Part shown: positions 1-64,000 of the stretch, piece by piece | Layout: the number at the start of each line of letters is the position of its first letter | Position numbering within the stretch: the first letter of the stretch is position 1 | NCBI GenBank assembly: GCA_965220815.1 | Contig: OZ244846.1 | Coordinates: 4,212,538 to 4,276,537 of the forward strand | Origin: Gammaproteobacteria bacterium | Lineage (GTDB): Bacteria > Pseudomonadota > Gammaproteobacteria > Eutrophobiales > Eutrophobiaceae | DNA length: 64,000 nucleotides | Direction of reading: 5' to 3' | Notes under the pieces: generated by a model | Seen by the model: only the letters and a program-made list of their open reading frames with translations | Database searches by the model: none | Told to the model about the DNA's origin: nothing | Program-made: the position numbers and the translations under genes

Positions 1-135
1 TGCGAACCCGAAATTCAGTTTGTGAATGTGTCCCGCCGCACCCTTAAAACGGGTGACGAAATCGATGCCTGGGCAGAAGAAGTGAAGAGCCAGCTCAAGG
101 CTGCGCTGGCCAAAGGCCCGGTATCGATCAGATAA
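1..135 (+). CDS. 3' end of the upstream gene, probably BREX brxC/pglY (partial, start outside window)
   Basis: Open frame from base 1 to TAA at 133-135 (...EIDAWAEEVKSQLKAALAKGPVSIR*). Identity is inferred only from its position upstream of pglX in type 1 BREX order. Confidence 0.4.
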   Translation, partial: CEPEIQFVNVSRRTLKTGDEIDAWAEEVKSQLKAALAKGPVSIR

Positions 136-150
136 AGGGCTGCCCGGACC

Positions 151-1863
151 ATGCGAACCGCAGCCAATATCGAAACGCTGCTGGCAGAACTGGATCACTG
201 CGTCGCCGATGATCTTGAGGATCAGGACCTCGACTTCAAACAATGGGAGATGCAGAGCCGCGATAAAGCCGTGAAAACCGTGGTACATATGGCTGTCTGT
301 ATGGCGAACGGGGGGGGTGGTACCGTAGTGTTTGGCGTATCGGATCGCGTTATCGGTAGAGTCAATGCGTTACTTGGAGTACCATCTGAAATCGACGTAA
401 ATCTGCTCAAAAAGGCTGTTTACGATAAAACTGATCCCAAAATCACCCCTGTCTTTGAAAATCTCAGCATACCTGAAGGTACCGGGCGCCTGCTGATAAT
501 GCAGATCTATCCCGGACTGCCACCTTATACAGACAGCGCCGGGAAAGGTACTATTCGGATTGGCAAAGACTGTCAGCCGCTTACCGGCACCCTGCGTCGC
601 AAAATCAGCATTGAAACCGGAGAAACAGACTATACCGCGGAGCTCGTAACAAAAGTCGATAGCAAACTACTTTCTGCCGTAGCACTTGAAGCTCTACGAA
701 ATCAGGCCCGTAAAGAACTTGCGCCAGAAGACCTGATAAACGTCAGTGATACTCAGTTTCTCACCAGCCTGGGGCTGATCAAAGAAGGCAAATTGACTCG
801 GGCTTCATTGTTGATGGCGGGCACCGAAGCTGCAATTCAGAAATACTTGCCAGGTCATTGCTGGACTTTTCTTCAAATGACGTCAGATACAGACTACAGC
901 ATCCGTGAGGATCAAGTCAGCGCTTTACCGTTGTCTGTGCAACGCATTGAAGAAATGTTGGTACCCTTCAATCCTATCACTACTTATGAGCACGGCATGT
1001 TCCACTACGAATATCGTACCTGGCCGGAAATAGCCGTGCGTGAAGCCCTGATGAATGCCTTCTGCCATGCCGACCTACGCATCGCAGGACCTGTGATGGT
1101 CAAACTTTTCTCCGACAGGCTGGAAATCAGTAACAATGGTGGCTTTATTGCCGGCATTACCCCCAATAACATTCTCCACCACCAGCCAGCAGCTCGAAAT
1201 CCGTTGCTGGTTGAGGCGTTGACACGACTTCGTTTGGTGAACCGGACGAATCTTGGTATTAACCGCATGTTCTCAACCTTGCTCATTGAAGGCAAGGAAC
1301 CACCCCGGATACGGGAGATCGGCGAATCCGTGCTGATCAGTTTCCCAAAACGGGAGCTGGATGTGGCTTTCCGTTTTTTCGTTGCTGAGGAAAGTAAGCA
1401 AGACCGCAAACTGGGGGTTGATGAATTATTATTGCTGCAATACCTGCTCCAGCATCCAGAGCTGGACAACAACACTGCCGCAGCACTTTGCCAGCGTAGC
1501 GAAGCGGAAATTCATGTGCGGCTTGTTGCCATGGAAGCAGCCGGCTACATCGAACACAGTGACGCGGATTTGAAGGTTTACTGGTTCATCCACACTGATC
1601 TTTACAACCGTTTAGTGCAGGATGGCAAGAGCAAGACACGTCCGATGATCGACTGGGAAATGGCGAAAACTCGTGTGCTGAACATTTTGATGGAGCGTGC
1701 CCACCGAGGAGAACCGGGTCTGAGCAATCGGGATATCCGGCAGATTACCCGTTTCGATCGTAATCAGGTTTACCGATTAATGACAGAATTACGGCAAGAA
1801 AATCCCGGTTTGCAGTCACCCGGTAAGGGTAAATATGCACGTCATACGTTTAAACAATGCTGA
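151..1863 (+). CDS. AlbA_2 (Schlafen-like 'divergent AAA') + HATPase_c_4 (RecG C-terminal-like) protein with two C-terminal winged-helix-like segments; putative DNA-binding regulator/sensor
   Basis: 570-aa ORF starting 15 nt after the upstream stop. N-terminal segment LEDQDLDFKQW...GGGTVVFGV...IRIGKD is typical of AlbA_2. Central ALMNAFCHADL...EISNNGGF...RNPLLVEAL...NRTNLGINRM is typical of HATPase_c_4. The C-terminus has wHTH-like stretches (LLLLQYLLQHPELDNNTAAALC; LSNRDIRQITRFDRNQVYRLMTEL). Confidence 0.75.
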   Translation: MRTAANIETLLAELDHCVADDLEDQDLDFKQWEMQSRDKAVKTVVHMAVCMANGGGGTVVFGVSDRVIGRVNALLGVPSEIDVNLLKKAVYDKTDPKITPVFENLSIPEGTGRLLIMQIYPGLPPYTDSAGKGTIRIGKDCQPLTGTLRRKISIETGETDYTAELVTKVDSKLLSAVALEALRNQARKELAPEDLINVSDTQFLTSLGLIKEGKLTRASLLMAGTEAAIQKYLPGHCWTFLQMTSDTDYSIREDQVSALPLSVQRIEEMLVPFNPITTYEHGMFHYEYRTWPEIAVREALMNAFCHADLRIAGPVMVKLFSDRLEISNNGGFIAGITPNNILHHQPAARNPLLVEALTRLRLVNRTNLGINRMFSTLLIEGKEPPRIREIGESVLISFPKRELDVAFRFFVAEESKQDRKLGVDELLLLQYLLQHPELDNNTAAALCQRSEAEIHVRLVAMEAAGYIEHSDADLKVYWFIHTDLYNRLVQDGKSKTRPMIDWEMAKTRVLNILMERAHRGEPGLSNRDIRQITRFDRNQVYRLMTELRQENPGLQSPGKGKYARHTFKQC

Positions 1864-1877
1864 ATTTTATGCGTTTA

Positions 1878-1949
1878 AGCATTAAAATCAGCATTAAATA
1901 GAGTTTAATGCTCGAATGTTTGCTGTGAAACATTAAAAAAAGCATTAGA
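1878..1949. promoter_or_regulatory. AT-rich intergenic region with AGCATTAAA iterons and a perfect 9-bp inverted repeat upstream of pglX (candidate operator/promoter)
   Basis: AGCATTAAA at 1878-1886 and 1890-1898, its inverse TTTAATGCT at 1904-1912 (palindrome AGCATTAAA-TAGAG-TTTAATGCT, 1890-1912), and variants ACATTAAAA at 1929-1937 and AGCATTAGA at 1941-1949. RBS AGAGGGAAA lies just before the TTG start of pglX. Confidence 0.35.
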
Positions 1950-1959
1950 GGGAAATAGC

Positions 1960-4900
1960 TTGGAACCTCTGGACAAAACATTAAGAAACCGACTTGAGCG
2001 AGCAATTAAAGATGCGCGTGATACTGCCGAGGACGCCGCTCGCGCTGCACTGGAACAACTCGGCGTGGGCGAAGCCACGCCATTTACCCACCTCAGTGAG
2101 CTGGATCGTGAACTACGCCGCAGACTCCGGGTTCACGGACGGCAGCTGGGCGACCTGCGCCACGCCAGGTCCAAGGTCCAGGAAATCGACCGCCTGATTG
2201 AAAAAGTCGCCTACGAGCACTGGCACCGAATGCTGTTTGCCCGCTTCCTGGCCGAGAACAATCTGCTGATGTATCCCGACCCGGATGATCCGGTGGCTGT
2301 CACCCTCGAAGAGTGTGAAGACCTTGCCGCCGATGAAGGCGCGGCCAACGGTTGGGAACTGGCCGCTCGTTACGCCGCCCGTATGCTGCCGCAGATCTTC
2401 CGGCTCGATTCGCCGGTCTTCCAACTTGTCCTGCCACCGGAGCACCAACAAAAACTGGAGCACCTGGTGGCTGACCTGCCACCGGAAGTGTTCACTGCCT
2501 CAGACAGCCTCGGCTGGGTCTATCAATTCTGGCAGGCCAAAAAGAAGGATGAAGTCAACGCTTCCGAGGTCAAGATCGGAGCACGGGAACTGCCCGCCGT
2601 GACCCAGCTCTTTACTGAGCCTTATATGGTCAGCTTCCTGCTCGACAACTCCCTGGGAGCCTGGTGGGCGGCAAGGAGGCTCACCGAGACTGACTTCCGA
2701 AACGCCGACAGCGAAGATGAACTGCGCGAGAAAGCGTCCATTCCCGGTGTACCGCTTGAATATCTGCGCTTTGTGCAGCAGGAGGATGACGACTGGACAC
2801 CGGCGGCCGGAACCTTTGACGGCTGGCCGGAGCAACTTGCCGACTTGAAGACCCTCGACCCCTGCTGCGGCTCCGGCCACTTTCTGGTGGCAGCCTTCCT
2901 GATGCTCGTACCCATTCGCATGGAACGCGACGACCTTTCTGCCAAGGAAGCGGTGGACGCAGTGCTGCGAGAAAACATCCATGGCCTGGAACTGGATCAA
3001 CGTTGTGTGGAATTGGCTGCCTTCGCCCTGGCCCTGACTGCGTGGAAATACCCAGGTGCTGGAGGTTACCGGGTATTACCGGAATTGAATGTCGCTTGTT
3101 CGGGGTTGTCGATAAGTGCCAAGAAGGAGGAATGGTTGGCTCTGGCGGGAGATGTCACCAATCTTCGAATTGGTCTCGAAGAACTTTACAAGCAATTCAA
3201 AGACGCACCAGTGTTGGGTAGCCTAATCAATCCGGAAGTGAGTCTCGGCAAAGGAGATCTCTTTAAACTGAATTGGGATGATATTGGTCCTCTACTAGAA
3301 GAAGCGCTTTCAGTTGAAGGTGATATAGAGAGGAACGAAATAGGCGTTGTTGCAAGCGGACTTACAAAAGCTGCGACATTGTTAGCTACTCGTTGGCATT
3401 GGGTTGTGACAAATGTTCCGTACTTAGCTCGCGGAAGACAAGATGATCTCCTGAAGGAATATGTCGCAGATTTTTACGATGACGCAAAACAGGATTTAGC
3501 AACCGCGTTTATTGATAGAGCCATCGGTTTCAGCAGACAAGGCGGATCGGTAGGAATCGTTTGCCCTCAGAATTGGCTCTCGCTTCCTGCTTACTCAACA
3601 CTTCGTCGAAGATTATTGAAAACTACTGAGTTTAATGTTCTGGCAAAACTCGGCCCGCGCGCATTTGAAACCATAAGTGGCGAAGTTGTTAACGTCGCAC
3701 TTATGATCATTTCAAAATCACGTATTGGCAATGACCACAAATATGGCGGGGTCGATGTAACATCGACGAGTACAATTCAAGGCAAAGCAGGGGAATTAGC
3801 TGCGTGCCAGTGGCGTTCAGTCAGAAATATTGACGCATTGAATAGCCCTGATTGTCGCATAACGCTTGAAGCACGTGGCGAAGTTCAAACGTTGGGAAAG
3901 TTCGCAATGTCTCCTCAAGGCATAAAGACCGGAGACGATTTTCGATTTCGTCGCAATTGGTGGGAAATCTCCATCACTAAAAGCAGCTGGAGGAAATTTC
4001 AAGGGACTCCTGAATCGGATGAATTGTATGGAGGCATGCGTTACGCCATTTACTGGAGTAATGAAGGAAGGGATTTCGCCCGTCTACAAGGACAAGCTGC
4101 TTGGAGGCATAATGGCATTATAGTCAAGCTAATGGGTGACTTCAGCTTTTCGATTTATTCTGGAGACTTATTCGATAGCAATGTGACTGCTATTGTTCCT
4201 CAACAGGAAGCTCACCAGAAAGTCATTTGGCCGTTTTGTCTTTCAGAAGAATTCAAGAGTGAACTGGGAATCCTTGAGGATGGCATTAAAGTAAACAACG
4301 CAACTGTTGCAAAAGTACCATTCGATTTCTCGCAGTGGTCCAAAATATCTGATGAACAGTATCCCAACGGACTACCTAAACCTTTTACTAATGATCTCAC
4401 TCAGTGGATCTTCCACGGCCATCCATGCGGCTCGGTGGTCTGGAATGAAGCGCGAAAGTGGACCAGCCACGGCCCGTTGCGTACCGATGCATCCGTGCTA
4501 CACGTCGCTGTTGCTCGCCTCCTTGGCTACCGCTGGCCTGCCGAACTGGATACCAACATGGAATTGGCAGACGAGCAGCGCGAGTGGGTCCATCGATGCG
4601 AAGCCCTGGCTAGTTATGCCGATGAAGACGGCGTCGTCTGCATCTCGCCAGTGCAAGGCGAGGCCTCGGCTTCCGACCGTCTTTTGAACCTGTTGGCCGC
4701 CGCCTATGGCGATGCCTGGTCCAACAACACCTTAGCCGCGCTGCTGAAAAGCGCCGATCACGCGGGCAAAACACTGGAGACCTGGCTGCGGGAGAAGTTT
4801 TTCACTCAACACTGCAAGCTATTCCAGCTCCGCAAACTATTCCAGCACCGTCCCTTTATCTGGCACATCTGGGATGGTTTGCGCGACGGCTTTGCCGCTC

Positions 4901-5367
4901 TAATTAACTACCACAAGCTCGACGCCAAACTGCTGGAAACCCTGATCTACACCTACTTGGGCGACTGGATCAGCCGCCAGAAGCAAGACATCGCCAGTGG
5001 CGTGGACGGAGCCCAGGAACGCCTGGCTGCCGCCGAGGTCCTCAAAAAAAATCTGGAGTTGATCCTCGAAGGCGAATCTCCGCATGACATCTTCGTGCGC
5101 TGGAAACCGCTGGAAAAGCAACCCATCGGCTGGGACCCTGACATCAACGATGGCGTGCGCCTCAACATCCGCCCCTTCCTCACCGTTCCCGATGTCGGTA
5201 AGAAAGGTGCTGGTGTCCTGCGCGATAAACCCAACATCAAATGGAATAAGGACCGCGGCAAAGACGTAGAATCCGCCCCCTGGTTCCACAAATTCAAAGG
5301 CGACCGCATTAACGACTACCACTTGACTCTGGCCGAAAAAATCGCCGCACAGGAAGACGCTGTATGA
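1960..5367 (+). CDS. pglX: BREX-1 adenine-specific DNA methyltransferase PglX
   Basis: 1135-aa ORF with a TTG start and upstream RBS. SAM-binding motif I LDPCCGSGHFLV and motif IV-like VVTNVPYLARG. Size and position between brxC and pglZ fit PglX. Confidence 0.9.
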   Translation: MEPLDKTLRNRLERAIKDARDTAEDAARAALEQLGVGEATPFTHLSELDRELRRRLRVHGRQLGDLRHARSKVQEIDRLIEKVAYEHWHRMLFARFLAENNLLMYPDPDDPVAVTLEECEDLAADEGAANGWELAARYAARMLPQIFRLDSPVFQLVLPPEHQQKLEHLVADLPPEVFTASDSLGWVYQFWQAKKKDEVNASEVKIGARELPAVTQLFTEPYMVSFLLDNSLGAWWAARRLTETDFRNADSEDELREKASIPGVPLEYLRFVQQEDDDWTPAAGTFDGWPEQLADLKTLDPCCGSGHFLVAAFLMLVPIRMERDDLSAKEAVDAVLRENIHGLELDQRCVELAAFALALTAWKYPGAGGYRVLPELNVACSGLSISAKKEEWLALAGDVTNLRIGLEELYKQFKDAPVLGSLINPEVSLGKGDLFKLNWDDIGPLLEEALSVEGDIERNEIGVVASGLTKAATLLATRWHWVVTNVPYLARGRQDDLLKEYVADFYDDAKQDLATAFIDRAIGFSRQGGSVGIVCPQNWLSLPAYSTLRRRLLKTTEFNVLAKLGPRAFETISGEVVNVALMIISKSRIGNDHKYGGVDVTSTSTIQGKAGELAACQWRSVRNIDALNSPDCRITLEARGEVQTLGKFAMSPQGIKTGDDFRFRRNWWEISITKSSWRKFQGTPESDELYGGMRYAIYWSNEGRDFARLQGQAAWRHNGIIVKLMGDFSFSIYSGDLFDSNVTAIVPQQEAHQKVIWPFCLSEEFKSELGILEDGIKVNNATVAKVPFDFSQWSKISDEQYPNGLPKPFTNDLTQWIFHGHPCGSVVWNEARKWTSHGPLRTDASVLHVAVARLLGYRWPAELDTNMELADEQREWVHRCEALASYADEDGVVCISPVQGEASASDRLLNLLAAAYGDAWSNNTLAALLKSADHAGKTLETWLREKFFTQHCKLFQLRKLFQHRPFIWHIWDGLRDGFAALINYHKLDAKLLETLIYTYLGDWISRQKQDIASGVDGAQERLAAAEVLKKNLELILEGESPHDIFVRWKPLEKQPIGWDPDINDGVRLNIRPFLTVPDVGKKGAGVLRDKPNIKWNKDRGKDVESAPWFHKFKGDRINDYHLTLAEKIAAQEDAV

Positions 5368-8192
5368 CCTCCAACTACAAAGGAATGCGCTGGCTGAAAT
5401 GCGATCTGCAGATGCAAACACCCGCGGACGCTAAGCATTGGGTTGGAGACCGCCCCGAAGCTGGGAATGAAGCTGCCTCAGCGAAAGCGTTTGCTGAGGC
5501 CTGCTATGAACAACGTCTTGAGGTGGTAGGCATCACTGACCACAACTTTCTCAGCATGGACTTCATTCCTCATCTTCAGTCGGCATTTGAGGAGATTGAG
5601 CAGAAGTTCAACCACAAGATCACCATGTTCCCAGGGTTTGAGTTTGAGGCAGATGTTGGTAAGGGAATGCATGTTCTCTGCCTTTTTGAGCCTGGAACAA
5701 GCACCAATGACATTGACCATATCCTAACGGAATGCGGAGTTGGAAGACCCCGAACTGACGGGGGACGGCTGGCCAAATCAACAAAGCGTCTTCCTGAAAT
5801 TTTGAGTATTGTCCAGAAACCTAATCCAGATGGCACATGGCGAGGCGTTGTCATTCTCCCTCATGTTTTTGAAGACAGTCTTTTCGACAACGATCGGATT
5901 AGTGAGTGGCTTCAACAGGAAGAATATCGAAATCCTGATCTCTTAGCCGTTGAGGTTCCTAGGCCCATAAGTCAAATGAGTAGCGCGTTCCAGAAGTTAT
6001 TTCGCTCTGGTGACGATTGCCATGAAGAGTGGAAACGCATCCGCCCCATTGCAACAATCATGTCTTCAGACAATAAACAGTTCGTCAAAGCTGACAAAGA
6101 TGGGAAGCCTGTCCCAAATAGCATTGGCTATCGATACTCATGGATCAAAATGTCGGCGCCGTCCATCGAGTCGCTCCGACAGGCATTTCTTGATCACGAT
6201 TCGCGCATCATTCTGCCAGAAGATGTAACGACAGACACGCATCCTGCACAGCGCATTCGGCAGGCAGCCATCAAATCGATCTCAATCAAGAACGTCGCGT
6301 TCCTGGCTGACCAGGAGGTTTATTTTTCCTCCAACATGAACTGTGTCATCGGTGGCAGAGGTAGCGGAAAATCCACCCTGCTTGAATACCTGAGAATCAT
6401 TCTAGGCAAGGACAAATCCAAGGATCTTGATGACGGAACCACAGAGAGGATCGAACGAGTACGCGATACGCTGAAGGATCAGCGCACAGAAGTTGAAGTG
6501 TGCTGGACTAGCGCGGATGGCGTGGAAGATCGTATTGTCTGGCAAAACGGCAGCCCCAACGTGCAAGGTCGGGACCTGGCTGATCCCGAAACCTTTTTCA
6601 ATAGCTTACCACTTCGTTTCTACAGTCAGCAGCAGCTCAATCGTCTGACTGAGTCGAAAATTGATGATGGAAGCGTTCGTCAGGCACAACGTCTGCTGGA
6701 GCTGGTAGACGGATTTACCAAAAGTGAATTGGACGATCTGGCAGATCGGGAGCACAAACTCAAGCTGCAAATTCAAGATGCTTTTTCTAATCTTCGCAAA
6801 GCCAAGACACTCAAAAAGGATCAAAGGCGGCTCAAGCAAGAGCTACAAGAACTGGATCGGCAATGGAAGGCGCGTAGCGAGATTCAAGAGGACGCACGGC
6901 GACATCAACTGCTTAAGGCCGAAGCGCGCTACCTCGAAGAGCTTATGGGAACACCCGGAAAACAGTTCACCGACGTCGCCACCATGGCCGAAGCAATCGC
7001 CGATTCGCACGTGCCATTTCCGACTATAGATTCACCTCACTCCACTTGGTTCAGGCAATTCGACGATAATGTAAAGGCTGCCAAGGATTCGTTGGCCAGG
7101 ACTATTCGTGATTCAATCGAGCAATTCGAAGCTGGTGTCGATAACATTAAAGCCAGCGATCCGGTATGGAGTGCGATCCAGAAGGAACTGGATCAGGCCG
7201 ACGCAGAATTTACTGAAGCTTGCGCGGCGAAAGGGCTGACGACGGATGATGTTGGTCACCTTCAGGAAATCAACCAATTGCGCGCCAGGAAGCAGCGTGA
7301 AATTGATCAAACTTCGGACGAAATTCAGCGGCTCACTGAAGCTGCGGGTGACACCGGACTACTCATGCAGCAGTTACACCAAATCTGGAGAGAACAATAT
7401 CAGAAACGTGAAGAAGCTGCTGAGCGAGCTAATGATCTCGCTGTCCTGAACGAAGGTAGGCAGCGCTTTGTCGAAGTCTCGGCGAAGTACCAGCAGGATC
7501 ACAAAAACTTCCGCGAACTCTGGCAGAACTTTGCACCCTCTGATGGGCGGACACGACTGGGGAAGAATTGGGAGAACTGTGGAGAGACGCTATACAAACT
7601 TTTTGTCGGACAGGAGGGTGCCGAATCTCCATGGCAAGTTCTGGAAGGACGTTTGTCTATGGAGCAAAGTTCAGCCGGGCCGGATTTCGAATCGTACAGC
7701 CAAGAACTATTCCAGCACATTCAGGACAATCTTGAACGCTGGGAAAAGCTACGCTGTTCCCGGGTACAAGATACCGTTGACATGAAACTGTTTCGGGCGG
7801 ATGGCTCCACTGCTGGCAGCATCGCTGAGGGTTCACTCTCTGACGGTCAGCGGAATACCGCCGCCCTCGCACTGTTGCTCGCGCAAGAAGGTGGACCGTT
7901 GGTCATCGATCAGCCCGAGGATGAGTTGGATTCCAATTTCGTGTTCCGGGAACTGATTCCAATGCTGCGTAAAGTGAAATTGAAACGTCAACTCATTATG
8001 GCTACGCACAACGCCAATCTGCCGGTAAATGGAGATGCAGAACTGGTCTACGCCTTTGAGGCGCGAAACGGTAAGGGCGAAGCGCTCGCCTGTGGCGGAC
8101 TCGATCAAGCGAATGTAACCAGGGCTGTTCTCGACGTCATGGAAGGGACGGAAGAAGCATTCCGCCGTAGACGAGAGAAATACAATTTTTGA
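5364..8192 (+). CDS. PHP-domain phosphoesterase fused to an SMC/ABC-like coiled-coil AAA ATPase (TrlF-like architecture)
   Basis: 942-aa ORF whose start overlaps the pglX stop (ATGA). N-terminal PHP-like VVGITDHNF...HVLCLFEP. Walker A GGRGSGKST, a long charged coiled-coil region (aa ~430-700), signature-like LSDGQRNTAALALLL, Walker B LVIDQPEDELD, and H-loop-like MATHNANL. Confidence 0.8.
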   Translation: MTSNYKGMRWLKCDLQMQTPADAKHWVGDRPEAGNEAASAKAFAEACYEQRLEVVGITDHNFLSMDFIPHLQSAFEEIEQKFNHKITMFPGFEFEADVGKGMHVLCLFEPGTSTNDIDHILTECGVGRPRTDGGRLAKSTKRLPEILSIVQKPNPDGTWRGVVILPHVFEDSLFDNDRISEWLQQEEYRNPDLLAVEVPRPISQMSSAFQKLFRSGDDCHEEWKRIRPIATIMSSDNKQFVKADKDGKPVPNSIGYRYSWIKMSAPSIESLRQAFLDHDSRIILPEDVTTDTHPAQRIRQAAIKSISIKNVAFLADQEVYFSSNMNCVIGGRGSGKSTLLEYLRIILGKDKSKDLDDGTTERIERVRDTLKDQRTEVEVCWTSADGVEDRIVWQNGSPNVQGRDLADPETFFNSLPLRFYSQQQLNRLTESKIDDGSVRQAQRLLELVDGFTKSELDDLADREHKLKLQIQDAFSNLRKAKTLKKDQRRLKQELQELDRQWKARSEIQEDARRHQLLKAEARYLEELMGTPGKQFTDVATMAEAIADSHVPFPTIDSPHSTWFRQFDDNVKAAKDSLARTIRDSIEQFEAGVDNIKASDPVWSAIQKELDQADAEFTEACAAKGLTTDDVGHLQEINQLRARKQREIDQTSDEIQRLTEAAGDTGLLMQQLHQIWREQYQKREEAAERANDLAVLNEGRQRFVEVSAKYQQDHKNFRELWQNFAPSDGRTRLGKNWENCGETLYKLFVGQEGAESPWQVLEGRLSMEQSSAGPDFESYSQELFQHIQDNLERWEKLRCSRVQDTVDMKLFRADGSTAGSIAEGSLSDGQRNTAALALLLAQEGGPLVIDQPEDELDSNFVFRELIPMLRKVKLKRQLIMATHNANLPVNGDAELVYAFEARNGKGEALACGGLDQANVTRAVLDVMEGTEEAFRRRREKYNF

Positions 8193-8200
8193 GGTATCAG

Positions 8201-8416
8201 ATGATTAAGTCCGTAAATAACTACCCAATATCACAGCTCTTCGATATCGACGCAGCAGTGGTCTACAACATCCCTCGTTACCAGCGAGAATACACTTGGG
8301 GCAAACACCAGCGGGAAAGGCTGTTCGACGATGGACTTGAAAACAATCCAGGCTATTTCCTTGGCTCAATCATCTGTATCAACCAATCGACCGATACACT
8401 TTCTGCAAGAAGGTGA
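8201..8416 (+). pseudogene. Truncated N-terminal fragment of a DUF262 (ParB-like, GmrSD/BrxU-type) gene
   Basis: About 72 codons starting MIKSVNNYPISQLFD...YNIPRYQREYTWGKHQRERLFDD...GYFLGSIICI, which is the conserved N-terminal DUF262 core (QREY.W motif). It then stops at 8414-8416. Full-length family members are several hundred aa. Confidence 0.65.
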
Positions 8417-8419
8417 CGA

Positions 8420-8640
8420 ATGAAAGTGCTTGATCATCTCCTGAAAGCAGTCCGTGACGCCGCTGTCTTCAATTCCAATGTTCAGGTTGCTCCGCCCTGT
8501 ATACTGTGGGGGAGCGCGATCGTCAGGGGCGGCGGCCATCCCCGTTCTTCAGGCACAATTGACTGAACTCATGATCCTGGGTGACTATACTTCTGAAAAA
8601 CATATTGTGCCTGCCATCAGGCTACGTTGCGTGACGCAGC
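8420..8640 (+). pseudogene. Decayed duplicate of the pglZ 5' end (frameshifted relic)
   Basis: ATG at 8420 followed by MKVLDHLLKAVRDAAVFN..., versus MRLLDHLLKAVRDAAVFN... for intact pglZ at 10267. There are 13 mismatches in the first 90 nt by hand alignment. The frame is lost near 8510-8525. Homology resumes in another frame (AAIPVLQAQLTELMILGDY...PAIRLRCV vs AAIPALQAELPELMTLGDY...PAIWLRCV) and ends near 8640. Confidence 0.8.
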
Positions 8641-8717
8641 TAACAGACTGGATCCCGGAAGCAACAACCACCACCTGACCCTGGCAGAAAAACACACTGC
8701 AGTGCGGGAGCATAACC

Positions 8718-9731
8718 ATGCTAAATAGAATTGAGCTTAAAAATTTTGGGCCACTTTCCAAATTAAATTGGAGTGACCTTGGCTCCATCAACCTGATTGT
8801 CGGTGGCAATGGCACAGGGAAGACGTTCCTTTTGAAAGCTGTTTATAGCGCCATGCGGACTCTGGAAGAATACAAACGCGGAGATGAACGTAGAACAGAT
8901 GCTGAGATCCTCGCCGAAAAACTTTACTGGATATTCCAGCCAGACAAGATTGGCGATCTTGTGACCAAGGGGACCGACGGCGCATTGTCTTTTACTGTGC
9001 AAATTGACCGACAGAACTTTATTTACAGCTTTGGTAAGAATACAACCAAGCAAATCTCATCGCTGGAAAACCAGGTCCCGCCACGGTCAAGCAACTCTAT
9101 ATTCCTGCCTGCGAAAGAAGTGCTGTCTTTACATCAGATTATTCTTAAATCCCGCGAACAGGATAAGGCCTTTGGTTTTGACGATACCTATCTCGATCTC
9201 GCCAGAGCACTGCGCCAGTCTACCCAGAAGGGCAAGAATGATGATCAGTTTGCCCAGTCGCGACAGAGCTTGGAAGATATTTTCGGGGGACGGGTCGAAT
9301 ATGATGAGACGTCCGGTCGTTGGCAATTCAAAAAAGGAAATCTGAAGTTCCCTATCGGCGTGACATCCGAAGGCATCAAGAAGCTTGCCATTCTCGATAC
9401 CTTACTTGCTAACCGGTATCTCGATACCAACTCGATTGTATTCATTGACGAACCGGAGTCGTCCCTTCACCCCGTAGCAGTTTCGCAACTTTTGGATATC
9501 GTTGCTGTGCTTGCCAAGAGCGGTATCCAGTTCTTTCTAGCCAGCCACTCTTACTTTGTCGTGAAGAAGCTGTATTTGATTGCTCAAGAGCAGAATCTTT
9601 CCATCCCGGTCATTTCGGCTCATAACAACCAATGGACTCCCGCAGACCTTAGGGAAGGAATGCCGGAAAATTCGATCATTGATGAGTCAATCAAACTTTA
9701 CAAGGAAGAGGTGGGGTTAGTACTTAAATGA
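8718..9731 (+). CDS. Small ABC/AAA_15-21-type ATPase (cassette gene 1)
   Basis: 337-aa ORF with a GGGAG RBS upstream. Walker A GGNGTGKTF, signature-like TSEGIKKLAIL, Walker B IVFIDEPESSLHP, H-loop-like LASHSYF. GC is lower than in the flanks. Confidence 0.8.
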   Translation: MLNRIELKNFGPLSKLNWSDLGSINLIVGGNGTGKTFLLKAVYSAMRTLEEYKRGDERRTDAEILAEKLYWIFQPDKIGDLVTKGTDGALSFTVQIDRQNFIYSFGKNTTKQISSLENQVPPRSSNSIFLPAKEVLSLHQIILKSREQDKAFGFDDTYLDLARALRQSTQKGKNDDQFAQSRQSLEDIFGGRVEYDETSGRWQFKKGNLKFPIGVTSEGIKKLAILDTLLANRYLDTNSIVFIDEPESSLHPVAVSQLLDIVAVLAKSGIQFFLASHSYFVVKKLYLIAQEQNLSIPVISAHNNQWTPADLREGMPENSIIDESIKLYKEEVGLVLK

Positions 9732-10270
9732 GCACACAGCCGATTATCGAATCCGGAATGACATTCGGCCCGTATCCGGAAGGTCAATGTTTTTACATTG
9801 AGAAAAGCAATATCTACGCAGCTATTCAGGAACATGTCCAGATGGCAGAGTTCCTGTTGTTGCGCACAAGTAACGAAAAACCGGTGATCTGGATCGTCGA
9901 GGCCAAATCCAGTACGCCTCATCCCGAAACCCAACCTAAATTCGATGACTTCATCGTTGAGATCCGAGAAAAACTCATTAATGCCTTTTCACTTGGATGG
10001 GCATCTTGCTTGAAAAGGCACCAACATGCCAAATCAGAATTACCCGAAGATTTCAAAACACTTAACCTGTCACAAGTTGATGTGAAGTTTGTATTGGTGA
10101 TAAAAGGACATCACGACGAGTGGCTGCCGCCACTTCAGGATGAGTTAGGGATTGCGCTGCGTTCAACAGTCAGAACCTGGGCCTTTGCCCCGACCTCCGT
10201 TGCGGTAATCAACGATGTGTTAGCACGACAATATGGACTGATACTTCCCGCGAAAGGAGGTGGCAATTGA
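9728..10270 (+). CDS. Hypothetical 180-aa protein with a PD-(D/E)xK-like core (cassette gene 2, putative nuclease effector)
   Basis: The start overlaps the ATPase stop (ATGA) and the stop overlaps the pglZ TTG start (TTGA). PVIWIVEAKSS resembles an E-x-K restriction-endonuclease-fold motif. No other motif was recognised. Confidence 0.55.
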   Translation: MSTQPIIESGMTFGPYPEGQCFYIEKSNIYAAIQEHVQMAEFLLLRTSNEKPVIWIVEAKSSTPHPETQPKFDDFIVEIREKLINAFSLGWASCLKRHQHAKSELPEDFKTLNLSQVDVKFVLVIKGHHDEWLPPLQDELGIALRSTVRTWAFAPTSVAVINDVLARQYGLILPAKGGGN

Positions 10271-12612
10271 GATTGCTTGATCATCTCCTGAAAGCAGTCC
10301 GTGATGCCGCAGTCTTCAACCCCGAGGTTCAGGTAGCTCCGGCCTGTATTCTCTGGCCGGATCGTGACCGTCAGTGGGAGGCCGCCATACCCGCTCTTCA
10401 GGCCGAACTGCCTGAACTCATGACCCTGGGCGACTATGCGCCCGAAGAACGTATTGGGCCTGCCATCTGGTTACGTTGCGTGATTGCCGGTCAGGTTCCC
10501 GATGTCTCTCTGCCCGAGGACCGGAGGCCGATTTTTTATCTACCGGGCATCAGCCGCCAAGACCTGAGGGCAATAGAAAGCTGCCCGGATCACTTGAAGC
10601 CGCTTGCCGAGTTGCAATACCGAGGCGTGATCTGGTCACAAATCAATGCCAAGGACTGGACGGTCCTGGCCTATCTGAAATCAGATCAAAGTGGGCTTGG
10701 GCTTGATGTAGCCCAAGACAACGATGCCAGGAATGCCATGCAGCTTGCGTTGCGTCGGCTTCTTGACGAGGATGTCGCCTTACTGAAAGGTAAGCGCCTG
10801 GATAAGGACTACTTCAACACCCTGTTGACGGGTGACCCGGTTCGCGATCTCCTGCAATGGCTCGACCAGGGGGATGCGTTCCAGGCGAGTCGTGGCGAGA
10901 ACGAATGGAAAGCCTTTGTCGAGGTGTGCAAATCCCAACTGGCCTTCAACCCCCACAACGAAGGCGTCCTGGCCGGGAGCGCCAGGCTCGCAAACCACGA
11001 AGGCCCGTGGCAGGCTGTTTGGGAGCGTTACTGCGAGGCTCCTCAGCACTATCCGAACATCCCCGCTCAAATCAGAAGGTGTCAGCCGCCAGAATTTGAT
11101 CTGTTCACAGATGAGCAGGTGGCAGAGGGCTGGCCCCAATGGAATGACATCCAGGAAAAAGAACTTTGCCATAGCCTTATGGGCCTTGACAAAGTGCCCC
11201 CGCACCAAGCGAGAACCAAGATTGAAGAGTTGGAAAAACAGCACGGCTACAGGCGTTATCTGGTCTGGGCCGAACTGGACGAAGCCCCTTTGGCCCGCGC
11301 ATTGGAACACTTGGCGACCATTGCCGAGAGTACGAAAACCAGCCTTGCTGCAGGTTCGGTGGACGATCTCGCAACGGGTTATCGCAGTCAAGGGTGGCGG
11401 GTCGATGACGGAGTGATTAGGGCTTTGGCGCAGGTGGATAGCCCTGCTGACTTTGAAGCCGTGACGATCGCCATCCGGTCCGTTTACCTGCCATGGCTGG
11501 AAGAATCAGCCCGCTATCTCCAGAAACTGGTTGATGACGCATCTTACCCGGGAGGCACCTGCCTGACGGTTAAGGAAACGCCTTTCAGCTTCGGGGACTG
11601 CGTTCTGTTCGTCGACGGACTCCGTTTCGACGCCGGAAAGCGTCTGTTCGAGTACCTGGATGCATGTGGGCTTGAGATCTCCGAGGAACCGACCTGGGCG
11701 GCCTTGCCTAGCGTAACTGCTACAGGCAAGGCGGCAGTTACCCCAGTGAGAGATATGATTCGGGATGTGGACGGCAGCCCTGATTTCGAGCCTTCGGTAG
11801 CGGATACCGGCCAGTCGTTAAAGGGAGGTTACCATCTGAAGAAGTTATTGACCGACGCTGGATGGTCGATCCTGGGACACTCTGCTGATGGCGATGGTCA
11901 GGGCATGGCTTGGTGTGAATTCGGGGATATCGACCACGAAGGTCACGACCGTGGGTGGAAACTGGCCAAGCACATTGACGCTCTGATTCTGGAAATCAGA
12001 GACCGTATCATGGGACTGTTGGCAGCAGGTTGGAAGCGCGTCAGGGTTGTGACAGATCATGGCTGGTTGTTGCTACCCGGGGGATTGCCAAAAATCGAAC
12101 TTCCCAGCGCACTGGTGGAAAGCAAGTGGGGACGCTGCGCCTCATTGAAGGCGGGCGCCTCGACCGAGGAACGGCTTTATCCATGGTATTGGAATCCAAA
12201 CCAGTATTTTGCCCTCGCTGATGGCGTGTGTTGTTTCAAGAAAGGGGAAGAGTACACCCACGGCGGCCTGAGCCTGCAAGAGTGCCTGACGCTGCAATTG
12301 ACGGTAGCGCAAGGCGAATCTGCCCAGGCAGCGGTATCTGTCGAATTTACCGACGTGGTGTGGAAGGGTTTGCGCTGTACTGTTGCCGTGGATGGCAACT
12401 TCTCGGACTTATCACTTGATGTCCGCAGCCAAGCCGGTAATTCTTCATCCAGTGTGGTCGTTGGCGTTAAGCTGCTTCAAGACAAGGGAACAGCCTCCGT
12501 GGTCGTCGAGGACGAGGACATGGAGGGGCGTGAAGCAACGGTTGTCCTGATTGATACCAATGGATCGCTGGTTGCGCAAATCGCCACGGTAATAGGTGGA
12601 GGTAATACATGA
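10267..12612 (+). CDS. pglZ: BREX alkaline-phosphatase-superfamily protein PglZ
   Basis: 781-aa ORF. PglZ-domain hallmarks VLFVDGLRFD and VVTDHGWLL. Lies immediately upstream of brxL with overlapping junctions. Confidence 0.9.
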   Translation: MRLLDHLLKAVRDAAVFNPEVQVAPACILWPDRDRQWEAAIPALQAELPELMTLGDYAPEERIGPAIWLRCVIAGQVPDVSLPEDRRPIFYLPGISRQDLRAIESCPDHLKPLAELQYRGVIWSQINAKDWTVLAYLKSDQSGLGLDVAQDNDARNAMQLALRRLLDEDVALLKGKRLDKDYFNTLLTGDPVRDLLQWLDQGDAFQASRGENEWKAFVEVCKSQLAFNPHNEGVLAGSARLANHEGPWQAVWERYCEAPQHYPNIPAQIRRCQPPEFDLFTDEQVAEGWPQWNDIQEKELCHSLMGLDKVPPHQARTKIEELEKQHGYRRYLVWAELDEAPLARALEHLATIAESTKTSLAAGSVDDLATGYRSQGWRVDDGVIRALAQVDSPADFEAVTIAIRSVYLPWLEESARYLQKLVDDASYPGGTCLTVKETPFSFGDCVLFVDGLRFDAGKRLFEYLDACGLEISEEPTWAALPSVTATGKAAVTPVRDMIRDVDGSPDFEPSVADTGQSLKGGYHLKKLLTDAGWSILGHSADGDGQGMAWCEFGDIDHEGHDRGWKLAKHIDALILEIRDRIMGLLAAGWKRVRVVTDHGWLLLPGGLPKIELPSALVESKWGRCASLKAGASTEERLYPWYWNPNQYFALADGVCCFKKGEEYTHGGLSLQECLTLQLTVAQGESAQAAVSVEFTDVVWKGLRCTVAVDGNFSDLSLDVRSQAGNSSSSVVVGVKLLQDKGTASVVVEDEDMEGREATVVLIDTNGSLVAQIATVIGGGNT

Positions 12613-14654
12613 TTGAAATGGACCAGATCGACAAGAAGGCGGCCACCTCGCTAGACGGGTACTTGGTTCGAAAGGATTTGGTTCGAACGTTCAGCCGCCA
12701 ATTTCCGGTGCCGACGTACGTAGTCGAGTTTCTACTCGGCCGATATTGCGCCAGCACCGAGCAGGACGAGATCGATGAGGGTCTTGAGATCGTCCAAAGG
12801 CAACTCAAATCAAGAACGGTCAAAGCCGGGGAAGAAGAACTCTTCAAGGCCCGGACCAGGGAAAATGGCGAGATCAAAATCATCGACCTCATTACCGCTC
12901 GCCTGGATGCGAAGACCGACTCCTACATCGCAACACTACCCAGCTTGCGGCTAAACGATGTCCGCATCAGCCCCGAACTGGCGAATGAACATGAACGGAT
13001 GCTGACAGGCGGCTTCTATGCTGAAATCAGTCTGAACTACGATGCGTCTATCGCGCAGGAGAGTAAAGGAAGACCCTTCGGTGTTGCGTCGCTCCGGGAA
13101 ATCCAGCTATCCAAACGGGATGTGCTAGATATCCTGGCAGAGACCCGCAAGTCCTTCACTACCTGTGAGTGGATTGAGTTTCTGCTTCGCTCCGTCGGCA
13201 TTGAGCCAAATGGATTATCTTTGCGGCAACGCGATGTCTTGATGCTGCGAATGGTTCCTTTTGTCGAGAGAAATTACAACCTGGTGGAACTCGGGCCGAG
13301 GGGAACTGGCAAAAGCCATCTCTTCCAGCAGGTTTCTCCGTATGCTCACTTGATTTCCGGTGGTAAAGCAACAGTTGCCAAATTGTTCGTCAACAACGCA
13401 ACAGGCCAGCGCGGATTGGTCTGCCAATACGATGTGGTCTGCTTCGATGAGGTGTCCGGCATCTCCTTCGATCAGAAAGATGGTGTGAACATCCTGAAGG
13501 GATACATGGAGGCCGGCGAATTCAGCCGTGGCAAGGAAAGCATCCGTGCCGATGGCAGCATCGTCCTGGTTGGGAACTTCGATGTGGATGTTGAACACCA
13601 GCAGCGCATCGGGCACCTGTTTGGCCCCATGCCCCCCGAGATGAAAGACGACACCGCATTCATGGATCGAATCCACGCATATGTGCCCGGCTGGGATGTG
13701 CCCAAAATCAGCAAGGAGCTTTTGACGAATCACTTCGGTCTTGTGAGCGATTTCTTGTCCGAGTGCTGGAGTCAGCTCCGCAATCAAAGCCGTGTCGGTG
13801 TACTGCAAGGCCGGGTGTTTTTCGGTGGCGCTCTGTCGGGCCGAGATACAAATGCGGTCAACAAAACCGTAAGTGGATTGCTCAAGCTTCTCCATCCCGG
13901 CGAGGGCGAGGTGGCCGACGAGGACATCGAGTGGGCCGTCCATATCGCCATGGAGGCAAGACGTCGCGTCAAAGAACAGCAGAAACGCATTGGCGCGGCG
14001 GAATTCCGTAATACTCACTTCAGCTACGCAATGGGTGACGACGGCGTGGAAAAGTTTGTCTCGACGCCGGAACTGCAAAGCGAAAACAGCATTGGGAGCG
14101 ATCCCCTTGAGCCGGGTCAGGTCTGGACCATCTCGCCGGGTGGCGGTGAAGAACACCCAGGGCTCTACCGCATTGAGATCAATGAAGGCCCGGGTACCGG
14201 TGTCAAGATACTCAACAAGCCCGTGCCCCCCGCCTTCAGGGAAAGTATGGGCTACGCCGAGCAAAACCTTTACGCGCGGTCAATGCAATTGGTCGGCGAC
14301 AAGGACCCTCGACACCACGAATTCACTGCGCAACTCCGAGCCTTCGACGCGTCCAAGTCCGGTACGAAACTCGGCATGGCGTCACTCATTGCGCTATGTA
14401 CTGCTTTATTGAAGAAAAGCGTGCGCGGAGGTCTCATCATCGTTGGAGAAATTAATCTGGGTGGCTCTATTGAACCTGTTCACAACCCCGTTACGATTGC
14501 CGAGATTGCGGTTGAAAAAGGTGCGTCTGTGCTATTGATACCGGTTGTTTGCCGTCGGCAACTTTATGATTTGTCCGATGACATGGCTACCAAAATTGAC
14601 ATTCAATTTTATTCCGATGGTAGGGATGCCCTGTTGAAGGCAATGGTGGAGTAA
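12609..14654 (+). CDS. brxL: BREX Lon-protease-like protein BrxL
   Basis: 681-aa ORF overlapping the pglZ stop. N-terminal LVRKDLVRTFSRQFPVPTYVVEFLLGRYCAS. AAA motifs ELGPRGTGKSHLF and VVCFDEVSG. C-terminal Lon-protease-like domain (LGMASLIALCTALL...GEINLGGSIEPV). Confidence 0.9.
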   Translation: MIEMDQIDKKAATSLDGYLVRKDLVRTFSRQFPVPTYVVEFLLGRYCASTEQDEIDEGLEIVQRQLKSRTVKAGEEELFKARTRENGEIKIIDLITARLDAKTDSYIATLPSLRLNDVRISPELANEHERMLTGGFYAEISLNYDASIAQESKGRPFGVASLREIQLSKRDVLDILAETRKSFTTCEWIEFLLRSVGIEPNGLSLRQRDVLMLRMVPFVERNYNLVELGPRGTGKSHLFQQVSPYAHLISGGKATVAKLFVNNATGQRGLVCQYDVVCFDEVSGISFDQKDGVNILKGYMEAGEFSRGKESIRADGSIVLVGNFDVDVEHQQRIGHLFGPMPPEMKDDTAFMDRIHAYVPGWDVPKISKELLTNHFGLVSDFLSECWSQLRNQSRVGVLQGRVFFGGALSGRDTNAVNKTVSGLLKLLHPGEGEVADEDIEWAVHIAMEARRRVKEQQKRIGAAEFRNTHFSYAMGDDGVEKFVSTPELQSENSIGSDPLEPGQVWTISPGGGEEHPGLYRIEINEGPGTGVKILNKPVPPAFRESMGYAEQNLYARSMQLVGDKDPRHHEFTAQLRAFDASKSGTKLGMASLIALCTALLKKSVRGGLIIVGEINLGGSIEPVHNPVTIAEIAVEKGASVLLIPVVCRRQLYDLSDDMATKIDIQFYSDGRDALLKAMVE

Positions 14655-14720
14655 TCCGAATTAAGGCCCGTGTCTAAATAGAATAAAATCCGAAAACCAC
14701 CACTCTCACCATCTGATTAC

Positions 14721-15506
14721 ATGATTTCAAAAGACTCGAAAGACTTCATCGGCTCAATCGCACGCTGCATGAAAGTCATCACGGCGTTTGACGCTGAAGA
14801 TGTTGAAATGTCTCCCGCGGACGTAGCCGCGAAAACCGGCCTGACGCGGGCGACGACCAGGAGGGTATTGTTGACCCTGACTTCCCTGGGGTATGTGGCC
14901 AGCGACGGCAAGTGGTTCCGGTTGTCGCCAAAAATGCTCGACCTGGGTTTTTCTTACCTGGCTTCCATGCAGATTGGCGAGGTGGTCCAGCCGATTATCA
15001 ATGCCGCGAGCAAGAAGGTTGGAGAAACCTGCGCGATCTCGGTGCTGGATGGCCAGGATATTGTCAGTATAGCCCACAGTTCGTTCGATCGTTTCGACCA
15101 GGTGACGTTTTATCCCGGGACACACATGCCGGCCTGTATTTCGGCTGCCGGGAGGGTGATGCTGGCGAACCAGAACACGGAAAAACTCGATGCGTTTCTA
15201 AGGAATGTCAGGTTCAAACGCTACACACCTAAGTCGATTGCCGCCCGAGCGGATTTAATCAAGGAACTGGAACAGGTAAGGCAGCAGGGATATGCACGCG
15301 TTGACGGAGAACTCGAAGTCGGCCTGTATACGCTGGCGGCGCCGATTTTTAACGTTTATAAACATCCCATCGCCGCAGTAACTTTCGGCGGCAATGTAGC
15401 CCGCATCAACGATGAGAATATCGATAACTACCTGCCTGAATTATTCAATGTAGCGCAGAGGATAGGCCAGTTGCTGCCCAACAACCATTCACATTGGATT
15501 TGGTGA
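14721..15506 (+). CDS. IclR-family transcriptional regulator
   Basis: 261 aa with an N-terminal wHTH (MSPADVAAKTGLTRATTRRVLLTLTSLGYV) and a C-terminal IclR effector-type domain. Confidence 0.85.
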   Translation: MISKDSKDFIGSIARCMKVITAFDAEDVEMSPADVAAKTGLTRATTRRVLLTLTSLGYVASDGKWFRLSPKMLDLGFSYLASMQIGEVVQPIINAASKKVGETCAISVLDGQDIVSIAHSSFDRFDQVTFYPGTHMPACISAAGRVMLANQNTEKLDAFLRNVRFKRYTPKSIAARADLIKELEQVRQQGYARVDGELEVGLYTLAAPIFNVYKHPIAAVTFGGNVARINDENIDNYLPELFNVAQRIGQLLPNNHSHWIW

Positions 15507-15509
15507 GAT

Positions 15510-16700
15510 ATGAGGACTGACAAATTATTCCTGGGGGTAGCTACCGGCAAGTTTATCAGTGTGCTCGGCCTGCTGTTGATGCCGGTGCAGATCGGGGCCA
15601 TGATCGACGGCCTGGGCCTGGGGGAGGCCGCAATCGGTTTTCTGGCGACACTGGAATTTTCCGCGCTGGGGGCCGGTCTCATATTCGTTGCGATAAACCC
15701 CTTGAAAACGTCGGCGCTGAGGTACGCGCTGATTGGCGCTGCCTTGATAATAGCAGGCCAGATAGCCTCTGCACTGGTTACCGGGTACGGCGTTTTGACG
15801 GCCTTGCGTTGTCTCGTCGGTTTTGGCGCGGGTCTCGCCAATGCGGCGGCAACGGTGACCATTGCGGCGAATTTCAGGGAGCCCGAGCGTACCGCCGGCT
15901 ATGCGTTCGGACTGGTCTACCTGGTAGGCGGGGCGCTCTACCTGGCGTCACCGTATATGACTGGATACGGGTACCATAAAGGTGTTTTCCTGAGCCTGGC
16001 AGTCGTCGTCCTGGTGTGCATACCGTTACTTTTTGCCTTGCCCGATACACCGCTGGAGAAGAAAAAAAGGGCCGCCGCCGGACCGGATGCCATATTAAGC
16101 GTGGCCGCTTTTCTACTGTTTACCGCCGAGGTATTCCTGATGATTGGTATGGGCGCGGCCTGGGCCTTCGGTGAGCGCATGGGACTGGCCGTAAACCTGA
16201 CAACCCATGAGATCGGGTTTTATTTTGCCTGCACCATGATTGCGTCCATTGCCGGCTCGCTGTTTGCAGGCTGGCTGGGCACGCGCTACGGCAGGACGCT
16301 GCCTTTCGTCGTCTGTACGATACTGGTCGCCATCTGTTGCTATTTCATGGCTAATCCCGGTATCGCCCTGGTCTATGTAATCTGCCTGCTGAGTTTCCAG
16401 GTGTTCCAGGCGTTGTTCATCCCGTTTTTGATCGGGACGGGCGCGGCCCTGGAAAGCAGCGGGCGCCTGTCCGCTGCAGTGGTGGCGGTAGAGATTTTCA
16501 GCTTCGGCGCCGGCGGGGTTGCGGGCGGCATGGTAGTCGAGGCGTTCGGCCTGGCGGCAGTGGGCTGGCTGGCGGCCCTGGGCGGTATCGTCGCAATCCC
16601 GCTGCTCATTATGGTCTGCCTGCCCCTGGATCGGCGAACCCGCAGAGACAATGGGGACGGACTTCAAGTCCGTCCCCGGCAAAACCTGGGGTCAGAGTAA
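15510..16700 (+). CDS. MFS transporter
   Basis: 396-aa polytopic hydrophobic protein. The C-terminal tail (...RRDNGDGLQVRPRQNLGSE*) is encoded by two repeat elements. Confidence 0.8.
   Translation: MRTDKLFLGVATGKFISVLGLLLMPVQIGAMIDGLGLGEAAIGFLATLEFSALGAGLIFVAINPLKTSALRYALIGAALIIAGQIASALVTGYGVLTALRCLVGFGAGLANAAATVTIAANFREPERTAGYAFGLVYLVGGALYLASPYMTGYGYHKGVFLSLAVVVLVCIPLLFALPDTPLEKKKRAAAGPDAILSVAAFLLFTAEVFLMIGMGAAWAFGERMGLAVNLTTHEIGFYFACTMIASIAGSLFAGWLGTRYGRTLPFVVCTILVAICCYFMANPGIALVYVICLLSFQVFQALFIPFLIGTGAALESSGRLSAAVVAVEIFSFGAGGVAGGMVVEAFGLAAVGWLAALGGIVAIPLLIMVCLPLDRRTRRDNGDGLQVRPRQNLGSE
16653..16677. repeat. GGGGACGGA-loop-TCCGTCCCC hairpin repeat (family 2), inside the 3' end of the MFS gene
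   Basis: ggggacggacttcaagtccgtcccc, preceded by cagagacaat. A second copy with the same flank lies at 26736-26760. Confidence 0.75.
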
Positions 16701-16728
16701 AAATACTATGAATTTTTACTCTGACCCC
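16688..16728. repeat. REP/MITE-like palindrome GGGGTCAGAGTAA...TTACTCTGACCCC (family 1)
   Basis: Perfect 17-bp stem (ggggtcagagtaaaaat / atttttactctgacccc) with a 7-nt loop. Both convergent MFS genes terminate inside its arms. Confidence 0.9.
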
Positions 16729-17900
16729 AAAAATCTATACATGCGGAAAAACAGGCAGTAACTGAACAATAACAGGATTATGCTGACATAGATGATATTG
16801 GTGTACCGGTTGCCGACGATTACCAGTCCCGCCAGTACCGGGCCGGCCGACAGGCCGATGCCCTGTAACACGGGTAACAGAACGACTGTACGTCCGCTCC
16901 GGTCAAGACTGGCTATCCAGCCGTTCTGAAACGGGATGACGAAACTGTAAAAGAAGTTGTAGACACATAATGCAGCCATATACATCGCGGCGGACGGATG
17001 CCGTCCAATAGCCGCCAGGGCCAAGAACAACAGCGCGTAACCGGATGAAATTGCCGCGATGCGTTTTATCCTGCCGGCAAGCCAGGCAGGAACCAGGGCG
17101 CCGGTAAAACTGAACAGCAGGGAGACGGCCAGGGTGAATGCAATGAAATCTGCGGCAAAACCTTCGGCATCTCCCAGCCGTTCCATGAACGACCAGATAC
17201 TGTTCATGGATGCAAAGAATAATCCGACAGCCAGCAACCCGATTAACGCGGCGGGGGGTATCGCATCAGGCACACTATTCAAATCACGACCGCCACCCGG
17301 GAGTACGGTTAAAGGATTGGCGCGTGGCGCCGCGTGGAGGCATATAAGGGGCAACAGCGCCACCAGCCCGGTCATGATAAAAACAGCTTCTGCTCCCCAT
17401 GCCACCCAGATATGAGATGCGCCGTACAGGCACAACGCACCCAGGAACACCTGCAACGTCATAGCATAGGCAAACTCCCGGTCAGGGTTGTCCGAAGCGC
17501 TGACGGTGGCGTACATGAACGCGCTCATCATCCCTGCGCCCCATCCGGCCAGGTAGCGGCATGCAAGCAGCGCCGCATAACTTTCCGCCACGCCGCACAA
17601 CAGGTTGGGGATGACGGTAAACAGCACGGCGAGGGGAAACACCCTGCGCCAGTAGCAGCGATGTATCCAGTAGCGGGCGGTGAACGAAGCGATGGTGCTC
17701 GCCGTCATGTCCGCCGATAACAGCAGGCCGACCTGTTTAGTGTTAAAACCGTATGCTTCGGTGAATATACCGGCCAGGACGGGCAATAAATAATAGACTA
17801 CCAGGCATGCCGCAAAGATTAGGTAGGTAAGCCAGCGAGTCGTTAAGGCATTGACATTGACAGGCTCCGGGTCCCGGTAGTCTTTGGGTAGAACTATCAA
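16716..17900 (-). CDS. MFS transporter
   Basis: 394-aa polytopic hydrophobic protein ending ...FLGSE*, with the stop inside the REP arm. Confidence 0.8.
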   Translation of the reverse strand: MIVLPKDYRDPEPVNVNALTTRWLTYLIFAACLVVYYLLPVLAGIFTEAYGFNTKQVGLLLSADMTASTIASFTARYWIHRCYWRRVFPLAVLFTVIPNLLCGVAESYAALLACRYLAGWGAGMMSAFMYATVSASDNPDREFAYAMTLQVFLGALCLYGASHIWVAWGAEAVFIMTGLVALLPLICLHAAPRANPLTVLPGGGRDLNSVPDAIPPAALIGLLAVGLFFASMNSIWSFMERLGDAEGFAADFIAFTLAVSLLFSFTGALVPAWLAGRIKRIAAISSGYALLFLALAAIGRHPSAAMYMAALCVYNFFYSFVIPFQNGWIASLDRSGRTVVLLPVLQGIGLSAGPVLAGLVIVGNRYTNIIYVSIILLLFSYCLFFRMYRFLGSE

Positions 17901-17909
17901 GGGATATAT

Positions 17910-17974
17910 GGGGTCAGAGTAAAATTACCCCATACCCTGCCACCGACTACGATAACGAGACATACTCTGACCCC
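17910..17974. repeat. REP family 1 copy with a long loop
   Basis: ggggtcagagtaaaa at 17910-17924 and tactctgacccc at 17963-17974. Confidence 0.8.
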
Positions 17975-18005
17975 AGTCATTACATGCCATTGTGCAGAGA
18001 CCTGC

Positions 18006-19220
18006 TCATGAGAGTTTATCCAGATACCAGCGGGTGAATTCACGATTCATCACTTCCTGCTCGGAATACGGTCCTGGCCGGTAGCGGGAAGATAATATCC
18101 CCGCCTGGTTATTTTCCGTGATAATCGCATCCTGTTTTAAGGTGACATCCCATACCCAGGACACGCGCTCCGGTACATAATCGGCCCCCTCTTCTGCATC
18201 AGCATCCACCAGCCAGATGGCTTCCACATCCGTGAGCAGTTCGGTTATGGGGGTAAACCGCAATAATACGGCATGGTCATTGGATGCGAGCAGGTAGTTC
18301 AAATAATTGAACGCCACATAGGTCACACCCCCGTCGTACTCCCTGAACTTCCCCATCAAAGTCGAAACGGGCCGGCCATCCTGACTTTCGGTTAAAAATC
18401 CTTCCTTGATTGGCATCCGGGTCATCCCCGCGCCATGATCGAAGGTACCCTCCAAGCAGGGATGTCCTAATGCCTCAACCTGAGTCCTCCAGGCGTCGAG
18501 TTCCACCGCATAGTCCCGGCATGCGGCTTCGGGTCCGGAACCCATACCCGCACCGGCAGCCAGCAATTTCAGTTCCGAATGCACGGAGCAGTATTCCGGG
18601 TGAGCCGGGACGCAGTGATAACATTCGATAAAATTCTCCACCACCAGTTTCCAGTTGGCGCGGGTCGGCAGTTCCAACCGCCGTGCGATCTTTGCGTTTT
18701 CCATTCCGTGAAAGGACAGGTATTCGCGGCACGCCTCGTCCAGGCCGTCAGGTTCGTCAAGCTCATCCCCTACGGACACAAAAATCAGACCGTCAAGCAC
18801 CTTGCTCCGGCAGGCGTGCAGACCGTACCCTTCCGCGGAAAAACCTTCGGGCATCAAGCGCGCGCTGCGCAGGCTGCCGTCCAGGTTATAGGTCCAGGCA
18901 TGGTAGGGACAGACCAGCGCGGATTTTCTCCCCTCACTGTCCAGACATACCCTTGAACCCCGGTGGCGGCAGACATTGTAGTGGGCATGGATGTCGCCGT
19001 CCCTGCCGCGTACGATAATGATTTCTTCCCCGCAGATCCTGAACAGGAAATAATCCCCGGCGGCAGGAATCCTGGAAACATGGCCGGCCAGGTGCCATAA
19101 CCGGTCCAGGACCCTTTCGCGATCGAGTGAAAATACGTCCGGGTCACCGTAAAAGGGCTGTTGCAGCGTATGGCCGGCTACATGGCTGTCGACCAGGTCC
19201 TGTATGTTTACCTTTGGCAT
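18006..19220 (-). CDS. Rieske [2Fe-2S] non-heme iron oxygenase, alpha-subunit type
   Basis: Rieske motif CRHRGSRVC...CPYHAWTY. The C-terminal catalytic domain has ECYHCVPAHPEY. Confidence 0.85.
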   Translation of the reverse strand: MPKVNIQDLVDSHVAGHTLQQPFYGDPDVFSLDRERVLDRLWHLAGHVSRIPAAGDYFLFRICGEEIIIVRGRDGDIHAHYNVCRHRGSRVCLDSEGRKSALVCPYHAWTYNLDGSLRSARLMPEGFSAEGYGLHACRSKVLDGLIFVSVGDELDEPDGLDEACREYLSFHGMENAKIARRLELPTRANWKLVVENFIECYHCVPAHPEYCSVHSELKLLAAGAGMGSGPEAACRDYAVELDAWRTQVEALGHPCLEGTFDHGAGMTRMPIKEGFLTESQDGRPVSTLMGKFREYDGGVTYVAFNYLNYLLASNDHAVLLRFTPITELLTDVEAIWLVDADAEEGADYVPERVSWVWDVTLKQDAIITENNQAGILSSRYRPGPYSEQEVMNREFTRWYLDKLS

Positions 19221-19226
19221 ACGGGT

Positions 19227-20606
19227 TTAACCTGCGCGCTTGTTGAAATCCTGTTGCGCTTTATCAAACACAACCACCAGGATACCCGCCAATTCATCGA
19301 CGTTCTCCTTGCTGAACACAAGAGGCGGAGAGATGATCAGGTTTGAGCCGACGTTCCGGATCAGCAAGCCCTCCCGGCGCGTCAGTTCCTGGAGAAGGTC
19401 AAGAAAAGGATCGCCCGGCATAAAGGATTCTTTTGATGTCTTATCCGTGACCAGTTCAATGGCCATCATCAGGCCCTTTCCCCTGATGTCACCGACAAAA
19501 TCATAATGAGCCAGTTCGTTTTTCAGCTTCGCGAGACAGTAGCTGCCCACCCGCGCGGCATTTGCCGGCAAATCCTCATCTTCCACAATCTGCAGGGCGG
19601 CATTGGCCGCCGCGCAGGCGAGCGGATGACCCGAATAGGTGTAGCCGTGCAGGATGGCGGCCAGCGGGTGCTCGGAATCCCAGGCCTGGCGCACGCGTTC
19701 ATTGACCACCGTCGCGCCCAGCGGGATGTAACCGGAGTTGATGCCCTTTGCCAGGCACATGATGTCGGGTTTGACGCCCCAGCCGCGGCAGCCGAACATG
19801 CTGCCGCTGCGGCCGAACCCCGTCACGACCTCGTCGGCAATGAGCAATACGCCGTACTTGTCGCAGACTTCCCTGACCAGCGGCCAGTAGTTGTCCGGCG
19901 GTACGATCACGCCGCCGGCGCCCTGTACCGGTTCGGCAATGAACGCGGCAACCGTATGAGGGCCCTGGTGCAGGATCTCCCGCTCCAGCAGGTCGGCACA
20001 GATCTTGCCCAGTTCCTCGGGATCATCCGACCAGGGGTTGCGGTACAGCCAGGGGGTATCGACCTGGAAACAGCCGGGCAGCACCGGTTCGTACATGGAA
20101 CGGAGAAACATCTGGCCGCCGATGGACGTGCCGCCGAAATGCACTCCGTGATAACCCTGTTTCAGCGAGATGAATTTTGAGCGTTGCGCTTCGCCGGACA
20201 GTTTCCAGTATTGGCGCGCCAGTTTCAGCGCGGTCTCGTTCGCATCCGAACCCCCGGAACTGAAGAAGGCCCGGCGCATGTCCTCCGGCGCAAGCATCCG
20301 TACAAGCCGCTCCGCAAGTTCGATGACGGGCAGGTTGCTGGTGTCGCCGAATGTGGTGTAGTAAGGAAGTTTTTCCAGTTGGGCATTGATGGCCTGCTTC
20401 ACCTCTTCACGCCCGTGTCCGACATTGACACACCATAAGCCGCCCTGTGAATCCAGGTACTGCTTCCCTTCAGTGTCATAGATATAAACGCCTTCGGCGC
20501 GCTCGAATACCAGGGGCGATGACTGTTCTGCCGCTCTGGGATCGGCCATCGGGTGCCAGTGGTGGGCCGGTGGTTGTTGGAGTTTCAGTTTTGCGATATT
20601 TTCCAT
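19227..20606 (-). CDS. Class III (omega) aminotransferase, PLP-dependent
   Basis: 459 aa with GGSDANE, LLIADEVVTGFGRSG and PDIMCLAKGINSGYIPLG (PLP lysine). Confidence 0.85.
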   Translation of the reverse strand: MENIAKLKLQQPPAHHWHPMADPRAAEQSSPLVFERAEGVYIYDTEGKQYLDSQGGLWCVNVGHGREEVKQAINAQLEKLPYYTTFGDTSNLPVIELAERLVRMLAPEDMRRAFFSSGGSDANETALKLARQYWKLSGEAQRSKFISLKQGYHGVHFGGTSIGGQMFLRSMYEPVLPGCFQVDTPWLYRNPWSDDPEELGKICADLLEREILHQGPHTVAAFIAEPVQGAGGVIVPPDNYWPLVREVCDKYGVLLIADEVVTGFGRSGSMFGCRGWGVKPDIMCLAKGINSGYIPLGATVVNERVRQAWDSEHPLAAILHGYTYSGHPLACAAANAALQIVEDEDLPANAARVGSYCLAKLKNELAHYDFVGDIRGKGLMMAIELVTDKTSKESFMPGDPFLDLLQELTRREGLLIRNVGSNLIISPPLVFSKENVDELAGILVVVFDKAQQDFNKRAG

Positions 20607-20626
20607 TTTGATTCACCTCGCGTAGT

Positions 20627-22249
20627 TCAGGATGATACGTGTTGATCGGCTATACGCTTCACGGCGTCGACCGCGTTCTGCTTCAGCCTGCGTTTATCGG
20701 GTTTGTTGTTGGGCAGCAACGGCAATGACGTTTCAATTGCGATATGCTTCGGGATCTTGTAATTGGCGAGATACTGCCGGCAATGATCCACCAGGGATTG
20801 CTCGTCAACGGACCGTCCCGGGGTCAGGGTTACGAATGCGTAACCGGCTTCACCATAGATCGGATCGGGCGCGCCTACAACACAGGACAGGACAGTCGCC
20901 GGGTGAGATTCGAGTACCTGTTCGATTTCCTTCGGGTAGACGTTATAGCCGCCGGACTTGTACATATCGGATAACCGTCCGGCCAGTACGATATTGCCGT
21001 CGTCGCGTTCTACGGCCACATCTCTGGTATGCAGCCAGCCTGCTTTATCGATGGCCTGCGCGGTCGCTTCCGGTAAGCGCCAGTATTCTTTCATGAGAAA
21101 CGGACCGCGCAGGAGAATTTCACCCGGTTCGCCTTTTTGCACTTCCCTGCCGTGCTCATCAACCAGGCGAAATTCGCAATCATCAAGGGGCTTGCCGATA
21201 CTTTCCGCCAGCAGTTCGATATTATCCGTAGAGGGGATGGCCGTCGCCGCGCCGGCGGCTTCCGTCAGGGCGTACATGGTGGTGACAGCGGGGCATATGT
21301 CCCTTACCAGGCGTTCCAGTAACGGTTTCGATACGGCGCCTCCGCTGACGGAGATTTCTCTGATGGATGATAAGTCCGTAGCGGTAAAACCAGGGTGATC
21401 CAGCACCTTTTGCAACATGACAGGCACGCCGCCCCAGATACTGATGCGTTTTCCCTCAATTGTCCTGAGCGCCACTTCGGGGTCGAACTTTTCCAGGTAA
21501 TGACCTGTGCCGCCGGTAACCAGACAGTACACCGAACAGGCGATGATCCCGGCAATATGATTGATGGGATAAGCGTTAATCATTCTGACAGCGCCGGATG
21601 AACGGAGCGACATTTGTACATGTGCGTGGCGGATGGCGCCGTAGTGATGCAACACGGCCCCTTTCGGCTTACCCGTCGTCCCGGACGTATAAACAAGAAA
21701 AGCCGCATCCATACTCGTGACGCGACTTTGTGCCCCGGCAAGGACGTCATCGCCGATTTTGTCACTGTTCAGAAGAAAATCGTTATATGTACAGGCAGGC
21801 GCGCGGGCAGACCCGTCGCCAAGCCCGATGACGCGCTCGACACTCCCCACCCTGCTACTGACGTCCAGCATCTCCTCCAGGTATTGCCGATTGCCAATCC
21901 GGTTCCTGGTAAAAATGAGCGACGGTTCTGAATCGGTAATCACGTGTTCCAGTTCCGCGCGGCTGTAACGTGGGTTCAGACCCAGCCAGATACCGCCGAT
22001 CGCCGTCGTCGCCAGCAAAATAATGAAGTAATCCGGATGCGGTGGGGAGAGTGTCGCCACCCGGTCCCCTTTTCCGATGCCGAGCGCCAGCAATGCCCGG
22101 GCGCAGTCTTCCACGCGATCAAGCAGGGCAGCATACGAGAGCATGTCATCCCCGATACCAACAGCCACCTTCTCCGGTGTTTCACCGGCATGGTGATAAA
22201 GGTAATCGATGATACGTTTATCTTTAAACTGTGCCGGATCGACTTTCAT
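20627..22249 (-). CDS. AMP-dependent acyl-CoA synthetase/ligase
   Basis: 540 aa with the AMP-binding signature LVYTSGTTGKPKGAVL and a C-terminal GWLHTRDV...SGGYNVYPKEIE. Confidence 0.85.
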   Translation of the reverse strand: MKVDPAQFKDKRIIDYLYHHAGETPEKVAVGIGDDMLSYAALLDRVEDCARALLALGIGKGDRVATLSPPHPDYFIILLATTAIGGIWLGLNPRYSRAELEHVITDSEPSLIFTRNRIGNRQYLEEMLDVSSRVGSVERVIGLGDGSARAPACTYNDFLLNSDKIGDDVLAGAQSRVTSMDAAFLVYTSGTTGKPKGAVLHHYGAIRHAHVQMSLRSSGAVRMINAYPINHIAGIIACSVYCLVTGGTGHYLEKFDPEVALRTIEGKRISIWGGVPVMLQKVLDHPGFTATDLSSIREISVSGGAVSKPLLERLVRDICPAVTTMYALTEAAGAATAIPSTDNIELLAESIGKPLDDCEFRLVDEHGREVQKGEPGEILLRGPFLMKEYWRLPEATAQAIDKAGWLHTRDVAVERDDGNIVLAGRLSDMYKSGGYNVYPKEIEQVLESHPATVLSCVVGAPDPIYGEAGYAFVTLTPGRSVDEQSLVDHCRQYLANYKIPKHIAIETSLPLLPNNKPDKRRLKQNAVDAVKRIADQHVSS

Positions 22250-22257
22250 GACTGTCG

Positions 22258-24261
22258 TCAGATCAGACCCAGCGCCTGGCGCGCGGCCCGCTCACCTTCT
22301 TCGATGCCGCGTGACCAGAGTTGCTGGCCGGACAATTCGGAGTGGCCGATGGTGACACGGCCGTAACCCTCCCGGACCACGTCGCGCGGCGCCGGCGCGC
22401 CGTTATTACCGAAATAAAATCCCGGTTGCGGCGCGATGTAGGCGTGTCCCCAGCGGTTCAGGACGATCGCGGCGATATCCTGTTTCGCATCGAACCCGGC
22501 CATGCCGAACAGTTTCTGCATCTGCCGGCGCACCTGGATCTCTATTGAACGGTAACTGCCGGCAAACAACTGGTAGCGGCCCAGTACCGTCTGTTCCTTG
22601 AGCGGCACGCCGGGGCTGAGATACGGGACATAAAAAGTCAATACGGTGGGTTTGGCCGGGTCCAGCGGATCGGCTTTGCCGCCGATCACCATCTGCCGCC
22701 GCAGGTTGGTGTACCAGCCGAAGCCGCTGAACCACTGGGCCGCGGAGATCCCCAGGCGCTCCATGAATTGCCAGTTGCGCACTGCCACGTTTACCGTCAG
22801 CATCGGCGCATGGTAGAACTGCGCATAGGCATCCCGGTGCGGCGCCGGCAGGTCACGCAATATATGCCGGTTGACCCAGCCGCCACTGGCCATCACGACC
22901 GAGCGGGCCCGGACACGGTAGAGCCTGCCGCCCTTGTGGTAAACCACGTTCACGAACTCTGAGCTGTCCGGTGTACCGTTATGCTCTACGTGGACGGCCG
23001 TTGCATCGAGGCGGATGCGTACCTGTTGTCCAGGCCGGTCGAGGGCCTGCCAGTTCACGTTGCCCCATAACACGTCCTTCAGATCGCGGCCGCCGGCGAT
23101 TGAATCCGGGATCATGGCCTTGACAAAATGGCGCGCGGTGCCGGTGTTGCCGCCGGGCCAGCTTACCAGCGAAATCCGGTGGACATCGGCAGGGTCGATT
23201 CCACGCGTTTCGTAATAGCGGTCGGTAAACGCACGCGGGCCGGGCAGGTAGAAATCAAACGCCGTATATGCGGATATCTGGTCACCGCCCAGGCCACCCC
23301 CCGCCGCGGCAAAAGCCTTGTCGACAAATGGCAGTATTCCGGGTGAACAACCCATTTCCCTGACAACGAAGTCACGGTAAGTCATGGAATCCAGCCAGGG
23401 CTCCCAGTCTTCCCGGTCCGGCGGCGTGTAATAATTTTCCAGCCGTAACAGGTCCTGTCTTACCCTGTCCGTTAACGGCGCATCCTTGAAATCGTTCGCC
23501 CAGGGATTAATTATCCATTCTCCGCCCTGGTCATTGTCGAAAAAATAGCCTGTTGTCGCACCACCCCGGTCACTGTACATGGACGTATAGTGGTCTGCAG
23601 GGACAGCCAACCCGCGCTGACTGCCGGTAACTTCCTGGAATTCAAACGAGTCGGGCAAACCGAGATCGTGCCAGTAACGATGGAACAGGCCGTATTTCTC
23701 GGCGTATTTCGGCGGCCAGATCATCCCGTTGGAGCCCTGTGGCGCGGTCAGGTGGTAGCCGTCCACCTTGAATTCATTCTGCTTTGCTTCTCCCCCGAAA
23801 ATGGAATGATTGTCCAGCAGCAGGCACGACTGGTTTTTTTCGGCTTCCCTGGTAAAGGTATAGGCAGCCCCCAGACCGGCGAAACCGCCACCCACGATCA
23901 CCATATCGAATATCTCTCCGCTATCTTCGGCGTCGGGGACCGAGGATTGATAACGGCCGTCCCGAATACCGTGGGCGGCGTTGACGACCTCTGCGGTGTT
24001 GCCGTTGGCGCGGGCGTAGTCGCCGACCCCGCCGTAGCCGGTCCAGTCTTCGCCCACGTGAGGAAGCACGGCCTGGGCAGATGCGGTACGCAACAGGCCC
24101 GGCGCCTGCATACCCAGAAGCGCCGCGCCGCTGCCGATCAGGCCGGTGTTGATAAAATCGCGCCGGGTGATGTCGGCGCCCAGCCCGAGTTCGTCCAATT
24201 CATGGTTGTTCCTGTGTTTATCCATCTCTGGTAGACTCCGCGTTGTGTTGCAACAATACAA
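22258..24261 (-). CDS. Tat-exported FAD-dependent amine oxidoreductase (spermidine-dehydrogenase-like)
   Basis: 667 aa. Twin-arginine signal ITRRDFINTGLIGSGAALLG. Rossmann motif DMVIVGGGFAGLGAAY. The specific substrate is only an inference. Confidence 0.7.
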   Translation of the reverse strand: MYCCNTTRSLPEMDKHRNNHELDELGLGADITRRDFINTGLIGSGAALLGMQAPGLLRTASAQAVLPHVGEDWTGYGGVGDYARANGNTAEVVNAAHGIRDGRYQSSVPDAEDSGEIFDMVIVGGGFAGLGAAYTFTREAEKNQSCLLLDNHSIFGGEAKQNEFKVDGYHLTAPQGSNGMIWPPKYAEKYGLFHRYWHDLGLPDSFEFQEVTGSQRGLAVPADHYTSMYSDRGGATTGYFFDNDQGGEWIINPWANDFKDAPLTDRVRQDLLRLENYYTPPDREDWEPWLDSMTYRDFVVREMGCSPGILPFVDKAFAAAGGGLGGDQISAYTAFDFYLPGPRAFTDRYYETRGIDPADVHRISLVSWPGGNTGTARHFVKAMIPDSIAGGRDLKDVLWGNVNWQALDRPGQQVRIRLDATAVHVEHNGTPDSSEFVNVVYHKGGRLYRVRARSVVMASGGWVNRHILRDLPAPHRDAYAQFYHAPMLTVNVAVRNWQFMERLGISAAQWFSGFGWYTNLRRQMVIGGKADPLDPAKPTVLTFYVPYLSPGVPLKEQTVLGRYQLFAGSYRSIEIQVRRQMQKLFGMAGFDAKQDIAAIVLNRWGHAYIAPQPGFYFGNNGAPAPRDVVREGYGRVTIGHSELSGQQLWSRGIEEGERAARQALGLI

Positions 24262-24276
24262 ATCCGCGTGTTTTTA

Positions 24277-24303
24277 TTGACACGCTATAATTAATTCTAT
24301 AAT
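24277..24303 (+). promoter_or_regulatory. Candidate sigma70 promoter for the TonB-dependent receptor gene
   Basis: TTGACA at 24277-24282 and TATAAT at 24298-24303. The spacer is only 15 nt, so this is weak. Palindrome GTGCG-N5-CGCAC at 24328-24342 lies downstream. Confidence 0.3.
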
Positions 24304-24402
24304 ATTACGGACGGATAGCGCTCTTTTGTGCGTTATGCGCACTTTTATAGTGTAACAGGTTTTTTTTAATTTTACGAGAAATACACTCGGGGACCAAACA
24401 TC

Positions 24403-26682
24403 ATGAAGTTACGGCTTATTTCATCAGTGACAACAAAATACGTAACGGGTTTGCTGTTCTGCACAGGTTTGCTGGGCTCGTCCGCATACTCGGCTGTGCT
24501 TGAAGAGGTGGTAGTGACGGCGCAGAAACGGGAACAGAGCCTGCAGGACGTGGGCATTTCCGTCACGGCTTTCAGCGGTAACCAGATCCGGGAACTGGGA
24601 TATACGAATACCATTGATATCGCTGCGCAGACGCCCGGGTTGGGGATAATCCAGTATCACCCGACACTGACTACGACCAACATCCGCGGCATCTCTCAAA
24701 ATGATTTTGCCGACCACCTGGAGCCCCCTATCGCGATGTACGTCGATGAGGCCTATGTCAGCGCCATGGGCGCCGGCCATACGCAACTGTATGACTTGGA
24801 GCGAGTGGAAGTATTGCGCGGCCCGCAGGGCACCCTGTTCGGACGCAACGCGACCGGCGGTTTGCTGCACTATGTCAGTGCCGGACCTACTGAAACTCCC
24901 GAGGGATATGTAGAATTTACCTATGGTTCTTATGATCAAAAGAAATTTGAAGGCGCGCTCAGCGGACCGCTGGGCGAGAACTTGCTGGCGCGTGTCTCAT
25001 TCGCAGGAAATTTTCATGATGGCGTAGCGGAGAACCGTATCGGACCTGATGTGCGCGGCAGCGATCATTATGCCTTGCGCGGCCAACTGGAATTCCGTCC
25101 CGCTGACAACGTCACGCTGAACCTGAAAGCGCATTATGCCAATGATGACGACGAACACGGCAATGCCTACACGCATACACCTATCTCGGCAAATGAAGAC
25201 GGCCTCGGTTATGAAATCAGCGCCGATTCCCTGGTAAACGGGTTCTGTCCGGGATGCGACTTTTACGGTTACCGGGATCCCGATGACGATCCCTACACCA
25301 ATTCCTACGATTATATCGGGGAATTCCGCCGGTCAATTGCCGGTGTTACCGGCAAATTGAGCTGGGACATGGGCGGCATCACCCTGACATCCATTACCGA
25401 TTACCTGCAAATGAATAAAAACTATGGTGAAGACACGGATGGTTCTCCCAATCCCGTATTCGTATTTATTACCGACCAGGATTTTGAACAGTTCTCCCAG
25501 GAACTGAGATTATACGGTGAGGCGGGTGAGAATCTGCGCTGGACCACCGGGTTTTATTACCTGGATATTGAACATGCCGGCAATCTCAATTACTTTCTTG
25601 ACCTGCCCTTCTTTTCCCCAACGTATTCCTTTGGGGAACCGACTTCTTATATTTCAGGGCCGACGACTAATAACGTAGAGACGGAATCCTGGGCCATATT
25701 CGGCCACCTGGAGTACGACTTTAACGAACAATGGGGCGTCATCGCGGCCTTGCGTTACACGGAAGATAAGAAAGATACGGTGTTCCAGTCAGCTGACGTC
25801 CTGGGGGGCAACGTCACCGGCCTGGGATTTACTCTCACTATCCCGTTTGACCTGTCGACCGATCCGGATTTCGACTTGTTCGACCAAAGCTTTGAAAACG
25901 TGTCCGCCAAGTTCGAAATCGACTGGCGCCCGACTGAAGACACCCTGGTATTTGCCAGCTTCAACCGCGGTCACAAAGCCGGTGGCTCGCGCGTGGTGGC
26001 AGGCGGCAATCCGACCACTGCCATACCGACGTTTCCCCATGATGAAGAAGTGTTGCACAGTTGGGAGCTTGGCTTTAAAACCACTTTGTTCGACGGACGG
26101 GCACAGTTGAATGCCAACGCATTTTATTACGATTACCAGGACTACCAGGCTTTTGTTGTCATTCCGGGTGCGATACCGGCTTCGCTGACCATTATCAACC
26201 TGGATGCGGAAGCGGTCGGCGGCGAGGTCGAATTGACGCTGCAGCCCACCGAACGCTGGGGTTTTCGTTTCGGCGCATCATTTGAAGACAGTGAAGTGAA
26301 GGATGTCCTGCTCCCCAGCGGGCGCTTCGTCGATAATGACCTGCCCTACGCTCCTTCGTTCACCTTGAACGGGCTGGCCCGGTATGAATGGCCGGCCCTC
26401 GGCGGTACCTTGGCGATCCAGGGTGATTTCAACTATTCGGAAGATTTCTGTTTCAGTGTACTGTGTGCGCCGCTGGACCAGGAAGATTCCTTCGTGATTG
26501 GGAATTTCCGTGTCAGCTATACGTCAGGGGATGAAAGTTGGAAACTGGCTGCTTTTGTCAATAACGTGAGCGATACGGAGTACCGCCTGTACACGCTGGA
26601 CATCAGTGGGCTGTCCATTGGAAACGATGCCTACGCGCATCCACGCTGGGCCGGCGGCACCATTACCTATAGCTGGCAGTAA
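24403..26682 (+). CDS. TonB-dependent outer-membrane receptor
   Basis: 759 aa with a signal peptide, plug-domain start LEEVVVTAQKREQSLQDVGISV, and beta-barrel repeats to the C-terminus. Confidence 0.85.
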   Translation: MKLRLISSVTTKYVTGLLFCTGLLGSSAYSAVLEEVVVTAQKREQSLQDVGISVTAFSGNQIRELGYTNTIDIAAQTPGLGIIQYHPTLTTTNIRGISQNDFADHLEPPIAMYVDEAYVSAMGAGHTQLYDLERVEVLRGPQGTLFGRNATGGLLHYVSAGPTETPEGYVEFTYGSYDQKKFEGALSGPLGENLLARVSFAGNFHDGVAENRIGPDVRGSDHYALRGQLEFRPADNVTLNLKAHYANDDDEHGNAYTHTPISANEDGLGYEISADSLVNGFCPGCDFYGYRDPDDDPYTNSYDYIGEFRRSIAGVTGKLSWDMGGITLTSITDYLQMNKNYGEDTDGSPNPVFVFITDQDFEQFSQELRLYGEAGENLRWTTGFYYLDIEHAGNLNYFLDLPFFSPTYSFGEPTSYISGPTTNNVETESWAIFGHLEYDFNEQWGVIAALRYTEDKKDTVFQSADVLGGNVTGLGFTLTIPFDLSTDPDFDLFDQSFENVSAKFEIDWRPTEDTLVFASFNRGHKAGGSRVVAGGNPTTAIPTFPHDEEVLHSWELGFKTTLFDGRAQLNANAFYYDYQDYQAFVVIPGAIPASLTIINLDAEAVGGEVELTLQPTERWGFRFGASFEDSEVKDVLLPSGRFVDNDLPYAPSFTLNGLARYEWPALGGTLAIQGDFNYSEDFCFSVLCAPLDQEDSFVIGNFRVSYTSGDESWKLAAFVNNVSDTEYRLYTLDISGLSIGNDAYAHPRWAGGTITYSWQ

Positions 26683-26707
26683 ATTCCAGTACCCGCAACT
26701 GATGCCC

Positions 26708-26814
26708 GGGATCAGAGTAGTGTCACAGAGACAATGGGGACGGATTTTAAATCCGTCCCCGACATGCTAGATTCAGGGGTCAGAGTATGCTTGCTCTGAC
26801 CTCGCTCTGACCTC
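26708..26814. repeat. Composite of repeat families 1 and 2
   Basis: gggatcagagtag at 26708-26720, ggggacggattttaaatccgtcccc at 26736-26760, ggggtcagagta at 26776-26787, and degenerate right arms ctctgacctc at 26794-26803 and 26805-26814. Confidence 0.8.
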
Positions 26815-26837
26815 GAATATCCCGGCCCCATAAATCC

Positions 26838-28433
26838 ATGGCTACAAACACAACGTATGACGCCGTCATCATCGGCGCCGGCCACAACGGGTTGACCTGC
26901 GCCAACTACCTGGCCCGCAAGGGGCTGAAAGTGAAAGTAGTCGAACGCCGCCACGTGGTCGGCGGCGCGGTCGTCACGGAAGAGTTCCATCCCGGTTACC
27001 GCAATTCAACCTGTTCCTATGCGGTGAGCCTGCTCAATCCCAAAGTGATCCGCGACCTGGAGCTGCAGAAATACGGATTGGAAATCAAAGACAGGGAATT
27101 TACTGCCCTCGTGCTTGGCGCAAATGATACATACCTGTTTACCGACAGAAATCTCGAGCAGTTTGTCGCGCAGTTACGCCAGGCCCGCCCGGGAGATGAC
27201 GAGGCCTACCGCGAATATAACACGGTGATCCAGCAGGTCGCCGACGTATTGCGGGACATGGTGCTGGAGACGCCGCCGAATATCGGCGGCGGGTTAACGG
27301 ACCTGTGGCGCGCCGGGAAACTGGCCAACAGGATGCGGCGCCTGGACCCTGCTCTGCAACGGGAAACGATCAAGCTGTTTACCATGAGTGTGGGGGATTA
27401 CCTGAAACAGTGGTTCGGCGGGGACCTGATACTGGCGCTGGAGAGTTATATCGCCATGGTGGGTAACATGCAATCGGTTTACGCCGGCGGTTCGGCCTAC
27501 GTGTTGCTGCACCACATGTTTGGTGAGGTGAACGGGCAGAAAGGGCGCTGGGGGCATGTTACGGGCGGGATGGGCGGCATCACCCAGGCGATGGCAAAGT
27601 CTGCCGAGGCACAGGGCGTAGAGATTGAAGTCAGCGCGCCTGTCAAGGAAGTAGTCGTAAAAAATAATCGGGCCTGTGGCGTAAAACTGGAAGACGGACG
27701 GGAGATCCGTGCAAAAGTCACTGCGGCGAACGTCAATCCGAAACTGCTGTTCCAGAGACTGGTGAACCAGGAATACCTGGAAGCGGATTTCAGCCGCCAG
27801 ATCGATCATTACCGCTGTGTCTCCGGCACGTTTCGCATGAACGTAGCGCTGGACGAACTGCCGCGGTTTCGTTGTCTCGACGGGAAACCGGATTATGAGC
27901 GTTACCTGCAGGGAAGCATTTTCGTCACCAACTCAATGCAGTACAACGAACGGGCTTATCAGGACGCCGTGAACCTGGGTTGGTCCCGGAAGCCCATCGT
28001 CCACATGATGATTCCCTCGCTGTACGATAATACCCTGGCGCCCGACGGTAAACACGTTGCCAGTATGTTTTGCCAACACTTCAACCCGGTATTGCCGGAC
28101 GGCAAAAACTGGGATGATGTCAAAGAACAGGTCGCGGATTTGCTCATCAATACCGTCAATGATTACGCACCCAATTTCAAGCAGGCAATTGTTGGCCGGA
28201 TGGCGCTCAGTCCGCTGGACCTGGAACGGGAGTTCGGACTGACCGGTGGCGATATCTTCCACGGTTGCGTCCAGCCCGACCAACTCTTCTCACTGAGGCC
28301 GGTAGCCGGTTATGCCGATTACCGGATGCCGGTTAAAGGCCTTTACCTGTGTGGTTCCGGCGCACACCCCGGCGGCGGGGTAACCGGCTGCCCGGGACAT
28401 AACGCGGCGCATGAGATCCTGAAGGATCTCTGA
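26838..28433 (+). CDS. CrtI/phytoene-desaturase-family NAD(P)/FAD-dependent oxidoreductase
   Basis: 531 aa with N-terminal YDAVIIGAGHNGLTCANYLARKG and C-terminal LYLCGSGAHPGGGVTG. Confidence 0.8.
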   Translation: MATNTTYDAVIIGAGHNGLTCANYLARKGLKVKVVERRHVVGGAVVTEEFHPGYRNSTCSYAVSLLNPKVIRDLELQKYGLEIKDREFTALVLGANDTYLFTDRNLEQFVAQLRQARPGDDEAYREYNTVIQQVADVLRDMVLETPPNIGGGLTDLWRAGKLANRMRRLDPALQRETIKLFTMSVGDYLKQWFGGDLILALESYIAMVGNMQSVYAGGSAYVLLHHMFGEVNGQKGRWGHVTGGMGGITQAMAKSAEAQGVEIEVSAPVKEVVVKNNRACGVKLEDGREIRAKVTAANVNPKLLFQRLVNQEYLEADFSRQIDHYRCVSGTFRMNVALDELPRFRCLDGKPDYERYLQGSIFVTNSMQYNERAYQDAVNLGWSRKPIVHMMIPSLYDNTLAPDGKHVASMFCQHFNPVLPDGKNWDDVKEQVADLLINTVNDYAPNFKQAIVGRMALSPLDLEREFGLTGGDIFHGCVQPDQLFSLRPVAGYADYRMPVKGLYLCGSGAHPGGGVTGCPGHNAAHEILKDL

Positions 28434-28447
28434 TTTTCAGGTATTTT

Positions 28448-28480
28448 GAGTATCAGAGTATAATTCGAAGAATGTTACCC
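28448..28480. repeat. Degenerate REP family 1 copy
   Basis: gagtatcagagtataattcgaagaatgttaccc, compared with the canonical ggggtcagagtaagaaattcgaagacattactctgacccc. Confidence 0.45.
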
Positions 28481-28575
28481 TTGGATTAGACGTCCGGATG
28501 TGCCTGCTGGTTGGGGCATACCTGATCTGTCCCTTCCAGCTCTTCGCCGTTAGAGAAATTTTGAGTTGTCATTCT

Positions 28576-28607
28576 ATGTGGATTACAATAGCTGTTACTA
28601 TCCACAT
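28576..28607. promoter_or_regulatory. 8-bp inverted repeat immediately upstream of the RHH gene (candidate auto-operator)
   Basis: ATGTGGAT at 28576-28583 and ATCCACAT at 28600-28607, ending 15 nt before the ATG at 28622. Confidence 0.35.
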
Positions 28608-28621
28608 ATTAATGTCCGGCT

Positions 28622-28837
28622 ATGAAAACAGTACAAATGACACTGGATGAAGAACTGTTGCACTCGGTTGATCAACTGGCAAGGGAGTTGAAGACGACCC
28701 GCTCGGCTTTTGCGCGTTTTGCCTTGCAGAAGGCCCTTGACTACCATCAGGTTCGGAGGCAGGAAGAGAAACACCGAAAAGGTTATGAGACTTATCCCGT
28801 GGCCAATGGAGAGTTCGACGTCTGGCAAGAGTACTAG
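28622..28837 (+). CDS. Ribbon-helix-helix (CopG-family) antitoxin-like protein, with no adjacent toxin
   Basis: 71 aa. MKTVQMTLDEELLHSVDQLARELKTTRSAFARFALQKAL is a typical RHH N-terminus. The tail ...HRKGYETYPVANGEFDVWQ resembles MazE/PemI-class antitoxins. Confidence 0.65.
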   Translation: MKTVQMTLDEELLHSVDQLARELKTTRSAFARFALQKALDYHQVRRQEEKHRKGYETYPVANGEFDVWQEY

Positions 28838-29381
28838 CCGACTACTGCCGGGCTTGTTGCTTTGTTTATTTTGCGCCGGCCCGCTCGCCCAGGAAGAGAT
28901 CGTCGTGGAACAGGTCTCCACCGAGTTGAGTGGAGACGACTATTATCTTGATGCACGGGTTGACTTCAACCTGGATGACGACCTGCTGGAAGCGCTCGAC
29001 CACGGCATGGAACTGGACGTGCGTATCATTGTCAGGGTCAGGGAAAAACGCAAATGGCTCTGGGACAGGGTCTACAAGGAAACAAAGATAAAATTCAAGC
29101 TGGACCACCTCCCACTGTCAGACGTATATATTATTACCGACGTCAGGAAATCCGAGCAACGCCAGTTCGATACCCTGGAAAATGCCCTGAAGTACATGGG
29201 GAAGGTCGATCGGCACTTGTTATTGAACACGGGGGAAATAACAGGCGGACCGAAGCTGGGTGGTTTGATCAAGGGTGTGATTAACGTGAAAGACCTGCCG
29301 CAGCCGATGAAGCCCGTTGCCTTCCTGATTAACAAATGGCGTTCAGACAGCGGTTGGCACAAGTGGATAATCAGTCAATGA
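28806..29381 (+). CDS. DUF4390-like periplasmic protein (start uncertain)
   Basis: Signal-like RLLPGLLLCLFCAGPLAQ. Sits directly upstream of the sensor kinase, as in the conserved DUF4390-kinase-regulator-trkA arrangement. The ATG at 28806 overlaps the RHH gene, and alternative starts are possible. Confidence 0.55.
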   Translation: MESSTSGKSTSRLLPGLLLCLFCAGPLAQEEIVVEQVSTELSGDDYYLDARVDFNLDDDLLEALDHGMELDVRIIVRVREKRKWLWDRVYKETKIKFKLDHLPLSDVYIITDVRKSEQRQFDTLENALKYMGKVDRHLLLNTGEITGGPKLGGLIKGVINVKDLPQPMKPVAFLINKWRSDSGWHKWIISQ

Positions 29382-31582
29382 ACAGCGGACGATTGATACT
29401 GCTGCTGGGCATCCTGTTGTTCGCCTGTATGCTGGCATCACTGCTGATATTGAGCAGGGCCTTGCAGAACCCGGCCCAGTTCTACCAGTTCCATACCGGC
29501 CTGCTGATTTTCAATACACTCGGCTTGCTCACCCTCATCGTGTTGATCGGGTTGAATATCCGCAACCTGATCAAGCAGGCCAGGGAACGTATCGCCGGAG
29601 CTCGTCTGACGGTGCGCATGGTCACCATGTTCGTGATCCTTTCGGTCACTCCGGTGCTTGTCCTGTACTACTTCTCCCTTGATTTCCTGTACCGGGGCGT
29701 TGACAGCTGGTTTGATTTACGCGTTGAGAACGCCCTGGAGGACTCCCTTGAATTAAGCCGCCTTGGCCTTGAGAATCGCATGAAGGAACTCCTCAGGCAG
29801 TCTGAGGAAATGGCTGAAGATATAGCGCGGACCCCTGACGCGTCGATCCCCCTTGAAGTCGACCGCCTGCGCAGCCGGAGCGGCGCCGATGAACTGACCG
29901 TGATAACGAGACAGGGGATTATCATCGGTTCCAGTTCGGCAAACCCGGACAACCTGGTGCCGGAATCGCCCGACGACAGCGTACTGTTCCAGGTTTTGCA
30001 GGGTAACAGTTATATCGGTATGGACACCATCAGAAACGCCGGGCTGTCCTTCCGGGTCGTGGTAAACCTGCCTATTTTCGGATTCGACGTCGGTCCGCGC
30101 ATACTTCATGCCTTGTACCCCGTAACCGAACGGGTAAACGAACTGGCGCAAAGCGTTCAATCGGCTTTTACACAGTATGAGGAACTGTCTTACCTGAGGG
30201 AACAGCTCAAGCTGAGTTTTGTCCTGATCCTGACCATGGTCTTCCTGTTCAGCATGTTCTCCGCGGTATGGGCCGCGTTTTACTCCGCCAGGAGACTGGT
30301 CGCGCCGATACGCGACCTGGCGGAAGGAACCAAATCCGTGGCTGAAGGCGATTACCATACCACGCTGCGGGTACCGGGCAATGATGAACTGGGCTTCCTG
30401 GTCGCCTCGTTTAACGACATGACCCGCAAGATCGCCAGCGCCAGGGATGCAGCCAAAAGCAGCCAGGACGAGGCGGAAACCCAGCAGAAATACCTGGAGG
30501 CCGTCCTGGAACGGCTGTCGTCAGGCGTGCTGGTCCTGGATTCGGATAATTCCCTGCGCACCGTCAACATCAGCGGCGGCAGGATTCTCGGCCTCGACAT
30601 CCGCGAAATTACCGGCCGGCCGTTCGGGGGAATTTGTGAACGCTATACCCACCTGGAACAACTGCACAACCTGATCCGGTCCCACGTGGACCGGGGCGAT
30701 CAGGTGTGGGACCAGCAGGTAACGCTGTTCGGCGCCAGCGGCCGCCAGGTGCTCATGTGCAGGGGCACGTCCGTTGTCCCCGCCCGGGAAAAAGCCCCGG
30801 TTCACATCATCGTTTTCGATGACATAACGGCGTTGCTGCAGGGGCAACGGGACGCGGCCTGGAGTGAAATGGCGCGGCGGCTGGCCCACGAGATAAGGAA
30901 TCCGCTGACACCGATACAACTGGCGGCCGAAAGATTACGTCACAAGTATCTCAGGGCAGACCCCGAGGACCGGACCGACGCGCTGGACCGGCTCACCACG
31001 ACCATTATCAAGCAGGTGGAGACCATGAAAGGCATGGTCAACGCGTTCTCCGATTATGCCCGGGCGCCGGTCATGGCGCCGCGCGAAGTTGACCTGAACC
31101 GCCTGCTGGAGGAAGTGGTGGACCTGTATAAGGACATGGACACCAGGGTCACCATCACCCTTGACCTCACGCAGGACCAGTCGGTTATCAGTGCAGACCC
31201 CGGACGGTTGCGGCAGGTCTTTAATAATGTAATAAAGAACGCGCTCGATGCAGGCAGACAGGGAGAAGACCTGGCTTTGTCCGTCTCCACTGCCCGTGTA
31301 AGCCAGCCGGCCATGGATTACATGGAAATCCGTATCAGGGATACCGGCAGCGGCGTAAACGAGGATATAATGGCAACCGTATTCGAACCGTACGTAACCA
31401 CCAAACAGAAAGGCACAGGCCTGGGGCTGGCAATCGTGAAGAAAATTGTGGAAGAACATGGCGGACTGGTAATGATCAGGAACAACGTGGACGAACCGGG
31501 TGCCTGTGTGATCATCAGGCTGCCGGTCACCAGAAGTGATGTTGCGCAGGCGCGCGCCGCAACCGGGAGCGAGGGCGCATAA
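29378..31582 (+). CDS. NtrY-like sensor histidine kinase (TM-HAMP-PAS-HisKA-HATPase)
   Basis: Start MNSGRLILLLG overlaps the upstream stop (ATGA). H-box LAHEIRNPLTPIQL, G-boxes RDTGSGV and GTGLGLAIVKKIV. Confidence 0.85.
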   Translation: MNSGRLILLLGILLFACMLASLLILSRALQNPAQFYQFHTGLLIFNTLGLLTLIVLIGLNIRNLIKQARERIAGARLTVRMVTMFVILSVTPVLVLYYFSLDFLYRGVDSWFDLRVENALEDSLELSRLGLENRMKELLRQSEEMAEDIARTPDASIPLEVDRLRSRSGADELTVITRQGIIIGSSSANPDNLVPESPDDSVLFQVLQGNSYIGMDTIRNAGLSFRVVVNLPIFGFDVGPRILHALYPVTERVNELAQSVQSAFTQYEELSYLREQLKLSFVLILTMVFLFSMFSAVWAAFYSARRLVAPIRDLAEGTKSVAEGDYHTTLRVPGNDELGFLVASFNDMTRKIASARDAAKSSQDEAETQQKYLEAVLERLSSGVLVLDSDNSLRTVNISGGRILGLDIREITGRPFGGICERYTHLEQLHNLIRSHVDRGDQVWDQQVTLFGASGRQVLMCRGTSVVPAREKAPVHIIVFDDITALLQGQRDAAWSEMARRLAHEIRNPLTPIQLAAERLRHKYLRADPEDRTDALDRLTTTIIKQVETMKGMVNAFSDYARAPVMAPREVDLNRLLEEVVDLYKDMDTRVTITLDLTQDQSVISADPGRLRQVFNNVIKNALDAGRQGEDLALSVSTARVSQPAMDYMEIRIRDTGSGVNEDIMATVFEPYVTTKQKGTGLGLAIVKKIVEEHGGLVMIRNNVDEPGACVIIRLPVTRSDVAQARAATGSEGA

Positions 31583-31583
31583 C

Positions 31584-32942
31584 ATGAACCCCGGCGAAAA
31601 AATACTGGTAGTAGATGACGAAGCAGAGATCAGGAACCTGATCAGGGAGATCCTCGAAGACGAGGGGTTCGAGGTGGAGACGGCGGAAAACGGCGCCGGC
31701 GCCCGGACGCTGCTGGAACAGTTCCGGCCCAGGCTGGTGCTGCTGGATATCTGGATGCCGGACGTGGACGGCATTACCCTGTTGAAAGAGTGGCGTGAGT
31801 CAGGCAGGCTGACCAATCCCGTCATCATGATGTCCGGGCACGGAAACATAGGTACCGCGGTCGAGGCCACGCGTCTCGGCGCCTACGATTACCTGGAAAA
31901 ACCCCTGTCCATGGCCAAGCTGACCCTCACCATAAAAAATGCCCTGGACGCCTCCCGGCTGCGCAGGGAAAACCTGAGGCTGCGCCGGCACACACAGGAA
32001 CCGCACCGGATTATCGGCAAGAGCAAGTTGATGGTGAAACTGCGCGAACAGTTGAATAAGGTTACCGGCCTGGAAACCCCGATGCTGATTGTCGGAGAAC
32101 CGGGCACGGACAAGGAAGCGGTCGCCCGCTACCTGCACTCGGCCGGCGCGCGCAAGGACAAGTCCTTTGTTACCGTAAGCGTACCGGCCAGGGACCAGGA
32201 ATCCGTGCTTAACGAGTTGTACGGCGAAGAGACCGGGGCCGGCACGCAGGGCGGTTTCCTGGATGAGGCTGAAGGAGGAACCCTGTTCATCAAAGATATT
32301 GCCGATATGGACCTCGCAGCCCAGGCGCGCCTGCAGGACGTGCTGAAGAGCCGGGCCTATAAAAGAGTTAACGGTACGGCAACGGTCCCGCTCAATACCA
32401 GGATCATCGCCGCCACCCGCTACAACCTTGCCGACCGGGTAAGGGAGGCAGCTTTCATGGATGAACTTTATTTCCAGTTGAACGTGGTGCCGATCACGGT
32501 GCCGCCGCTCAGGGAACACTATGAAGACGTGCCCGACATCCTGGAGTATTTCGTCACCTGGTTTATCGAGCGGGAAGGATTGCCTTACCGGTCTTTTTCC
32601 ACCGCGGCGCAAAACAGGCTGCGGCGCTATCCCTGGCCCGGAAATACCCGGGAACTGAAAAACCTTGTGCAGAGAATGCTGATATTGGGAGGCGCTGCGA
32701 CTATCGACCTGGATGAAGTTGAGGCTGCGCTGGGAGATGCGCCGGCAAGAAGAGATTCCGATAGTGTGAAGAACCTGGATCTCCCCCTGCGCCAGGCCCG
32801 GGAAAACTTCGAGCGGGACTACCTGGAGTACCAGTTGAAACTGGCCAACGGCAGCGTCAGCAAAATGGCCAGGAGCGTCCACATGGAACGCACCCATCTC
32901 TACAGGAAGCTGAAGTCTCTCGGTATCGATATAAAATCGTGA
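31584..32942 (+). CDS. NtrX-like sigma-54-family response regulator
   Basis: Receiver ILVVDDE...LDIWMPDVDG, AAA+ core GEPGTDKEAVARYLH, and a C-terminal Fis-type HTH. Confidence 0.85.
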   Translation: MNPGEKILVVDDEAEIRNLIREILEDEGFEVETAENGAGARTLLEQFRPRLVLLDIWMPDVDGITLLKEWRESGRLTNPVIMMSGHGNIGTAVEATRLGAYDYLEKPLSMAKLTLTIKNALDASRLRRENLRLRRHTQEPHRIIGKSKLMVKLREQLNKVTGLETPMLIVGEPGTDKEAVARYLHSAGARKDKSFVTVSVPARDQESVLNELYGEETGAGTQGGFLDEAEGGTLFIKDIADMDLAAQARLQDVLKSRAYKRVNGTATVPLNTRIIAATRYNLADRVREAAFMDELYFQLNVVPITVPPLREHYEDVPDILEYFVTWFIEREGLPYRSFSTAAQNRLRRYPWPGNTRELKNLVQRMLILGGAATIDLDEVEAALGDAPARRDSDSVKNLDLPLRQARENFERDYLEYQLKLANGSVSKMARSVHMERTHLYRKLKSLGIDIKS

Positions 32943-34312
32943 AGATTATCATTCTCGGAGCAGGTCAGGTCGGTTCGTCCGTAGCCACCAACCTTTGCAG
33001 TGAAGCCAATGATATTACGGTAATCGATCGCAATCCGGCGGTCCTGCGCAATCTCCGGGAAAGGCTGGACCTGAAGACCATAAACGGCTCCGGGTCCCAT
33101 CCGTCGGTGCTCGATCAGGCAGGAGCGCGGGACGCCGACATGATCATCGCGGTGACCAACAGCGATGAAACCAACATGGTGGCCTGCCAGGTCGCCTACA
33201 CGGTGTTTCACACGCCGATGAAAATCGCCCGCGTGCGCAACAACGAATACCTGAGCAGCGACCGGTTGTTTGCCCTGGAAGCCATGCCAGTTGACGTCCT
33301 GATCAGCCCTGAACAGGTCGTAACCGAATACATCGCCCGCCTGATCGGCTTTCCCGGCGCCCTCCAGGTGCTCGATTTCGCCTCCGGCCGGGTGCAGATG
33401 GTGGTGGTGAAAATGACCGATCAAAGCGTGATCGCCGGTAAAAGGATCAGTGAGCTGGCCGCGCACATGCCGAAAATCGAGTTTCGTATCGTTTCGATCT
33501 TCCGCGGCGGCCGGGCAATCATCCCGGACGGCGACACGGAAATCCTGGCCGATGACGAAGTGTTCATCATCGGCGCTCCGAAGCATATCAGGAACCTGCT
33601 GAAATCGACCAAGCAGACGGACAAGCCGGTAAAGCGCATCATAATCGCCAGCGGCGGCAATATAGGCCGGCGCCTGGCGAAGCTGCTGGAGAACAGGTAC
33701 CAGGTCAAGGTCATCGAACTGTCCGCAGAAAAAGCGCAGAAAGCCGCGGAAGAACTGAACAACGCCATCGTCCTCAACGGTGACGCCGCGGACGAGGAAC
33801 TCCTCATCGAGGAAAACATAGACGACACTGACGTCTTCTGCGCCCTGACCAATGCCGACGAAGCCAACATCATCTCCTGCATGCTGGCGAAGCGACTGGG
33901 GGCGCACAAGGTCATGGCCCTGATCAACAGGGCGGCCTACGTGGACCTGGTGCAGAGCGACGTCATCGATATTGCAATCTCGCCGCAACAGGCGACCATC
34001 GGCAGCCTGCTGGCGCATATACGCAAGGGCGACGTGGTCGTGGTGCATTCACTGCGGCGCGGCGCCGCGGAAGCAATCGAGGCGGTTGCCCACGGCGACC
34101 GGACGACCTCCAACGTCGTCGGCAGGTCGATAGAGGAAATCCCCCTGCCGCCGGATACCAGCATCGGCGCCATCGTCCGGGACGACAAGGTGATTATCGC
34201 CCATCACGACACGGTCATCGCATCGGAGGACCACGTCATCCTGCTGGTGGGAGACAAGAAACGCGTGCCCGAGGTGGAAAGACTGTTCCAAGTGAAGATT
34301 ACATTCCTATGA
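32939..34312 (+). CDS. trkA: Trk potassium uptake protein TrkA
   Basis: GTG start overlapping the upstream stop. Two Rossmann RCK-N domains (MKIIILGAGQVGSS; RIIIASGGNIGRRLA). Confidence 0.9.
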   Translation: MKIIILGAGQVGSSVATNLCSEANDITVIDRNPAVLRNLRERLDLKTINGSGSHPSVLDQAGARDADMIIAVTNSDETNMVACQVAYTVFHTPMKIARVRNNEYLSSDRLFALEAMPVDVLISPEQVVTEYIARLIGFPGALQVLDFASGRVQMVVVKMTDQSVIAGKRISELAAHMPKIEFRIVSIFRGGRAIIPDGDTEILADDEVFIIGAPKHIRNLLKSTKQTDKPVKRIIIASGGNIGRRLAKLLENRYQVKVIELSAEKAQKAAEELNNAIVLNGDAADEELLIEENIDDTDVFCALTNADEANIISCMLAKRLGAHKVMALINRAAYVDLVQSDVIDIAISPQQATIGSLLAHIRKGDVVVVHSLRRGAAEAIEAVAHGDRTTSNVVGRSIEEIPLPPDTSIGAIVRDDKVIIAHHDTVIASEDHVILLVGDKKRVPEVERLFQVKITFL

Positions 34313-34316
34313 GTTA

Positions 34317-35768
34317 ATGCAACTCCTCGTCATCCAGAAAATCCTCGGGCTGCTGCTGATGCTGTTCAGTATCACCATGCTGCCGCCATTAAGCATTGCG
34401 CTATGGTATGAAGACAAGACAGTCAAGACATTCATGCTGTGCTTCATGCTTATACTCAGTATCGGCGCTTTCCTGTGGCTGCCGGTGCGCAAGGTCAACA
34501 AGGAGCTGCGCCTGCGCGACGGTTTCATCGTCGTGGTATTGTTCTGGGCGGGGCTGGGACTGATCGGCGCCATGCCGTTCCTGCTGGCGTCTTTCCCCGA
34601 TATGTCATTTACCGATTCATTGTTCGAATCCGTTTCCGGCCTGACCACCACCGGCGCCACGGTGATCACCGGCCTCGACCACCTGCCGAAATCCATCCTA
34701 TTCTACCGCCAGGAACTGCAATGGCTGGGCGGCATGGGGATCATCGTCCTGGCGGTTGCCATCCTGCCCATGCTGGGCATCGGTGGAATGCAGTTATACC
34801 GCGCGGAAACGCCGGGGCCGATAAAGGACTCGAAGCTGGCGCCCAGGATCACCGAGACGGCCAAGGCGCTATGGTACATCTACCTGTCCCTGACCATCGC
34901 CTGCGCGTTCATGTACTGGATAGCCGGCATGTCGCCGTTCGACGCAATCAGCCACAGTTTCTCCACGGTCTCCATCGGCGGCTTCTCCACCCACGACCAG
35001 AGCATCGGCTACTTCGACAGCGGGTTGATCAACGCCGTGGCCGTGGTCTTCATGCTGATTGCCGGCATCAACTTCACCCTGCATTTCATCGGCTGGCGTT
35101 CCATGAGCCTGAATACTTACCGCAAGGACTCCGAGGTAAAAGCATTCGTCGGCGTACTGGTCGGGTTGTGCGTGATCACCTGCATCTACCTGAGCGTCAA
35201 GCAAACCTATGATGATCCCCTGGACACACTCGGCCACGGTATCTTCCAGTCCGTATCCATCGCCACGACGTCGGGCTTTACCACCACCACCTACCAGAAC
35301 TGGCCCACGTTCCTGCCGGTCCTGCTGATCTTTGCCAGTTTCATCGGCGGCTGCGCCGGTTCCACGGGCGGCGGGCTGAAAGTCATCCGCGTGGTGCTCC
35401 TGTACAAGCAGGGCAAGAGGGAGATCAGGCGCCTGGTCCATCCCAATGCCATTATCCAGATCAAGCTGGGCGGCAAACCGGTCGATGAATCCGTCATCAA
35501 CGCGGTGTGGGGCTTCTTTGCCTCCTACGTGGCCGTGTTCGCGCTGTTGCTGATCCTGCTCATGGCTACCGGCCTGGACCAGGTCACGGCATTTTCCGCA
35601 GTGGCCGCCTGCCTCAACAACCTGGGCCCGGGTCTGGGCGAAGTCAGCGCCAATTACACCGGGATCAACGACATATCCAAATGGCTGCTCTGCCTCGCCA
35701 TGCTGCTGGGGCGACTGGAAATCTTCACCCTGCTGGTGTTGATGACGCCCACCTTCTGGCGCAGATAG
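34317..35768 (+). CDS. trkH: Trk potassium uptake membrane protein TrkH
   Basis: 483-aa polytopic protein with TrkH-type selectivity-loop glycines (SGLTTTGATV, SIGGFSTHD, TSGFTTT, LNNLGPGLG). Confidence 0.9.
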   Translation: MQLLVIQKILGLLLMLFSITMLPPLSIALWYEDKTVKTFMLCFMLILSIGAFLWLPVRKVNKELRLRDGFIVVVLFWAGLGLIGAMPFLLASFPDMSFTDSLFESVSGLTTTGATVITGLDHLPKSILFYRQELQWLGGMGIIVLAVAILPMLGIGGMQLYRAETPGPIKDSKLAPRITETAKALWYIYLSLTIACAFMYWIAGMSPFDAISHSFSTVSIGGFSTHDQSIGYFDSGLINAVAVVFMLIAGINFTLHFIGWRSMSLNTYRKDSEVKAFVGVLVGLCVITCIYLSVKQTYDDPLDTLGHGIFQSVSIATTSGFTTTTYQNWPTFLPVLLIFASFIGGCAGSTGGGLKVIRVVLLYKQGKREIRRLVHPNAIIQIKLGGKPVDESVINAVWGFFASYVAVFALLLILLMATGLDQVTAFSAVAACLNNLGPGLGEVSANYTGINDISKWLLCLAMLLGRLEIFTLLVLMTPTFWRR

Positions 35769-35771
35769 TCC

Positions 35772-35811
35772 GGGGTCAGAGTAAGAAATTCGAAGACATT
35801 ACTCTGACCCC
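35772..35811. repeat. REP family 1 copy
   Basis: ggggtcagagtaagaaattcgaagacattactctgacccc, 4 nt after the trkH stop. Confidence 0.9.
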
Positions 35812-35829
35812 ATATATCCCGGACATCCA

Positions 35830-36411
35830 ATGAACAAACCAGACCAGACAAAATGGGACAGGATTTATACAGGTAGCGGTGAAAAATCCGCCAAACCCTG
35901 TCGCGCACTCTCTTCCCATTCACATTTGCTGCCTGCTGAGGGAGATGCCCTCGACCTGGCCTGCGGGCGCGGCGGCAACGCGCTGTACCTTGCCGCCCGG
36001 GGATTTGCCGCGCACGCATGGGATATCTCCCCGGTTGCGGTAAAGGCCCTGTCGGAACGGGCGCGCCGCAACGGATTGCCCCTGGTTGCACAACAACGGG
36101 ATGTCAGCACACAACCGCCGGAGCCGGAGAGCTTCGATATTATTGTGGTCAGCCGTTTCCTGGACAGGGCCATAGCACCTGCAATCTGCTCCGCGCTGCG
36201 GCAGCACGGCCTGCTGTTCTACCAGACCTTCATCCGGGACAAAGTCTCCGATACCGGTCCGAACAACCCCGCGTATCTTCTTGAAGCAAATGAACTGCTG
36301 CAGTTGTTCCGCCCGTTGCGCCTGATCTACTACCGCGAGGAGGGAACCACGGGCGACACCGGCAAGGGATTCAGGAACGAAGCCATGCTGATCGCGCAGA
36401 AACACAGTTAA
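35830..36411 (+). CDS. Class I SAM-dependent methyltransferase (TehB-like)
   Basis: 193 aa with SAM motif ALDLACGRGGNALYLA. Confidence 0.75.
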   Translation: MNKPDQTKWDRIYTGSGEKSAKPCRALSSHSHLLPAEGDALDLACGRGGNALYLAARGFAAHAWDISPVAVKALSERARRNGLPLVAQQRDVSTQPPEPESFDIIVVSRFLDRAIAPAICSALRQHGLLFYQTFIRDKVSDTGPNNPAYLLEANELLQLFRPLRLIYYREEGTTGDTGKGFRNEAMLIAQKHS

Positions 36412-36413
36412 TC

Positions 36414-36722
36414 ATGGATACAACAACACTCGAAGCCATGCTGGAATGCGGCCAGGACAACGCGTTGCTGCGTTTCACCCTGGGTAACCTGCTGCTCCAA
36501 CAACAGGACTACGCCAAAGCCGAAACACACCTCGCCCAGGCGGTAAAGATGGACCCGAACTACTCCGCCGCCTGGAAACTATACGGCCGCACCCTGGCCG
36601 CCGCGGGCAAACAGGCTGAAGCGGCCAACGCCTTCAACCAGGGCATCACCGTCGCGGAACAACGCGGCGACATACAGGCGGCAAAGGAGATGCGCGTATT
36701 CCTGCGCCGGATTGAAAAATAA
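36414..36722 (+). CDS. Small tetratricopeptide-repeat protein
   Basis: 102 aa with TPR-like helices (YAKAETHLAQAVKMDPNYSAAWKLYGRTL). Confidence 0.6.
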   Translation: MDTTTLEAMLECGQDNALLRFTLGNLLLQQQDYAKAETHLAQAVKMDPNYSAAWKLYGRTLAAAGKQAEAANAFNQGITVAEQRGDIQAAKEMRVFLRRIEK

Positions 36723-36741
36723 CCCATCTGATTTATTCGTG

Positions 36742-36772
36742 GATGACACAGATGAACGCAGATATTTTTTTT
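36742..36772. repeat. Solo arm of repeat family 3 (GATGAC.CAGAT.AACGCAGAT + T-run)
   Basis: ggatgacacagatgaacgcagatattttttt, compared with cagatgacgcagattaacgcagatgttttttt at 52134-52165. Lies 36 nt from the DUF499 stop. Confidence 0.6.
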
Positions 36773-36807
36773 AGAGCGCAGAGGACATAACCAACAGGAC
36801 AGATGGA

Positions 36808-39800
36808 TTAATCCTTCTCAAAACCATGAGTTTTGAACTTTAGGGTGTTGCTGTTTTCCGTGACAGTGCGAACCACGTTATCCGGCGCGCCATCTGGAAT
36901 GTTGGCCTCAATTTCCAGCGTGACTTTAACCTCGGCGCCAACCAGTCCGGACAGGTGTGAAATCACTTCCTCGGCGACCTGGCCGGCATCGCGTCCTACG
37001 CGGGTTGCATCCAGTTCCTTGGAACCGTGAAATCGGATCGGAAGCTGAACCTCCACAGTTTCTCCTGAACCGCTGGGTCCAGGTGGTTTGCCAATTATGG
37101 GTGGCCCTCCCGCCTCTCTATCCTTTTCTTTTTCCTCATCGTCTGGTGAGCCGGGACGCTGTGTACGCTCATCATCAAGCTGCTGCTGCGCCACCTCCGG
37201 TTTCACCAGCAGTCCGATGCGCAGTTGGCCTGTTTCCTGGATTTGGCCGGTCTGCAAACCCTGATAACGCTTCGCATCTTTATCATACCCTTCTGCATAC
37301 GCAAAACCATCTTGTGCCCAGGTCAGGCTGCCCAGGCCGCTGTTTACCGCCTGCATGAGCACATCCGGGTTGCGTAGACGGGGCAGGTACAGGTAGCTGG
37401 TGAAGTCCTCGATAAGCTGATTCACTCGGACGTGATTGCCGCGCCACAGAGGTATCTTGTCCAGTTCCATACGCAGGTTGGTGCCGGCAAACCCGTCGAG
37501 CAACAGTTCGTCATTCTTGAGCCTGTTCCCGGCGCGCACAGCCAACGCACCCTTGGCAGACAGTCGTAGCGCCTCCCAGCGGATTTCCGTTTGTTGCGCC
37601 TGCTCCTGGCCGGGGACCAGCAACCATTGCCAGGTTTCCGGTACTCGGACTGCAACGGCTTCCGATGCCGATTCCAATTGGGTCTGCGCCTGTTTCACCT
37701 GGTGTGGGTCCAGGTTGAGTTCTTCCCGCTCCGCGACGATGGAATCCCAGGCCAGGTAGAGGCATACGGCCTGTTCCAGTTCCTGCACCCTGGCCTCGTC
37801 CGCCGCAAGGAACACCAGGGTATTGCGGTAAAGTCGTGGCGCGCTGCCCCTGGATTCGAGAATGGTCCGGGCCGCCGCTTCCGCTTTACTGTCACCGCCT
37901 TTGCTGTAAGGCTGCGCCGTACCCAGTACGACCAGTCGGGCATCCCAATCATCAGGCACGTCCTGCGCGCCCTGAGGTAGGAGATGAATCCGGCTGAAGT
38001 CACCGGTTTCTCTCAGGTCAGCCCGGAGTCTGTCGGCCAACTCTGCCCTAACCTTGTCGTGGTCGCGCCTGAATTGCTCGGCGCGTTCTTCCGCCAGCTT
38101 TCTTACCGTCGGTTGAGTTGCGTACCAATAGCGAGTGCCCTCCCGGTACAGGTAGGTCGCATCGTTCGCCAGCCGCAACAGGGCGTCACCGAACACGGCC
38201 GAGGTCTCTCCCGGCATCACGCAACCCAGTTTCACCTGTCTGTCATCTACTCCCCTGTGCGTGGTTCCGGCGCCGGGGGCCGAGCCCAGGTAGATGGTGC
38301 GGGCGACTCGGCGACAGGCCGACAACTTGCCCAGGTTCGGCGCCTTGCGGTCAATTTGCAGTGGCAAGGAATGGGGGCCGTCCACGTCTTTTTCAATAAT
38401 GGGCGCCCAGTTGTCTGACAGGTATCGAGTCAACTCGCGCTGTATGCCGGTGTCATCAAGGGCAACGTTGCACGGTAGTATCAGGGCACTTTTATCGCCT
38501 GTTTCCCACAGGTTGTGGATTACCGCCGCCATCAGGCGTAACACGCCGCGAGTGCGCTGGAAGTGTACCAGGGTGGACCAATCCTCATACAAACGATCAA
38601 AAATCTCAGGATGAATCGGGTAGGCTGAGCGGATGCGTTGCTCGTAGTCCGCTTCCCCGCACTGGGACGGAAACTCCTGGCTCTGACGCCGATAGAATTC
38701 GTTGAACTCTCTGGCGACCACGTCGCGCTGCTTGTAGGCTTCGTTGCCGCTCAAGGGCTCAAACAGGCGGCGCCTGACGATCTCGAAACCTTCTTCGGCG
38801 CTGGCCGGGCGCCATGCCGATTCAACTCGCCCAACCACGTTTTTCAGACGCTGCAATGCTTCCACGCCGCGCTGACCGCCGACCTCAACGGTCTCATGGT
38901 GCGACGCCGTATCCGAGGCCGGCAGGCTGATCACCAGCAAACAGTTCTGCGCCGCCTTGGCCGCTTCGGTCAGGGCCTGGGCAAAACTGAACTGGGTATC
39001 GAAACTGCCGCCCGGCAGGTCGCTGTGCTCGTGCAACTGGCGGGCGTAGGCTACCCACTCATCGATAAGGACCACGCAGGGGCCGTATTGATTGAACAGT
39101 TTCCGCAGGGTATCGCCGGGATTGGTGGCGTTTTCATCGTCCGCGGCCAGGATTTGCCAGGCCGCTTTCCCACCCAACTGCCAGGCCAACTCACCCCAGA
39201 GAGTGCGCACCACCACGCCATCTTCCTTCTGTACGGGATTCCCGGGGGAAATCTTGTTGCCGACCAACACCACGCGCCTTGCCTGCGGTAACCCACCAGC
39301 GCCGGCCTCGCGCATGACCTCCTCCATGCCGGCAAGTTCGGTCGGTTCGGCGCCGGAGAACAGGTGATACAAGGCCAGCATGGTATGGGTCTTGCCGCCA
39401 CCAAAGTTGGTCTGCAACTGCACTACCGGGTCGCCACCCTTGCCGTTAAGACGCCGGACGGCATCCGTCAGCAGCCGTTTGAGGCTGTCAGTAAGATAAG
39501 TGCGGCGAAAAAACTCCCTGGGGTCGAGGTACTCGGCGGAACCCTCGCCCAGGTGCACCTGCCAAAGATCGGCGGCGAACTCCGCCTGCTGGTAACGGCC
39601 GCTGGCCACGTCCTCGTGAGGGGTTATCACCTCGCGCCAGGGTTTCATGTTCCCCGCGGCGCCAGTGTCCAACGCCAGCCCCGTTTGCTTTCTGCGCTCA
39701 CCCCGGGTCTGTTCGTCGAAGCGGGTGCGCAGCAACTCCATCCTGAGTCGTTCCACCGCGCCCGACTCCGGCGCGGATACGGCTGTTAACAAACGCTCGG

Positions 39801-40146
39801 TCGAGTCCAGGGCGCGATAAGCGTCGTCGCTGGAAAAACTCTCCTGGTGCGCCCACTTGTTGCGCACCCCGCGCAACTCGCCCACCAATCCCCGTTCTGC
39901 TGGTCCCAGTATGCGGCGAAAGACATCGTTCCAGGTTTCCCACATGATCTGAAGTAATTTTGCGCTGTCCCATGCACTGATCGACTTGTCCGCAAGCAGC
40001 GGATCATCAGCATAAGCCTTCAGCTTGTGGGCATCCAACTGCCGCGATTTTATCGCGTCCTTGATCTCGCGATCCACAAACGGTCCCAGCCCCGCCTTCA
40101 GCAAGTCCAGCGCCTTGCCAACCCGCTCACGGTTGGTAATTGCCAT
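36808..40146 (-). CDS. Swt1-like HEPN domain fused to a DUF499-type P-loop ATPase
   Basis: 1112 aa. N-terminal HEPN R-x4-H motif (GVRNKWAHQESF), Walker A NFGGGKTHTMLAL and Walker B CVVLIDEWVAY. A long C-terminal region follows. Confidence 0.8.
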   Translation of the reverse strand: MAITNRERVGKALDLLKAGLGPFVDREIKDAIKSRQLDAHKLKAYADDPLLADKSISAWDSAKLLQIMWETWNDVFRRILGPAERGLVGELRGVRNKWAHQESFSSDDAYRALDSTERLLTAVSAPESGAVERLRMELLRTRFDEQTRGERRKQTGLALDTGAAGNMKPWREVITPHEDVASGRYQQAEFAADLWQVHLGEGSAEYLDPREFFRRTYLTDSLKRLLTDAVRRLNGKGGDPVVQLQTNFGGGKTHTMLALYHLFSGAEPTELAGMEEVMREAGAGGLPQARRVVLVGNKISPGNPVQKEDGVVVRTLWGELAWQLGGKAAWQILAADDENATNPGDTLRKLFNQYGPCVVLIDEWVAYARQLHEHSDLPGGSFDTQFSFAQALTEAAKAAQNCLLVISLPASDTASHHETVEVGGQRGVEALQRLKNVVGRVESAWRPASAEEGFEIVRRRLFEPLSGNEAYKQRDVVAREFNEFYRRQSQEFPSQCGEADYEQRIRSAYPIHPEIFDRLYEDWSTLVHFQRTRGVLRLMAAVIHNLWETGDKSALILPCNVALDDTGIQRELTRYLSDNWAPIIEKDVDGPHSLPLQIDRKAPNLGKLSACRRVARTIYLGSAPGAGTTHRGVDDRQVKLGCVMPGETSAVFGDALLRLANDATYLYREGTRYWYATQPTVRKLAEERAEQFRRDHDKVRAELADRLRADLRETGDFSRIHLLPQGAQDVPDDWDARLVVLGTAQPYSKGGDSKAEAAARTILESRGSAPRLYRNTLVFLAADEARVQELEQAVCLYLAWDSIVAEREELNLDPHQVKQAQTQLESASEAVAVRVPETWQWLLVPGQEQAQQTEIRWEALRLSAKGALAVRAGNRLKNDELLLDGFAGTNLRMELDKIPLWRGNHVRVNQLIEDFTSYLYLPRLRNPDVLMQAVNSGLGSLTWAQDGFAYAEGYDKDAKRYQGLQTGQIQETGQLRIGLLVKPEVAQQQLDDERTQRPGSPDDEEKEKDREAGGPPIIGKPPGPSGSGETVEVQLPIRFHGSKELDATRVGRDAGQVAEEVISHLSGLVGAEVKVTLEIEANIPDGAPDNVVRTVTENSNTLKFKTHGFEKD

Positions 40147-40375
40147 TATGTAACCCCGCCCTCAGATATAGTGCGGGTAGTATAACACCGACCGGTTACA
40201 CACCTTTTCCCGGGGGTGTATCCGTTCAGCGATAGCAACGGGCGCATGCAACCAATCGGGAAGCAGATGACGGATTGATGATATTCAATAAACAGCTAAG
40301 TCGCTATGAAGGGGACTATAGGCCGGTTTGAAATTTGTTCTTACGTTGCAATCAGGCTGCCACTTGCTTGCCTGT

Positions 40376-40666
40376 TCAAGCGTGTGTCTGCACTTTCAGA
40401 GACAGACCCAACCCTTGTATTATCTTTCTGAAACTGGACAGTTTCGGATTGCCTGCTTCCGAGAGCATTTTATACATGCTCTCGCGACCAAGGTGCGCAC
40501 GTTTTGCCAGTCCCGTCATGCCGTCTTCCTGGGCTTCTGCTATATTACGTAGCGCCATCAACACAATACCCGGCTCATCTTCTTGCAAGGCCAGATTAAG
40601 GTATTCTGCTGCGACTTCAGGATCGCGCAAATGTTTGCTGTGAGTTGACCTTATATTACGGGCCAT
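40376..40666 (-). CDS. Addiction-module antidote protein (HigA-family HTH antitoxin)
   Basis: 96 aa. LRDPEVAAEYLNLAL...GMTGLAKRAHLGRESMYKMLSEAGNPKLSSFRKII is typical of the antidote family paired with RelE/HigB-like killers. Confidence 0.8.
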   Translation of the reverse strand: MARNIRSTHSKHLRDPEVAAEYLNLALQEDEPGIVLMALRNIAEAQEDGMTGLAKRAHLGRESMYKMLSEAGNPKLSSFRKIIQGLGLSLKVQTHA

Positions 40667-40991
40667 TACTTGTTCTCCTCTTGTGTTCTTGCCAATACGC
40701 CTTGGCTCTCCTTATATCCCTGGATTGTGTGGATTTATTGCCTCCACATAACACCAGGAAGGTATCCTGATTTTCTCTACAGTAATATACGCGGTAACCA
40801 GGACCGTAATGGATTCGTAATTCAGACAGACCATCACCGATAGACTGCGAATCACCGAACAACCCTGACTCCATCCGGTCTACTTGCATAATGACCTTGG
40901 CCCTGGCTCTTTTGTCACGCAGAGACTCCAACCACTCGGCGTAAGGACTGCTGCCCCGCTCATTTGTATACTCATTGATGCGATAGGACAT
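40656..40991 (-). CDS. RelE/ParE-superfamily (HigB-like) addiction-module killer toxin
   Basis: 111 aa. SPYAEWLESLRDKRARAKV...SELRIHYGPGYRVYY...LVLCGGNKSTQSRDIRRAK. Overlaps the antitoxin start by 11 nt. Confidence 0.8.
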   Translation of the reverse strand: MSYRINEYTNERGSSPYAEWLESLRDKRARAKVIMQVDRMESGLFGDSQSIGDGLSELRIHYGPGYRVYYCRENQDTFLVLCGGNKSTQSRDIRRAKAYWQEHKRRTSNGP

Positions 40992-41057
40992 TTAAGACGT
41001 TGCTAGTGTATTCTACAGGATACAAATTGTAAAGAGCAATACGGGGACGCGCTTTCT

Positions 41058-44000
41058 TCAAAACATCTCGGACTGGCCGGGTAGTGTGATGGTGCGGGAC
41101 AGGCGTTCGATTTCGGGCCAGGTTTGTACCAGGGAGTTGTACCAAAGGGCTTCGGAGGGGCGTTGTTTGCGTTCGCATACGGTGTATAAGCGGTAGCACA
41201 GTTCGCGGGCGACGTCTGCCCTGGAACCGAGGCGTTTGACCAGTTCTCCGGTGGCGCTCTCGCCGCCGGTTTCCAGTACCCGGATCAGGTGGTGCGCCAC
41301 TTCCCAGGCCGGGAGGCGGTTATCAGTTTCCGGGTTCCAGTCTTCCGGGAGTTCCTGTGGTTTGAGCAGGCGCACTTTACCGCCGCTTGAGGTGAGGATG
41401 CCGGCTTCCACCAGGCCGGCCACGCTGGTGTTCTTGGCCTTGGACAAGGTCTCCGCCACGCCGTACTCGCCGTCGTTAAAGCCCTGCTGCTCGAACCAGG
41501 CCAGCGCCCAGCGGCTGTCGGCGTCGAAGTCACCTTCCTGTTCGGCCAGGGCTTCATCCAGGGTCTGGTTGATCAGCGCCAGGGCGTCTCGCACCGACAC
41601 GGGCCGGCCTTGGGCGTCCAGTACCTCGCGGTAGCGGGAATAAACAGCCATTCCCGGTCCGATGGCAGCCTGGGCCAGGTCTACCGGAGCAATGTTGCCG
41701 GATTGCAGGTGGGACAGGGCTGCGGGTAACTCGGCTTTGAGGGCAGCTACGAATTCGCGGCGGGAGGCGATGGGTGCAGCGTCAGGGCGGCGGCGACAGA
41801 CGAGGACGATGCTGGAGGCGAGGGCGTTGGTGTCTTTGCCGATCATCCTGTTGCCAAGTTCGGTCCGCATAGGCCAGGTGCCGGTTATGGAAAATCCGGC
41901 TAAGATGACCGCATCAAGGAAGGTTTCCCAGCCGGTGCTGGTAGTCCCGGCGTCACCTTTGGTTTCGGATTGCTTGAAAGCGTAGTAGATGGTAACTGGA
42001 AATCCGCTATGTGCCTGCGTTGCCAGACGCTCCATGGCTTGCGTCATGCCGTCCAGGAAAAATTGTTCTGCTTTATCCTTGCCACCATGACGGTAAGGAG
42101 CAGCAACAAGTTCCGCCGCTTTCGGTACAGCAAGCGTAGCAAACAGGTCAGGAAAACTGGAACGTAATGAACGGCGCAACCAGACGTAGAAGAAATCGGA
42201 CAAGTCTGCATAACCGATATTGTCGTAATAGGGTGGATCAGTCGATACAACTTTGTTCTTTGTCACTTTCTGAATAGAAGCATCCTGATTTTTCGACTCT
42301 CCATTTCTGGCTGCCGGTAAAGACATTTTCACAACTTTGGTTATCCAACTAACCCCCCCATTGAAGTTACCCGAAGCCTTGCTAAATGGATTACCTTCCG
42401 CATAATCCCAAGTCATTGCTATGGCTTGCCGACTGAAAGTGTTAATTACACCACTCGCAGTGGGAGTCGGATCCCATCTCCCTAGAGTTGAATGTCGATC
42501 AGACATCTTGTCAACAGCAAACCCCAAATAAACCCCCACCGCCTCCGCATAGGCGGTTGCGCCTGTGCCACCGTCCCGCAGGGGGAGATCATTGTTCTCC
42601 GGAGGTGGGGCGGTGTTGAGGATGTTGTGTTCCCCCTCACCCCGGCCCTCTCCCTCCAGGGGAGAGGGGGTATGTGGGGCGGCGGTTCCGTCCTCCAGGG
42701 GAGAGGGGGTAGTATTGCTGTTGTGGCAGTCGGTTTTGACCTTGTCGATGGCGGCGGCTATCAGGTCGGAGAAGGTGCTCAGGGCGAGTAGTTGGCGGGG
42801 GGTGAAGATTTCTCCGAAGGTATTCATGCCATAGAGGGGTAGTTGATCTCTGCATTTGCCTACAAGCTCGTTCTCAGGTTTCCACGACGGTTTTGCAGTT
42901 GCAGCAATTTCCTCCTGATCTTTTGACGGCGACAGGTATACACGCCCTCGATCACCCTCAGCAACAATTGCCATCAAGCGTGCTCCCATCCTGCCAGCCT
43001 TGCCCTCCGCTTTGATGTAGTCGCCTGAGAGCGGTGTCCCGCTCATGACACATCGAAAATTCGCGCCGCGAGCCAGTTTGGTGCCGGCTTTGGCCGCTTC
43101 CGGGTCTTTCGGTACTCCAACCTTCACGCTAAAACGGTAATCGCGGCCTTCGATGACCGGTTCCACGTAGGCTTCCTTACCCTTCTTGGTCGATAGCATG
43201 AAGGTAGAGACCAGCGGCACCTCCACCTCGGCAAAGGCCGGGTTCGGGCTTTTTACGGTGCGCGCCCACAGCCAGGCGATGACGGTGAGCTTGCGGTCCA
43301 GGTAAGGTTTCAGGTCGGGGCGTTCCCGTACCATCGTCTCGGTTATCTCTACCGGCGGATACATGTGCCCGATACGGCGTTCAGCCTCGGCGCGCATCCA
43401 CTGCCCGTAGTAGCGCACGTCTTCGGCCAGACCCTGGGCGCCGCGCCAGAAGCCGGGAGTCTCTCCCTCTCCTTGGCCCTCTCCCTCGGAGGGAGAGGGA
43501 GTACGGCCTTGCGTTGTGAGGGTTTGTTGGCGTGATTGCGGGTTGACCGGCGCCTGGCCGGCAAACTTCGGTGGAATTTCAATCATCGCCTTGTTGATGA
43601 GCACGGCCACCGGGTTGAGGTCGCTGGCGTGGGCTTCCAGCCCCAGGCGTTGCGCCTCCAGGGGCAAGGCGCCACCACCGGCAAAGGGGTCGTGGAAGCC
43701 CGGCAGTCGCTCCGGGTCGAACAGTTCAGCAGCGCGGGGATGGTCGGCATTATCGGCGCAGGCACGGCGCCAGTTATCACGTATCTCCAGACGCGCCTGT
43801 TCCAACACATCCTCGTTGGTGGTGTTCTCCCATATAACCAGTTTTTCCAACAAACCGAACAGACGTTGCCGCTCCTTGTCCTGTTCCGCCTCAGTAGGGA
43901 ACAACTCCGGACGTGATGAAGGATCATCCACCATCTGCGCAAAGATCACCGCCCGCGCCGCCGCCAACGGCCGCCGCGCCCACCACAGGTGCAAGGTACT

Positions 44001-44111
44001 GGGATGCCCGTGCCGAATGGACTTCTCCCGCGCCGACGCTTTGTTGATGGCGTCCAATGGCAGGGCAACTTCAATGAGTTTTTTTCGGAGGGTTGGATCG
44101 CGTTTATTCAC
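41058..44111 (-). CDS. DUF1156-type N6-adenine DNA methyltransferase
   Basis: 1017 aa. DUF1156 N-terminus ([36 protein letters not shown]), SAM motif [15 protein letters not shown] and catalytic [21 protein letters not shown]. Confidence 0.85.
42632..42711. repeat. In-frame GC-rich palindromic insertion(s) inside the DUF1156 methyltransferase gene
   Basis: 9-bp stem ccctctccc (42646-42654) / gggagaggg (42660-42668). 18-bp direct repeat tccaggggagagggggta at 42655-42672 and 42694-42711. These encode ...[27 protein letters not shown]... Confidence 0.8.
43458..43503. repeat. Third in-frame copy of the GC-rich palindromic element inside the methyltransferase gene
   Basis: ccctctccctc (43477-43487) / gagggagaggg (43489-43499). 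Encodes ...[17 protein letters not shown]... Confidence 0.75.
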
Positions 44112-44124
44112 GTTCGGATGAGGC

Positions 44125-44640
44125 TTATGCCAAACCTCCGAAACAAACTCTTCTGGAACTGATTATTTTATCGATGTATTTTGCTCGGCATTCATCCAAG
44201 GCGCTCTCCTCTATTATCAGGTAAACTATTTCAAACTTCCTCCGTATTTTCCCTCGTAACATCTGTAGTTCATTCTGCCCTGCAAATTCTCTGTTCAAAA
44301 TTTTATCAACAAGCGCATCATACTCATTTATCTCAGCCAACAATGACTCCACCAACCGGGATTTTTTGTCTTGCAACAGTTGTTCTTTGTCCACCTTGTG
44401 CTTGTGGAAATAGTAGAAGAAACCCAACACTACACCGCTTAAAGCAGTCAATGAACCTGATATGGAACCAACTATGATGTAGTAATTCCTCAGGCCGGTG
44501 ATATCGAATTTAGAAACGATTGCTGATGTATACAAGGACGCCGAATAGAACGGTTGGATAAAAAAGTGATAAAACAGCCAAACTACTGACAGAAAAATGA
44601 CGGCAGCCATGCCAACAGCAACAACATTCCTTATGCTCAT
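44125..44640 (-). CDS. Hypothetical 2-TM membrane protein with a cytoplasmic helical tail
   Basis: 171 aa with two hydrophobic helices ([22 protein letters not shown]; [24 protein letters not shown]) followed by a charged helical region. About 40% GC. The start overlaps the upstream stop (ATGA). Confidence 0.55.
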
Positions 44641-45065
44641 CTTGAGTAGCCTGATTCCAGTTCCTGTTCGATAATTAACTCTTGGACGCTCGATATATTC
44701 TTGAAGCGTATTTTCTTTTTCAGTCGTTCCGGCGTTGTGTATTTCATAAAATAGGCAAATGCTTCATTGGCAAATGAGGGGCCTATTTTTTTCACATTCT
44801 CAAAGTTGAAAATGATGGTAATTTTGTCATCTTTCCAAGTGTCTTTCTCATCCAAATCACACAAATACGCCTTCCTGAACTGTTCAGCCGTATGCCGACC
44901 ATCACCTTGATACTTGTTCCGGTTTGCCAACCGATGATAAAACTCTTTGCCAATGTCTACTTCTCTCATGAAACACCTCTCTCTAAACGCATATCCATAA
45001 TAGGATGGTATAGAAAATTCAATATCCTGTAAATCCGCATTAACTCGGCTTTTCCACCCTGGCAA
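44637..45065 (-). CDS. Hypothetical protein, possibly STAS-like (DUF4325-type); start uncertain
   Basis: 142-aa ORF overlapping the helicase 3' end by 26 nt. An alternative ATG at 44969 (MREVDIG...) is possible. The segment ITIIFNFENVKKIGPSFANEAFAYF resembles DUF4325, but the assignment is weak. About 40% GC. Confidence 0.4.
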   Translation of the reverse strand: MPGWKSRVNADLQDIEFSIPSYYGYAFRERCFMREVDIGKEFYHRLANRNKYQGDGRHTAEQFRKAYLCDLDEKDTWKDDKITIIFNFENVKKIGPSFANEAFAYFMKYTTPERLKKKIRFKNISSVQELIIEQELESGYSR

Positions 45066-48000
45066 GCAGTTCCTTGAAGTCGTAATTTACACTGGCAGCC
45101 ATGGTATCAGGTTCTTTGCTGAATGGCTTACGGATGTAGTGTACGTTATGCCGGCCGTCTTCAAGGAATTCGACGATGGCGAGGATGAAATCATCGGGTT
45201 TGTTGAGTGAATACAGTATCTCGTTGCGTGTTACGGTGATGGTGGGGGCGCCGGCGACTCTGCCTTTGACTTCGATGAAGCGCAGGCGGCCGCTGTCGGG
45301 GACGGCGCTTTCTATGTCGTAACCCAGTTTTTCGGTCTCCCGGTCCACGGGGATGAAGCCAAGCGAGCGTTCCGTTTCCATGATGATAGCGCGAGCGCGG
45401 GCCGCGGCGGCCTGGGTGTCTGTTGTGTGGGTAGTTGATGCTGGTGTGTGACCGCGTATTTTATCGATAAGTCCCAGGGGGACCACCAGTGCGCCGCCCA
45501 GCGCGACGGGTGGCAGTGCAGAGATCTGCGCTTCCTGCTTTAACTGTTCAAGACGGCGCGTCAGTCTTTCCTGTAACAGGTCGGCGCGTTTGCGCGCCTC
45601 GCCGGAGTTCAGACGAGCGCCGCTCTTGCCGGCCTGTTCTTTCAGCTTGAGGTCTTCCGCACGGCGGTCCCAGTATGCGATTTCCTTAGTCAGCCGCTCC
45701 TTCACCGCGGCCTCGGTTTTTTCAATGAGAGTGAGCTTGGTCTCGCGCACTTCCTGCAGGTGTTCGGGCACCACGCGCGCTATGGTGTAACGCAGGATGA
45801 CGTCCTCCAGAGCGTGGTTGATCCAGCGACACTCGGCGCGTCGCAGGATTTGTCCGCATTCGGGCTCGGCATCGGTTAGTGGCCGGTAATCGAGGTGCGG
45901 TGCATTGTGCAAGTGAACGGTGTTGCCCTGCTCATCGGTCTCCACGTACAAAATCCGCTTGGATATGATGCGGCGTTCACCGGAGCGGGTCAGGCTCGCA
46001 TCCTGTATGGCGTGTTCGAGATAGAACAGCACGCGAGGCGCGGTGCCGGCATCCTGTTCATCCACCAGGATAGCGCCGCGCCGCAGTAACGGTCGGTAGC
46101 GCTCGAGTACCAACGCGGTGACGGAGTCCAATAAGGGATGGCCGGGGCAGATAAAGGCTGCCAGGGGACAGCCCGGCGCTGACACCAGGGATTTATCAAA
46201 GGTGATACGCTCATAGCGGGACTGTACCCGGATACCGGCGTCGTTGTGCCCGTCCTTGTTCTTTAATGCCGCGGGGACGTGGGTGATTTCATAACGTCTT
46301 GGCTCGCGTTGTTTTATGGTCCCGCCCACGGTCTGAAAAGCCTCGCGCAGGAATAACTCGATGAAATACGGCTGTAACCGGCGCAATTGCGCCCGCTCCA
46401 TTTGTTCACGAATTTTGTGCACACGACTGGTATCCATCACGTCATGTACCAGTGCGTGATCATCGAGCAGGTCGCGCACCTTGTCCTGTTCCAGGGCGCC
46501 GCCGACTGTCGTGGCAAGACGCGCTCGCACCTCCGGTTGCTCTCCGTAACGGATTGCTTCCACCATGAGTTCGCTTAACGGCTTGCCGTCAAACTCCAGC
46601 TTGCCCAGCACGTCAAAGACCTGTCCGCCCAGAGCCTGGCGCGCCTGTTCCAGTTTTTCCAGCAAAGTACGGTACACGTCGCCCTCGCGGGTGCCCTCCG
46701 CGACCAGGTTCCACAGGTGGCAGACTTCGGTTTGACCGATACGGTGGACGCGGCCGAAACGCTGCTCAATGCGGTTCGGATTCCAGGGTAGATCGTAATT
46801 CACCATCAGGTGGGCGCGTTGCAGGTTGATACCCTCGCTGGCTGCATCGGTGGCAATCAGCACCTGTACCTGGGGGTCGTTACGGAAGCTTTCCTGGGCG
46901 TTGTTCCGGTCTTCCCGCTTCATCCCGCCGTGGATCAAAACCACCGCTTCAGAGCGTCCCTGGAACGTGGTAATGCGTTGTTGCAGGTACGTCAGGGTAT
47001 CCCGGTGCTCGGTGAAGATCACCAGTTTCTGGCGCGGCGATGCTTCGGGTTCAGGGATTTTTCCGGTGCGGTAGCGGGGTTCCGGCTCGCCGATGCGATT
47101 GCTGCTCCCGGCTGACGTGAAGATTTTCTCCAACAGGCCGCTTAGCTCCTTCCACTTGGCGTCAAGCCCGCTACTACGCACGCGTGTAGCCAGCGTTTCA
47201 AGTTTTTTCAGTGTGTAGATTTCCGCTTCCAGTTCGGTAATGGAACCTGCCGCGGTGGCCTGGTCCAGGATTTCTTCTTCAGCGCTTTCAATCTCATCAC
47301 CCGGCGCATCATCCATGTCCTCCAGGTCATCCTTGTCCAGGTAAGCGCCTGACGACATGGGTTCAGCAGTGCTGTGCCCCTTGCGTTGCAGTGTTTCGAG
47401 TTCCTGCAAACGTCCTTGCAGCCGCTCCCGACGCCGGCGCAAGGACTGATAGATGGCCTCCGGCGAGGAGGCAAGCCGGCGCTGCAAGATGGTCAAGGCA
47501 AAGCCCACCGTGCCGGCGCGGGTGCCGTTGCTCAGGGCTTCGGCGCGGTTAAATTCTTCACGGACGTAATCCGTTACCGCCCTGTATAAATTCTCCTCCA
47601 GGTCCGATAGCTGGTAGGCGACCGTATAGGCGATACGCTCGGGGAACAACGGCATGCCGTCAAACCTGAGCAGCTTTTCCTTGATCATGCGGCGCATCAG
47701 GTCGGATGCGTCCGTCGTATCTGAGCCGTCACGCAAGCGTCCCTCGAAGCGGTCTCCATCCAGCAAGGCCATGAACAAACGGAAGTCCTCCTCCTTGCCG
47801 TTGTGCGGCGTTGCCGTCATCAGCAGAAAATGGCGGGTGATGCCGGACAGTAACTGCCCCAGCCGGTAACGCTTGGTGTAAGAGATTTCTCCACCAAAAT
47901 ACCTGGCAGACATCTTGTGCGCTTCGTCGCACACTACCAGGTCCCAACCACAGTCCTGCGCTTGCAGCTTGTGTTGTATGTCTTCGTTGCGAGAGAGTTT

Positions 48001-48618
48001 GTCCAGGCGTGCAATGGCCAGGTCCGTTTCCTTGAACCAGTTGCCGGTGCGGGCGCTTTCCAGTTTGTCGTTGGTCAGGATTTCAAAGGGCAACTGGAAG
48101 CGGTGAAATAACTCATCCTGCCATTGTTCAGCCAGACTGCCGGGACAGACGACCAGGCAGCGTTCCAGGTCGCCCCGGGCCATCAGCTCCTTGATAAGCA
48201 AGCCCGCCATGATGGTTTTCCCCGCACCCGGATCGTCGGCCAGCAGAAAGCGCAGGGGCTGGCGCGGCAGCATGGTCTCATAGACTGCGGTAATCTGGTG
48301 CGGCAACGGGTCCACCACGGAACTGTGCACTGCCAGCAAGGGATCGAACAGGTGAGCCAGATGAATACGCAACGCTTCGGAAACCAGACGGAACCGAGCG
48401 CCATCCCCATCGAAACCCCAGGGCCTGCCGGCCGTCACGCTCTGTAGTCTGGCCTCGTCCTGGCGGTACAGTATCTCGTTGGCTACCTTGCCCGACGAGG
48501 TTTTATAGGTCAGTTCCAGCGCCTCGGAACCGAACCAGCGGACACTGACTACGCTAACGCTCTCATTGGCAAGAATACCCTCAACGGTGGCATCGGCTTT
48601 GAGGTCTTCGAGTTTCAT
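45040..48618 (-). CDS. SNF2/DEAH-family helicase with a C-terminal DUF3883 (PD-(D/E)xK-like) domain
   Basis: 1192 aa. Motif I LADDPGAGKTIMAG, II VVCDEAHKM, III LMTATPHNGK and VI NPNRIEQRFGRVHRIGQ. C-terminal KLGYDIES...LRFIEVKGR nuclease-like core. Confidence 0.85.
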   Translation of the reverse strand: MKLEDLKADATVEGILANESVSVVSVRWFGSEALELTYKTSSGKVANEILYRQDEARLQSVTAGRPWGFDGDGARFRLVSEALRIHLAHLFDPLLAVHSSVVDPLPHQITAVYETMLPRQPLRFLLADDPGAGKTIMAGLLIKELMARGDLERCLVVCPGSLAEQWQDELFHRFQLPFEILTNDKLESARTGNWFKETDLAIARLDKLSRNEDIQHKLQAQDCGWDLVVCDEAHKMSARYFGGEISYTKRYRLGQLLSGITRHFLLMTATPHNGKEEDFRLFMALLDGDRFEGRLRDGSDTTDASDLMRRMIKEKLLRFDGMPLFPERIAYTVAYQLSDLEENLYRAVTDYVREEFNRAEALSNGTRAGTVGFALTILQRRLASSPEAIYQSLRRRRERLQGRLQELETLQRKGHSTAEPMSSGAYLDKDDLEDMDDAPGDEIESAEEEILDQATAAGSITELEAEIYTLKKLETLATRVRSSGLDAKWKELSGLLEKIFTSAGSSNRIGEPEPRYRTGKIPEPEASPRQKLVIFTEHRDTLTYLQQRITTFQGRSEAVVLIHGGMKREDRNNAQESFRNDPQVQVLIATDAASEGINLQRAHLMVNYDLPWNPNRIEQRFGRVHRIGQTEVCHLWNLVAEGTREGDVYRTLLEKLEQARQALGGQVFDVLGKLEFDGKPLSELMVEAIRYGEQPEVRARLATTVGGALEQDKVRDLLDDHALVHDVMDTSRVHKIREQMERAQLRRLQPYFIELFLREAFQTVGGTIKQREPRRYEITHVPAALKNKDGHNDAGIRVQSRYERITFDKSLVSAPGCPLAAFICPGHPLLDSVTALVLERYRPLLRRGAILVDEQDAGTAPRVLFYLEHAIQDASLTRSGERRIISKRILYVETDEQGNTVHLHNAPHLDYRPLTDAEPECGQILRRAECRWINHALEDVILRYTIARVVPEHLQEVRETKLTLIEKTEAAVKERLTKEIAYWDRRAEDLKLKEQAGKSGARLNSGEARKRADLLQERLTRRLEQLKQEAQISALPPVALGGALVVPLGLIDKIRGHTPASTTHTTDTQAAAARARAIIMETERSLGFIPVDRETEKLGYDIESAVPDSGRLRFIEVKGRVAGAPTITVTRNEILYSLNKPDDFILAIVEFLEDGRHNVHYIRKPFSKEPDTMAASVNYDFKELLARVEKPS

Positions 48619-49562
48619 GCCACATTCAACGCCCCCACCAGTTCCGTTACATTGTCAAGTCCGTGTCTGTCCAGGTATTGCACGATGCCGGCGTTGATCT
48701 TTTTGCACACCAGCGGGTCGTAGAACAGGGCGGTGCCTATGCCGATGGCGCTGGCGCCGGCAAGGAAAAATTCCAGGGCATCAGTCGCCGTGGTGATTCC
48801 GCCCTGCCCTATTATCGGTATGTTCTTTTCCCTGCATACCCGGTACACCTGCCAGGTCTTCAGCAAAGCGATGGGCTTGATGGCCGGGCCGGACAGCCCG
48901 CCCTGGTTGGTCCCGATAACGGGCGTGCGCGTATCCAGGTCGACTGCCATACCGGTGATGGTGTTGATCACAGCCAGGGCGTCACTGCCGGCGGCGATGC
49001 AACGGCGCGCATTTTCAACGATATCGGTCTGGTTCGGCGACAGCTTGGTTATGAGCGGCTTGTCCGTCTCGCGCCGGCACGCCGCTACGACCTGCGCCGA
49101 CATCTCCGGGTAATTGCCGAAGCTGACGCCCCCCTCCTTGATGTTAGGACAGGAAATGTTGATCTCTATGGCGTCAATCGGTGAGTCATGGAAGATACGG
49201 GTTACCTCCGCGTATTCCTCGATCGTGGACCCGCACACGTTGGCGATAAACCGGGTTTCGGAAAAATCCAGCCCCGGCAGGTATTCATCCACCACCTCGC
49301 GTGCCCCGGGGTTTTGCAGCCCGATGGAGTTCAGCATGCCCATGTACGTTTCTGCGATACGGTGCGCGGGGTTGCCAAGACGCGGCTCCAGCGTCGTTCC
49401 TTTGAGACAGACAGCGCCGGCATCCCGGTTGGAGAAACCCTTGACCCGGGTATATTCTTCGCCGAATCCGACGCAGCCGGACAACAGCACCAGGGGCGTG
49501 TCGAAGCGCAAACCGCAGAAGTCGATAGCGAGCCTGTTACCGGTTTTAGACATATATCTCAA
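48615..49562 (-). CDS. pyrD: Dihydroorotate dehydrogenase, class 1B-like catalytic subunit
   Basis: 315-aa TIM-barrel flavoprotein pattern (GLRFDTPLVLLSGCVGFG...LNSIGLQNPG...IEINISCPNI...GGLSGPAIKPIAL...IIGQGGI). The stop overlaps the helicase start (ATGA). No pyrK-like partner is seen in the window. Confidence 0.7.
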   Translation of the reverse strand: MRYMSKTGNRLAIDFCGLRFDTPLVLLSGCVGFGEEYTRVKGFSNRDAGAVCLKGTTLEPRLGNPAHRIAETYMGMLNSIGLQNPGAREVVDEYLPGLDFSETRFIANVCGSTIEEYAEVTRIFHDSPIDAIEINISCPNIKEGGVSFGNYPEMSAQVVAACRRETDKPLITKLSPNQTDIVENARRCIAAGSDALAVINTITGMAVDLDTRTPVIGTNQGGLSGPAIKPIALLKTWQVYRVCREKNIPIIGQGGITTATDALEFFLAGASAIGIGTALFYDPLVCKKINAGIVQYLDRHGLDNVTELVGALNVA

Positions 49563-49567
49563 TTTGT

Positions 49568-49664
49568 GGGGTCAGAGTAAAATCACCAATTGCCGGGGTC
49601 AGAGTAATGTCTGGCGGAAGCCCGGGGTCAGAGTAAGTGTCGCCAGAATGTTTACTCTGACCCC
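49568..49664. repeat. REP family 1 cluster: three tandem left arms plus one right arm
   Basis: ggggtcagagtaa at 49568-49580, 49595-49607 and 49624-49636. ttactctgacccc at 49652-49664. Confidence 0.85.
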
Positions 49665-49766
49665 ATTTATTCCTGCTATTGTATATAATGTCTTGCCGGT
49701 CATGTTCATCGCTTGTATTTTAACCCGTATATTGAAAAAAACCCGGCGTTTTCATTTACCGTTTCA

Positions 49767-50870
49767 ATGGCTGATAATAATAACCACGCTTTCGTTGAGT
49801 TCTCGGATGTCAGCAAGAGCTATGACGGGCGGACATTTTCGGTCCTGGACTTCAGCCTGAGCGTCAAACGCGGCGAATTCGTCACTTTGCTCGGGCCGTC
49901 CGGGTCCGGCAAGACCACTTGCCTGAAGATGCTGGCAGGCTTCGAGGAACCCAGCAGCGGTGAGATATGGCTGAACGGCCGGCCCGTCAACCAGGTGAAG
50001 CCATGGAAAAGGAACATAGGTGTCGTGTTCCAGCACTATGCCCTGTTCCCCCACATGACGATCGCCGAAAACCTCGCGTTTCCCCTGCAGGCGCGCCGTA
50101 TTGCCGGTAATGAGATAGAACGGAGCGTTATGCGCGCCCTGGACATGGTGCAGTTGCGGGATTTTGCCGGGCGCCGGCCCGCACACCTGTCCGGAGGCCA
50201 GCAGCAACGGGTCGCCATCGCCCGCGCCCTGGTGTTCGAACCGGACCTGATATTGATGGACGAACCCCTGGGCGCCCTGGACCGCCGCCTGCGCGAAGAG
50301 ATGCAGTATGAAATAAGGAACCTGCAGCAACGGCTGGGAGTGACGATGATCTACGTGACCCATGACCAGGGCGAAGCCATGGTCTTGTCGGACCGGGTCG
50401 CGGTCATGGACCAGGGGCGCATCTGCCAGGTGGCCTCACCGGAGGCCCTGTACGAGGAACCGCAACGCCTGTTCGTGGCCAATTTCATCGGCGAGAACAA
50501 CCAGGTCGAGGGGCGGATAGTCGAATGGAGCCCGGACGAGTGCCGGGTGGAGGTGGCCGGACAAACTGTGCGGGCATTCCCCGTGGCAGTTAATGAAAAC
50601 GATTCGCATACCTGTCTCACCATCCGACCGGAGAGAGTGGCGCTGAACCCGGCTCCGGACCTCTACCCCAATTGCTTCGAGGCTGAAGTGGAAGATATTA
50701 TTTTCATGGGCGATTACCTGCGTATTCATGCCGCGCTCCTTGGGCATTCGCAGTTTATCGTCAAGATCCCCAATGTCATCGGACACGGGGGAATCCTGCC
50801 GGGGGATACCGTCACGCTGGGCTGGCTGGTCACCGATTGCCGGGCGCTGGATGGCGGGGGTTTGGAATGA
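49767..50870 (+). CDS. ABC transporter ATP-binding protein (PotA/polyamine-type)
   Basis: Start [12 protein letters not shown]. Walker [10 protein letters not shown], signature [15 protein letters not shown], Walker [13 protein letters not shown], and a C-terminal TOBE-like domain. Confidence 0.85.
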
Positions 50871-50895
50871 CCTCCCGTCGTCATGCCGAAAGCCC

Positions 50896-50935
50896 GGGGT
50901 CAGAGTAAGAAATTCGAAGACATTACTCTGACCTC
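50896..50935. repeat. REP family 1 copy
   Basis: ggggtcagagtaagaaattcgaagacattactctgacctc. Differs from the 35772 copy at only one base. Confidence 0.85.
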
Positions 50936-50965
50936 ATATATTAAAAAATCAGAGGAGAAAACCAG

Positions 50966-52063
50966 GTGAATACAATCAAGACATCAACCCGTCTCATTGC
51001 CGCCCTGGCTGCAGTCATCGCGGCCTTCCCGTCCGCCGCCCAGGAAGACGACTTCATTACCGTCGTGTCCTGGGGCGGTTCCTACGCCAGGAGTTCGGTG
51101 AAGGCGTATCACGATCGCTTTGTCGAGGAAACCGGCATCCAAATCAAGCTGGATGAGTACAACGGCGGCCTTGCCCAGATAAGGGCGCAGGCGGAAACCG
51201 GCAACGTGTCCTGGGACGTGGTCGATATGGAGGCCGGCGATGCATTACTGGGCTGCGACGAGGGCCTGCTTGAAACTGCCGACTACGACAGTCTTCCCCC
51301 GGCGCCGGACGGTACTCCCGCTACCGAGGATTTCCTGGACGTCTTTGATGTCGAATGCGGCGTAAAAAACCTCATTTACAGTACGGTGTATGCCTATAAC
51401 GACACGCTTTTCCCCGGACAAAAGCCGGAGACCATGGCTGACTTCTTCGACCTTGAGAAGTTTCCGGGTCGCCGGGGCATGCGCCGCACCCCCAACACGA
51501 ACCTGGAATTCGCCCTGGTCGCGGACGGCGTGGCAGCCGGCGAGGTCTATGAGGTTCTCTCCACCCAGGAAGGCATCGCCCGCGCCTTCCGCAAACTGGA
51601 CACCGTCAAGAGCCAGGTCGTCTGGTGGGAGGCCGGCGCGCAACCCCCGCAGATGCTGGCCGACGGCGAGGTGGTCATGAGCACGGCCTTCAACGGGCGT
51701 ATTTTCAACGCCTGGGCACTGGAAAAACAGCCGCTGACCATCGTCTGGGACGGCCAGGTTCTGGCCACGGGCTACCAGGTCATTGTCGCCGGCACGCCAA
51801 AGCTGGAGCTGGCCCGGCAGTTTGTCGCGTTCGCCACCAGCACCCGGTCCCTGGCCAACCTGACAAAATATATTTCCTATGGTCCCTTGCGCCGTTCCTC
51901 CCTGGCGCTGGTGGACAAACACGAGGAAACCGGCATCGAGATGGAGCCGCACCTGCCCAATGCGCCGCAGAACATCGCCAACGCAGTCCTGGAAGACCCC
52001 GAATGGTGGGCAGACAACCAGGACGAGATGAACGAACGTTTTGCCGCCTGGTTGATTAAATAG
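50966..52063 (+). CDS. ABC transporter periplasmic substrate-binding protein (PotD/PotF-like)
   Basis: GTG start with an AGAGGAG RBS. Signal peptide LIAALAAVIAAFPSAAQ. 365 aa. Confidence 0.8.
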   Translation: MNTIKTSTRLIAALAAVIAAFPSAAQEDDFITVVSWGGSYARSSVKAYHDRFVEETGIQIKLDEYNGGLAQIRAQAETGNVSWDVVDMEAGDALLGCDEGLLETADYDSLPPAPDGTPATEDFLDVFDVECGVKNLIYSTVYAYNDTLFPGQKPETMADFFDLEKFPGRRGMRRTPNTNLEFALVADGVAAGEVYEVLSTQEGIARAFRKLDTVKSQVVWWEAGAQPPQMLADGEVVMSTAFNGRIFNAWALEKQPLTIVWDGQVLATGYQVIVAGTPKLELARQFVAFATSTRSLANLTKYISYGPLRRSSLALVDKHEETGIEMEPHLPNAPQNIANAVLEDPEWWADNQDEMNERFAAWLIK

Positions 52064-52067
52064 ATCT

Positions 52068-52108
52068 GGGGTCAGAGTAAGTGTTGCCAGAATTTTTACT
52101 CTGACCCC
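52068..52108. repeat. REP family 1 copy
   Basis: ggggtcagagtaagtgttgccagaatttttactctgacccc. Confidence 0.9.
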
Positions 52109-52128
52109 TGGGTTACATCAAGTGATCT

Positions 52129-52230
52129 ATCCGCAGATGACGCAGATTAACGCAGATGTTTTTTTGTAATTAAGGGTATGGAAATGAAACCCCTTAAATT
52201 AATCTGCGTTAATCCGCGTCATCGGCGGAT
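52129..52230. repeat. ~100-bp imperfect inverted repeat (family 3) enclosing the RBS and start codon of the permease gene
   Basis: Left arm atccgcagatgacgcagattaacgcagat (52129-52157) and right arm atctgcgttaatccgcgtcatcggcggat (52202-52230) are complementary at 27 of 29 positions. Inner pairing is ttaaggg / cccttaa. ATGs at 52178 and 52184 sit in the loop. Confidence 0.8.
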
Positions 52231-53401
52231 AAATATTAATCTGTTGCTGGCGCTGCCCCTGACCGCGTTCATCCTGGTGACGTTTATCGCCCCCCTGGGC
52301 AGCATGTTCATGCGCAGCCTGTACGATCCCCTGGTTGCGGATATCATGCCCGAAACCGTTGCCGCACTGGGGCGATGGGACGGAACAGACCTGCCGCCGG
52401 AGCAGGTTTTCGCCCTGGCGGCGCGGGAACTCGAGCGGGCGCGGGAAGATAAGACCATAGGCAAACTCGCAACCCGGCTGAACCGGGACACCTCGGGACT
52501 GCGCAGTGCGGTCATGCGCACCGGCAGGGGTCTGAAACGGGGGGGTGAACCTCCCTGGTCCGAGACCCTGCCGGCCATTAATGCGGCGTGGGGAGAACCG
52601 GCGATCTGGCAGGCGCTGGCCCGCACCGGCGCGCGGGTCACGCCTGTGTATTACCTGAACGCGGTCGACCTGACCTTCGGCAGTGACGGCGGCATCGTCC
52701 GCCAACCGGAAGAACGCCGCATCTATACCGCCCTGTTCATCAAGACCATCCGGGTCAGCCTGACCATCACACTGCTGTGCCTGGCCATTGGTTACCCGGT
52801 GGCTTACCTGATCGCCCATTCGCCGCCGCGACTGAGCCGCCTGCTGCTCGTGCTGGTGCTGGTGCCTTTCTGGACGTCACTGCTGGTGCGCACCACGTCC
52901 TGGATCGTGCTGCTGCAGCAACAGGGCGTGGTCAACGACCTGCTGGTACGGTTCGGTCTCATCCCGGACGAACAGCGCTTGACCATGATCCATAACATGA
53001 CCGGCACCCTGGTAGCGATGACGCACGTGCTGCTGCCGTTCATGATCCTGCCGCTTTATTCCGTGATGCGCGGCATCCCCGCGGTGCAGATGCAGGCGGC
53101 CATGTCGCTGGGAGCCTCCTGGCCCAGGGCTTTCTACCGGGTTTACCTGCCGCAGTCACTGCCGGGTGTGGGGGCCGGTTGCCTGCTGGTCTTCATCCTG
53201 GCCATAGGCTATTACATCACACCGGCGCTGGTGGGAGGTCAGAGCGGCCAGTTGATATCCAACTTCATCGCCTACCATATACAGACTTCACTGAACTGGG
53301 GTCTGGCCGCGGCGCTGGGGTGTGTCTTGTTCATTGCCGTGCTGCTGTTGTTCCTGCTCTACGACCGGGTGCTGGGCTTGGATAGAATGAAGCTGGGATG
53401 A
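52178..53401 (+). CDS. ABC transporter permease (PotB-like)
   Basis: 407-aa polytopic protein with an ABC permease EAA-like region (AAMSLGASWPRAFYRVYLP). The first ~17 codons are encoded by the inverted repeat. Confidence 0.8.
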   Translation: MEMKPLKLICVNPRHRRININLLLALPLTAFILVTFIAPLGSMFMRSLYDPLVADIMPETVAALGRWDGTDLPPEQVFALAARELERAREDKTIGKLATRLNRDTSGLRSAVMRTGRGLKRGGEPPWSETLPAINAAWGEPAIWQALARTGARVTPVYYLNAVDLTFGSDGGIVRQPEERRIYTALFIKTIRVSLTITLLCLAIGYPVAYLIAHSPPRLSRLLLVLVLVPFWTSLLVRTTSWIVLLQQQGVVNDLLVRFGLIPDEQRLTMIHNMTGTLVAMTHVLLPFMILPLYSVMRGIPAVQMQAAMSLGASWPRAFYRVYLPQSLPGVGAGCLLVFILAIGYYITPALVGGQSGQLISNFIAYHIQTSLNWGLAAALGCVLFIAVLLLFLLYDRVLGLDRMKLG

Positions 53402-53412
53402 GGAGAATATAT

Positions 53413-53455
53413 GGGGTCAGAGTAAAAATTCTGACGAATTTCTTACTCTGACCCC
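53413..53455. repeat. REP family 1 copy
   Basis: ggggtcagagtaaaaattctgacgaatttcttactctgacccc. Identical to the copy at 56453-56495. Confidence 0.9.
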
Positions 53456-53463
53456 AGGATTAC

Positions 53464-54300
53464 GTGATTACGATGAATATTAACTGGCCTTCATTATTAT
53501 CCGGAAAACTGGTGCTCAGGCTGTTCTGCGGTCTGGCATTCCTGTTCCTGGTCGCGCCGATCCTGGTGATCATCCCCCTGTCCTTCAACGCCGAACCTTA
53601 TTTTACGTTTACCAGGGGCATGCTGGAACTGGACCCGGACGCATATTCCCTGCGTTGGTATGAGCAGGTGATTTTCGGTGAACAATGGCAAAGCGCGGCG
53701 CTGAACTCGCTTATCATAGGCGTGTCGGCGACGGTGCTGGCGACGGTGCTGGGCACGCTGGCGGCCCTGGGCCTGTCCAGCCCGGCGTTGCCGGGGCGTC
53801 GCACCCTGACCGCGCTGCTGATTTCCCCGCTCATAGTGCCTATCGTAATCAGCGCGGCAGGCATGTTTTTCTTCTATTCCAGCCTGAACCTGACCCAGAC
53901 CTATACCGCCCTGGTCCTGTCCCATGCGGCCCTGGGCGCGCCTTTCGTAGTGATCACGGTGACCGCATCCATGGCGGGTTTCAACCGCGAACTGCTGCTG
54001 GCGGCGGCCAGCCTCGGAGCCGGGCCGGCGCGCAGCTTCTTCAGGGTCCAGTTGCCAATCATCAGCCCGGGCGTCATTTCCGGCGCACTGTTCGCATTTG
54101 CCGCGTCGCTGGACGAAGTGGTGGTCGTACTGTTCATGGGCGGCATCGAACAGCGCACTATTCCCAGGGAGATGTGGTCAGGCATACGCGAAGAGATCAG
54201 TCCGGCCATCCTGGCAGCGGCGACTTTCCTGATACTGATTGCGGTCCTGTTGCTGATTACGGTGGAGTTGCTGCAAAAGAGATCAACGGGGTCAGAGTAA
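53464..54300 (+). CDS. ABC transporter permease (PotC-like)
   Basis: 278-aa polytopic protein with an EAA-like region (AAASLGAGPARSFFRVQLP). Ends ...STGSE*, with the stop inside a REP arm. Confidence 0.8.
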   Translation: MITMNINWPSLLSGKLVLRLFCGLAFLFLVAPILVIIPLSFNAEPYFTFTRGMLELDPDAYSLRWYEQVIFGEQWQSAALNSLIIGVSATVLATVLGTLAALGLSSPALPGRRTLTALLISPLIVPIVISAAGMFFFYSSLNLTQTYTALVLSHAALGAPFVVITVTASMAGFNRELLLAAASLGAGPARSFFRVQLPIISPGVISGALFAFAASLDEVVVVLFMGGIEQRTIPREMWSGIREEISPAILAAATFLILIAVLLLITVELLQKRSTGSE

Positions 54301-54316
54301 AGCTTTACTCTGACCC
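54288..54316. repeat. REP family 1 copy (short loop)
   Basis: ggggtcagagtaaagctttactctgaccc. Confidence 0.85.
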
Positions 54317-54370
54317 TTGGGATATTCCTTCGTCATGCCGGGCTTGACCCGGCATCCAGTGAAATGCCGT

Positions 54371-54387
54371 GTCGCCCGGCGGGCGAC
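54371..54387 (+). terminator. Candidate intrinsic terminator between the convergent permease and gpsA genes
   Basis: GC-rich palindrome gtcgcccg-g-cgggcgac followed by tctttgcttg. A second hairpin atgccggg-cttgac-ccggcat lies at 54335-54355. Confidence 0.3.
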
Positions 54388-54434
54388 TCTTTGCTTGACT
54401 GGATTCCCGCCTACGCGCGAATGGCGGAAAGTTA

Positions 54435-55418
54435 TTAACCTGTTTCAGGCCCGGGTTCCCGTGCAAGTAAATCATGCACCGCTTCCTGCGGAGTAACCTT
54501 GCCGTCTATGACGTTCAGGACCTGTTCGCTGATGGGCATGTCCACCGCATACTTCCCGGCAAGCGCGCAGACGACACGGGTTGTATGCAGGCCTTCTACA
54601 GCCTGGCCGATTTCCGCCAGCGCCTGTTCCGGGGTCTTGCCCCGGGCCAGAGCCAGACCCAGGCGCCGGTTCCGGGATTGATCGTCGGTACAGGTGAGCG
54701 TCAGGTCGCCCAGTCCGGACAGTCCCATGAAGGTATCAAGTCTGCCTCCCAGCGCCTGTCCCAGGCGCATGATCTCAGCCAGGCCCCTGGCGATCAGCGC
54801 GGCCCGGGTGTTGGCGCCGTATCGCAGACCGTCGGCAATGCCGGCGGCAATTGCCATGACGTTCTTCACCGCGCCGCCGATCTGTACGCCGACGATATCG
54901 TCGTGGGTATAGGTCCTGAACACTTCACAATGGAACAATTCGGAAAATTCAACGGCGGCGGAAGTGCTCTGTGATGCGATGGTAACCGCGGTGGGCAGCC
55001 CCTCGGCCACTTCCCGCGCGAACGACGGTCCGGATAATACCGCGACAGGCACTCCGGGCAGGTATTGCTCTACCAGCAGGTGGTTAAGCGTCAGGGTGTT
55101 CGGTTCGATGCCCTTGCACGCCAGGCAGATATTGAAATCCCGGTCGGGCAGTGTTTGCAGTTCCCGCAGCACGTCCGCCAATCCGGCGCAGGGGGTCGCG
55201 AGCAAAACATGTCTTACTCCGGCAGGCAAAGGCGTAAAACGGCGCACGACCGTCAGCTTGTCGGGGAATGCATGCCCGGGGAGATGGTGGTTGTTGCATT
55301 TTTCCTCCATCAGCCTGTCCAGGTGCGAGTCGAGACAGTCCCACAGGAAGGTCGGATGCCCGTTGCGCGCCAGCACCAGGGCCAGGGCAGTGCCCCAGGA
55401 ACCCGCGCCGGCAACCAT
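54435..55418 (-). CDS. gpsA: NAD(P)H-dependent glycerol-3-phosphate dehydrogenase
   Basis: The start is taken at the internal ATG (MVAGAGSWGTALALVLARNGH), because the longer ORF would overlap secB. Typical GpsA motifs are present (GALKNV-like GGAVKNVMAIAAG). Confidence 0.85.
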   Translation of the reverse strand: MVAGAGSWGTALALVLARNGHPTFLWDCLDSHLDRLMEEKCNNHHLPGHAFPDKLTVVRRFTPLPAGVRHVLLATPCAGLADVLRELQTLPDRDFNICLACKGIEPNTLTLNHLLVEQYLPGVPVAVLSGPSFAREVAEGLPTAVTIASQSTSAAVEFSELFHCEVFRTYTHDDIVGVQIGGAVKNVMAIAAGIADGLRYGANTRAALIARGLAEIMRLGQALGGRLDTFMGLSGLGDLTLTCTDDQSRNRRLGLALARGKTPEQALAEIGQAVEGLHTTRVVCALAGKYAVDMPISEQVLNVIDGKVTPQEAVHDLLAREPGPETG

Positions 55419-55429
55419 TACCGGGCAAC

Positions 55430-55918
55430 TCAATGCTGTTGTTCCCTCTCTGCGGCGCGTTTTTGCCGGTGCTGCTGGTACAGGGCATCGAAGTTCACCG
55501 GCGCCAGCAGCAATTGCGGGAATCCGGCGCGGGTGACCAGATCGGATATCGTTTCGCGCACGTAGGGAAACAGGATGTTGGGACACACGGTAGCCACCAT
55601 GCGCCCGAGGATTTCCCGGGGGAAATCGGCCATGAGGAAAATACCGGCCTGTTGCACCTCCGCCAGGTATATGGTCTTGTCTTCATGGCTTACCGTGGCG
55701 GTAACCGACAGGGTTACGTCATACAGGTTTTCCCCCAGTTCGTCCGCCGAGTTCGCTATATCCATGTGTACGGAAGGTTTCCACTGCTCCCGGAAAATCT
55801 GCGGGGAATTCGGCGTTTCCAGTGAGACGTTCTTCACGTAGATCTTCCGGATTTCGAACTGGCCGCGCTGGCCGTTTCCTTCAGTTGCCGCCTGTAGGTT
55901 TTCCTGTTCCTCTGCCAT
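55430..55918 (-). CDS. secB: Protein-export chaperone SecB
   Basis: 162 aa. FEIRKIYVKNVSLETPNSPQIF...AEVQQAGIF...CPNILFPYVRETISDLV are canonical SecB segments. Confidence 0.9.
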   Translation of the reverse strand: MAEEQENLQAATEGNGQRGQFEIRKIYVKNVSLETPNSPQIFREQWKPSVHMDIANSADELGENLYDVTLSVTATVSHEDKTIYLAEVQQAGIFLMADFPREILGRMVATVCPNILFPYVRETISDLVTRAGFPQLLLAPVNFDALYQQHRQKRAAEREQQH

Positions 55919-55944
55919 TGGTTTTCTCCTGGTTATTAATATGT

Positions 55945-55986
55945 GGGGTCAGAGTAAAAATTCTGCGAATTTCTTACTCTGACCCC
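55945..55986. repeat. REP family 1 copy
   Basis: ggggtcagagtaaaaattctgcgaatttcttactctgacccc. Confidence 0.9.
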
Positions 55987-55994
55987 GGTTATCC

Positions 55995-56438
55995 TCAGTC
56001 TCGGGTGACCGGCAGGTTGGCATTACGCCATGCTTCCAGGCCCCCTTTCAATGAATAGATTTTCTCAAATCCGGCAAACTTCAGCACGCGCCCGGCCTTG
56101 ACACCGTCCGAATCCCGGTTGCAACACAGGATTATGGGCCCGGATTTGTATTTTTGCAGTTCTTTCTGCCGTCCTTCCAGCTCCGCGGCAGGGATATTGC
56201 GGGCGCTCAGGATATGGCCCGATGAATAATCGGCATTGGTACGCAAATCCAGCAACAGCGCTTTTTCATGATTCATCAAACGCGTGACTTCCGTCGGCCC
56301 CACCTGGGCAAGTCCGGACATTGCGGACCCGAAAATATTCCACAACAGCAAGGTCAGGATAGCGACGAACAAGGAGACCAGCCAGAGGTGATTGGCGATG
56401 AATTCAGGCAGTTTTTCCATCAGGGTATTATATTTCAA
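55995..56438 (-). CDS. Membrane-anchored rhodanese-domain sulfurtransferase
   Basis: 147 aa with an N-terminal TM helix and a rhodanese domain with active-site loop ILCCNRDSDG. Confidence 0.8.
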   Translation of the reverse strand: MKYNTLMEKLPEFIANHLWLVSLFVAILTLLLWNIFGSAMSGLAQVGPTEVTRLMNHEKALLLDLRTNADYSSGHILSARNIPAAELEGRQKELQKYKSGPIILCCNRDSDGVKAGRVLKFAGFEKIYSLKGGLEAWRNANLPVTRD

Positions 56439-56452
56439 TTTATGGGACAGGT

Positions 56453-56555
56453 GGGGTCAGAGTAAAAATTCTGACGAATTTCTTACTCTGACCCCTGGAT
56501 CGCGAGAGAATTTTTACTCTGACCCCGGGCTTGGGCCGGAATTTTACTCTGACCC
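56453..56555. repeat. REP family 1 copy plus two extra right arms
   Basis: Full palindrome at 56453-56495. Additional ttactctgacccc at 56514-56526 and ttactctgaccc at 56544-56555. Confidence 0.85.
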
Positions 56556-56631
56556 TGCATATCTGTTAAAATATCCCCCTTACCTGATTTCTGTTCAATA
56601 CATACTACCCGATACCGTTTCTCAGGCCGCC

Positions 56632-58194
56632 ATGCAACTGAAGCATCGTCCAATGGTCTTGATCATCCTGGATGGATGGGGCTATTCGGAAACTACCGCC
56701 TACAATGCCATCCATAGTGCCAGAAAGCCGGTGTGGGACCACTTGTGGGACAAATATCCCCGTACCCTGCTGAACGCATCCGGCATGGACGTGGGGTTGC
56801 CCGCCAGGCAGATGGGCAACTCGGAAACCGGCCACATGAATATCGGCTCCGGGCGCATCGTCGACCAGGAGTTTACCCGCATCACCAAGGCGATAGAGAA
56901 CAGGTCGTTCTTTGAAAACCAGGTATTGACGGACGCCCTGGAAACTGCGGCGCAGAAAGGCCGCGCGGTCCACATCATGGGCCTGCTGTCTCCGGGAGGC
57001 GTGCACAATCACCAGGAGCATATCTTTGCCCTGCTGGAGTTTGCCGCGGATTATGACGTCAGGGATATCTACCTGCATGCCTTCCTGGACGGCAGGGACA
57101 CGCCGCCGAAGAGCGCGGAAGAGTACATGGATGAGGCGTACCTGAAAATGCTGGACCTGGGTAAGGGCCGCTTCGCCAGCGTGGTCGGGCGCTATTACGC
57201 CATGGACCGCAACAGGCACTGGGATCGCACGCAGGTCGCTTACCGGCTGATCACTGCCGCCGAGGCCGAATACGAGTCGGTCGACGCGTTCATCGCGGTG
57301 GACATGGCGTACGCACGCGGCGAGACGGACGAGTTTGTGAAACCCACTGCGATCGTCCAGCGCAACGGCAGCGCGGCGCGGGTCGAAGAAGGCGACGTAG
57401 TGATCTTCGGCAACTACCGGGCAGACCGCGCGCGGCAACTGGCAGAGGCGTTCACCGCAGTGGATTTTGACGGTTTTGAGCGCGGCAATCCCATCGACCT
57501 GGGTGCGTTCATCAGCATGACGGAATACCGCTCGGATTTTGATTTCCCGGTGCTGTTCCCTCCTGCCCGGTTGAAGAACGTGCTGGGCGAGTACCTGGCA
57601 AATGCTGGTTTGACGCAGTTACGCATCGCCGAGACGGAAAAATACGCCCACGTTACATTTTTCTTCAACGGCGGTGAGGAGCGAGTATTCAAGGATGAAG
57701 ACCGCATCCTGGTGCCGTCACCCCGGGTGGCAACCTATGACCTGCGCCCGGAGATGAGCGCGCCCGAAGTGACCGAACGGCTCACGGCTGCGATCGCCAC
57801 GGAGAAATACGACGTGATCATCTGCAATTTCGCCAACGCCGATATGGTAGGCCATACCGGGGACTTCGATGCGACAGTCAAGGCCATCGAGACCATCGAC
57901 GCCTGTCTCGGAAAAATTCTCGAGCAGACCCGCCGCGCCGGCGGTGAAATACTGATCACGTCCGATCACGGCAATGCCGAACAGATGCGCTCATTCATAA
58001 CGGAAAAGATCAGGGAACAGGCTCATACGGCCCATACCGGCAACCTGGTGCCTCTCATCTACGTGGGACGGCCGGTCGAGGTGGCGCCCAGCACCACCGC
58101 TGCCCTGTGTGACGTCGTACCGACCATGTTACATCTCATGGGGATGGAACAGCCGGAAGAAATGACCGGCAGCCCCCTGTTCAGGCTGTGTTGA
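56632..58194 (+). CDS. gpmI: 2,3-bisphosphoglycerate-independent phosphoglycerate mutase
   Basis: The start is taken at MQLKHRPMVLIILDGWGYS, because the upstream part of the long ORF is repeat-encoded. Motifs MGNSETGHMNIGSGR and ITSDHGNAE. Confidence 0.9.
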   Translation: MQLKHRPMVLIILDGWGYSETTAYNAIHSARKPVWDHLWDKYPRTLLNASGMDVGLPARQMGNSETGHMNIGSGRIVDQEFTRITKAIENRSFFENQVLTDALETAAQKGRAVHIMGLLSPGGVHNHQEHIFALLEFAADYDVRDIYLHAFLDGRDTPPKSAEEYMDEAYLKMLDLGKGRFASVVGRYYAMDRNRHWDRTQVAYRLITAAEAEYESVDAFIAVDMAYARGETDEFVKPTAIVQRNGSAARVEEGDVVIFGNYRADRARQLAEAFTAVDFDGFERGNPIDLGAFISMTEYRSDFDFPVLFPPARLKNVLGEYLANAGLTQLRIAETEKYAHVTFFFNGGEERVFKDEDRILVPSPRVATYDLRPEMSAPEVTERLTAAIATEKYDVIICNFANADMVGHTGDFDATVKAIETIDACLGKILEQTRRAGGEILITSDHGNAEQMRSFITEKIREQAHTAHTGNLVPLIYVGRPVEVAPSTTAALCDVVPTMLHLMGMEQPEEMTGSPLFRLC

Positions 58195-59333
58195 TTTTTT
58201 TCCACTCCGGACCTGCCCGGTTTCTCCCCGCACTTTTCCTGCTTGTCCCCGCCTTGTGCGCGGCGGATGAGAAAGCGGCCGCCGAACAGGAAATCAAATC
58301 GGTCAAATCCCGGATCGAGACTGTTCAGACCCGGATCAGGTCGGCGCAAAACGAGGTTGAAAAAATGCTGACCGAACTGCGCAGGTACGAAACCTCGGCT
58401 GCCGAAGTCAACGCGGCACTCGGACTGATTGATTCGGATATCGATGCCGGACAGGAACGGCTGGCGCTCCTCAACGGGGAACTCGATCAACTCGGTGAGG
58501 ATCTGCGCCGGGAAAAAGAGTTTCTGTCCGAACAGGTACGCGCCATGCACCGGACAGGCAGGAACGACTACCTGAAGCTGCTGCTTAACCAGGAAGACCC
58601 GGCGCGGTTCGGAAGGACCCTGGGGTACCATGACTATTACAACCGGGCCAGGACCGACAGGATAGCGGCGATCGGGCATTCGCAGGAACGGATCGGGGCA
58701 TTGCGGGAAACAATCAGGGTCGAGACGGAAGGGCTGGTTTCCCTGCGCTCCGGTAAGGAGGCAAAACTGGCGGAACTGACCGAACACCGCAAGGCCCGGC
58801 AGCAACTGCTTGCCCGGTCGAGACGTTTTATCGATGACCAGGACCGGCAGCTGCAGACCCTGTTGAATACGGAACGGGAACTGGAAACATTGATTAACAG
58901 GCTGAGCCGCAGTGAGGATGTGTTTGACCGGGAAGCCCCGTTTGCCAGCCTGAAAGGAACACTGCGATGGCCGGTGCATGGTAAGATCATAACCCGATAT
59001 GGAGAACTCAAAAAAGGCGGGAAACTCAAATCCCGGGGAATTACCTTCGCTTCCGCAGCCGGAACCGAAGTGCATGCAATCAGTTCCGGTACGGTCGTCT
59101 ACGCGGACTGGTTCAGGAACCTGGGCCTGTTGCTGATCCTGGATCATGGCGACGGATACATGAGCCTTTACGGATATAACGAAGTGTTGCTCAAACAGAC
59201 CGGTGACCGGGTGGGCAGGAACAATCCCATCGCCAGGGCCGGGGATACCGGAGGCCAGCAGCGTCCCGGCCTCTATTTCGAGATCAGGCGGGGGGGAGAC
59301 CCGCTGAACCCTTCTTTGTGGTGCAGGAGTTGA
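58188..59333 (+). CDS. EnvC-like murein hydrolase activator (coiled coil + M23/LytM domain)
   Basis: GTG start overlapping the gpmI stop. Signal peptide, long coiled coil, and C-terminal LLLILDHGDGYMSLYGYN. Confidence 0.8.
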   Translation: MLIFFHSGPARFLPALFLLVPALCAADEKAAAEQEIKSVKSRIETVQTRIRSAQNEVEKMLTELRRYETSAAEVNAALGLIDSDIDAGQERLALLNGELDQLGEDLRREKEFLSEQVRAMHRTGRNDYLKLLLNQEDPARFGRTLGYHDYYNRARTDRIAAIGHSQERIGALRETIRVETEGLVSLRSGKEAKLAELTEHRKARQQLLARSRRFIDDQDRQLQTLLNTERELETLINRLSRSEDVFDREAPFASLKGTLRWPVHGKIITRYGELKKGGKLKSRGITFASAAGTEVHAISSGTVVYADWFRNLGLLLILDHGDGYMSLYGYNEVLLKQTGDRVGRNNPIARAGDTGGQQRPGLYFEIRRGGDPLNPSLWCRS

Positions 59334-59334
59334 T

Positions 59335-60654
59335 ATGAAAATGTACCCCGTAAAAGCAGTTTTATTCTGCTTGCTTATCACCGGACTGTGTGCGCGCGCC
59401 GAGACCGTCACCGACACCGAAACGGGAGAACTGCCCGTCGATGAGATCAGGGCATTTGCCGAGGTTTTCGCCAAGATCAAGAAAGACTACGTGGAAAACG
59501 TGGAAGACAGCGTGCTGCTGGAATACGCGATCAGGGGCATGCTGGAAGGACTGGACCCGCATTCGTCCTACCTGGACGAAGAAGCCTACCTGAACCTGCA
59601 GGAAGGGACCTCGGGGGAATTCGGCGGCCTGGGCATTGAGGTGGGAATGGAAGACGGGTTCATCAAGGTAATCTCGCCCATCGACGACACACCGGCGCAA
59701 AAAGCGGGGCTGCAGGCCGGCGACCTGATAATCCGGCTGGACGACACCCCGGTCAAAGGGATGTCCCTGAATGACGCGGTGGCGCGTATGCGGGGAGAAC
59801 CGGGTACCGACATCACCCTGACCATCATCAGGGACGGCGCGGACAAACCGCTGAAAGTGACTATTACCAGGGATGTGATCAAGGTGAAAAGCGTCAGGAC
59901 CCAGATCCTGGAACCGGGTTTCGGATACCTGCGCATCTCGCATTTTCAATCCCGCACCGCGGAGGACGCCAGAGCTGCGTTGCAGGAATTGCAGCAGGAC
60001 AATGACGGCAGACTGGAAGGCCTTATCCTGGATCTCAGGAATAATCCCGGCGGCATCCTCAGCGCGGCCGTCGGCGTTTCCGACCTGTTCCTGGACAAGG
60101 GATTGATAGTTTATACGGAAGGCCGCATCGATGATTCAAAATTACGTTTCAACGCAAAACCGGCTGACCTGCTGGATAACGCGCCGGTCGTCGTACTGGT
60201 GAACGCCGGTTCCGCTTCCGCCTCCGAAATTGTGGCGGGCGCCCTGCAGGACCACAAGCGCGCGATCATCATGGGCCAGAAAACCTTCGGCAAGGGTTCC
60301 GTTCAGACGGTCCTGCCCGTATCCAACGCAGCGGCCCTTAAATTGACGACCGCGCGTTATTACACGCCTTCGGGCCGTTCCATACAGGTTTCAGGAATAG
60401 AACCGGACGTTACCCTGGTCCGGGTCAAGGTCGAATCCCTTGAAGACGAAGAACAGAATTTCATCACCGAGGAAAATCTCAGCAGGCACCTGGATAACAA
60501 TACTGAAGAGCTCCAGGATGGAGATGAAGAAGCAGCGCAAACGGGCCAGGATACCGTGACGCGGCTCACTGAGGACTACGCCCTGCAGCAGGCCCTGAAC
60601 GTCCTGAAAAGCCTGCAGATCCTGGGGTCGGAGCAGATTTCGGGGTCAGAGTAA
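59335..60654 (+). CDS. S41-family carboxy-terminal processing protease (CtpA/Prc-like)
   Basis: PDZ segment (GLGIEV...AQKAGLQAGDLIIRLDD), S41 core LDLRNNPGGIL and GSASASEIVAGALQD...GQKTFGKGSVQ. Ends ...ISGSE* inside a REP arm. Confidence 0.85.
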   Translation: MKMYPVKAVLFCLLITGLCARAETVTDTETGELPVDEIRAFAEVFAKIKKDYVENVEDSVLLEYAIRGMLEGLDPHSSYLDEEAYLNLQEGTSGEFGGLGIEVGMEDGFIKVISPIDDTPAQKAGLQAGDLIIRLDDTPVKGMSLNDAVARMRGEPGTDITLTIIRDGADKPLKVTITRDVIKVKSVRTQILEPGFGYLRISHFQSRTAEDARAALQELQQDNDGRLEGLILDLRNNPGGILSAAVGVSDLFLDKGLIVYTEGRIDDSKLRFNAKPADLLDNAPVVVLVNAGSASASEIVAGALQDHKRAIIMGQKTFGKGSVQTVLPVSNAAALKLTTARYYTPSGRSIQVSGIEPDVTLVRVKVESLEDEEQNFITEENLSRHLDNNTEELQDGDEEAAQTGQDTVTRLTEDYALQQALNVLKSLQILGSEQISGSE

Positions 60655-60704
60655 CGGCTTCAGGGGTCAGAGTAAGAAATTCGCAGAATTTTTACTCTGA
60701 CCCC
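60642..60704. repeat. REP family 1: solo left arm plus a full palindrome
   Basis: ggggtcagagtaa at 60642-60654 and ggggtcagagtaagaaattcgcagaatttttactctgacccc at 60663-60704. Confidence 0.9.
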
Positions 60705-61156
60705 AGCATTCTTACCGCGTATCTCCCGGTAAAATTCACCACCGCATCCCTCGCATCATACACAACGGTGTCAAGCGCAATTTTGGCTTTCTTCCGGGTT
60801 CTCAACGCGTCAAAAAAATCTTCGATGATTTCCGGTTCGGGTGCGGTACAAACCGCATAAAAATCGCCCACCGCCGGCTTGATGTAGTTTATTTCACCCT
60901 TATAAACGGCAATATCAGCATCAATTCCCCGCTCCAGCAGTTTCACGAACAGCAGGCTCCATCCGCACAAGGCGGCTATGGAATAGGAACTGCCGGCAAA
61001 GGCTGTCTGCTTGTCATTCAGGTTGGGTGCTGCCGGTGCGGTCAATTTGAGCCAGTCGCCGTCGTAATCGTCCGCGCTTATTCCCATAACGCGCGTGATC
61101 GGGATATCCCGCGCCAGCGTGTCATTCAGTAGAAACAGAGGATCAATATCCATCAT
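60692..61156 (-). CDS. YiiD C-terminal-like hotdog-fold thioesterase
   Basis: 154 aa. ...TAFAGSSYSIAALCGWSLL... resembles the YiiD_C putative thioesterase family. Ends ...MLGSE* inside a REP arm. Confidence 0.55.
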   Translation of the reverse strand: MMDIDPLFLLNDTLARDIPITRVMGISADDYDGDWLKLTAPAAPNLNDKQTAFAGSSYSIAALCGWSLLFVKLLERGIDADIAVYKGEINYIKPAVGDFYAVCTAPEPEIIEDFFDALRTRKKAKIALDTVVYDARDAVVNFTGRYAVRMLGSE

Positions 61157-61178
61157 TTCATTCTAGATTTGAACTACA

Positions 61179-61215
61179 GGGTCAGAGTAAGAAATTCGTA
61201 TGACGATTCTCACCC
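61179..61215. repeat. Degenerate REP family 1 copy overlapping the RTX gene stop
   Basis: gggtcagagtaagaaattcgtatgacgattctcaccc. Confidence 0.55.
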
Positions 61216-63996
61216 GAACAGGAAATCCGAAGCATCCAGGTTGCTCATGTCAAAATCCGACAGGATGATGGTAGTCAAGTAGTCAGTGCCGGACACAGTA
61301 CCTGACAACTCGATACGCACATTGTCCCCGTGACTCACCATGTCAAGATCATCCATGGAGTTGATATTTGTAAATGCAGTGAGGTCAATCACATCCTCGC
61401 CATCGGTGAAATCCTGTATTGAACCGCCCCCCAGGTTGCCTGGGAAGAACCTGAATGTGTCCCTCCCGGAGCCGCCATTCACTACGTCCATATGATTACC
61501 ATCGACAATTAATATATCTTCCCCGGGACCTCCCTTTAATAAATCATTCCCGTCACCGCCGGTCAGGGTATCGTTTCCTTTGCCGCCGTAGACCCTGTCG
61601 TCACCCTTGCCACCGAGCATCTCATCGTCTCCACCGGCGGGTCCGCCGAACAGGTCATCGTTGCCGCCCCTTCCTTCCAGCCTGTTGTCCTCCCCATCAC
61701 CCGCCAATATATCGTTATGATCGCTTCCCACAAGGTGCTCGATGCCGGTCAGCGTATCCCCCTCGGCATCACCGAATCTGACCGCACGGGCGTCATGCAG
61801 GCGCACCAGGACCCTGCCGGACGAGTCTGCATAGGAGGCGGTATCCATGCCGCCGGCGCCATTGAGCGTGTCGGCGCCGGCGCCACCATGGAGATGGTCG
61901 TCATCAGCCCCCCCATTGAGTGTATCGTCACCTGCAAGACCGTCTAGGGTGTCGTTGCCATTGCGGCCTTCCAGGATATTTGCCGCGGCGTTGCCGGTGA
62001 CCATATCGTCTCCGACCCCGGCTATGAAATTTTCGATAACCGTATCCCGCGCAATAATCAGGTTACCCGTCAGGCCATATACATCCGAGATCCCTTCCGG
62101 GCGCAGGTCAATTCGTTGATCGAACAGGTCTGTCCGCAGGTCCAGTGTATCATTACCACCGTTGTCATACAGTGTCAGTGTTGTCGGCTGGCTGAAGATT
62201 GTTGCTGTAAAATTGGGATCGGCGCGCGTTCCTGTGTTCTCGTAGTAGTGGATTACACCCTCTTGATGACCAATGACCAAGTCAAGGTCGTCGTCTTTGT
62301 CAAGGTCGATAAACTCAGGCGTACTATATCTGTTTACATCAACAATTTGCAGCGGATTAGCCGCATCAATGCGTTCCTCGAAGATAGTATTATCGGCCGT
62401 TCCCGTATTTTCATAGTAGTCAACAGTGCCATACCAACTCCATACGATGAGGTCAAGATCACCGTCACCATCAAGATCAGTTAATGATGGCCCGCTGAAA
62501 GAATCGGCGGTAATGCCGTCAAAGGGATTGTCCTCACCGGTGCGCTGTGTGAAGCTTAGGCTGGTTGGTGTCCCGGTATTCTCAAAATAATGCAGCATTC
62601 CCTCATTGTTCCCGGATATGAGGTCAAGATCGCCATCACCATCAAGATCGACCAATTCCGGTATGTTGTCAAAACCTACGTCAACACTATCCAGGGGGTT
62701 CGCTACGCCAGTTCGTTGAGTAAACTCCGGTGCAGTCGCTGTGCCGGTGTTCTCGAAGTAAGTAATTTGCCCTTGGCCATTACCGGCAATGAGATCGTGG
62801 TCGCCATCATTATCAAGGTCTGCTAAAACCGGTTTACTGTATTGACCGATATCAAAGCCATTCAGCGGATTGGCTGCATCAGCATGCTGTATGAAAGGCG
62901 GAAATGCCTCCGTCCCGGCGTTTTCAAAATAGTGAAAGGTGCCGTCCCGGCTGCCTATCACAAGGTCCGGGTCGCCGTCATTGTCCAAGTCGCTGAGCGC
63001 GAGTGTACTGGTATGGCTTGCCGTATAGATAGTGTTGAAGGGATTATGCTCCCCGGTCCACATCCTGAAATATTCACCCAGATACCCGTCCACGTTGGAT
63101 TGGTAGCCATAAACGGTATCACCGGTGCGGATATCATCAGGTGTGCCGTAGAGATTATGAACTGCAATAATATCTGCGATCATGGGGGTAACCGTATTGG
63201 CCAGGCTTGGCCCGGTATAGGTATTCTTTGATTGGTGAATATAAGACATCGAAGATACCTGGTGCGAGTCGATCAGATATATGTTGTCAACCCCATAAAC
63301 GGCATTAGTGTTATCAGGATCCTTTGGGTAGGGACCCGCGTGACCCAGGCCAAGCGCATGGCCTATTTCGTGAATGTAGACGTGGAAAGAGAAGCTGTCC
63401 ATTGTGGTTCCATCTTCAACAAGATTATCTACAGACACATTGACATTAGAAGAAACAATGACTCCATCATTCACCACTGAATTAGCGAAACCGCCTGGCT
63501 CATCGTCATCGAAAGTGATGCGCGCATTTTCATCATCGACAAACACGAACTGAATACCGGTCACATCAGACCATGCCTCGAGTGCCCATATAGCCAGTTG
63601 TTGGCCCTCTGCCGTCAATGCGGTGATATTTACGGTTAAAGACCCTTCTGTAGTAACATCGAAAGCACGACGTTCTCCACCTTCTTTGAACTCCCAATAG
63701 CCATTTGTCAAATAATCGGAAATCTCATCATAGTTGCCCTCCGGGATGGTATTCTCCGTCAGCGATAGTTCATACTCGCCTGTGTAGGTTTCATCGAAAC
63801 TGCCTATATTAATAAAATAACTACCGTCGCCGGGTGGGCTGAAAATAATCTTTGAACGGGGATAAATTATGCTGTTCCCTCCTGCATCAAGGAGTTCGAT
63901 AAACGCTGAATCAGCCCCAGTCAAAGTAATATCGTAAATTGTCCCGGCGGTAAGTTCGATACGTACCCAGTCTCCATCATTCGCAAGGTCAAGCAT
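61210..63996 (-). CDS. Large secreted M10 (serralysin-like) metalloprotease with FG-GAP/VCBS repeats and RTX calcium-binding repeats (5' end may lie beyond the window)
   Basis: At least 928 aa. Zinc motif HEIGHALGLGH. About six repeats of the DLDNDGD.DL(I/V)...YFEN(T/A)GT type. C-terminal GGxGxD nonapeptides (GGAGADTLNGAGGMDT, GGKGNDTLTGGDGNDLL). No N-terminal signal peptide, which is consistent with type I secretion. Confidence 0.8.
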   Translation of the reverse strand: MLDLANDGDWVRIELTAGTIYDITLTGADSAFIELLDAGGNSIIYPRSKIIFSPPGDGSYFINIGSFDETYTGEYELSLTENTIPEGNYDEISDYLTNGYWEFKEGGERRAFDVTTEGSLTVNITALTAEGQQLAIWALEAWSDVTGIQFVFVDDENARITFDDDEPGGFANSVVNDGVIVSSNVNVSVDNLVEDGTTMDSFSFHVYIHEIGHALGLGHAGPYPKDPDNTNAVYGVDNIYLIDSHQVSSMSYIHQSKNTYTGPSLANTVTPMIADIIAVHNLYGTPDDIRTGDTVYGYQSNVDGYLGEYFRMWTGEHNPFNTIYTASHTSTLALSDLDNDGDPDLVIGSRDGTFHYFENAGTEAFPPFIQHADAANPLNGFDIGQYSKPVLADLDNDGDHDLIAGNGQGQITYFENTGTATAPEFTQRTGVANPLDSVDVGFDNIPELVDLDGDGDLDLISGNNEGMLHYFENTGTPTSLSFTQRTGEDNPFDGITADSFSGPSLTDLDGDGDLDLIVWSWYGTVDYYENTGTADNTIFEERIDAANPLQIVDVNRYSTPEFIDLDKDDDLDLVIGHQEGVIHYYENTGTRADPNFTATIFSQPTTLTLYDNGGNDTLDLRTDLFDQRIDLRPEGISDVYGLTGNLIIARDTVIENFIAGVGDDMVTGNAAANILEGRNGNDTLDGLAGDDTLNGGADDDHLHGGAGADTLNGAGGMDTASYADSSGRVLVRLHDARAVRFGDAEGDTLTGIEHLVGSDHNDILAGDGEDNRLEGRGGNDDLFGGPAGGDDEMLGGKGDDRVYGGKGNDTLTGGDGNDLLKGGPGEDILIVDGNHMDVVNGGSGRDTFRFFPGNLGGGSIQDFTDGEDVIDLTAFTNINSMDDLDMVSHGDNVRIELSGTVSGTDYLTTIILSDFDMSNLDASDFLFG

Positions 63997-64000
63997 GCCC

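Follow-up and report, generated by a model that had tools for sequence, protein, structure and literature searches.

The window, that is, the whole 64,000-nucleotide stretch of DNA that was analysed, begins within a BREX operon, leaving out brxA, brxB and most of brxC. The last 44 codons and the stop of brxC occupy positions 1..135 and were recognized by tblastn with the BrxC protein of another locus (L003), residues 1122-1165 of which are 86% identical to the product of positions 1-132. This gene, like all those described below, lies on the + strand. The remaining core genes found are pglX (1960..5367), encoding the BREX-1 methyltransferase (PADLOC PglX, E=0, 1708 bits), pglZ (10267..12612), which is of the BREX-1 type B and has a TTG start (NCBIfam BREX_PglZ_1_B, 9.8e-293; PADLOC PglZ, E=0), and brxL (12609..14654; Pfam BrxL_ATPase, 3.3e-131; PADLOC BrxL, 1.4e-300). 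With brxC, pglX, pglZ and brxL all in the same orientation, the operon is of type 1. The centre of pglX is a swapped, low-GC segment, presumably that of specificity, judging from the identity of PglX residues 500-800 to relatives, which is 23-36% against 74-94% in the flanks, and from a GC content of 0.43-0.48 over positions 3000-4400. Accessory genes are embedded at two sites. The brxC-pglX interval holds the first of them (151..1863), which encodes a 570-residue Schlafen/AlbA_2 protein with an HATPase_c_4 domain (Pfam SLFN_AlbA_2, 8.3e-16; HATPase_c_4, 1.2e-17) and is found at the same position in two other loci (L002 and L024); the Schlafen-type accessory class is widespread across BREX loci (PMC12839542). 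A second embedded single-gene cassette (5364..8192) follows pglX and encodes a 942-residue ABC-type ATPase of the TrlF family, similar to Ppl (NCBIfam NF045780 TrlF_fam_ATP, 2.1e-165, 553 bits with a cut-off of 350; PADLOC Ppl, 1.2e-53, partial); in L150 such a gene is the sole occupant of the pglX-pglZ slot. A single BREX operon holds the Schlafen-like gene, the TrlF/Ppl-like ATPase gene, a dead GmrSD-like remnant and the two-gene cassette that is the subject of this work.

The cassette consists of an ATG-started gene for a 337-residue ABC ATPase (8718..9731) and another, also starting with ATG, for a 180-residue PD-(D/E)xK-like putative nuclease (9728..10270), named here HEC-02A and HEC-02B after the PADLOC models that they match (PDLC04214 and PDLC04221, respectively). 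An earlier note, made from the DNA letters, had described both reading frames, their coordinates, their motifs and their overlaps, and all of these are present as it described them. The stop of HEC-02A overlaps the start of HEC-02B by four nucleotides (ATGA, 9728-9731), and the stop of HEC-02B overlaps the TTG start of pglZ (TTGA, 10267-10270), which is preceded at 6 nt by AGGAGG; the two genes are thus translationally coupled to each other and, as a pair, to pglZ. No promoter-like site was found on the + strand within positions 1-15500, and terminator-like matches on that strand in the same region were few, weak and at chance level, with none in 6400-10300. The cassette is lower in GC (0.463 for HEC-02A and 0.468 for HEC-02B) than pglZ (0.564), brxL (0.539) and the whole window (0.556). 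In 400-nt windows, pglX attains 0.57-0.615 in its high-GC parts. The contrast to pglX that had been noted earlier is thus genuine, although the hand counts of 60-68% had overstated it. No match was obtained when the window was scanned for Rfam families and tRNAs, nor in a megablast comparison of positions 8193-10300 with all complete genomes of E. coli. The pair was probably acquired horizontally.

HEC-02A contains, in this order, a Walker A motif (GGNGTGKTF, residues 29-36, with K35), a signature (TSEGIKKL, residues 216-223), a Walker B motif (IVFIDEPESSLHP, residues 240-247, with D244 and E245) and an H-loop (ASHSYF, with H277), all of them invariant among 30 relatives. Relatives from several phyla that are 74-96% identical to it have the same length of 337 residues. 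The protein belongs to the AAA_21 and AAA_15 families of Pfam (5.2e-23 and 1.1e-17, respectively) and matches OLD, PtuA and AriA by sequence. According to Foldseek, the predicted fold is nearest to that of PtuA of Septu: the best matches of the model, which is of moderate confidence (pLDDT 65), are PtuA structures of Septu and of retron I-A in the PDB (E 6e-8 to 1e-6, probability 1.0), with a TM score of about 0.5, and Rad50 is matched as well (1e-5).

Both proteins are covered from end to end by dedicated PADLOC models of one catalogued system, HEC-02. HEC-02A aligns with PDLC04214 over residues 1-335 (model positions 1-336 of 338; 1.7e-162, 538 bits) and also matches a second HEC-02A model, PDLC04213 (2.7e-63), whereas HEC-02B aligns with PDLC04221 over residues 1-172 (model positions 1-169 of 171; 1.9e-69, 231 bits) and matches four further HEC-02B models (1e-26 to 2e-7). 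HEC-02, for Hma-embedded candidate 02, was described by Payne, Hughes, Fineran and Jackson in a 2024 bioRxiv preprint, is included in PADLOC-DB v2, and is composed of an ABC ATPase and a NERD-like PD-(D/E)xK protein (bioRxiv 10.1101/2024.01.29.577857). The system of Dickeya dianthicola protects E. coli against phages, and both of its genes are required (bioRxiv 10.1101/2024.01.29.577857). The ATPase of the window is 29% identical to this phage-tested one (E 7e-39). Our search of the literature found no experimental test of any member of the HEC-02 subfamily to which the window pair belongs. Very likely, the cassette belongs to the anti-phage system HEC-02, of which it would be a divergent member, and is one among several accessory modules of this type 1 BREX operon; the pair is almost certainly an anti-phage module. 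As HEC-02 is already catalogued and is active in a distant relative, the pair is new as a member of the system, not as a system.

The two genes form an obligate pair across many phyla. HEC-02A lies immediately upstream in 63 of the 64 loci that were found with HEC-02B, the remaining one ending at a contig edge, and HEC-02B lies downstream in 78 of the 80 found with HEC-02A. The reading of the cassette as an ATPase with a PD-(D/E)xK-like partner, inserted between pglX and pglZ of a type 1 BREX operon, is supported. It could be asked whether the pair is an integral BREX accessory, such as a helper nuclease needing PglZ or BrxL, and not autonomous. Its coupling to pglZ through TTGA, the lack of a promoter of its own in the region scanned and the occupation of the same slot, between pglX and pglZ of BREX-1, by 13 of the 64 HEC-02B loci would fit such a role. 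In these arrangements the end of HEC-02B abuts the start of pglZ in L002 and L003 and is 0-7 nt away from it in L010, L024 and L059, and HEC-02A starts 8 nt past an intact pglX stop in L003, L024 and L059. However, 51 of the 64 loci lie outside BREX: type I R-M loci contain nine of them, a plasmid carries one, and the others have mixed neighbours, scattered defence genes included, with many beside housekeeping genes. The closest relative by genome has its pair in an R-M locus (L001), about 1.1 Mb from its own BREX locus (L142), and the Dickeya HEC-02 is active alone in E. coli. Dependence on BREX is very unlikely. The genomes of the nearest relatives are metagenome-assembled genomes of Gammaproteobacteria. 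HEC-02B relatives of 62-93% identity share its length of 180 residues; among 72,556 plasmids a single homologue was found, which has a recombinase and IS26 as neighbours, whereas 50,697 phage records gave none.

The earlier note had regarded the cassette as uncharacterised, possibly a two-gene system or a type of effector not seen before, and had named a confident profile match to a known system as grounds for giving this up; the matches to the PADLOC HEC-02A and HEC-02B models are of that kind. A truly new system, which would merely resemble known ATPase-nuclease pairs, could still be argued from HEC-02B. This protein falls into no family of Pfam or NCBIfam, two profiles of its family searched against PDB sequences gave only chance hits or none, and BLASTP finds no similarity between it and the Dickeya HEC-02B; the plasmid copy is annotated in RefSeq only as an 'ATP-binding protein' and a 'hypothetical protein'. 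Nevertheless, the end-to-end matches to dedicated models largely refute this reading, and a two-family cassette embedded in BREX, DISARM and R-M loci (count 347) was 'incorporated into the HEC-02 model' by its authors (bioRxiv 10.1101/2024.01.29.577857). In addition, the pairs share their architecture, the ATPases are clearly homologous, and profiles link the two small proteins with their catalytic motifs aligned: the Dickeya HEC-02B matches PDLC04221, the best model of the window protein, over nearly its full length (hmmscan, 8.9e-6), and hhalign of the window family against it aligns the ExK motifs of the two, at a probability of 74% and E 2.8e-5. These profile links are moderate in strength, and a new system appears very improbable.

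The same small protein bears on which of the two partners would be the effector. HEC-02B contains the motif PVIWIVEAKSS (E58-A-K60), and among 66 diverse relatives, 32-57% identical, no variation is seen at E8, E25, E58 and K60, and next to none at E41 (conserved in at least 90%). In its confident AF2 model (pLDDT 89, pTM 0.88) this invariant acidic/ExK set is carried on a predicted α/β fold, in which E41 opens one strand (42-48) and E58-A-K60 closes another (51-60). Acidic residues and a (D/E)xK motif on adjacent β-strands, as defined for PD-(D/E)xK nucleases, are thus found in the model and in the conservation pattern. Searches of the model with Foldseek gave no match at E <= 1e-3 in the PDB or BFVD, and the weak top matches are all PD-(D/E)xK nucleases (FokI, Cap4, HamA, BsmI, Mus81 and Avs3/4), of which the cleavage domain of FokI ranks first in the PDB (E 0.014, probability 0.93, TM 0.35), with HamA-like proteins and endonuclease I as weak matches in BFVD. 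Single chance hits aside, a Pfam scan of the 66 relatives at E <= 1 matched no family, NERD (PF08378) included; the NERD likeness of Payne et al. is structural and concerns the Dickeya protein only (bioRxiv 10.1101/2024.01.29.577857). It could be asked whether HEC-02B is instead a non-catalytic, adaptor or antitoxin-like partner of a toxic ATPase of the AbiEii/AAA_21 type, as might be read from the weakness of the Foldseek support for a nuclease fold and from the Pfam label of AAA_21, 'putative AbiEii toxin'. Arguing against it are the invariant acidic residues and lysine where a PD-(D/E)xK site would have them, the uniform nature of the structural matches and the regulation of a partner nuclease by the related ABC ATPases PtuA and AriA, and we give this reading very little credit.

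The 529 nt upstream of HEC-02A contain three gene stubs. The first (8189..8416) encodes 75 N-terminal residues of a GmrSD-like protein of the HEC-06/Orf5 type (Pfam GmrSD_N, 5.9e-12; PADLOC Orf5/HEC-06), about 1.57 kb of the gene having been deleted; a complete 597-residue version is present in L157, L152, L144, L147 and L184, the first of which is 93% identical in nucleotides to window positions 8000-8405. The second (8420..8640) is a decayed 5' end of pglZ, comprising codons 1 to about 72 with two frameshifts. From 8420 to about 8640 it is 82-84% identical to positions 10267-10485, with two 1-nt indels, and tblastn recovers PglZ residues 1-30 and 39-72. The third (about 8657..8717) is a 3' end of pglX, encoding ..NNHHLTLAEKHTAVREHN, which was recognized by local alignment to nine pglX 3' ends (z = 5.9-14.1; none of 500 shuffles reached the observed score) and contains the GGGAG ribosome-binding site of HEC-02A. 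The decayed second copy of the pglZ 5' end that had been reported is thus confirmed, but the simple bracketing of the cassette by two such copies is not, given the three stubs upstream. Although the slot clearly gathers dead remnants, it is hardly credible that the pair is itself a decaying passenger without present function like these stubs, because both reading frames have the full length of their relatives (337 and 180 residues) and all of their motifs are intact.

Matching pglZ-5'/pglX-3' scars lie between stacked cassettes in L002, L010, L013 (twice), L017, L177, L191, L200, L205 and L214. These shared scars in other BREX loci suggest that the pglX-pglZ slot is remodelled by the joining of whole segments, each made of a pglX 3' end, a cassette and a pglZ 5' end, from different BREX loci, and that the three stubs in the window are a record of such joining. 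The nearest relative, which has no cassette, shares 98% identity with the window in the intact pglZ 5' end. A search for the donor of the pglZ stub, in the TrlF or the HEC-02 lineage, gave 78-83% identity to every sampled pglZ 5' end, its own intact copy included, with none standing out as the source. If the remodelling is of this kind, the conserved ends of BREX genes would act as recombination handles, allowing homology-driven swapping and stacking of cassettes without an integrase. Furthermore, the subfamily in the window, the effector of which cannot be aligned by BLAST to that of Dickeya, may sense a different cue, such as the inhibition of BREX or R-M. Taken together, the rebuilding of the slot through BREX gene ends and a differently cued subfamily make up a tentative proposal, to which we would not assign an even chance.

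The genetics of the Dickeya pair and the analogy to Septu (PtuAB), PARIS (AriAB) and Gabija lead us to infer a mechanism in which the two proteins form a complex. HEC-02A would be an ATP-dependent dimer or oligomer serving as both sensor and regulator, and would hold HEC-02B, the small putative nuclease, in an inactive state until it perceives a cue from a phage; the released HEC-02B would then cut nucleic acid, stopping the phage directly or through abortive infection. Within the BREX transcript, the pair would act as a second layer of defence, co-expressed with BREX and not dependent on it. The locus is a compact natural case of layered immunity, in which the scars flanking the cassettes document how such slots get rebuilt. 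Its main value is one of annotation: in the general libraries (Pfam, NCBIfam) and in RefSeq the effector remains a 'hypothetical protein', and PADLOC alone names it HEC-02B, so that pairs of this kind are readily mistaken for new systems. As HEC-02A is 74-96% identical across several phyla, this widespread clade is a reasonable subject for biochemistry.

Membership in Septu, PARIS or AbiL was ruled out, since the partner nuclease is of another kind, although all three had been proposed as analogies and are apt as such, with PtuA as the best PDB match and OLD, PtuA and AriA as sequence matches. Septu shares the logic of an ATPase with a small nuclease and provides the closest solved fold for HEC-02A. 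However, PtuB is an HNH nuclease, whereas the PADLOC models matched by the window protein are all of HEC-02B and none of PtuB; the PtuA HMM matches on HEC-02A are partial (E about 1e-13), and HEC-02A is shorter, with 337 residues against PtuA chains of 336-550 residues among the matches listed. PARIS also combines an OLD-family ABC ATPase with a nuclease and, like HEC-02, is often nested in BREX; its known trigger is Ocr. HEC-02A resembles AriA (1.4e-23 in PADLOC, with a model that is in essence the generic AAA_21 profile, and 1.9e-3 for AriA in the PDB), but AriB is a Toprim/DUF4435 protein, and HEC-02B has neither an AriB match in PADLOC nor a Toprim domain in Pfam. More broadly, a BREX survey covering 594 taxa with such loci describes embedded OLD-type ABC ATPases paired with alternative nucleases, including PD-(D/E)xK REases, HNH and PIN (PMC12839542, 2026), and the BREX-embedded OLD ATPase-nuclease pairs of the 2020 work cited there belong, by their description, to the same class; these are classes from comparative genomics, given without per-family names. 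With respect to HEC-02 itself, the Dickeya pair came from a survey of Hma-embedded genes and the window pair sits in BREX, and beside the 29% identity of the ATPases the small proteins can be aligned only through profiles. Both, nevertheless, are two-gene operons in which an ABC ATPase of about 340 residues is followed by a PD-(D/E)xK/NERD-like ExK protein of about 170-180 residues, and both are embedded inside other defence systems.

The cassette lies between pglX and pglZ of a type 1 BREX operon and consists of two forward-strand genes, HEC-02A (A; 8718..9731, a 337-aa ORF) and HEC-02B (B; 9728..10270, a 180-aa ORF). These positions and lengths are as given in the earlier note, and every motif quoted there is present in the two translations. 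The claimed overlaps, ATGA between A and B (9728-9731) and TTGA between B and pglZ (10267-10270), can be read directly in the sequence, the genes being translationally coupled; AGGAGG is found 6 nt 5' of the TTG start of pglZ. The GC content of A (0.463) and B (0.468) is indeed lower than that of the window (0.556) and of pglZ (0.564), although the GC-rich parts of pglX were found at 0.57-0.615 (400-nt windows) and not at 0.60-0.68.

The window opens with the 3' end of brxC (1-132, the last 44 BrxC residues). Between brxC and pglX (1960-5367) there is a gene for a Schlafen/AlbA_2 and HATPase_c_4 protein (151-1863), which occupies the same position in two related loci (L002 and L024); proteins of this class were recently described as frequent in BREX loci, the 2026 BREX survey (PMC12839542) recording Schlafen plus histidine-kinase-like proteins in at least 1017 taxa. 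PglX residues ~500-800 (window 3000-4400) have a low GC content of 0.43-0.48, versus 0.57-0.61 in the flanks, and here identity to relatives is 23-36%, down from 74-94%; this segment looks like a swapped target-recognition region. The pglX stop overlaps by ATGA a gene for a 942-aa TrlF-family/Ppl-like ATPase (5364-8192; NCBIfam NF045780, 553 bits), which bears a partial likeness to the anti-phage protein Ppl and is the sole gene in the slot of locus L150. Downstream of the cassette are pglZ, of type B (10267-12612), and brxL (12609-14654). No promoter-like sites were found on the forward strand in 1-15500, and terminator-like matches on that strand were few, weak and no more than expected by chance, with none within 6400-10300. 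These results and the stop/start overlaps suggest that the cassette is read within the BREX transcript.

Both proteins match named PADLOC-DB models over their full length, A the HEC-02A model PDLC04214 (E 1.7e-162) and B the HEC-02B model PDLC04221 (E 1.9e-69). The earlier proposal of an uncharacterised, possibly new system was therefore not borne out, while its functional reading, an ATPase and nuclease defence pair in a BREX hotspot, is supported. Pfam and NCBIfam searches placed B in no family. HEC-02, "Hma-embedded candidate 02", was described by Payne, Hughes, Fineran and Jackson (bioRxiv 10.1101/2024.01.29.577857) as a pairing of an ABC ATPase and a NERD-like PD-(D/E)xK protein, which lowered phage plaquing in E. 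coli, both genes being needed. Their supplementary table contains a two-family cassette embedded in BREX/DISARM/R-M (count 347) and marked "Incorporate into HEC-02 model"; we infer that the additional HEC-02 models matching the window proteins arose when this cassette was folded into HEC-02. OLD-type ABC ATPases with alternative nucleases (PD-(D/E)xK REases, HNH, PIN) embedded in BREX were reported for 594 taxa in the 2026 survey (PMC12839542). What remains of novelty lies in the traces that the joining of cassettes left in the pglX-pglZ slot and in how HEC-02 may work.

The pair assayed in E. coli comes from Dickeya dianthicola NCPPB 3534. Window A is 29% identical to its ATPase over 297 residues (E 7e-39), and BLASTP found no similarity between window B and the Dickeya B. 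The two B proteins are linked by profiles: the Dickeya protein matches PDLC04221, the best model of window B (8.9e-6, residues 1-147), and is matched by a profile of 66 B-family sequences (probability 74%, E 2.8e-5, 135 columns), the two ExK motifs lining up. Given this A identity and these profile-level B links, the window pair is, judged by sequence, a divergent member of HEC-02, representing a subfamily that is catalogued and for whose experimental testing no report was found in the literature. Compared with the other HEC-02 models, PDLC04145 and PDLC04146 appear to have exchanged names: PDLC04145, called "HEC-02A", is the best match of the 169-aa nuclease-like protein of Dickeya, and PDLC04146, called "HEC-02B", that of the 342-aa Dickeya ATPase. 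The RefSeq label of the small protein, "cysteinyl-tRNA synthetase", is likewise a misfit.

Clustered at 90% identity, the B family forms 856 groups; at 50% identity it has 1068 representatives, of which 728 score at E <= 1e-10. Among the 150 of these representatives that were listed, almost all are stand-alone proteins of 160-185 aa. Across 66 relatives (32-57% identical), E8, F13, E25, E58, K60 and A166 are invariant, and E41, S62, P64, K82 and R97 nearly so. In the confident AF2 model (pLDDT 89, pTM 0.88), strand 42-48 begins with E41 and strand 51-60 ends with E58-x-K60. Foldseek searches of this model against PDB and BFVD gave no significant match; the weak top matches, the FokI cleavage domain (E 0.014), Cap4, HamA, BsmI, Mus81 and Avs3/4 in PDB, and HamA-like proteins and endonuclease I in BFVD, are PD-(D/E)xK nucleases without exception. 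The Pfam NERD profile matched none of the 66 family members. B is therefore called PD-(D/E)xK-like by its motif, the fold giving weak support that points the same way.

Pairing is obligate: in 63 of the 64 genome loci found with B an A homologue ends where B starts, the 64th being cut by a contig end, and B lies directly downstream of A in 78/80 loci found with A. Hosts include Gammaproteobacteria, Desulfobacterota, Cyanobacteria, Verrucomicrobiota and Chloroflexota, among others, and the 61-89% identity of A across such diverse hosts indicates that the pair has spread widely by horizontal transfer. The BREX-1 pglX-pglZ position accounts for 13 of the 64 B loci and a type I R-M position, between hsdM/hsdS and hsdR, for nine; around the others the genes vary, ranging from housekeeping functions to dispersed defence genes such as MADS, DpdJ, GajB, BrxHI and DrmMI. 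Near-constant pairing in such varied contexts thus defines an autonomous, mobile two-gene module, which nests often, not always, in other defence systems. No phage record contained B. A copy (L222, B 57.5% identical) is carried on the 29-kb Comamonas thiooxydans plasmid pNR4028_IMP1 (18072-19630), flanked by a recombinase-family gene and IS26 and annotated merely as "ATP-binding protein" and "hypothetical protein". In the nearest genome relative, whose 4.9-Mb contig CBDBDW010000002.1 contains both L001 and L142 (pglZ 5' end 98% and A 89% identical), HEC-02 adjoins a type I hsdR ~1.1 Mb from the BREX locus, the slot of which is filled by another insert, of 1 kb; in closely related genomes the pair has therefore changed host system.

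How the cassette came to its present position can be read from the 529 nt between the TrlF gene and A, which consist of three gene stubs. The first is a 75-aa ORF of a GmrSD-like type IV restriction gene (8189-8416; GmrSD_N 5.9e-12, with PADLOC Orf5/HEC-06 matches). Five loci (L157, L152, L144, L147, L184) contain a full 597-aa GmrSD_N + GmrSD_C gene between TrlF and pglZ, and L157 is 93% identical in nucleotides to window 8000-8405. In the window, this gene has lost ~1.57 kb through a deletion at a CTG microhomology (about 8403-8405), which places the stub directly against the 17 nt 5' of the former pglZ start. The second stub is the additional pglZ 5' end noticed earlier (8420-8640), which is real, with 82-84% identity to 10267-10485 and two single-base indels; comparison with the sampled pglZ 5' ends pointed to no donor for it. 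The third is a pglX 3' end (~8657-8717; z = 5.9-14.1 against nine pglX ends, a score reached by 0/500 shuffles), which encodes the PglX C-terminus and provides the GGGAG in front of A; L003, L024 and L059 have an intact pglX, with A beginning 8 nt after it. The pair therefore belongs to a segment "pglX 3' end / A / B / pglZ", which was attached behind an earlier gene order "pglX / TrlF / GmrSD-like / pglZ".

Similar pglZ-5' and pglX-3' stubs separate stacked cassettes in L002, L010, L013 and L017, L013 having two nearly identical junction ORFs of 169 codons, in each of which residues 1-67 of PglZ are followed by the C-terminus of PglX. A further 80 BREX-1 loci carrying a PglZ of this type (L142-L221) were sampled separately, and stubs were found in L177, L191, L200, L205 and L214. 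The pattern suggests that the units being joined are "pglX-3' / cassette / pglZ-5'" segments. In 64 of the 67 sampled loci that include the ends of both genes, pglX and pglZ are 1.0-9.3 kb apart; an empty slot is therefore very rare in this BREX clade.

The Walker A, signature, Walker B and H-loop residues of A are invariant in 30 relatives, and the closest solved proteins by sequence are an OLD-family nuclease, PtuA and AriA. The AF2 model of A is of moderate confidence (pLDDT 65, pTM 0.72); structurally it is matched best by PtuA from Septu and from retron type I-A complexes (E 6e-8 to 1e-6, probability 1.0) and next by Rad50, so the predicted fold would be closest to that of PtuA. A would bind ATP, oligomerise and control B, which a phage cue would release or activate to cut nucleic acid. 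This scheme draws on the genetics of the Dickeya HEC-02 pair and on analogy with the mechanisms of PtuAB, AriAB and GajAB.

Follow-up and report, generated by a model that had tools for sequence, protein, structure and literature searches.

A very probable intact copy of the Hma anti-phage system, in its HEPN-fused variant and with embedded cargo genes, in a gammaproteobacterial chromosome

The Hma system was defined in the PADLOC survey of Payne et al. 2021, which recorded 1638 loci across 26 phyla (PMC8565338). Rakesh and Krishnan (2026) have since reclassified Hma as the Type-1 DUF499-centred BREX-related (BR) system, with a HEPN-fused ATPase in 1370 taxa and helicase-REase fusions at 79%, and a hypervariable C-terminal RRM-like domain is described for its ATPase (PMC12839542). 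The clustering rule of the system allows no more than 3 embedded genes in the gap from one hma gene to the next, and 62.7% of Hma loci contain embedded genes (bioRxiv 10.1101/2024.01.29.577857). Liu et al. 2024 showed that a Halomonas HmaA alone protects E. coli from T4 by approximately 100-fold. This defence depends on motif VI of the helicase and on the Mn-dependent nickase at the C-terminus, with R610A and nuclease mutants and nickase activity all documented, and it collapsed at an MOI of 10 (PMC11232893). In the same study, HmaA without HmaB was protective yet non-toxic to E. coli, T4 propagated on HmaB-expressing cells was still restricted, and 15–20% of the surveyed hmaA genes occurred without hmaB or hmaC (PMC11232893).

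Within the 64,000-nt stretch of DNA analysed here (the window), three large collinear ORFs occupy the minus strand, exactly where the first-pass annotation had placed three such genes:

36808..40146, minus strand: hmaC (1112 aa), N-terminal Swt1-type HEPN fused to a DUF499 P-loop ATPase (PADLOC, Pfam)
41058..44111, minus strand: hmaB (1017 aa), DUF1156-type amino-methyltransferase, predicted N6-adenine (PADLOC, Pfam)
45040..48618, minus strand: hmaA (1192 aa), Swi2/Snf2 helicase with a C-terminal PD-(D/E)xK nuclease, NOV_C/DUF3883 family (PADLOC, Pfam)

The three proteins match PADLOC-DB profiles almost end to end, all with E-values of 0: HmaA at 1629 bits (residues 1–1191 on model positions 2–1172 of 1176), HmaB at 1533 bits (9–1010 on 8–958 of 967) and HmaC at 1172 bits (166–1110 on 2–940 of 941). 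Each protein thus matches its own profile, which is how PADLOC defines Hma. Two ORFs separate hmaA from hmaB and two separate hmaB from hmaC, all on one strand and within the spacing that the clustering rule allows. Eighty related loci, spread over many bacterial phyla and archaea, repeat the hmaA–hmaB–hmaC order, and this recurrence and the E-values of 0 place the triad far beyond chance. Judging from these sequence comparisons, the triad is very probably an intact copy of the named and catalogued anti-phage system Hma, in its HEPN-fused variant and in the order hmaA–hmaB–hmaC. The locus is therefore of an already known, ordinary kind, also listed as Type-1 BR. It had earlier been called a poorly characterised system, which implied too much novelty: the triad is a named system with profile models (PMC8565338), the HEPN fusion is common and described (PMC12839542), and HmaA defence has been shown experimentally (PMC11232893).

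The motifs quoted in the first-pass annotation are all present, and Pfam bears out the domain families that it had named (HEPN_Swt1, DUF499, DUF1156, SNF2-rel_dom, Helicase_C and NOV_C, the last being equivalent to DUF3883, as the Halomonas HmaA with that Pfam domain is annotated DUF3883; PMC11232893). In HmaA, SNF2-rel_dom and Helicase_C are followed by NOV_C at residues 1075–1161. The helicase carries motif I (GAGKT at 131), motif II (DEAH at 231) and motif VI (QRFGRVHR), and the nuclease carries GYDIES at 1099 and FIEVKG at 1114, which supply D1101, E1116-V-K1118 and E1133. These four nuclease residues are kept in 77–78 of 78 relatives, across which the HmaA catalytic residues in general are invariant or nearly so. 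As in Type-1 BR systems, an Snf2 helicase is joined to a C-terminal PD-(D/E)xK domain with its catalytic residues present, and the nuclease is predicted to be active.

HmaB begins with a DUF1156 domain (residues 16–85; 5e-32) and has a weak D12 methyltransferase match. Motif I (FAGGG) lies at 143 and motif IV (DPPY) at 625, and 39 relatives all share F143, G145, G147 and D625-P-P-Y628. Between these motifs, at residues ~401–600, the conservation profile reveals a TRD-like insert far more variable than the remainder of the protein. This combination of an N-terminal DUF1156 domain and a TRD-like insert after motif I is again that of Type-1 BR. The hmaB gene also contains two copies of a palindromic element:

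42646..42668, no strand: palindromic element CCCTCTCCC-N3-GAGGGAGAGGG, in-frame insertion in hmaB, protein-coding
43477..43499, no strand: palindromic element, second in-frame copy in hmaB, protein-coding

These are the only two copies in the 64-kb window (0 expected by chance), and both fall within hmaB. The element at 42646..42668 sits where HmaB homologues show gaps, and segment 43443–43539 of hmaB fails to align with the closest relative, L082.

HmaC combines HEPN_Swt1 (1.4e-35) with DUF499 (3e-32). Its HEPN domain spans residues 11–124 (coordinates 39775–40116) and contains RNKWAH at 95, which provides the R95-x4-H100 motif; Walker A (GGGKTH) lies at 249 and Walker B (LIDEW) at 360. All 29 relatives compared keep R95, W98, H100, G249–H254, D362 and E363. 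The Type-1 BR ATPase is a DUF499 protein with an optional N-terminal HEPN endoRNase, and here both are found with R-x4-H and Walker A/B intact. A hypervariable patch with 0.15 identity in the conservation profile occupies residues ~1001–1040 of the C-terminal part. Markers of the other subtypes (DUF3780, a helicase HKD domain, PglZ and iSTAND) had no matches in any ORF of 36808–48618, which also agrees with Type-1 BR.

Identity to relatives among the 80 loci is 60–73% for HmaA, 42–71% for HmaB and 47–70% for HmaC, and the catalytic residues that are invariant or nearly invariant in those relatives are all present here. HmaB evolves almost independently of its partners (Mantel r 0.1–0.25, versus 0.64 for HmaA with HmaC). 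The hypervariable patch of HmaC does not covary with the variable region of HmaB (partial Mantel r=-0.07, p=0.72, n=27), so HmaC is unlikely to read the DNA motif that HmaB reads.

Four genes and the remnant of a fifth are nested between the hma genes:

40376..40666, minus strand: antitoxin gene, HI1420 family, HigA-like HTH (NCBIfam, Pfam, PHROG)
40656..40991, minus strand: toxin gene, HI1419/Gp49 family, RelE/ParE superfamily, HigB-like (NCBIfam, Pfam, PHROG)
44125..44640, minus strand: membrane-protein gene, 171 aa, two N-terminal membrane helices (homologue alignment)
44637..44969, minus strand: DUF4325 (STAS-like) gene, 110 aa (Pfam DUF4325, 1.6e-9)
44970..45039, minus strand: ~70-nt remnant of the first gene of the DUF4325 cassette, GC 0.36 (tblastn, DNA comparison)

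The four nested genes are independent cargo rather than parts of Hma, because none of them was found in the 80 related Hma loci and their GC is lower (0.40 for the DUF4325 gene and 0.48 for the toxin gene, versus 0.59–0.60 in the hma genes and flanks). Such cargo is typical of Hma loci, and gaps of >300 nt occur at 49 of 63 hmaA–hmaB junctions and 24 of 42 hmaB–hmaC junctions. Both partners of the pair at 40376–40991 pass their NCBIfam cut-offs: the toxin matches TIGR02683 at 119 bits (cut-off 62.85), Pfam Gp49 and PHROG 3445 'toxin', and the antitoxin matches TIGR02684 at 69.5 bits (cut-off 53.7), Pfam dnstrm_HI1420 and PHROG 4268 'transcriptional repressor'. The two genes overlap by 11 nt, with the toxin first, and a promoter-like site (41033–41005) and an operator-like TGTAT...ATACA palindrome lie upstream of the toxin gene. 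The pair is a predicted self-contained HI1419/HI1420 type II toxin-antitoxin module.

The cassette between hmaA and hmaB is a decayed remnant of a three-gene module, as comparison with intact copies indicates, and is probably non-functional. Intact modules encode three proteins: the first, of ~390 aa, has a long helix at its N-terminus and combines STAS-like and SpoIIAB-like GHKL kinase domains, the second is a STAS-like DUF4325 partner of 110 aa, and the third is a ~200-aa two-helix membrane protein. Of the first gene, which in intact form encodes the ~390-aa STAS-like plus GHKL kinase-like protein, the remnant keeps only codons for approximately residues 349–362 and the last few codons. First-gene proteins of L082, L086 and L087 gave a sole tblastn match at 45023–44985, and DNA comparison with L081, L082 and L084 puts the missing segment at ~1.15 kb. 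The DUF4325 gene likely starts at the ATG at 44969 rather than at TTG 45065, the start given in the ORF list, and more than 120 homologues ~110 aa long cover the whole protein. Homologues of the membrane protein are 197–226 aa in length (9/9), and their alignment exposes an internal gap in the 171-aa copy: an in-frame 114-nt (38-codon) deletion that removed nearly invariant residues, flanked at the junction by GA(T/G)GAGA direct repeats. Searches of Pfam, PADLOC and NCBIfam returned no matches for the 171-aa protein. Peculiar to this copy of Hma are the HI1419/HI1420 pair, the decayed DUF4325 cassette and the two in-frame palindromic insertions in hmaB.

Complete copies of the module are found repeatedly in defence islands, both inside Hma and away from it. 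They lie beside Thoeris, TIR and Septu-like genes on a plasmid of Leptospira, beside a ubiquitin-type system that resembles Bil, and in islands flanked by integrases. The STAS+GHKL/DUF4325/membrane module is not in PADLOC-DB v2. We tentatively suggest, as a possibility short of an even chance, that it could be an undescribed anti-phage system in which partner-switching phosphorylation controls a membrane effector; such novelty, if true, belongs to the family and not to the decayed copy in the window.

In this uncultured gammaproteobacterium-like genome, the triad lies between pyrD and a TPR/tehB–trkHA block, and the ATG of hmaA overlaps the pyrD stop codon by 4 nt. By comparison of flanks, this site is a chromosomal hot-spot, because L084, L085 and L081 have both flanks in common with the window and differ in content; L084 keeps hmaA and has lost hmaB and hmaC. 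A second defence locus precedes the triad:

1960..14654, plus strand: BREX type 1 locus with PglX, PglZ and BrxL (context)

Its genes are PglX (1960–5367), PglZ (10267–12612) and BrxL (12609–14654), with embedded Ppl-like (5364–8192) and HEC-02A/B (8718–10270) cassettes as cargo and a Schlafen/HATPase_c_4 gene (151–1863) upstream. The BREX locus that had been noted about 22 kb away is thus real: 22.15 kb separate its end from the triad, with ordinary metabolic genes in that span.

How the triad might work was already outlined in the first-pass annotation as a self-marking methylase, a helicase-nuclease and a HEPN-ATPase serving restriction or an abortive response, which is the model published for the family (PMC12839542) and in which discrimination would depend on methylation. 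The variable TRD-like insert would let HmaB methylate a specific motif of the host. HmaC would serve as ATP-dependent sensor and assembly factor, using its fast-evolving C-terminal patch, and HmaA would then translocate on invading DNA, nicking or degrading it. The HEPN RNase of HmaC would be a second, abortive effector. We give this scheme as a whole close to an even chance. Simple restriction-modification logic predicts neither the harmlessness of HmaA without HmaB nor the restriction of T4 grown on HmaB cells, and both observations therefore speak against it (PMC11232893). They can be accommodated if HmaA is a stand-alone Nhi/Hna-type effector that responds to a DNA structure or protein specific to the phage by nicking DNA, leading to dormancy or an abortive-like end. 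HmaB and HmaC would then be accessory regulators or range-extenders, and methylation-based self/non-self discrimination would play no part. The ~100-fold T4 protection, the failure of HmaB to shield phage and the collapse at MOI 10 all fit such an effector (PMC11232893), as do the hmaA genes that occur without hmaB or hmaC (PMC11232893), L084 among our loci, and the near-independent evolution of HmaB. However, hmaB and hmaC co-occur with hmaA in fixed order across phyla with invariant catalytic motifs, which indicates selection on the methyltransferase, ATPase and HEPN activities. The TRD-like variable insert is moreover the pattern of sequence-specific self-marking methylases, and the HmaB test in PMC11232893 is not decisive, because T4 carries hypermodified DNA. 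On balance we regard a stand-alone HmaA as rather unlikely.

The common orientation and tight packing of all seven genes (three hma and four nested), together with the argument that nucleases embedded in BREX/BR loci are backup effectors (PMC12839542), would suit a single integrated system in which the toxin-antitoxin and DUF4325/membrane pairs are functional accessories, for example backup effectors upon Hma inhibition. This is improbable given that the nested genes occur in 0/80 related loci and differ in GC by 11–20 points from the hma genes, that a promoter-like site and an operator-like palindrome of its own precede the toxin-antitoxin pair, that the DUF4325 cassette is missing the kinase-like gene as well as some of the membrane-protein gene, and that the module is found with all three genes intact away from Hma. 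A non-defence role in epigenetic regulation, DNA repair or chromosome maintenance would agree with hma GC equal to that of the flanking chromosome and with the hmaA/pyrD overlap, which suggest long residence at the site. Against it stand the patchy, HGT-like distribution (60–73% identity between phyla and domains), the known defence systems embedded in Hma (bioRxiv 10.1101/2024.01.29.577857), the measured anti-T4 activity of a homologous HmaA (PMC11232893) and the variability of the site in close relatives, and we hold such a role to be very improbable. Least credible of all, to the point of being scarcely conceivable, is that the locus belongs, as a divergent member, to BREX type 3, DISARM or the DUF499/DUF1156/PLD-helicase (Type-2 BR) systems. 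HmaA does match DrmD (392 bits) and BrxHI/HII (315–318 bits), and the DUF499 and DUF1156 families are common to Type-2 and Type-3 BR systems, but those scores are 4–5 times below the HmaA score, the NCBIfam anti-phage DUF499/DUF1156/PLD models reach 156/111/168 bits against cut-offs of 1200/1000/1100, and PglZ, BrxA/B/F, DrmA/B/C, DUF1998, a PLD/HKD domain and DUF3780 are all missing from the locus. An evolutionary relationship to BREX type 3, DISARM and Type-2 BR remains; membership is refuted.

The exclusion of type I restriction-modification, DISARM and BREX in the first-pass annotation was likewise sound, the marker genes being missing from the interval: PADLOC, Pfam and NCBIfam searches of 36808–48618 found no HsdS/HsdR, DUF1998, PLD, PglZ or BrxL gene. 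Type I restriction-modification was rejected because neither HsdS nor HsdR had matches there in any of these databases. BREX types 1 and 3 were rejected because PglZ and BrxA/BrxB(F) are absent from 36808–48618, PglZ and BrxL occurring only in the separate 10267–14654 locus. For DISARM, the DrmD (392 bits) and DrmA (214 bits) models match just the shared SF2/Snf2 core of HmaA, versus 1629 bits for its own model, and a separate DrmA gene, DUF1998 and PLD are all lacking. Type-2 BR was rejected on the scores of NF042962–NF042964 (156 vs 1200, 111 vs 1000 and 168 vs 1100 bits).

Compared with these systems, the triad shares with BREX type 3 (BrxHII, PglXI, BrxC) a homologous helicase, a STAND/ORC-like ATPase and an N6-methyltransferase core into which a TRD is inserted (PMC12839542), but it is without PglZ, BrxA and BrxF, its effector is a helicase-fused nuclease and its ATPase carries HEPN. 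With class 1 DISARM (DrmD, DrmMI) it has in common an Snf2-type helicase (392 bits to the DrmD model) paired with an adenine methyltransferase, whereas DrmA, DrmB (DUF1998) and DrmC (PLD) are missing. The DUF499 ATPase and DUF1156 methyltransferase families also occur in Type-2 BR (DUF499/DUF1156/PLD-helicase/DUF3780), from which the triad differs in a C-terminal PD-(D/E)xK domain on the helicase instead of an N-terminal HKD and in having no DUF3780 gene. The embedded pair resembles HigBA-like HI1419/HI1420 pairs in passing both NCBIfam equivalog models and in its overlapping, toxin-first genes, and differs in that this predicted pair sits inside a defence operon. The Halomonas meridiana SCSIO 43005 HmaA, compared by architecture and residues, has the same Snf2 core, Helicase_C and NOV_C with motifs I and VI (PMC11232893), and it too has the D...ExK...E nuclease residues: D1084, E1104, K1106 and E1121 there (PMC11232893), D1101, E1116, K1118 and E1133 in the window. 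The Halomonas locus differs in its cargo: Septu occupies the hmaA–hmaB gap, and an AAA_21 pair the hmaB–hmaC gap (PMC11232893). With Hma/Type-1 BR as a whole, the triad shares full-length proteins, gene order, the HEPN–DUF499 variant, a helicase with C-terminal PD-(D/E)xK, a DUF1156 protein with DPPY and embedded cargo, and at the level of the system nothing sets it apart.

Three collinear minus-strand genes lie exactly where the first-pass annotation had placed them, and every motif that it quoted is found in the encoded proteins.

Genes of the triad and their motifs (numbers after motifs are protein positions)
36808-40146, minus strand: HmaC, ATPase, 1112 aa; RNKWAH 95, GGGKTH 249, LIDEW 360
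41058-44111, minus strand: HmaB, methyltransferase, 1017 aa; FAGGG 143, DPPY 625
45040-48618, minus strand: HmaA, helicase, 1192 aa; GAGKT 131, DEAH 231, QRFGRVHR (motif VI), GYDIES 1099, FIEVKG 1114

A Pfam search recovers the proposed domain families, with HEPN_Swt1 and DUF499 in HmaC, DUF1156 and a weak D12 methyltransferase match in HmaB, and SNF2-rel_dom, Helicase_C and NOV_C (the family called DUF3883 in the first-pass annotation) in HmaA. The triad is the Hma system, which is already known and catalogued and is not a new system. Against the dedicated PADLOC-DB models, HmaA scores 1629 bits (residues 1-1191 on model positions 2-1172 of 1176), HmaB 1533 bits and HmaC 1172 bits (residues 166-1110 on model positions 2-940 of 941), while the runner-up helicase models for HmaA, DrmD (392 bits) and BrxHI/HII (~318 bits), are 4-5x weaker. 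In a sequence search of the PDB, the matches to HmaA are confined to RapA and other Snf2 cores, and no relative is returned for HmaB or HmaC. The overall observation of the earlier annotation is confirmed and its interpretation supported.

Hma, short for "helicase, methylase, ATPase", goes back to Payne et al., who in 2021 based its definition on 1638 loci of 26 phyla (PMC8565338). Rakesh & Krishnan, who renamed it the Type-1 DUF499-centred BREX-related (BR) system in 2026, trace the neighbourhood to earlier surveys of HEPN (2013) and EVE domains (2020) (PMC12839542). The Type-1 BR census covers 2446 taxa, with a HEPN-fused ATPase in 1370 and a helicase-nuclease fusion in 79% (PMC12839542). 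Our searches of the literature returned no report of HmaB methylation, HmaC activity or an Hma structure. The system thus has a name, a catalogue entry and some experimental tests, but its mechanism is unsolved.

We compared this copy with 80 related loci from a scan of species-representative genomes (HmaA identity 60-73%). These loci span Chloroflexota, Nitrospirota, Planctomycetota, Verrucomicrobiota, Spirochaetia, Actinomycetes, many Proteobacteria and archaea, a spread over phyla and domains that indicates extensive horizontal transfer of the family. The order hmaA, hmaB, hmaC is kept wherever the contig extends far enough, and the HmaC relatives can be aligned from residue 1, thus including the HEPN domain. 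In alignments of 78 HmaA, 39 HmaB and 29 HmaC sequences, the catalytic residues examined (helicase motifs I and II, nuclease D/E/K/E, FxGxG, DPPY, Walker A and B, and HEPN R-x4-H) show no or almost no variation. The window has every one of them, and its Hma copy therefore looks intact. As an intact HEPN variant it could be used for mechanistic work on Hma, although equivalent loci number thousands.

Variability is concentrated in two regions. HmaB residues 401-600, within the motif I-IV interval, are indel-rich, with identity to the window protein falling to 0.18-0.44, as expected of a putative target-recognition region. HmaC residues 1001-1040 form a sharp hypervariable patch (identity 0.15), which fits the published "hypervariable C-terminal domain" of Type-1 BR ATPases. 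A shared DNA specificity of these two regions finds no support, as they do not co-vary: over 27 loci, a partial Mantel test of low power gives r=-0.07 and p=0.72. In the 27 loci with all three genes complete, that of the window included, HmaA and HmaC agree well in their distances between loci (Mantel r=0.64), while the distances of HmaB follow neither closely (r 0.1-0.25), and some loci combine ~70% HmaA identity with just 42-43% HmaB identity. The poor match of HmaB distances to those of its partners suggests that methyltransferase genes or alleles may be swapped between Hma systems. A zinc finger has been described for BR methyltransferases; the corresponding CxxC motif is absent from the window HmaB and from most close relatives.

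hmaB also carries two in-frame copies of a palindromic element, CCCTCTCCC-N3-GAGGGAGAGGG, at 42646-42668 and 43477-43499, which encode "...SP(S/L)EGEG(Q/R)GEGE...". Both fall at gaps of the HmaB homologues, and the window holds no further copies. Exact matches to a 35-nt version occur in genomes of Binatia, Nitrospira (with some MAG names pointing to sponge samples), Chloroflexota, Marinobacter and Thiobacillus. The element looks like a REP/MITE-like repeat that tolerates insertion into coding sequence.

DPPY is the mark of an amino-methyltransferase, with N6-adenine or N4-cytosine as its target. The text of Payne et al. (PMC8565338) speaks of "5mC", which is at odds with this motif. In the best-supported model, which is the published one, HmaB would recognise a motif through its variable insert and mark host DNA there, HmaC would act as an ATP-dependent sensor and organiser, and HmaA would translocate on foreign DNA before nicking or degrading it, with the HEPN RNase of HmaC as a possible backup abortive effector. 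Experimental support is confined to the HmaA part and comes from the Halomonas meridiana protein studied by Liu et al. in 2024 (PMC11232893). Expressed from its own promoter, HmaA alone protects E. coli against T4; this defence is abolished by the motif VI mutation R610A and by a quadruple PD-(D/E)xK mutation, and on its own the C-terminal domain has nicking activity on supercoiled plasmid in the presence of Mn2+ (PMC11232893). The same study found no toxicity of HmaA without HmaB, and persistent restriction by HmaA of T4 grown on HmaB-expressing cells (PMC11232893). We put the complete restriction-modification-like model at close to an even chance. The alternative, an HmaA-centred defence independent of methylation, seems to us less likely, and keeps appreciable weight because HmaA works and does no harm when HmaB is missing, and because some genomes retain hmaA on its own.

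Four further genes are nested between those of the triad: a toxin-antitoxin pair in the hmaB-hmaC gap, and a DUF4325 gene and a membrane-protein gene in the hmaA-hmaB gap. None occurs in any of the 80 related loci, and their GC content (0.40 and 0.48) is well below the 0.59-0.60 of the hma genes and flanking chromosome. [quoted passage not shown] Their absence from relatives, low GC and the frequency of junction insertions together show the four nested genes to be cargo rather than Hma parts. The nested proteins have no match in PADLOC, and the supplements of the embedding preprint yielded none of DUF4325, Gp49 or HI1420.

Genes nested in the two gaps
40376-40666, hmaB-hmaC gap: HTH antitoxin, HI1420 family, above the NCBIfam cut-off
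40656-40991, hmaB-hmaC gap: toxin, HI1419/Gp49 family (RelE/ParE superfamily), above the NCBIfam cut-off
44125-45039, hmaA-hmaB gap: cassette remnant with DUF4325 (STAS-like) and 171-aa membrane-protein genes

The pair is arranged toxin first. Upstream of the toxin gene, within 40992-41057, a promoter-like site (TTTACA-17-TACACT) is overlapped by the inverted repeat TGTATCCTGTAGAATACA, which could serve as an autoregulatory operator of the pair. A scan for sigma-70 promoters and terminators gave no excess of sites over shuffled sequence, and operon structure is therefore claimed from gene spacing alone.

The cassette remnant derives from a three-gene module, of which the window copy is a wreck. 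In six independent contexts a gene of ~390 aa is followed, with an overlap of a few nt, by the DUF4325 gene and then the membrane-protein gene.

Three-gene module and its intact copies in other genomes
Gene 1: ~390-aa protein, STAS-like domain and SpoIIAB-like GHKL kinase domain
Gene 2: 110-aa DUF4325 protein
Gene 3: ~200-aa protein with two membrane helices
Intact copies: L082:130-2272; L086:8835-11230; L087:3209-5600; L088:6838-8902; L089:6833-8920; L090:6822-8974

In the window, ~70 nt of the first gene are left (44970-45039). The DUF4325 gene probably starts at the ATG at 44969, giving 110 aa, and its >120 homologues are also ~110 aa. The 171-aa membrane protein has homologues of 197-226 aa throughout, its gene having lost 38 codons in frame, nearly invariant residues included, between GA(T/G)GAGA repeats. 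Cargo of this kind can thus degenerate within a host system that itself remains intact.

For the ~390-aa protein, the AlphaFold model (pLDDT 90.6) has a long N-terminal helix, a middle domain whose fold-search matches are STAS proteins (SpoIIAA, RsbV, SulP STAS), and a C-terminal domain matching GHKL ATPases (SpoIIAB, Hsp90 N-domain, GyrB). Model and fold search, the JGI name of its homologues ("anti-sigma regulatory factor (Ser/Thr protein kinase)") and the invariant motifs E-x3-N, D-x-G-x-G and G-x-G-L agree on a predicted STAS plus GHKL architecture. One homologue carries a precomputed HATPase_c match, hhalign weakly aligns the N-box and G1-box with the NtrY kinase domain of the window (E=0.036), and the profile has no sequence match in the PDB. 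Genes 1 and 3 match nothing by sequence in PADLOC, Pfam or PDB, and the module is without a PADLOC model. Its settings are defence islands: it is found inside Hma, in integrase-flanked islands, beside a Bil-like system and, on a Leptospira plasmid, next to Thoeris, Septu-like and TIR genes, and it is a reasonable candidate for a new defence module. This uncatalogued module is the most novel item of the analysis, though it stands outside the triad finding proper.

The Hma locus is flanked by pyrD on one side and by a TPR-tehB-trkH-trkA-ntrX-ntrY block on the other. PyrD belongs to the class 1B dihydroorotate dehydrogenases (365 bits, cut-off 269), and its stop overlaps the hmaA start by 4 nt (ATGA, 48615-48618); the corresponding overlap is 26 nt in L084, the closest syntenic relative, a Gammaproteobacteria MAG with ~79% DNA identity over the housekeeping flanks. 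The arrangement suggests that a defence gene may be tied to core metabolism by read-through transcription or translational coupling. The pyrD and TPR flanks are common to three metagenomic relatives, L084, L085 and L081. L084 holds hmaA, DUF4325, DUF433, an unknown 534-aa gene and Fic, lacks hmaB and hmaC, and carries a different internal deletion in its ~390-aa gene; L085 holds a truncated hmaA fragment, DUF4325, DUF433 and NYN. The three-gene cassette is intact in L081, as in L082, while the hmaA region of L081 retains 79% DNA identity with no gene called, and may be a pseudogene. With the same flanks enclosing different contents, the pyrD-TPR/tehB interval (36723-49562 in the window) is a variable hot-spot of this lineage, which is apparently that of an uncultured gammaproteobacterium.

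The BREX locus noted earlier at ~22 kb is also present, ending 22.15 kb from hmaC across ordinary metabolic and transport genes.

BREX type 1 genes and cargo
151-1863: cargo, Schlafen/AlbA_2 and HATPase_c_4 gene
1960-5367: PglX
5364-8192: cargo, Ppl-like ABC ATPase
8718-10270: cargo, HEC-02A/HEC-02B pair
10267-12612: PglZ
12609-14654: BrxL

BrxA, BrxB and BrxC would be expected further upstream, beyond the edge of the window. Both methylase-containing systems of this one genome, BREX-1 and Hma, are landing pads for other defence cassettes.

The main value of the analysis is correct annotation. NCBIfam "anti-phage-associated" DUF499, DUF1156 and PLD models fall far short, at 156, 111 and 168 bits against cut-offs of 1200, 1000 and 1100, and seem to represent Type-2 BR, in which the helicase is of the PLD kind. 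The markers of that subtype (DUF3780 and a helicase HKD domain) and those of Type-3 BR (PglZ, iSTAND) are absent from the Hma locus. Every testable Type-1 BR feature is present, with an HmaC architecture that is exactly the HEPN-fused ATPase of the 1370 taxa (PMC12839542), and the label for the locus is Hma / Type-1 BR.
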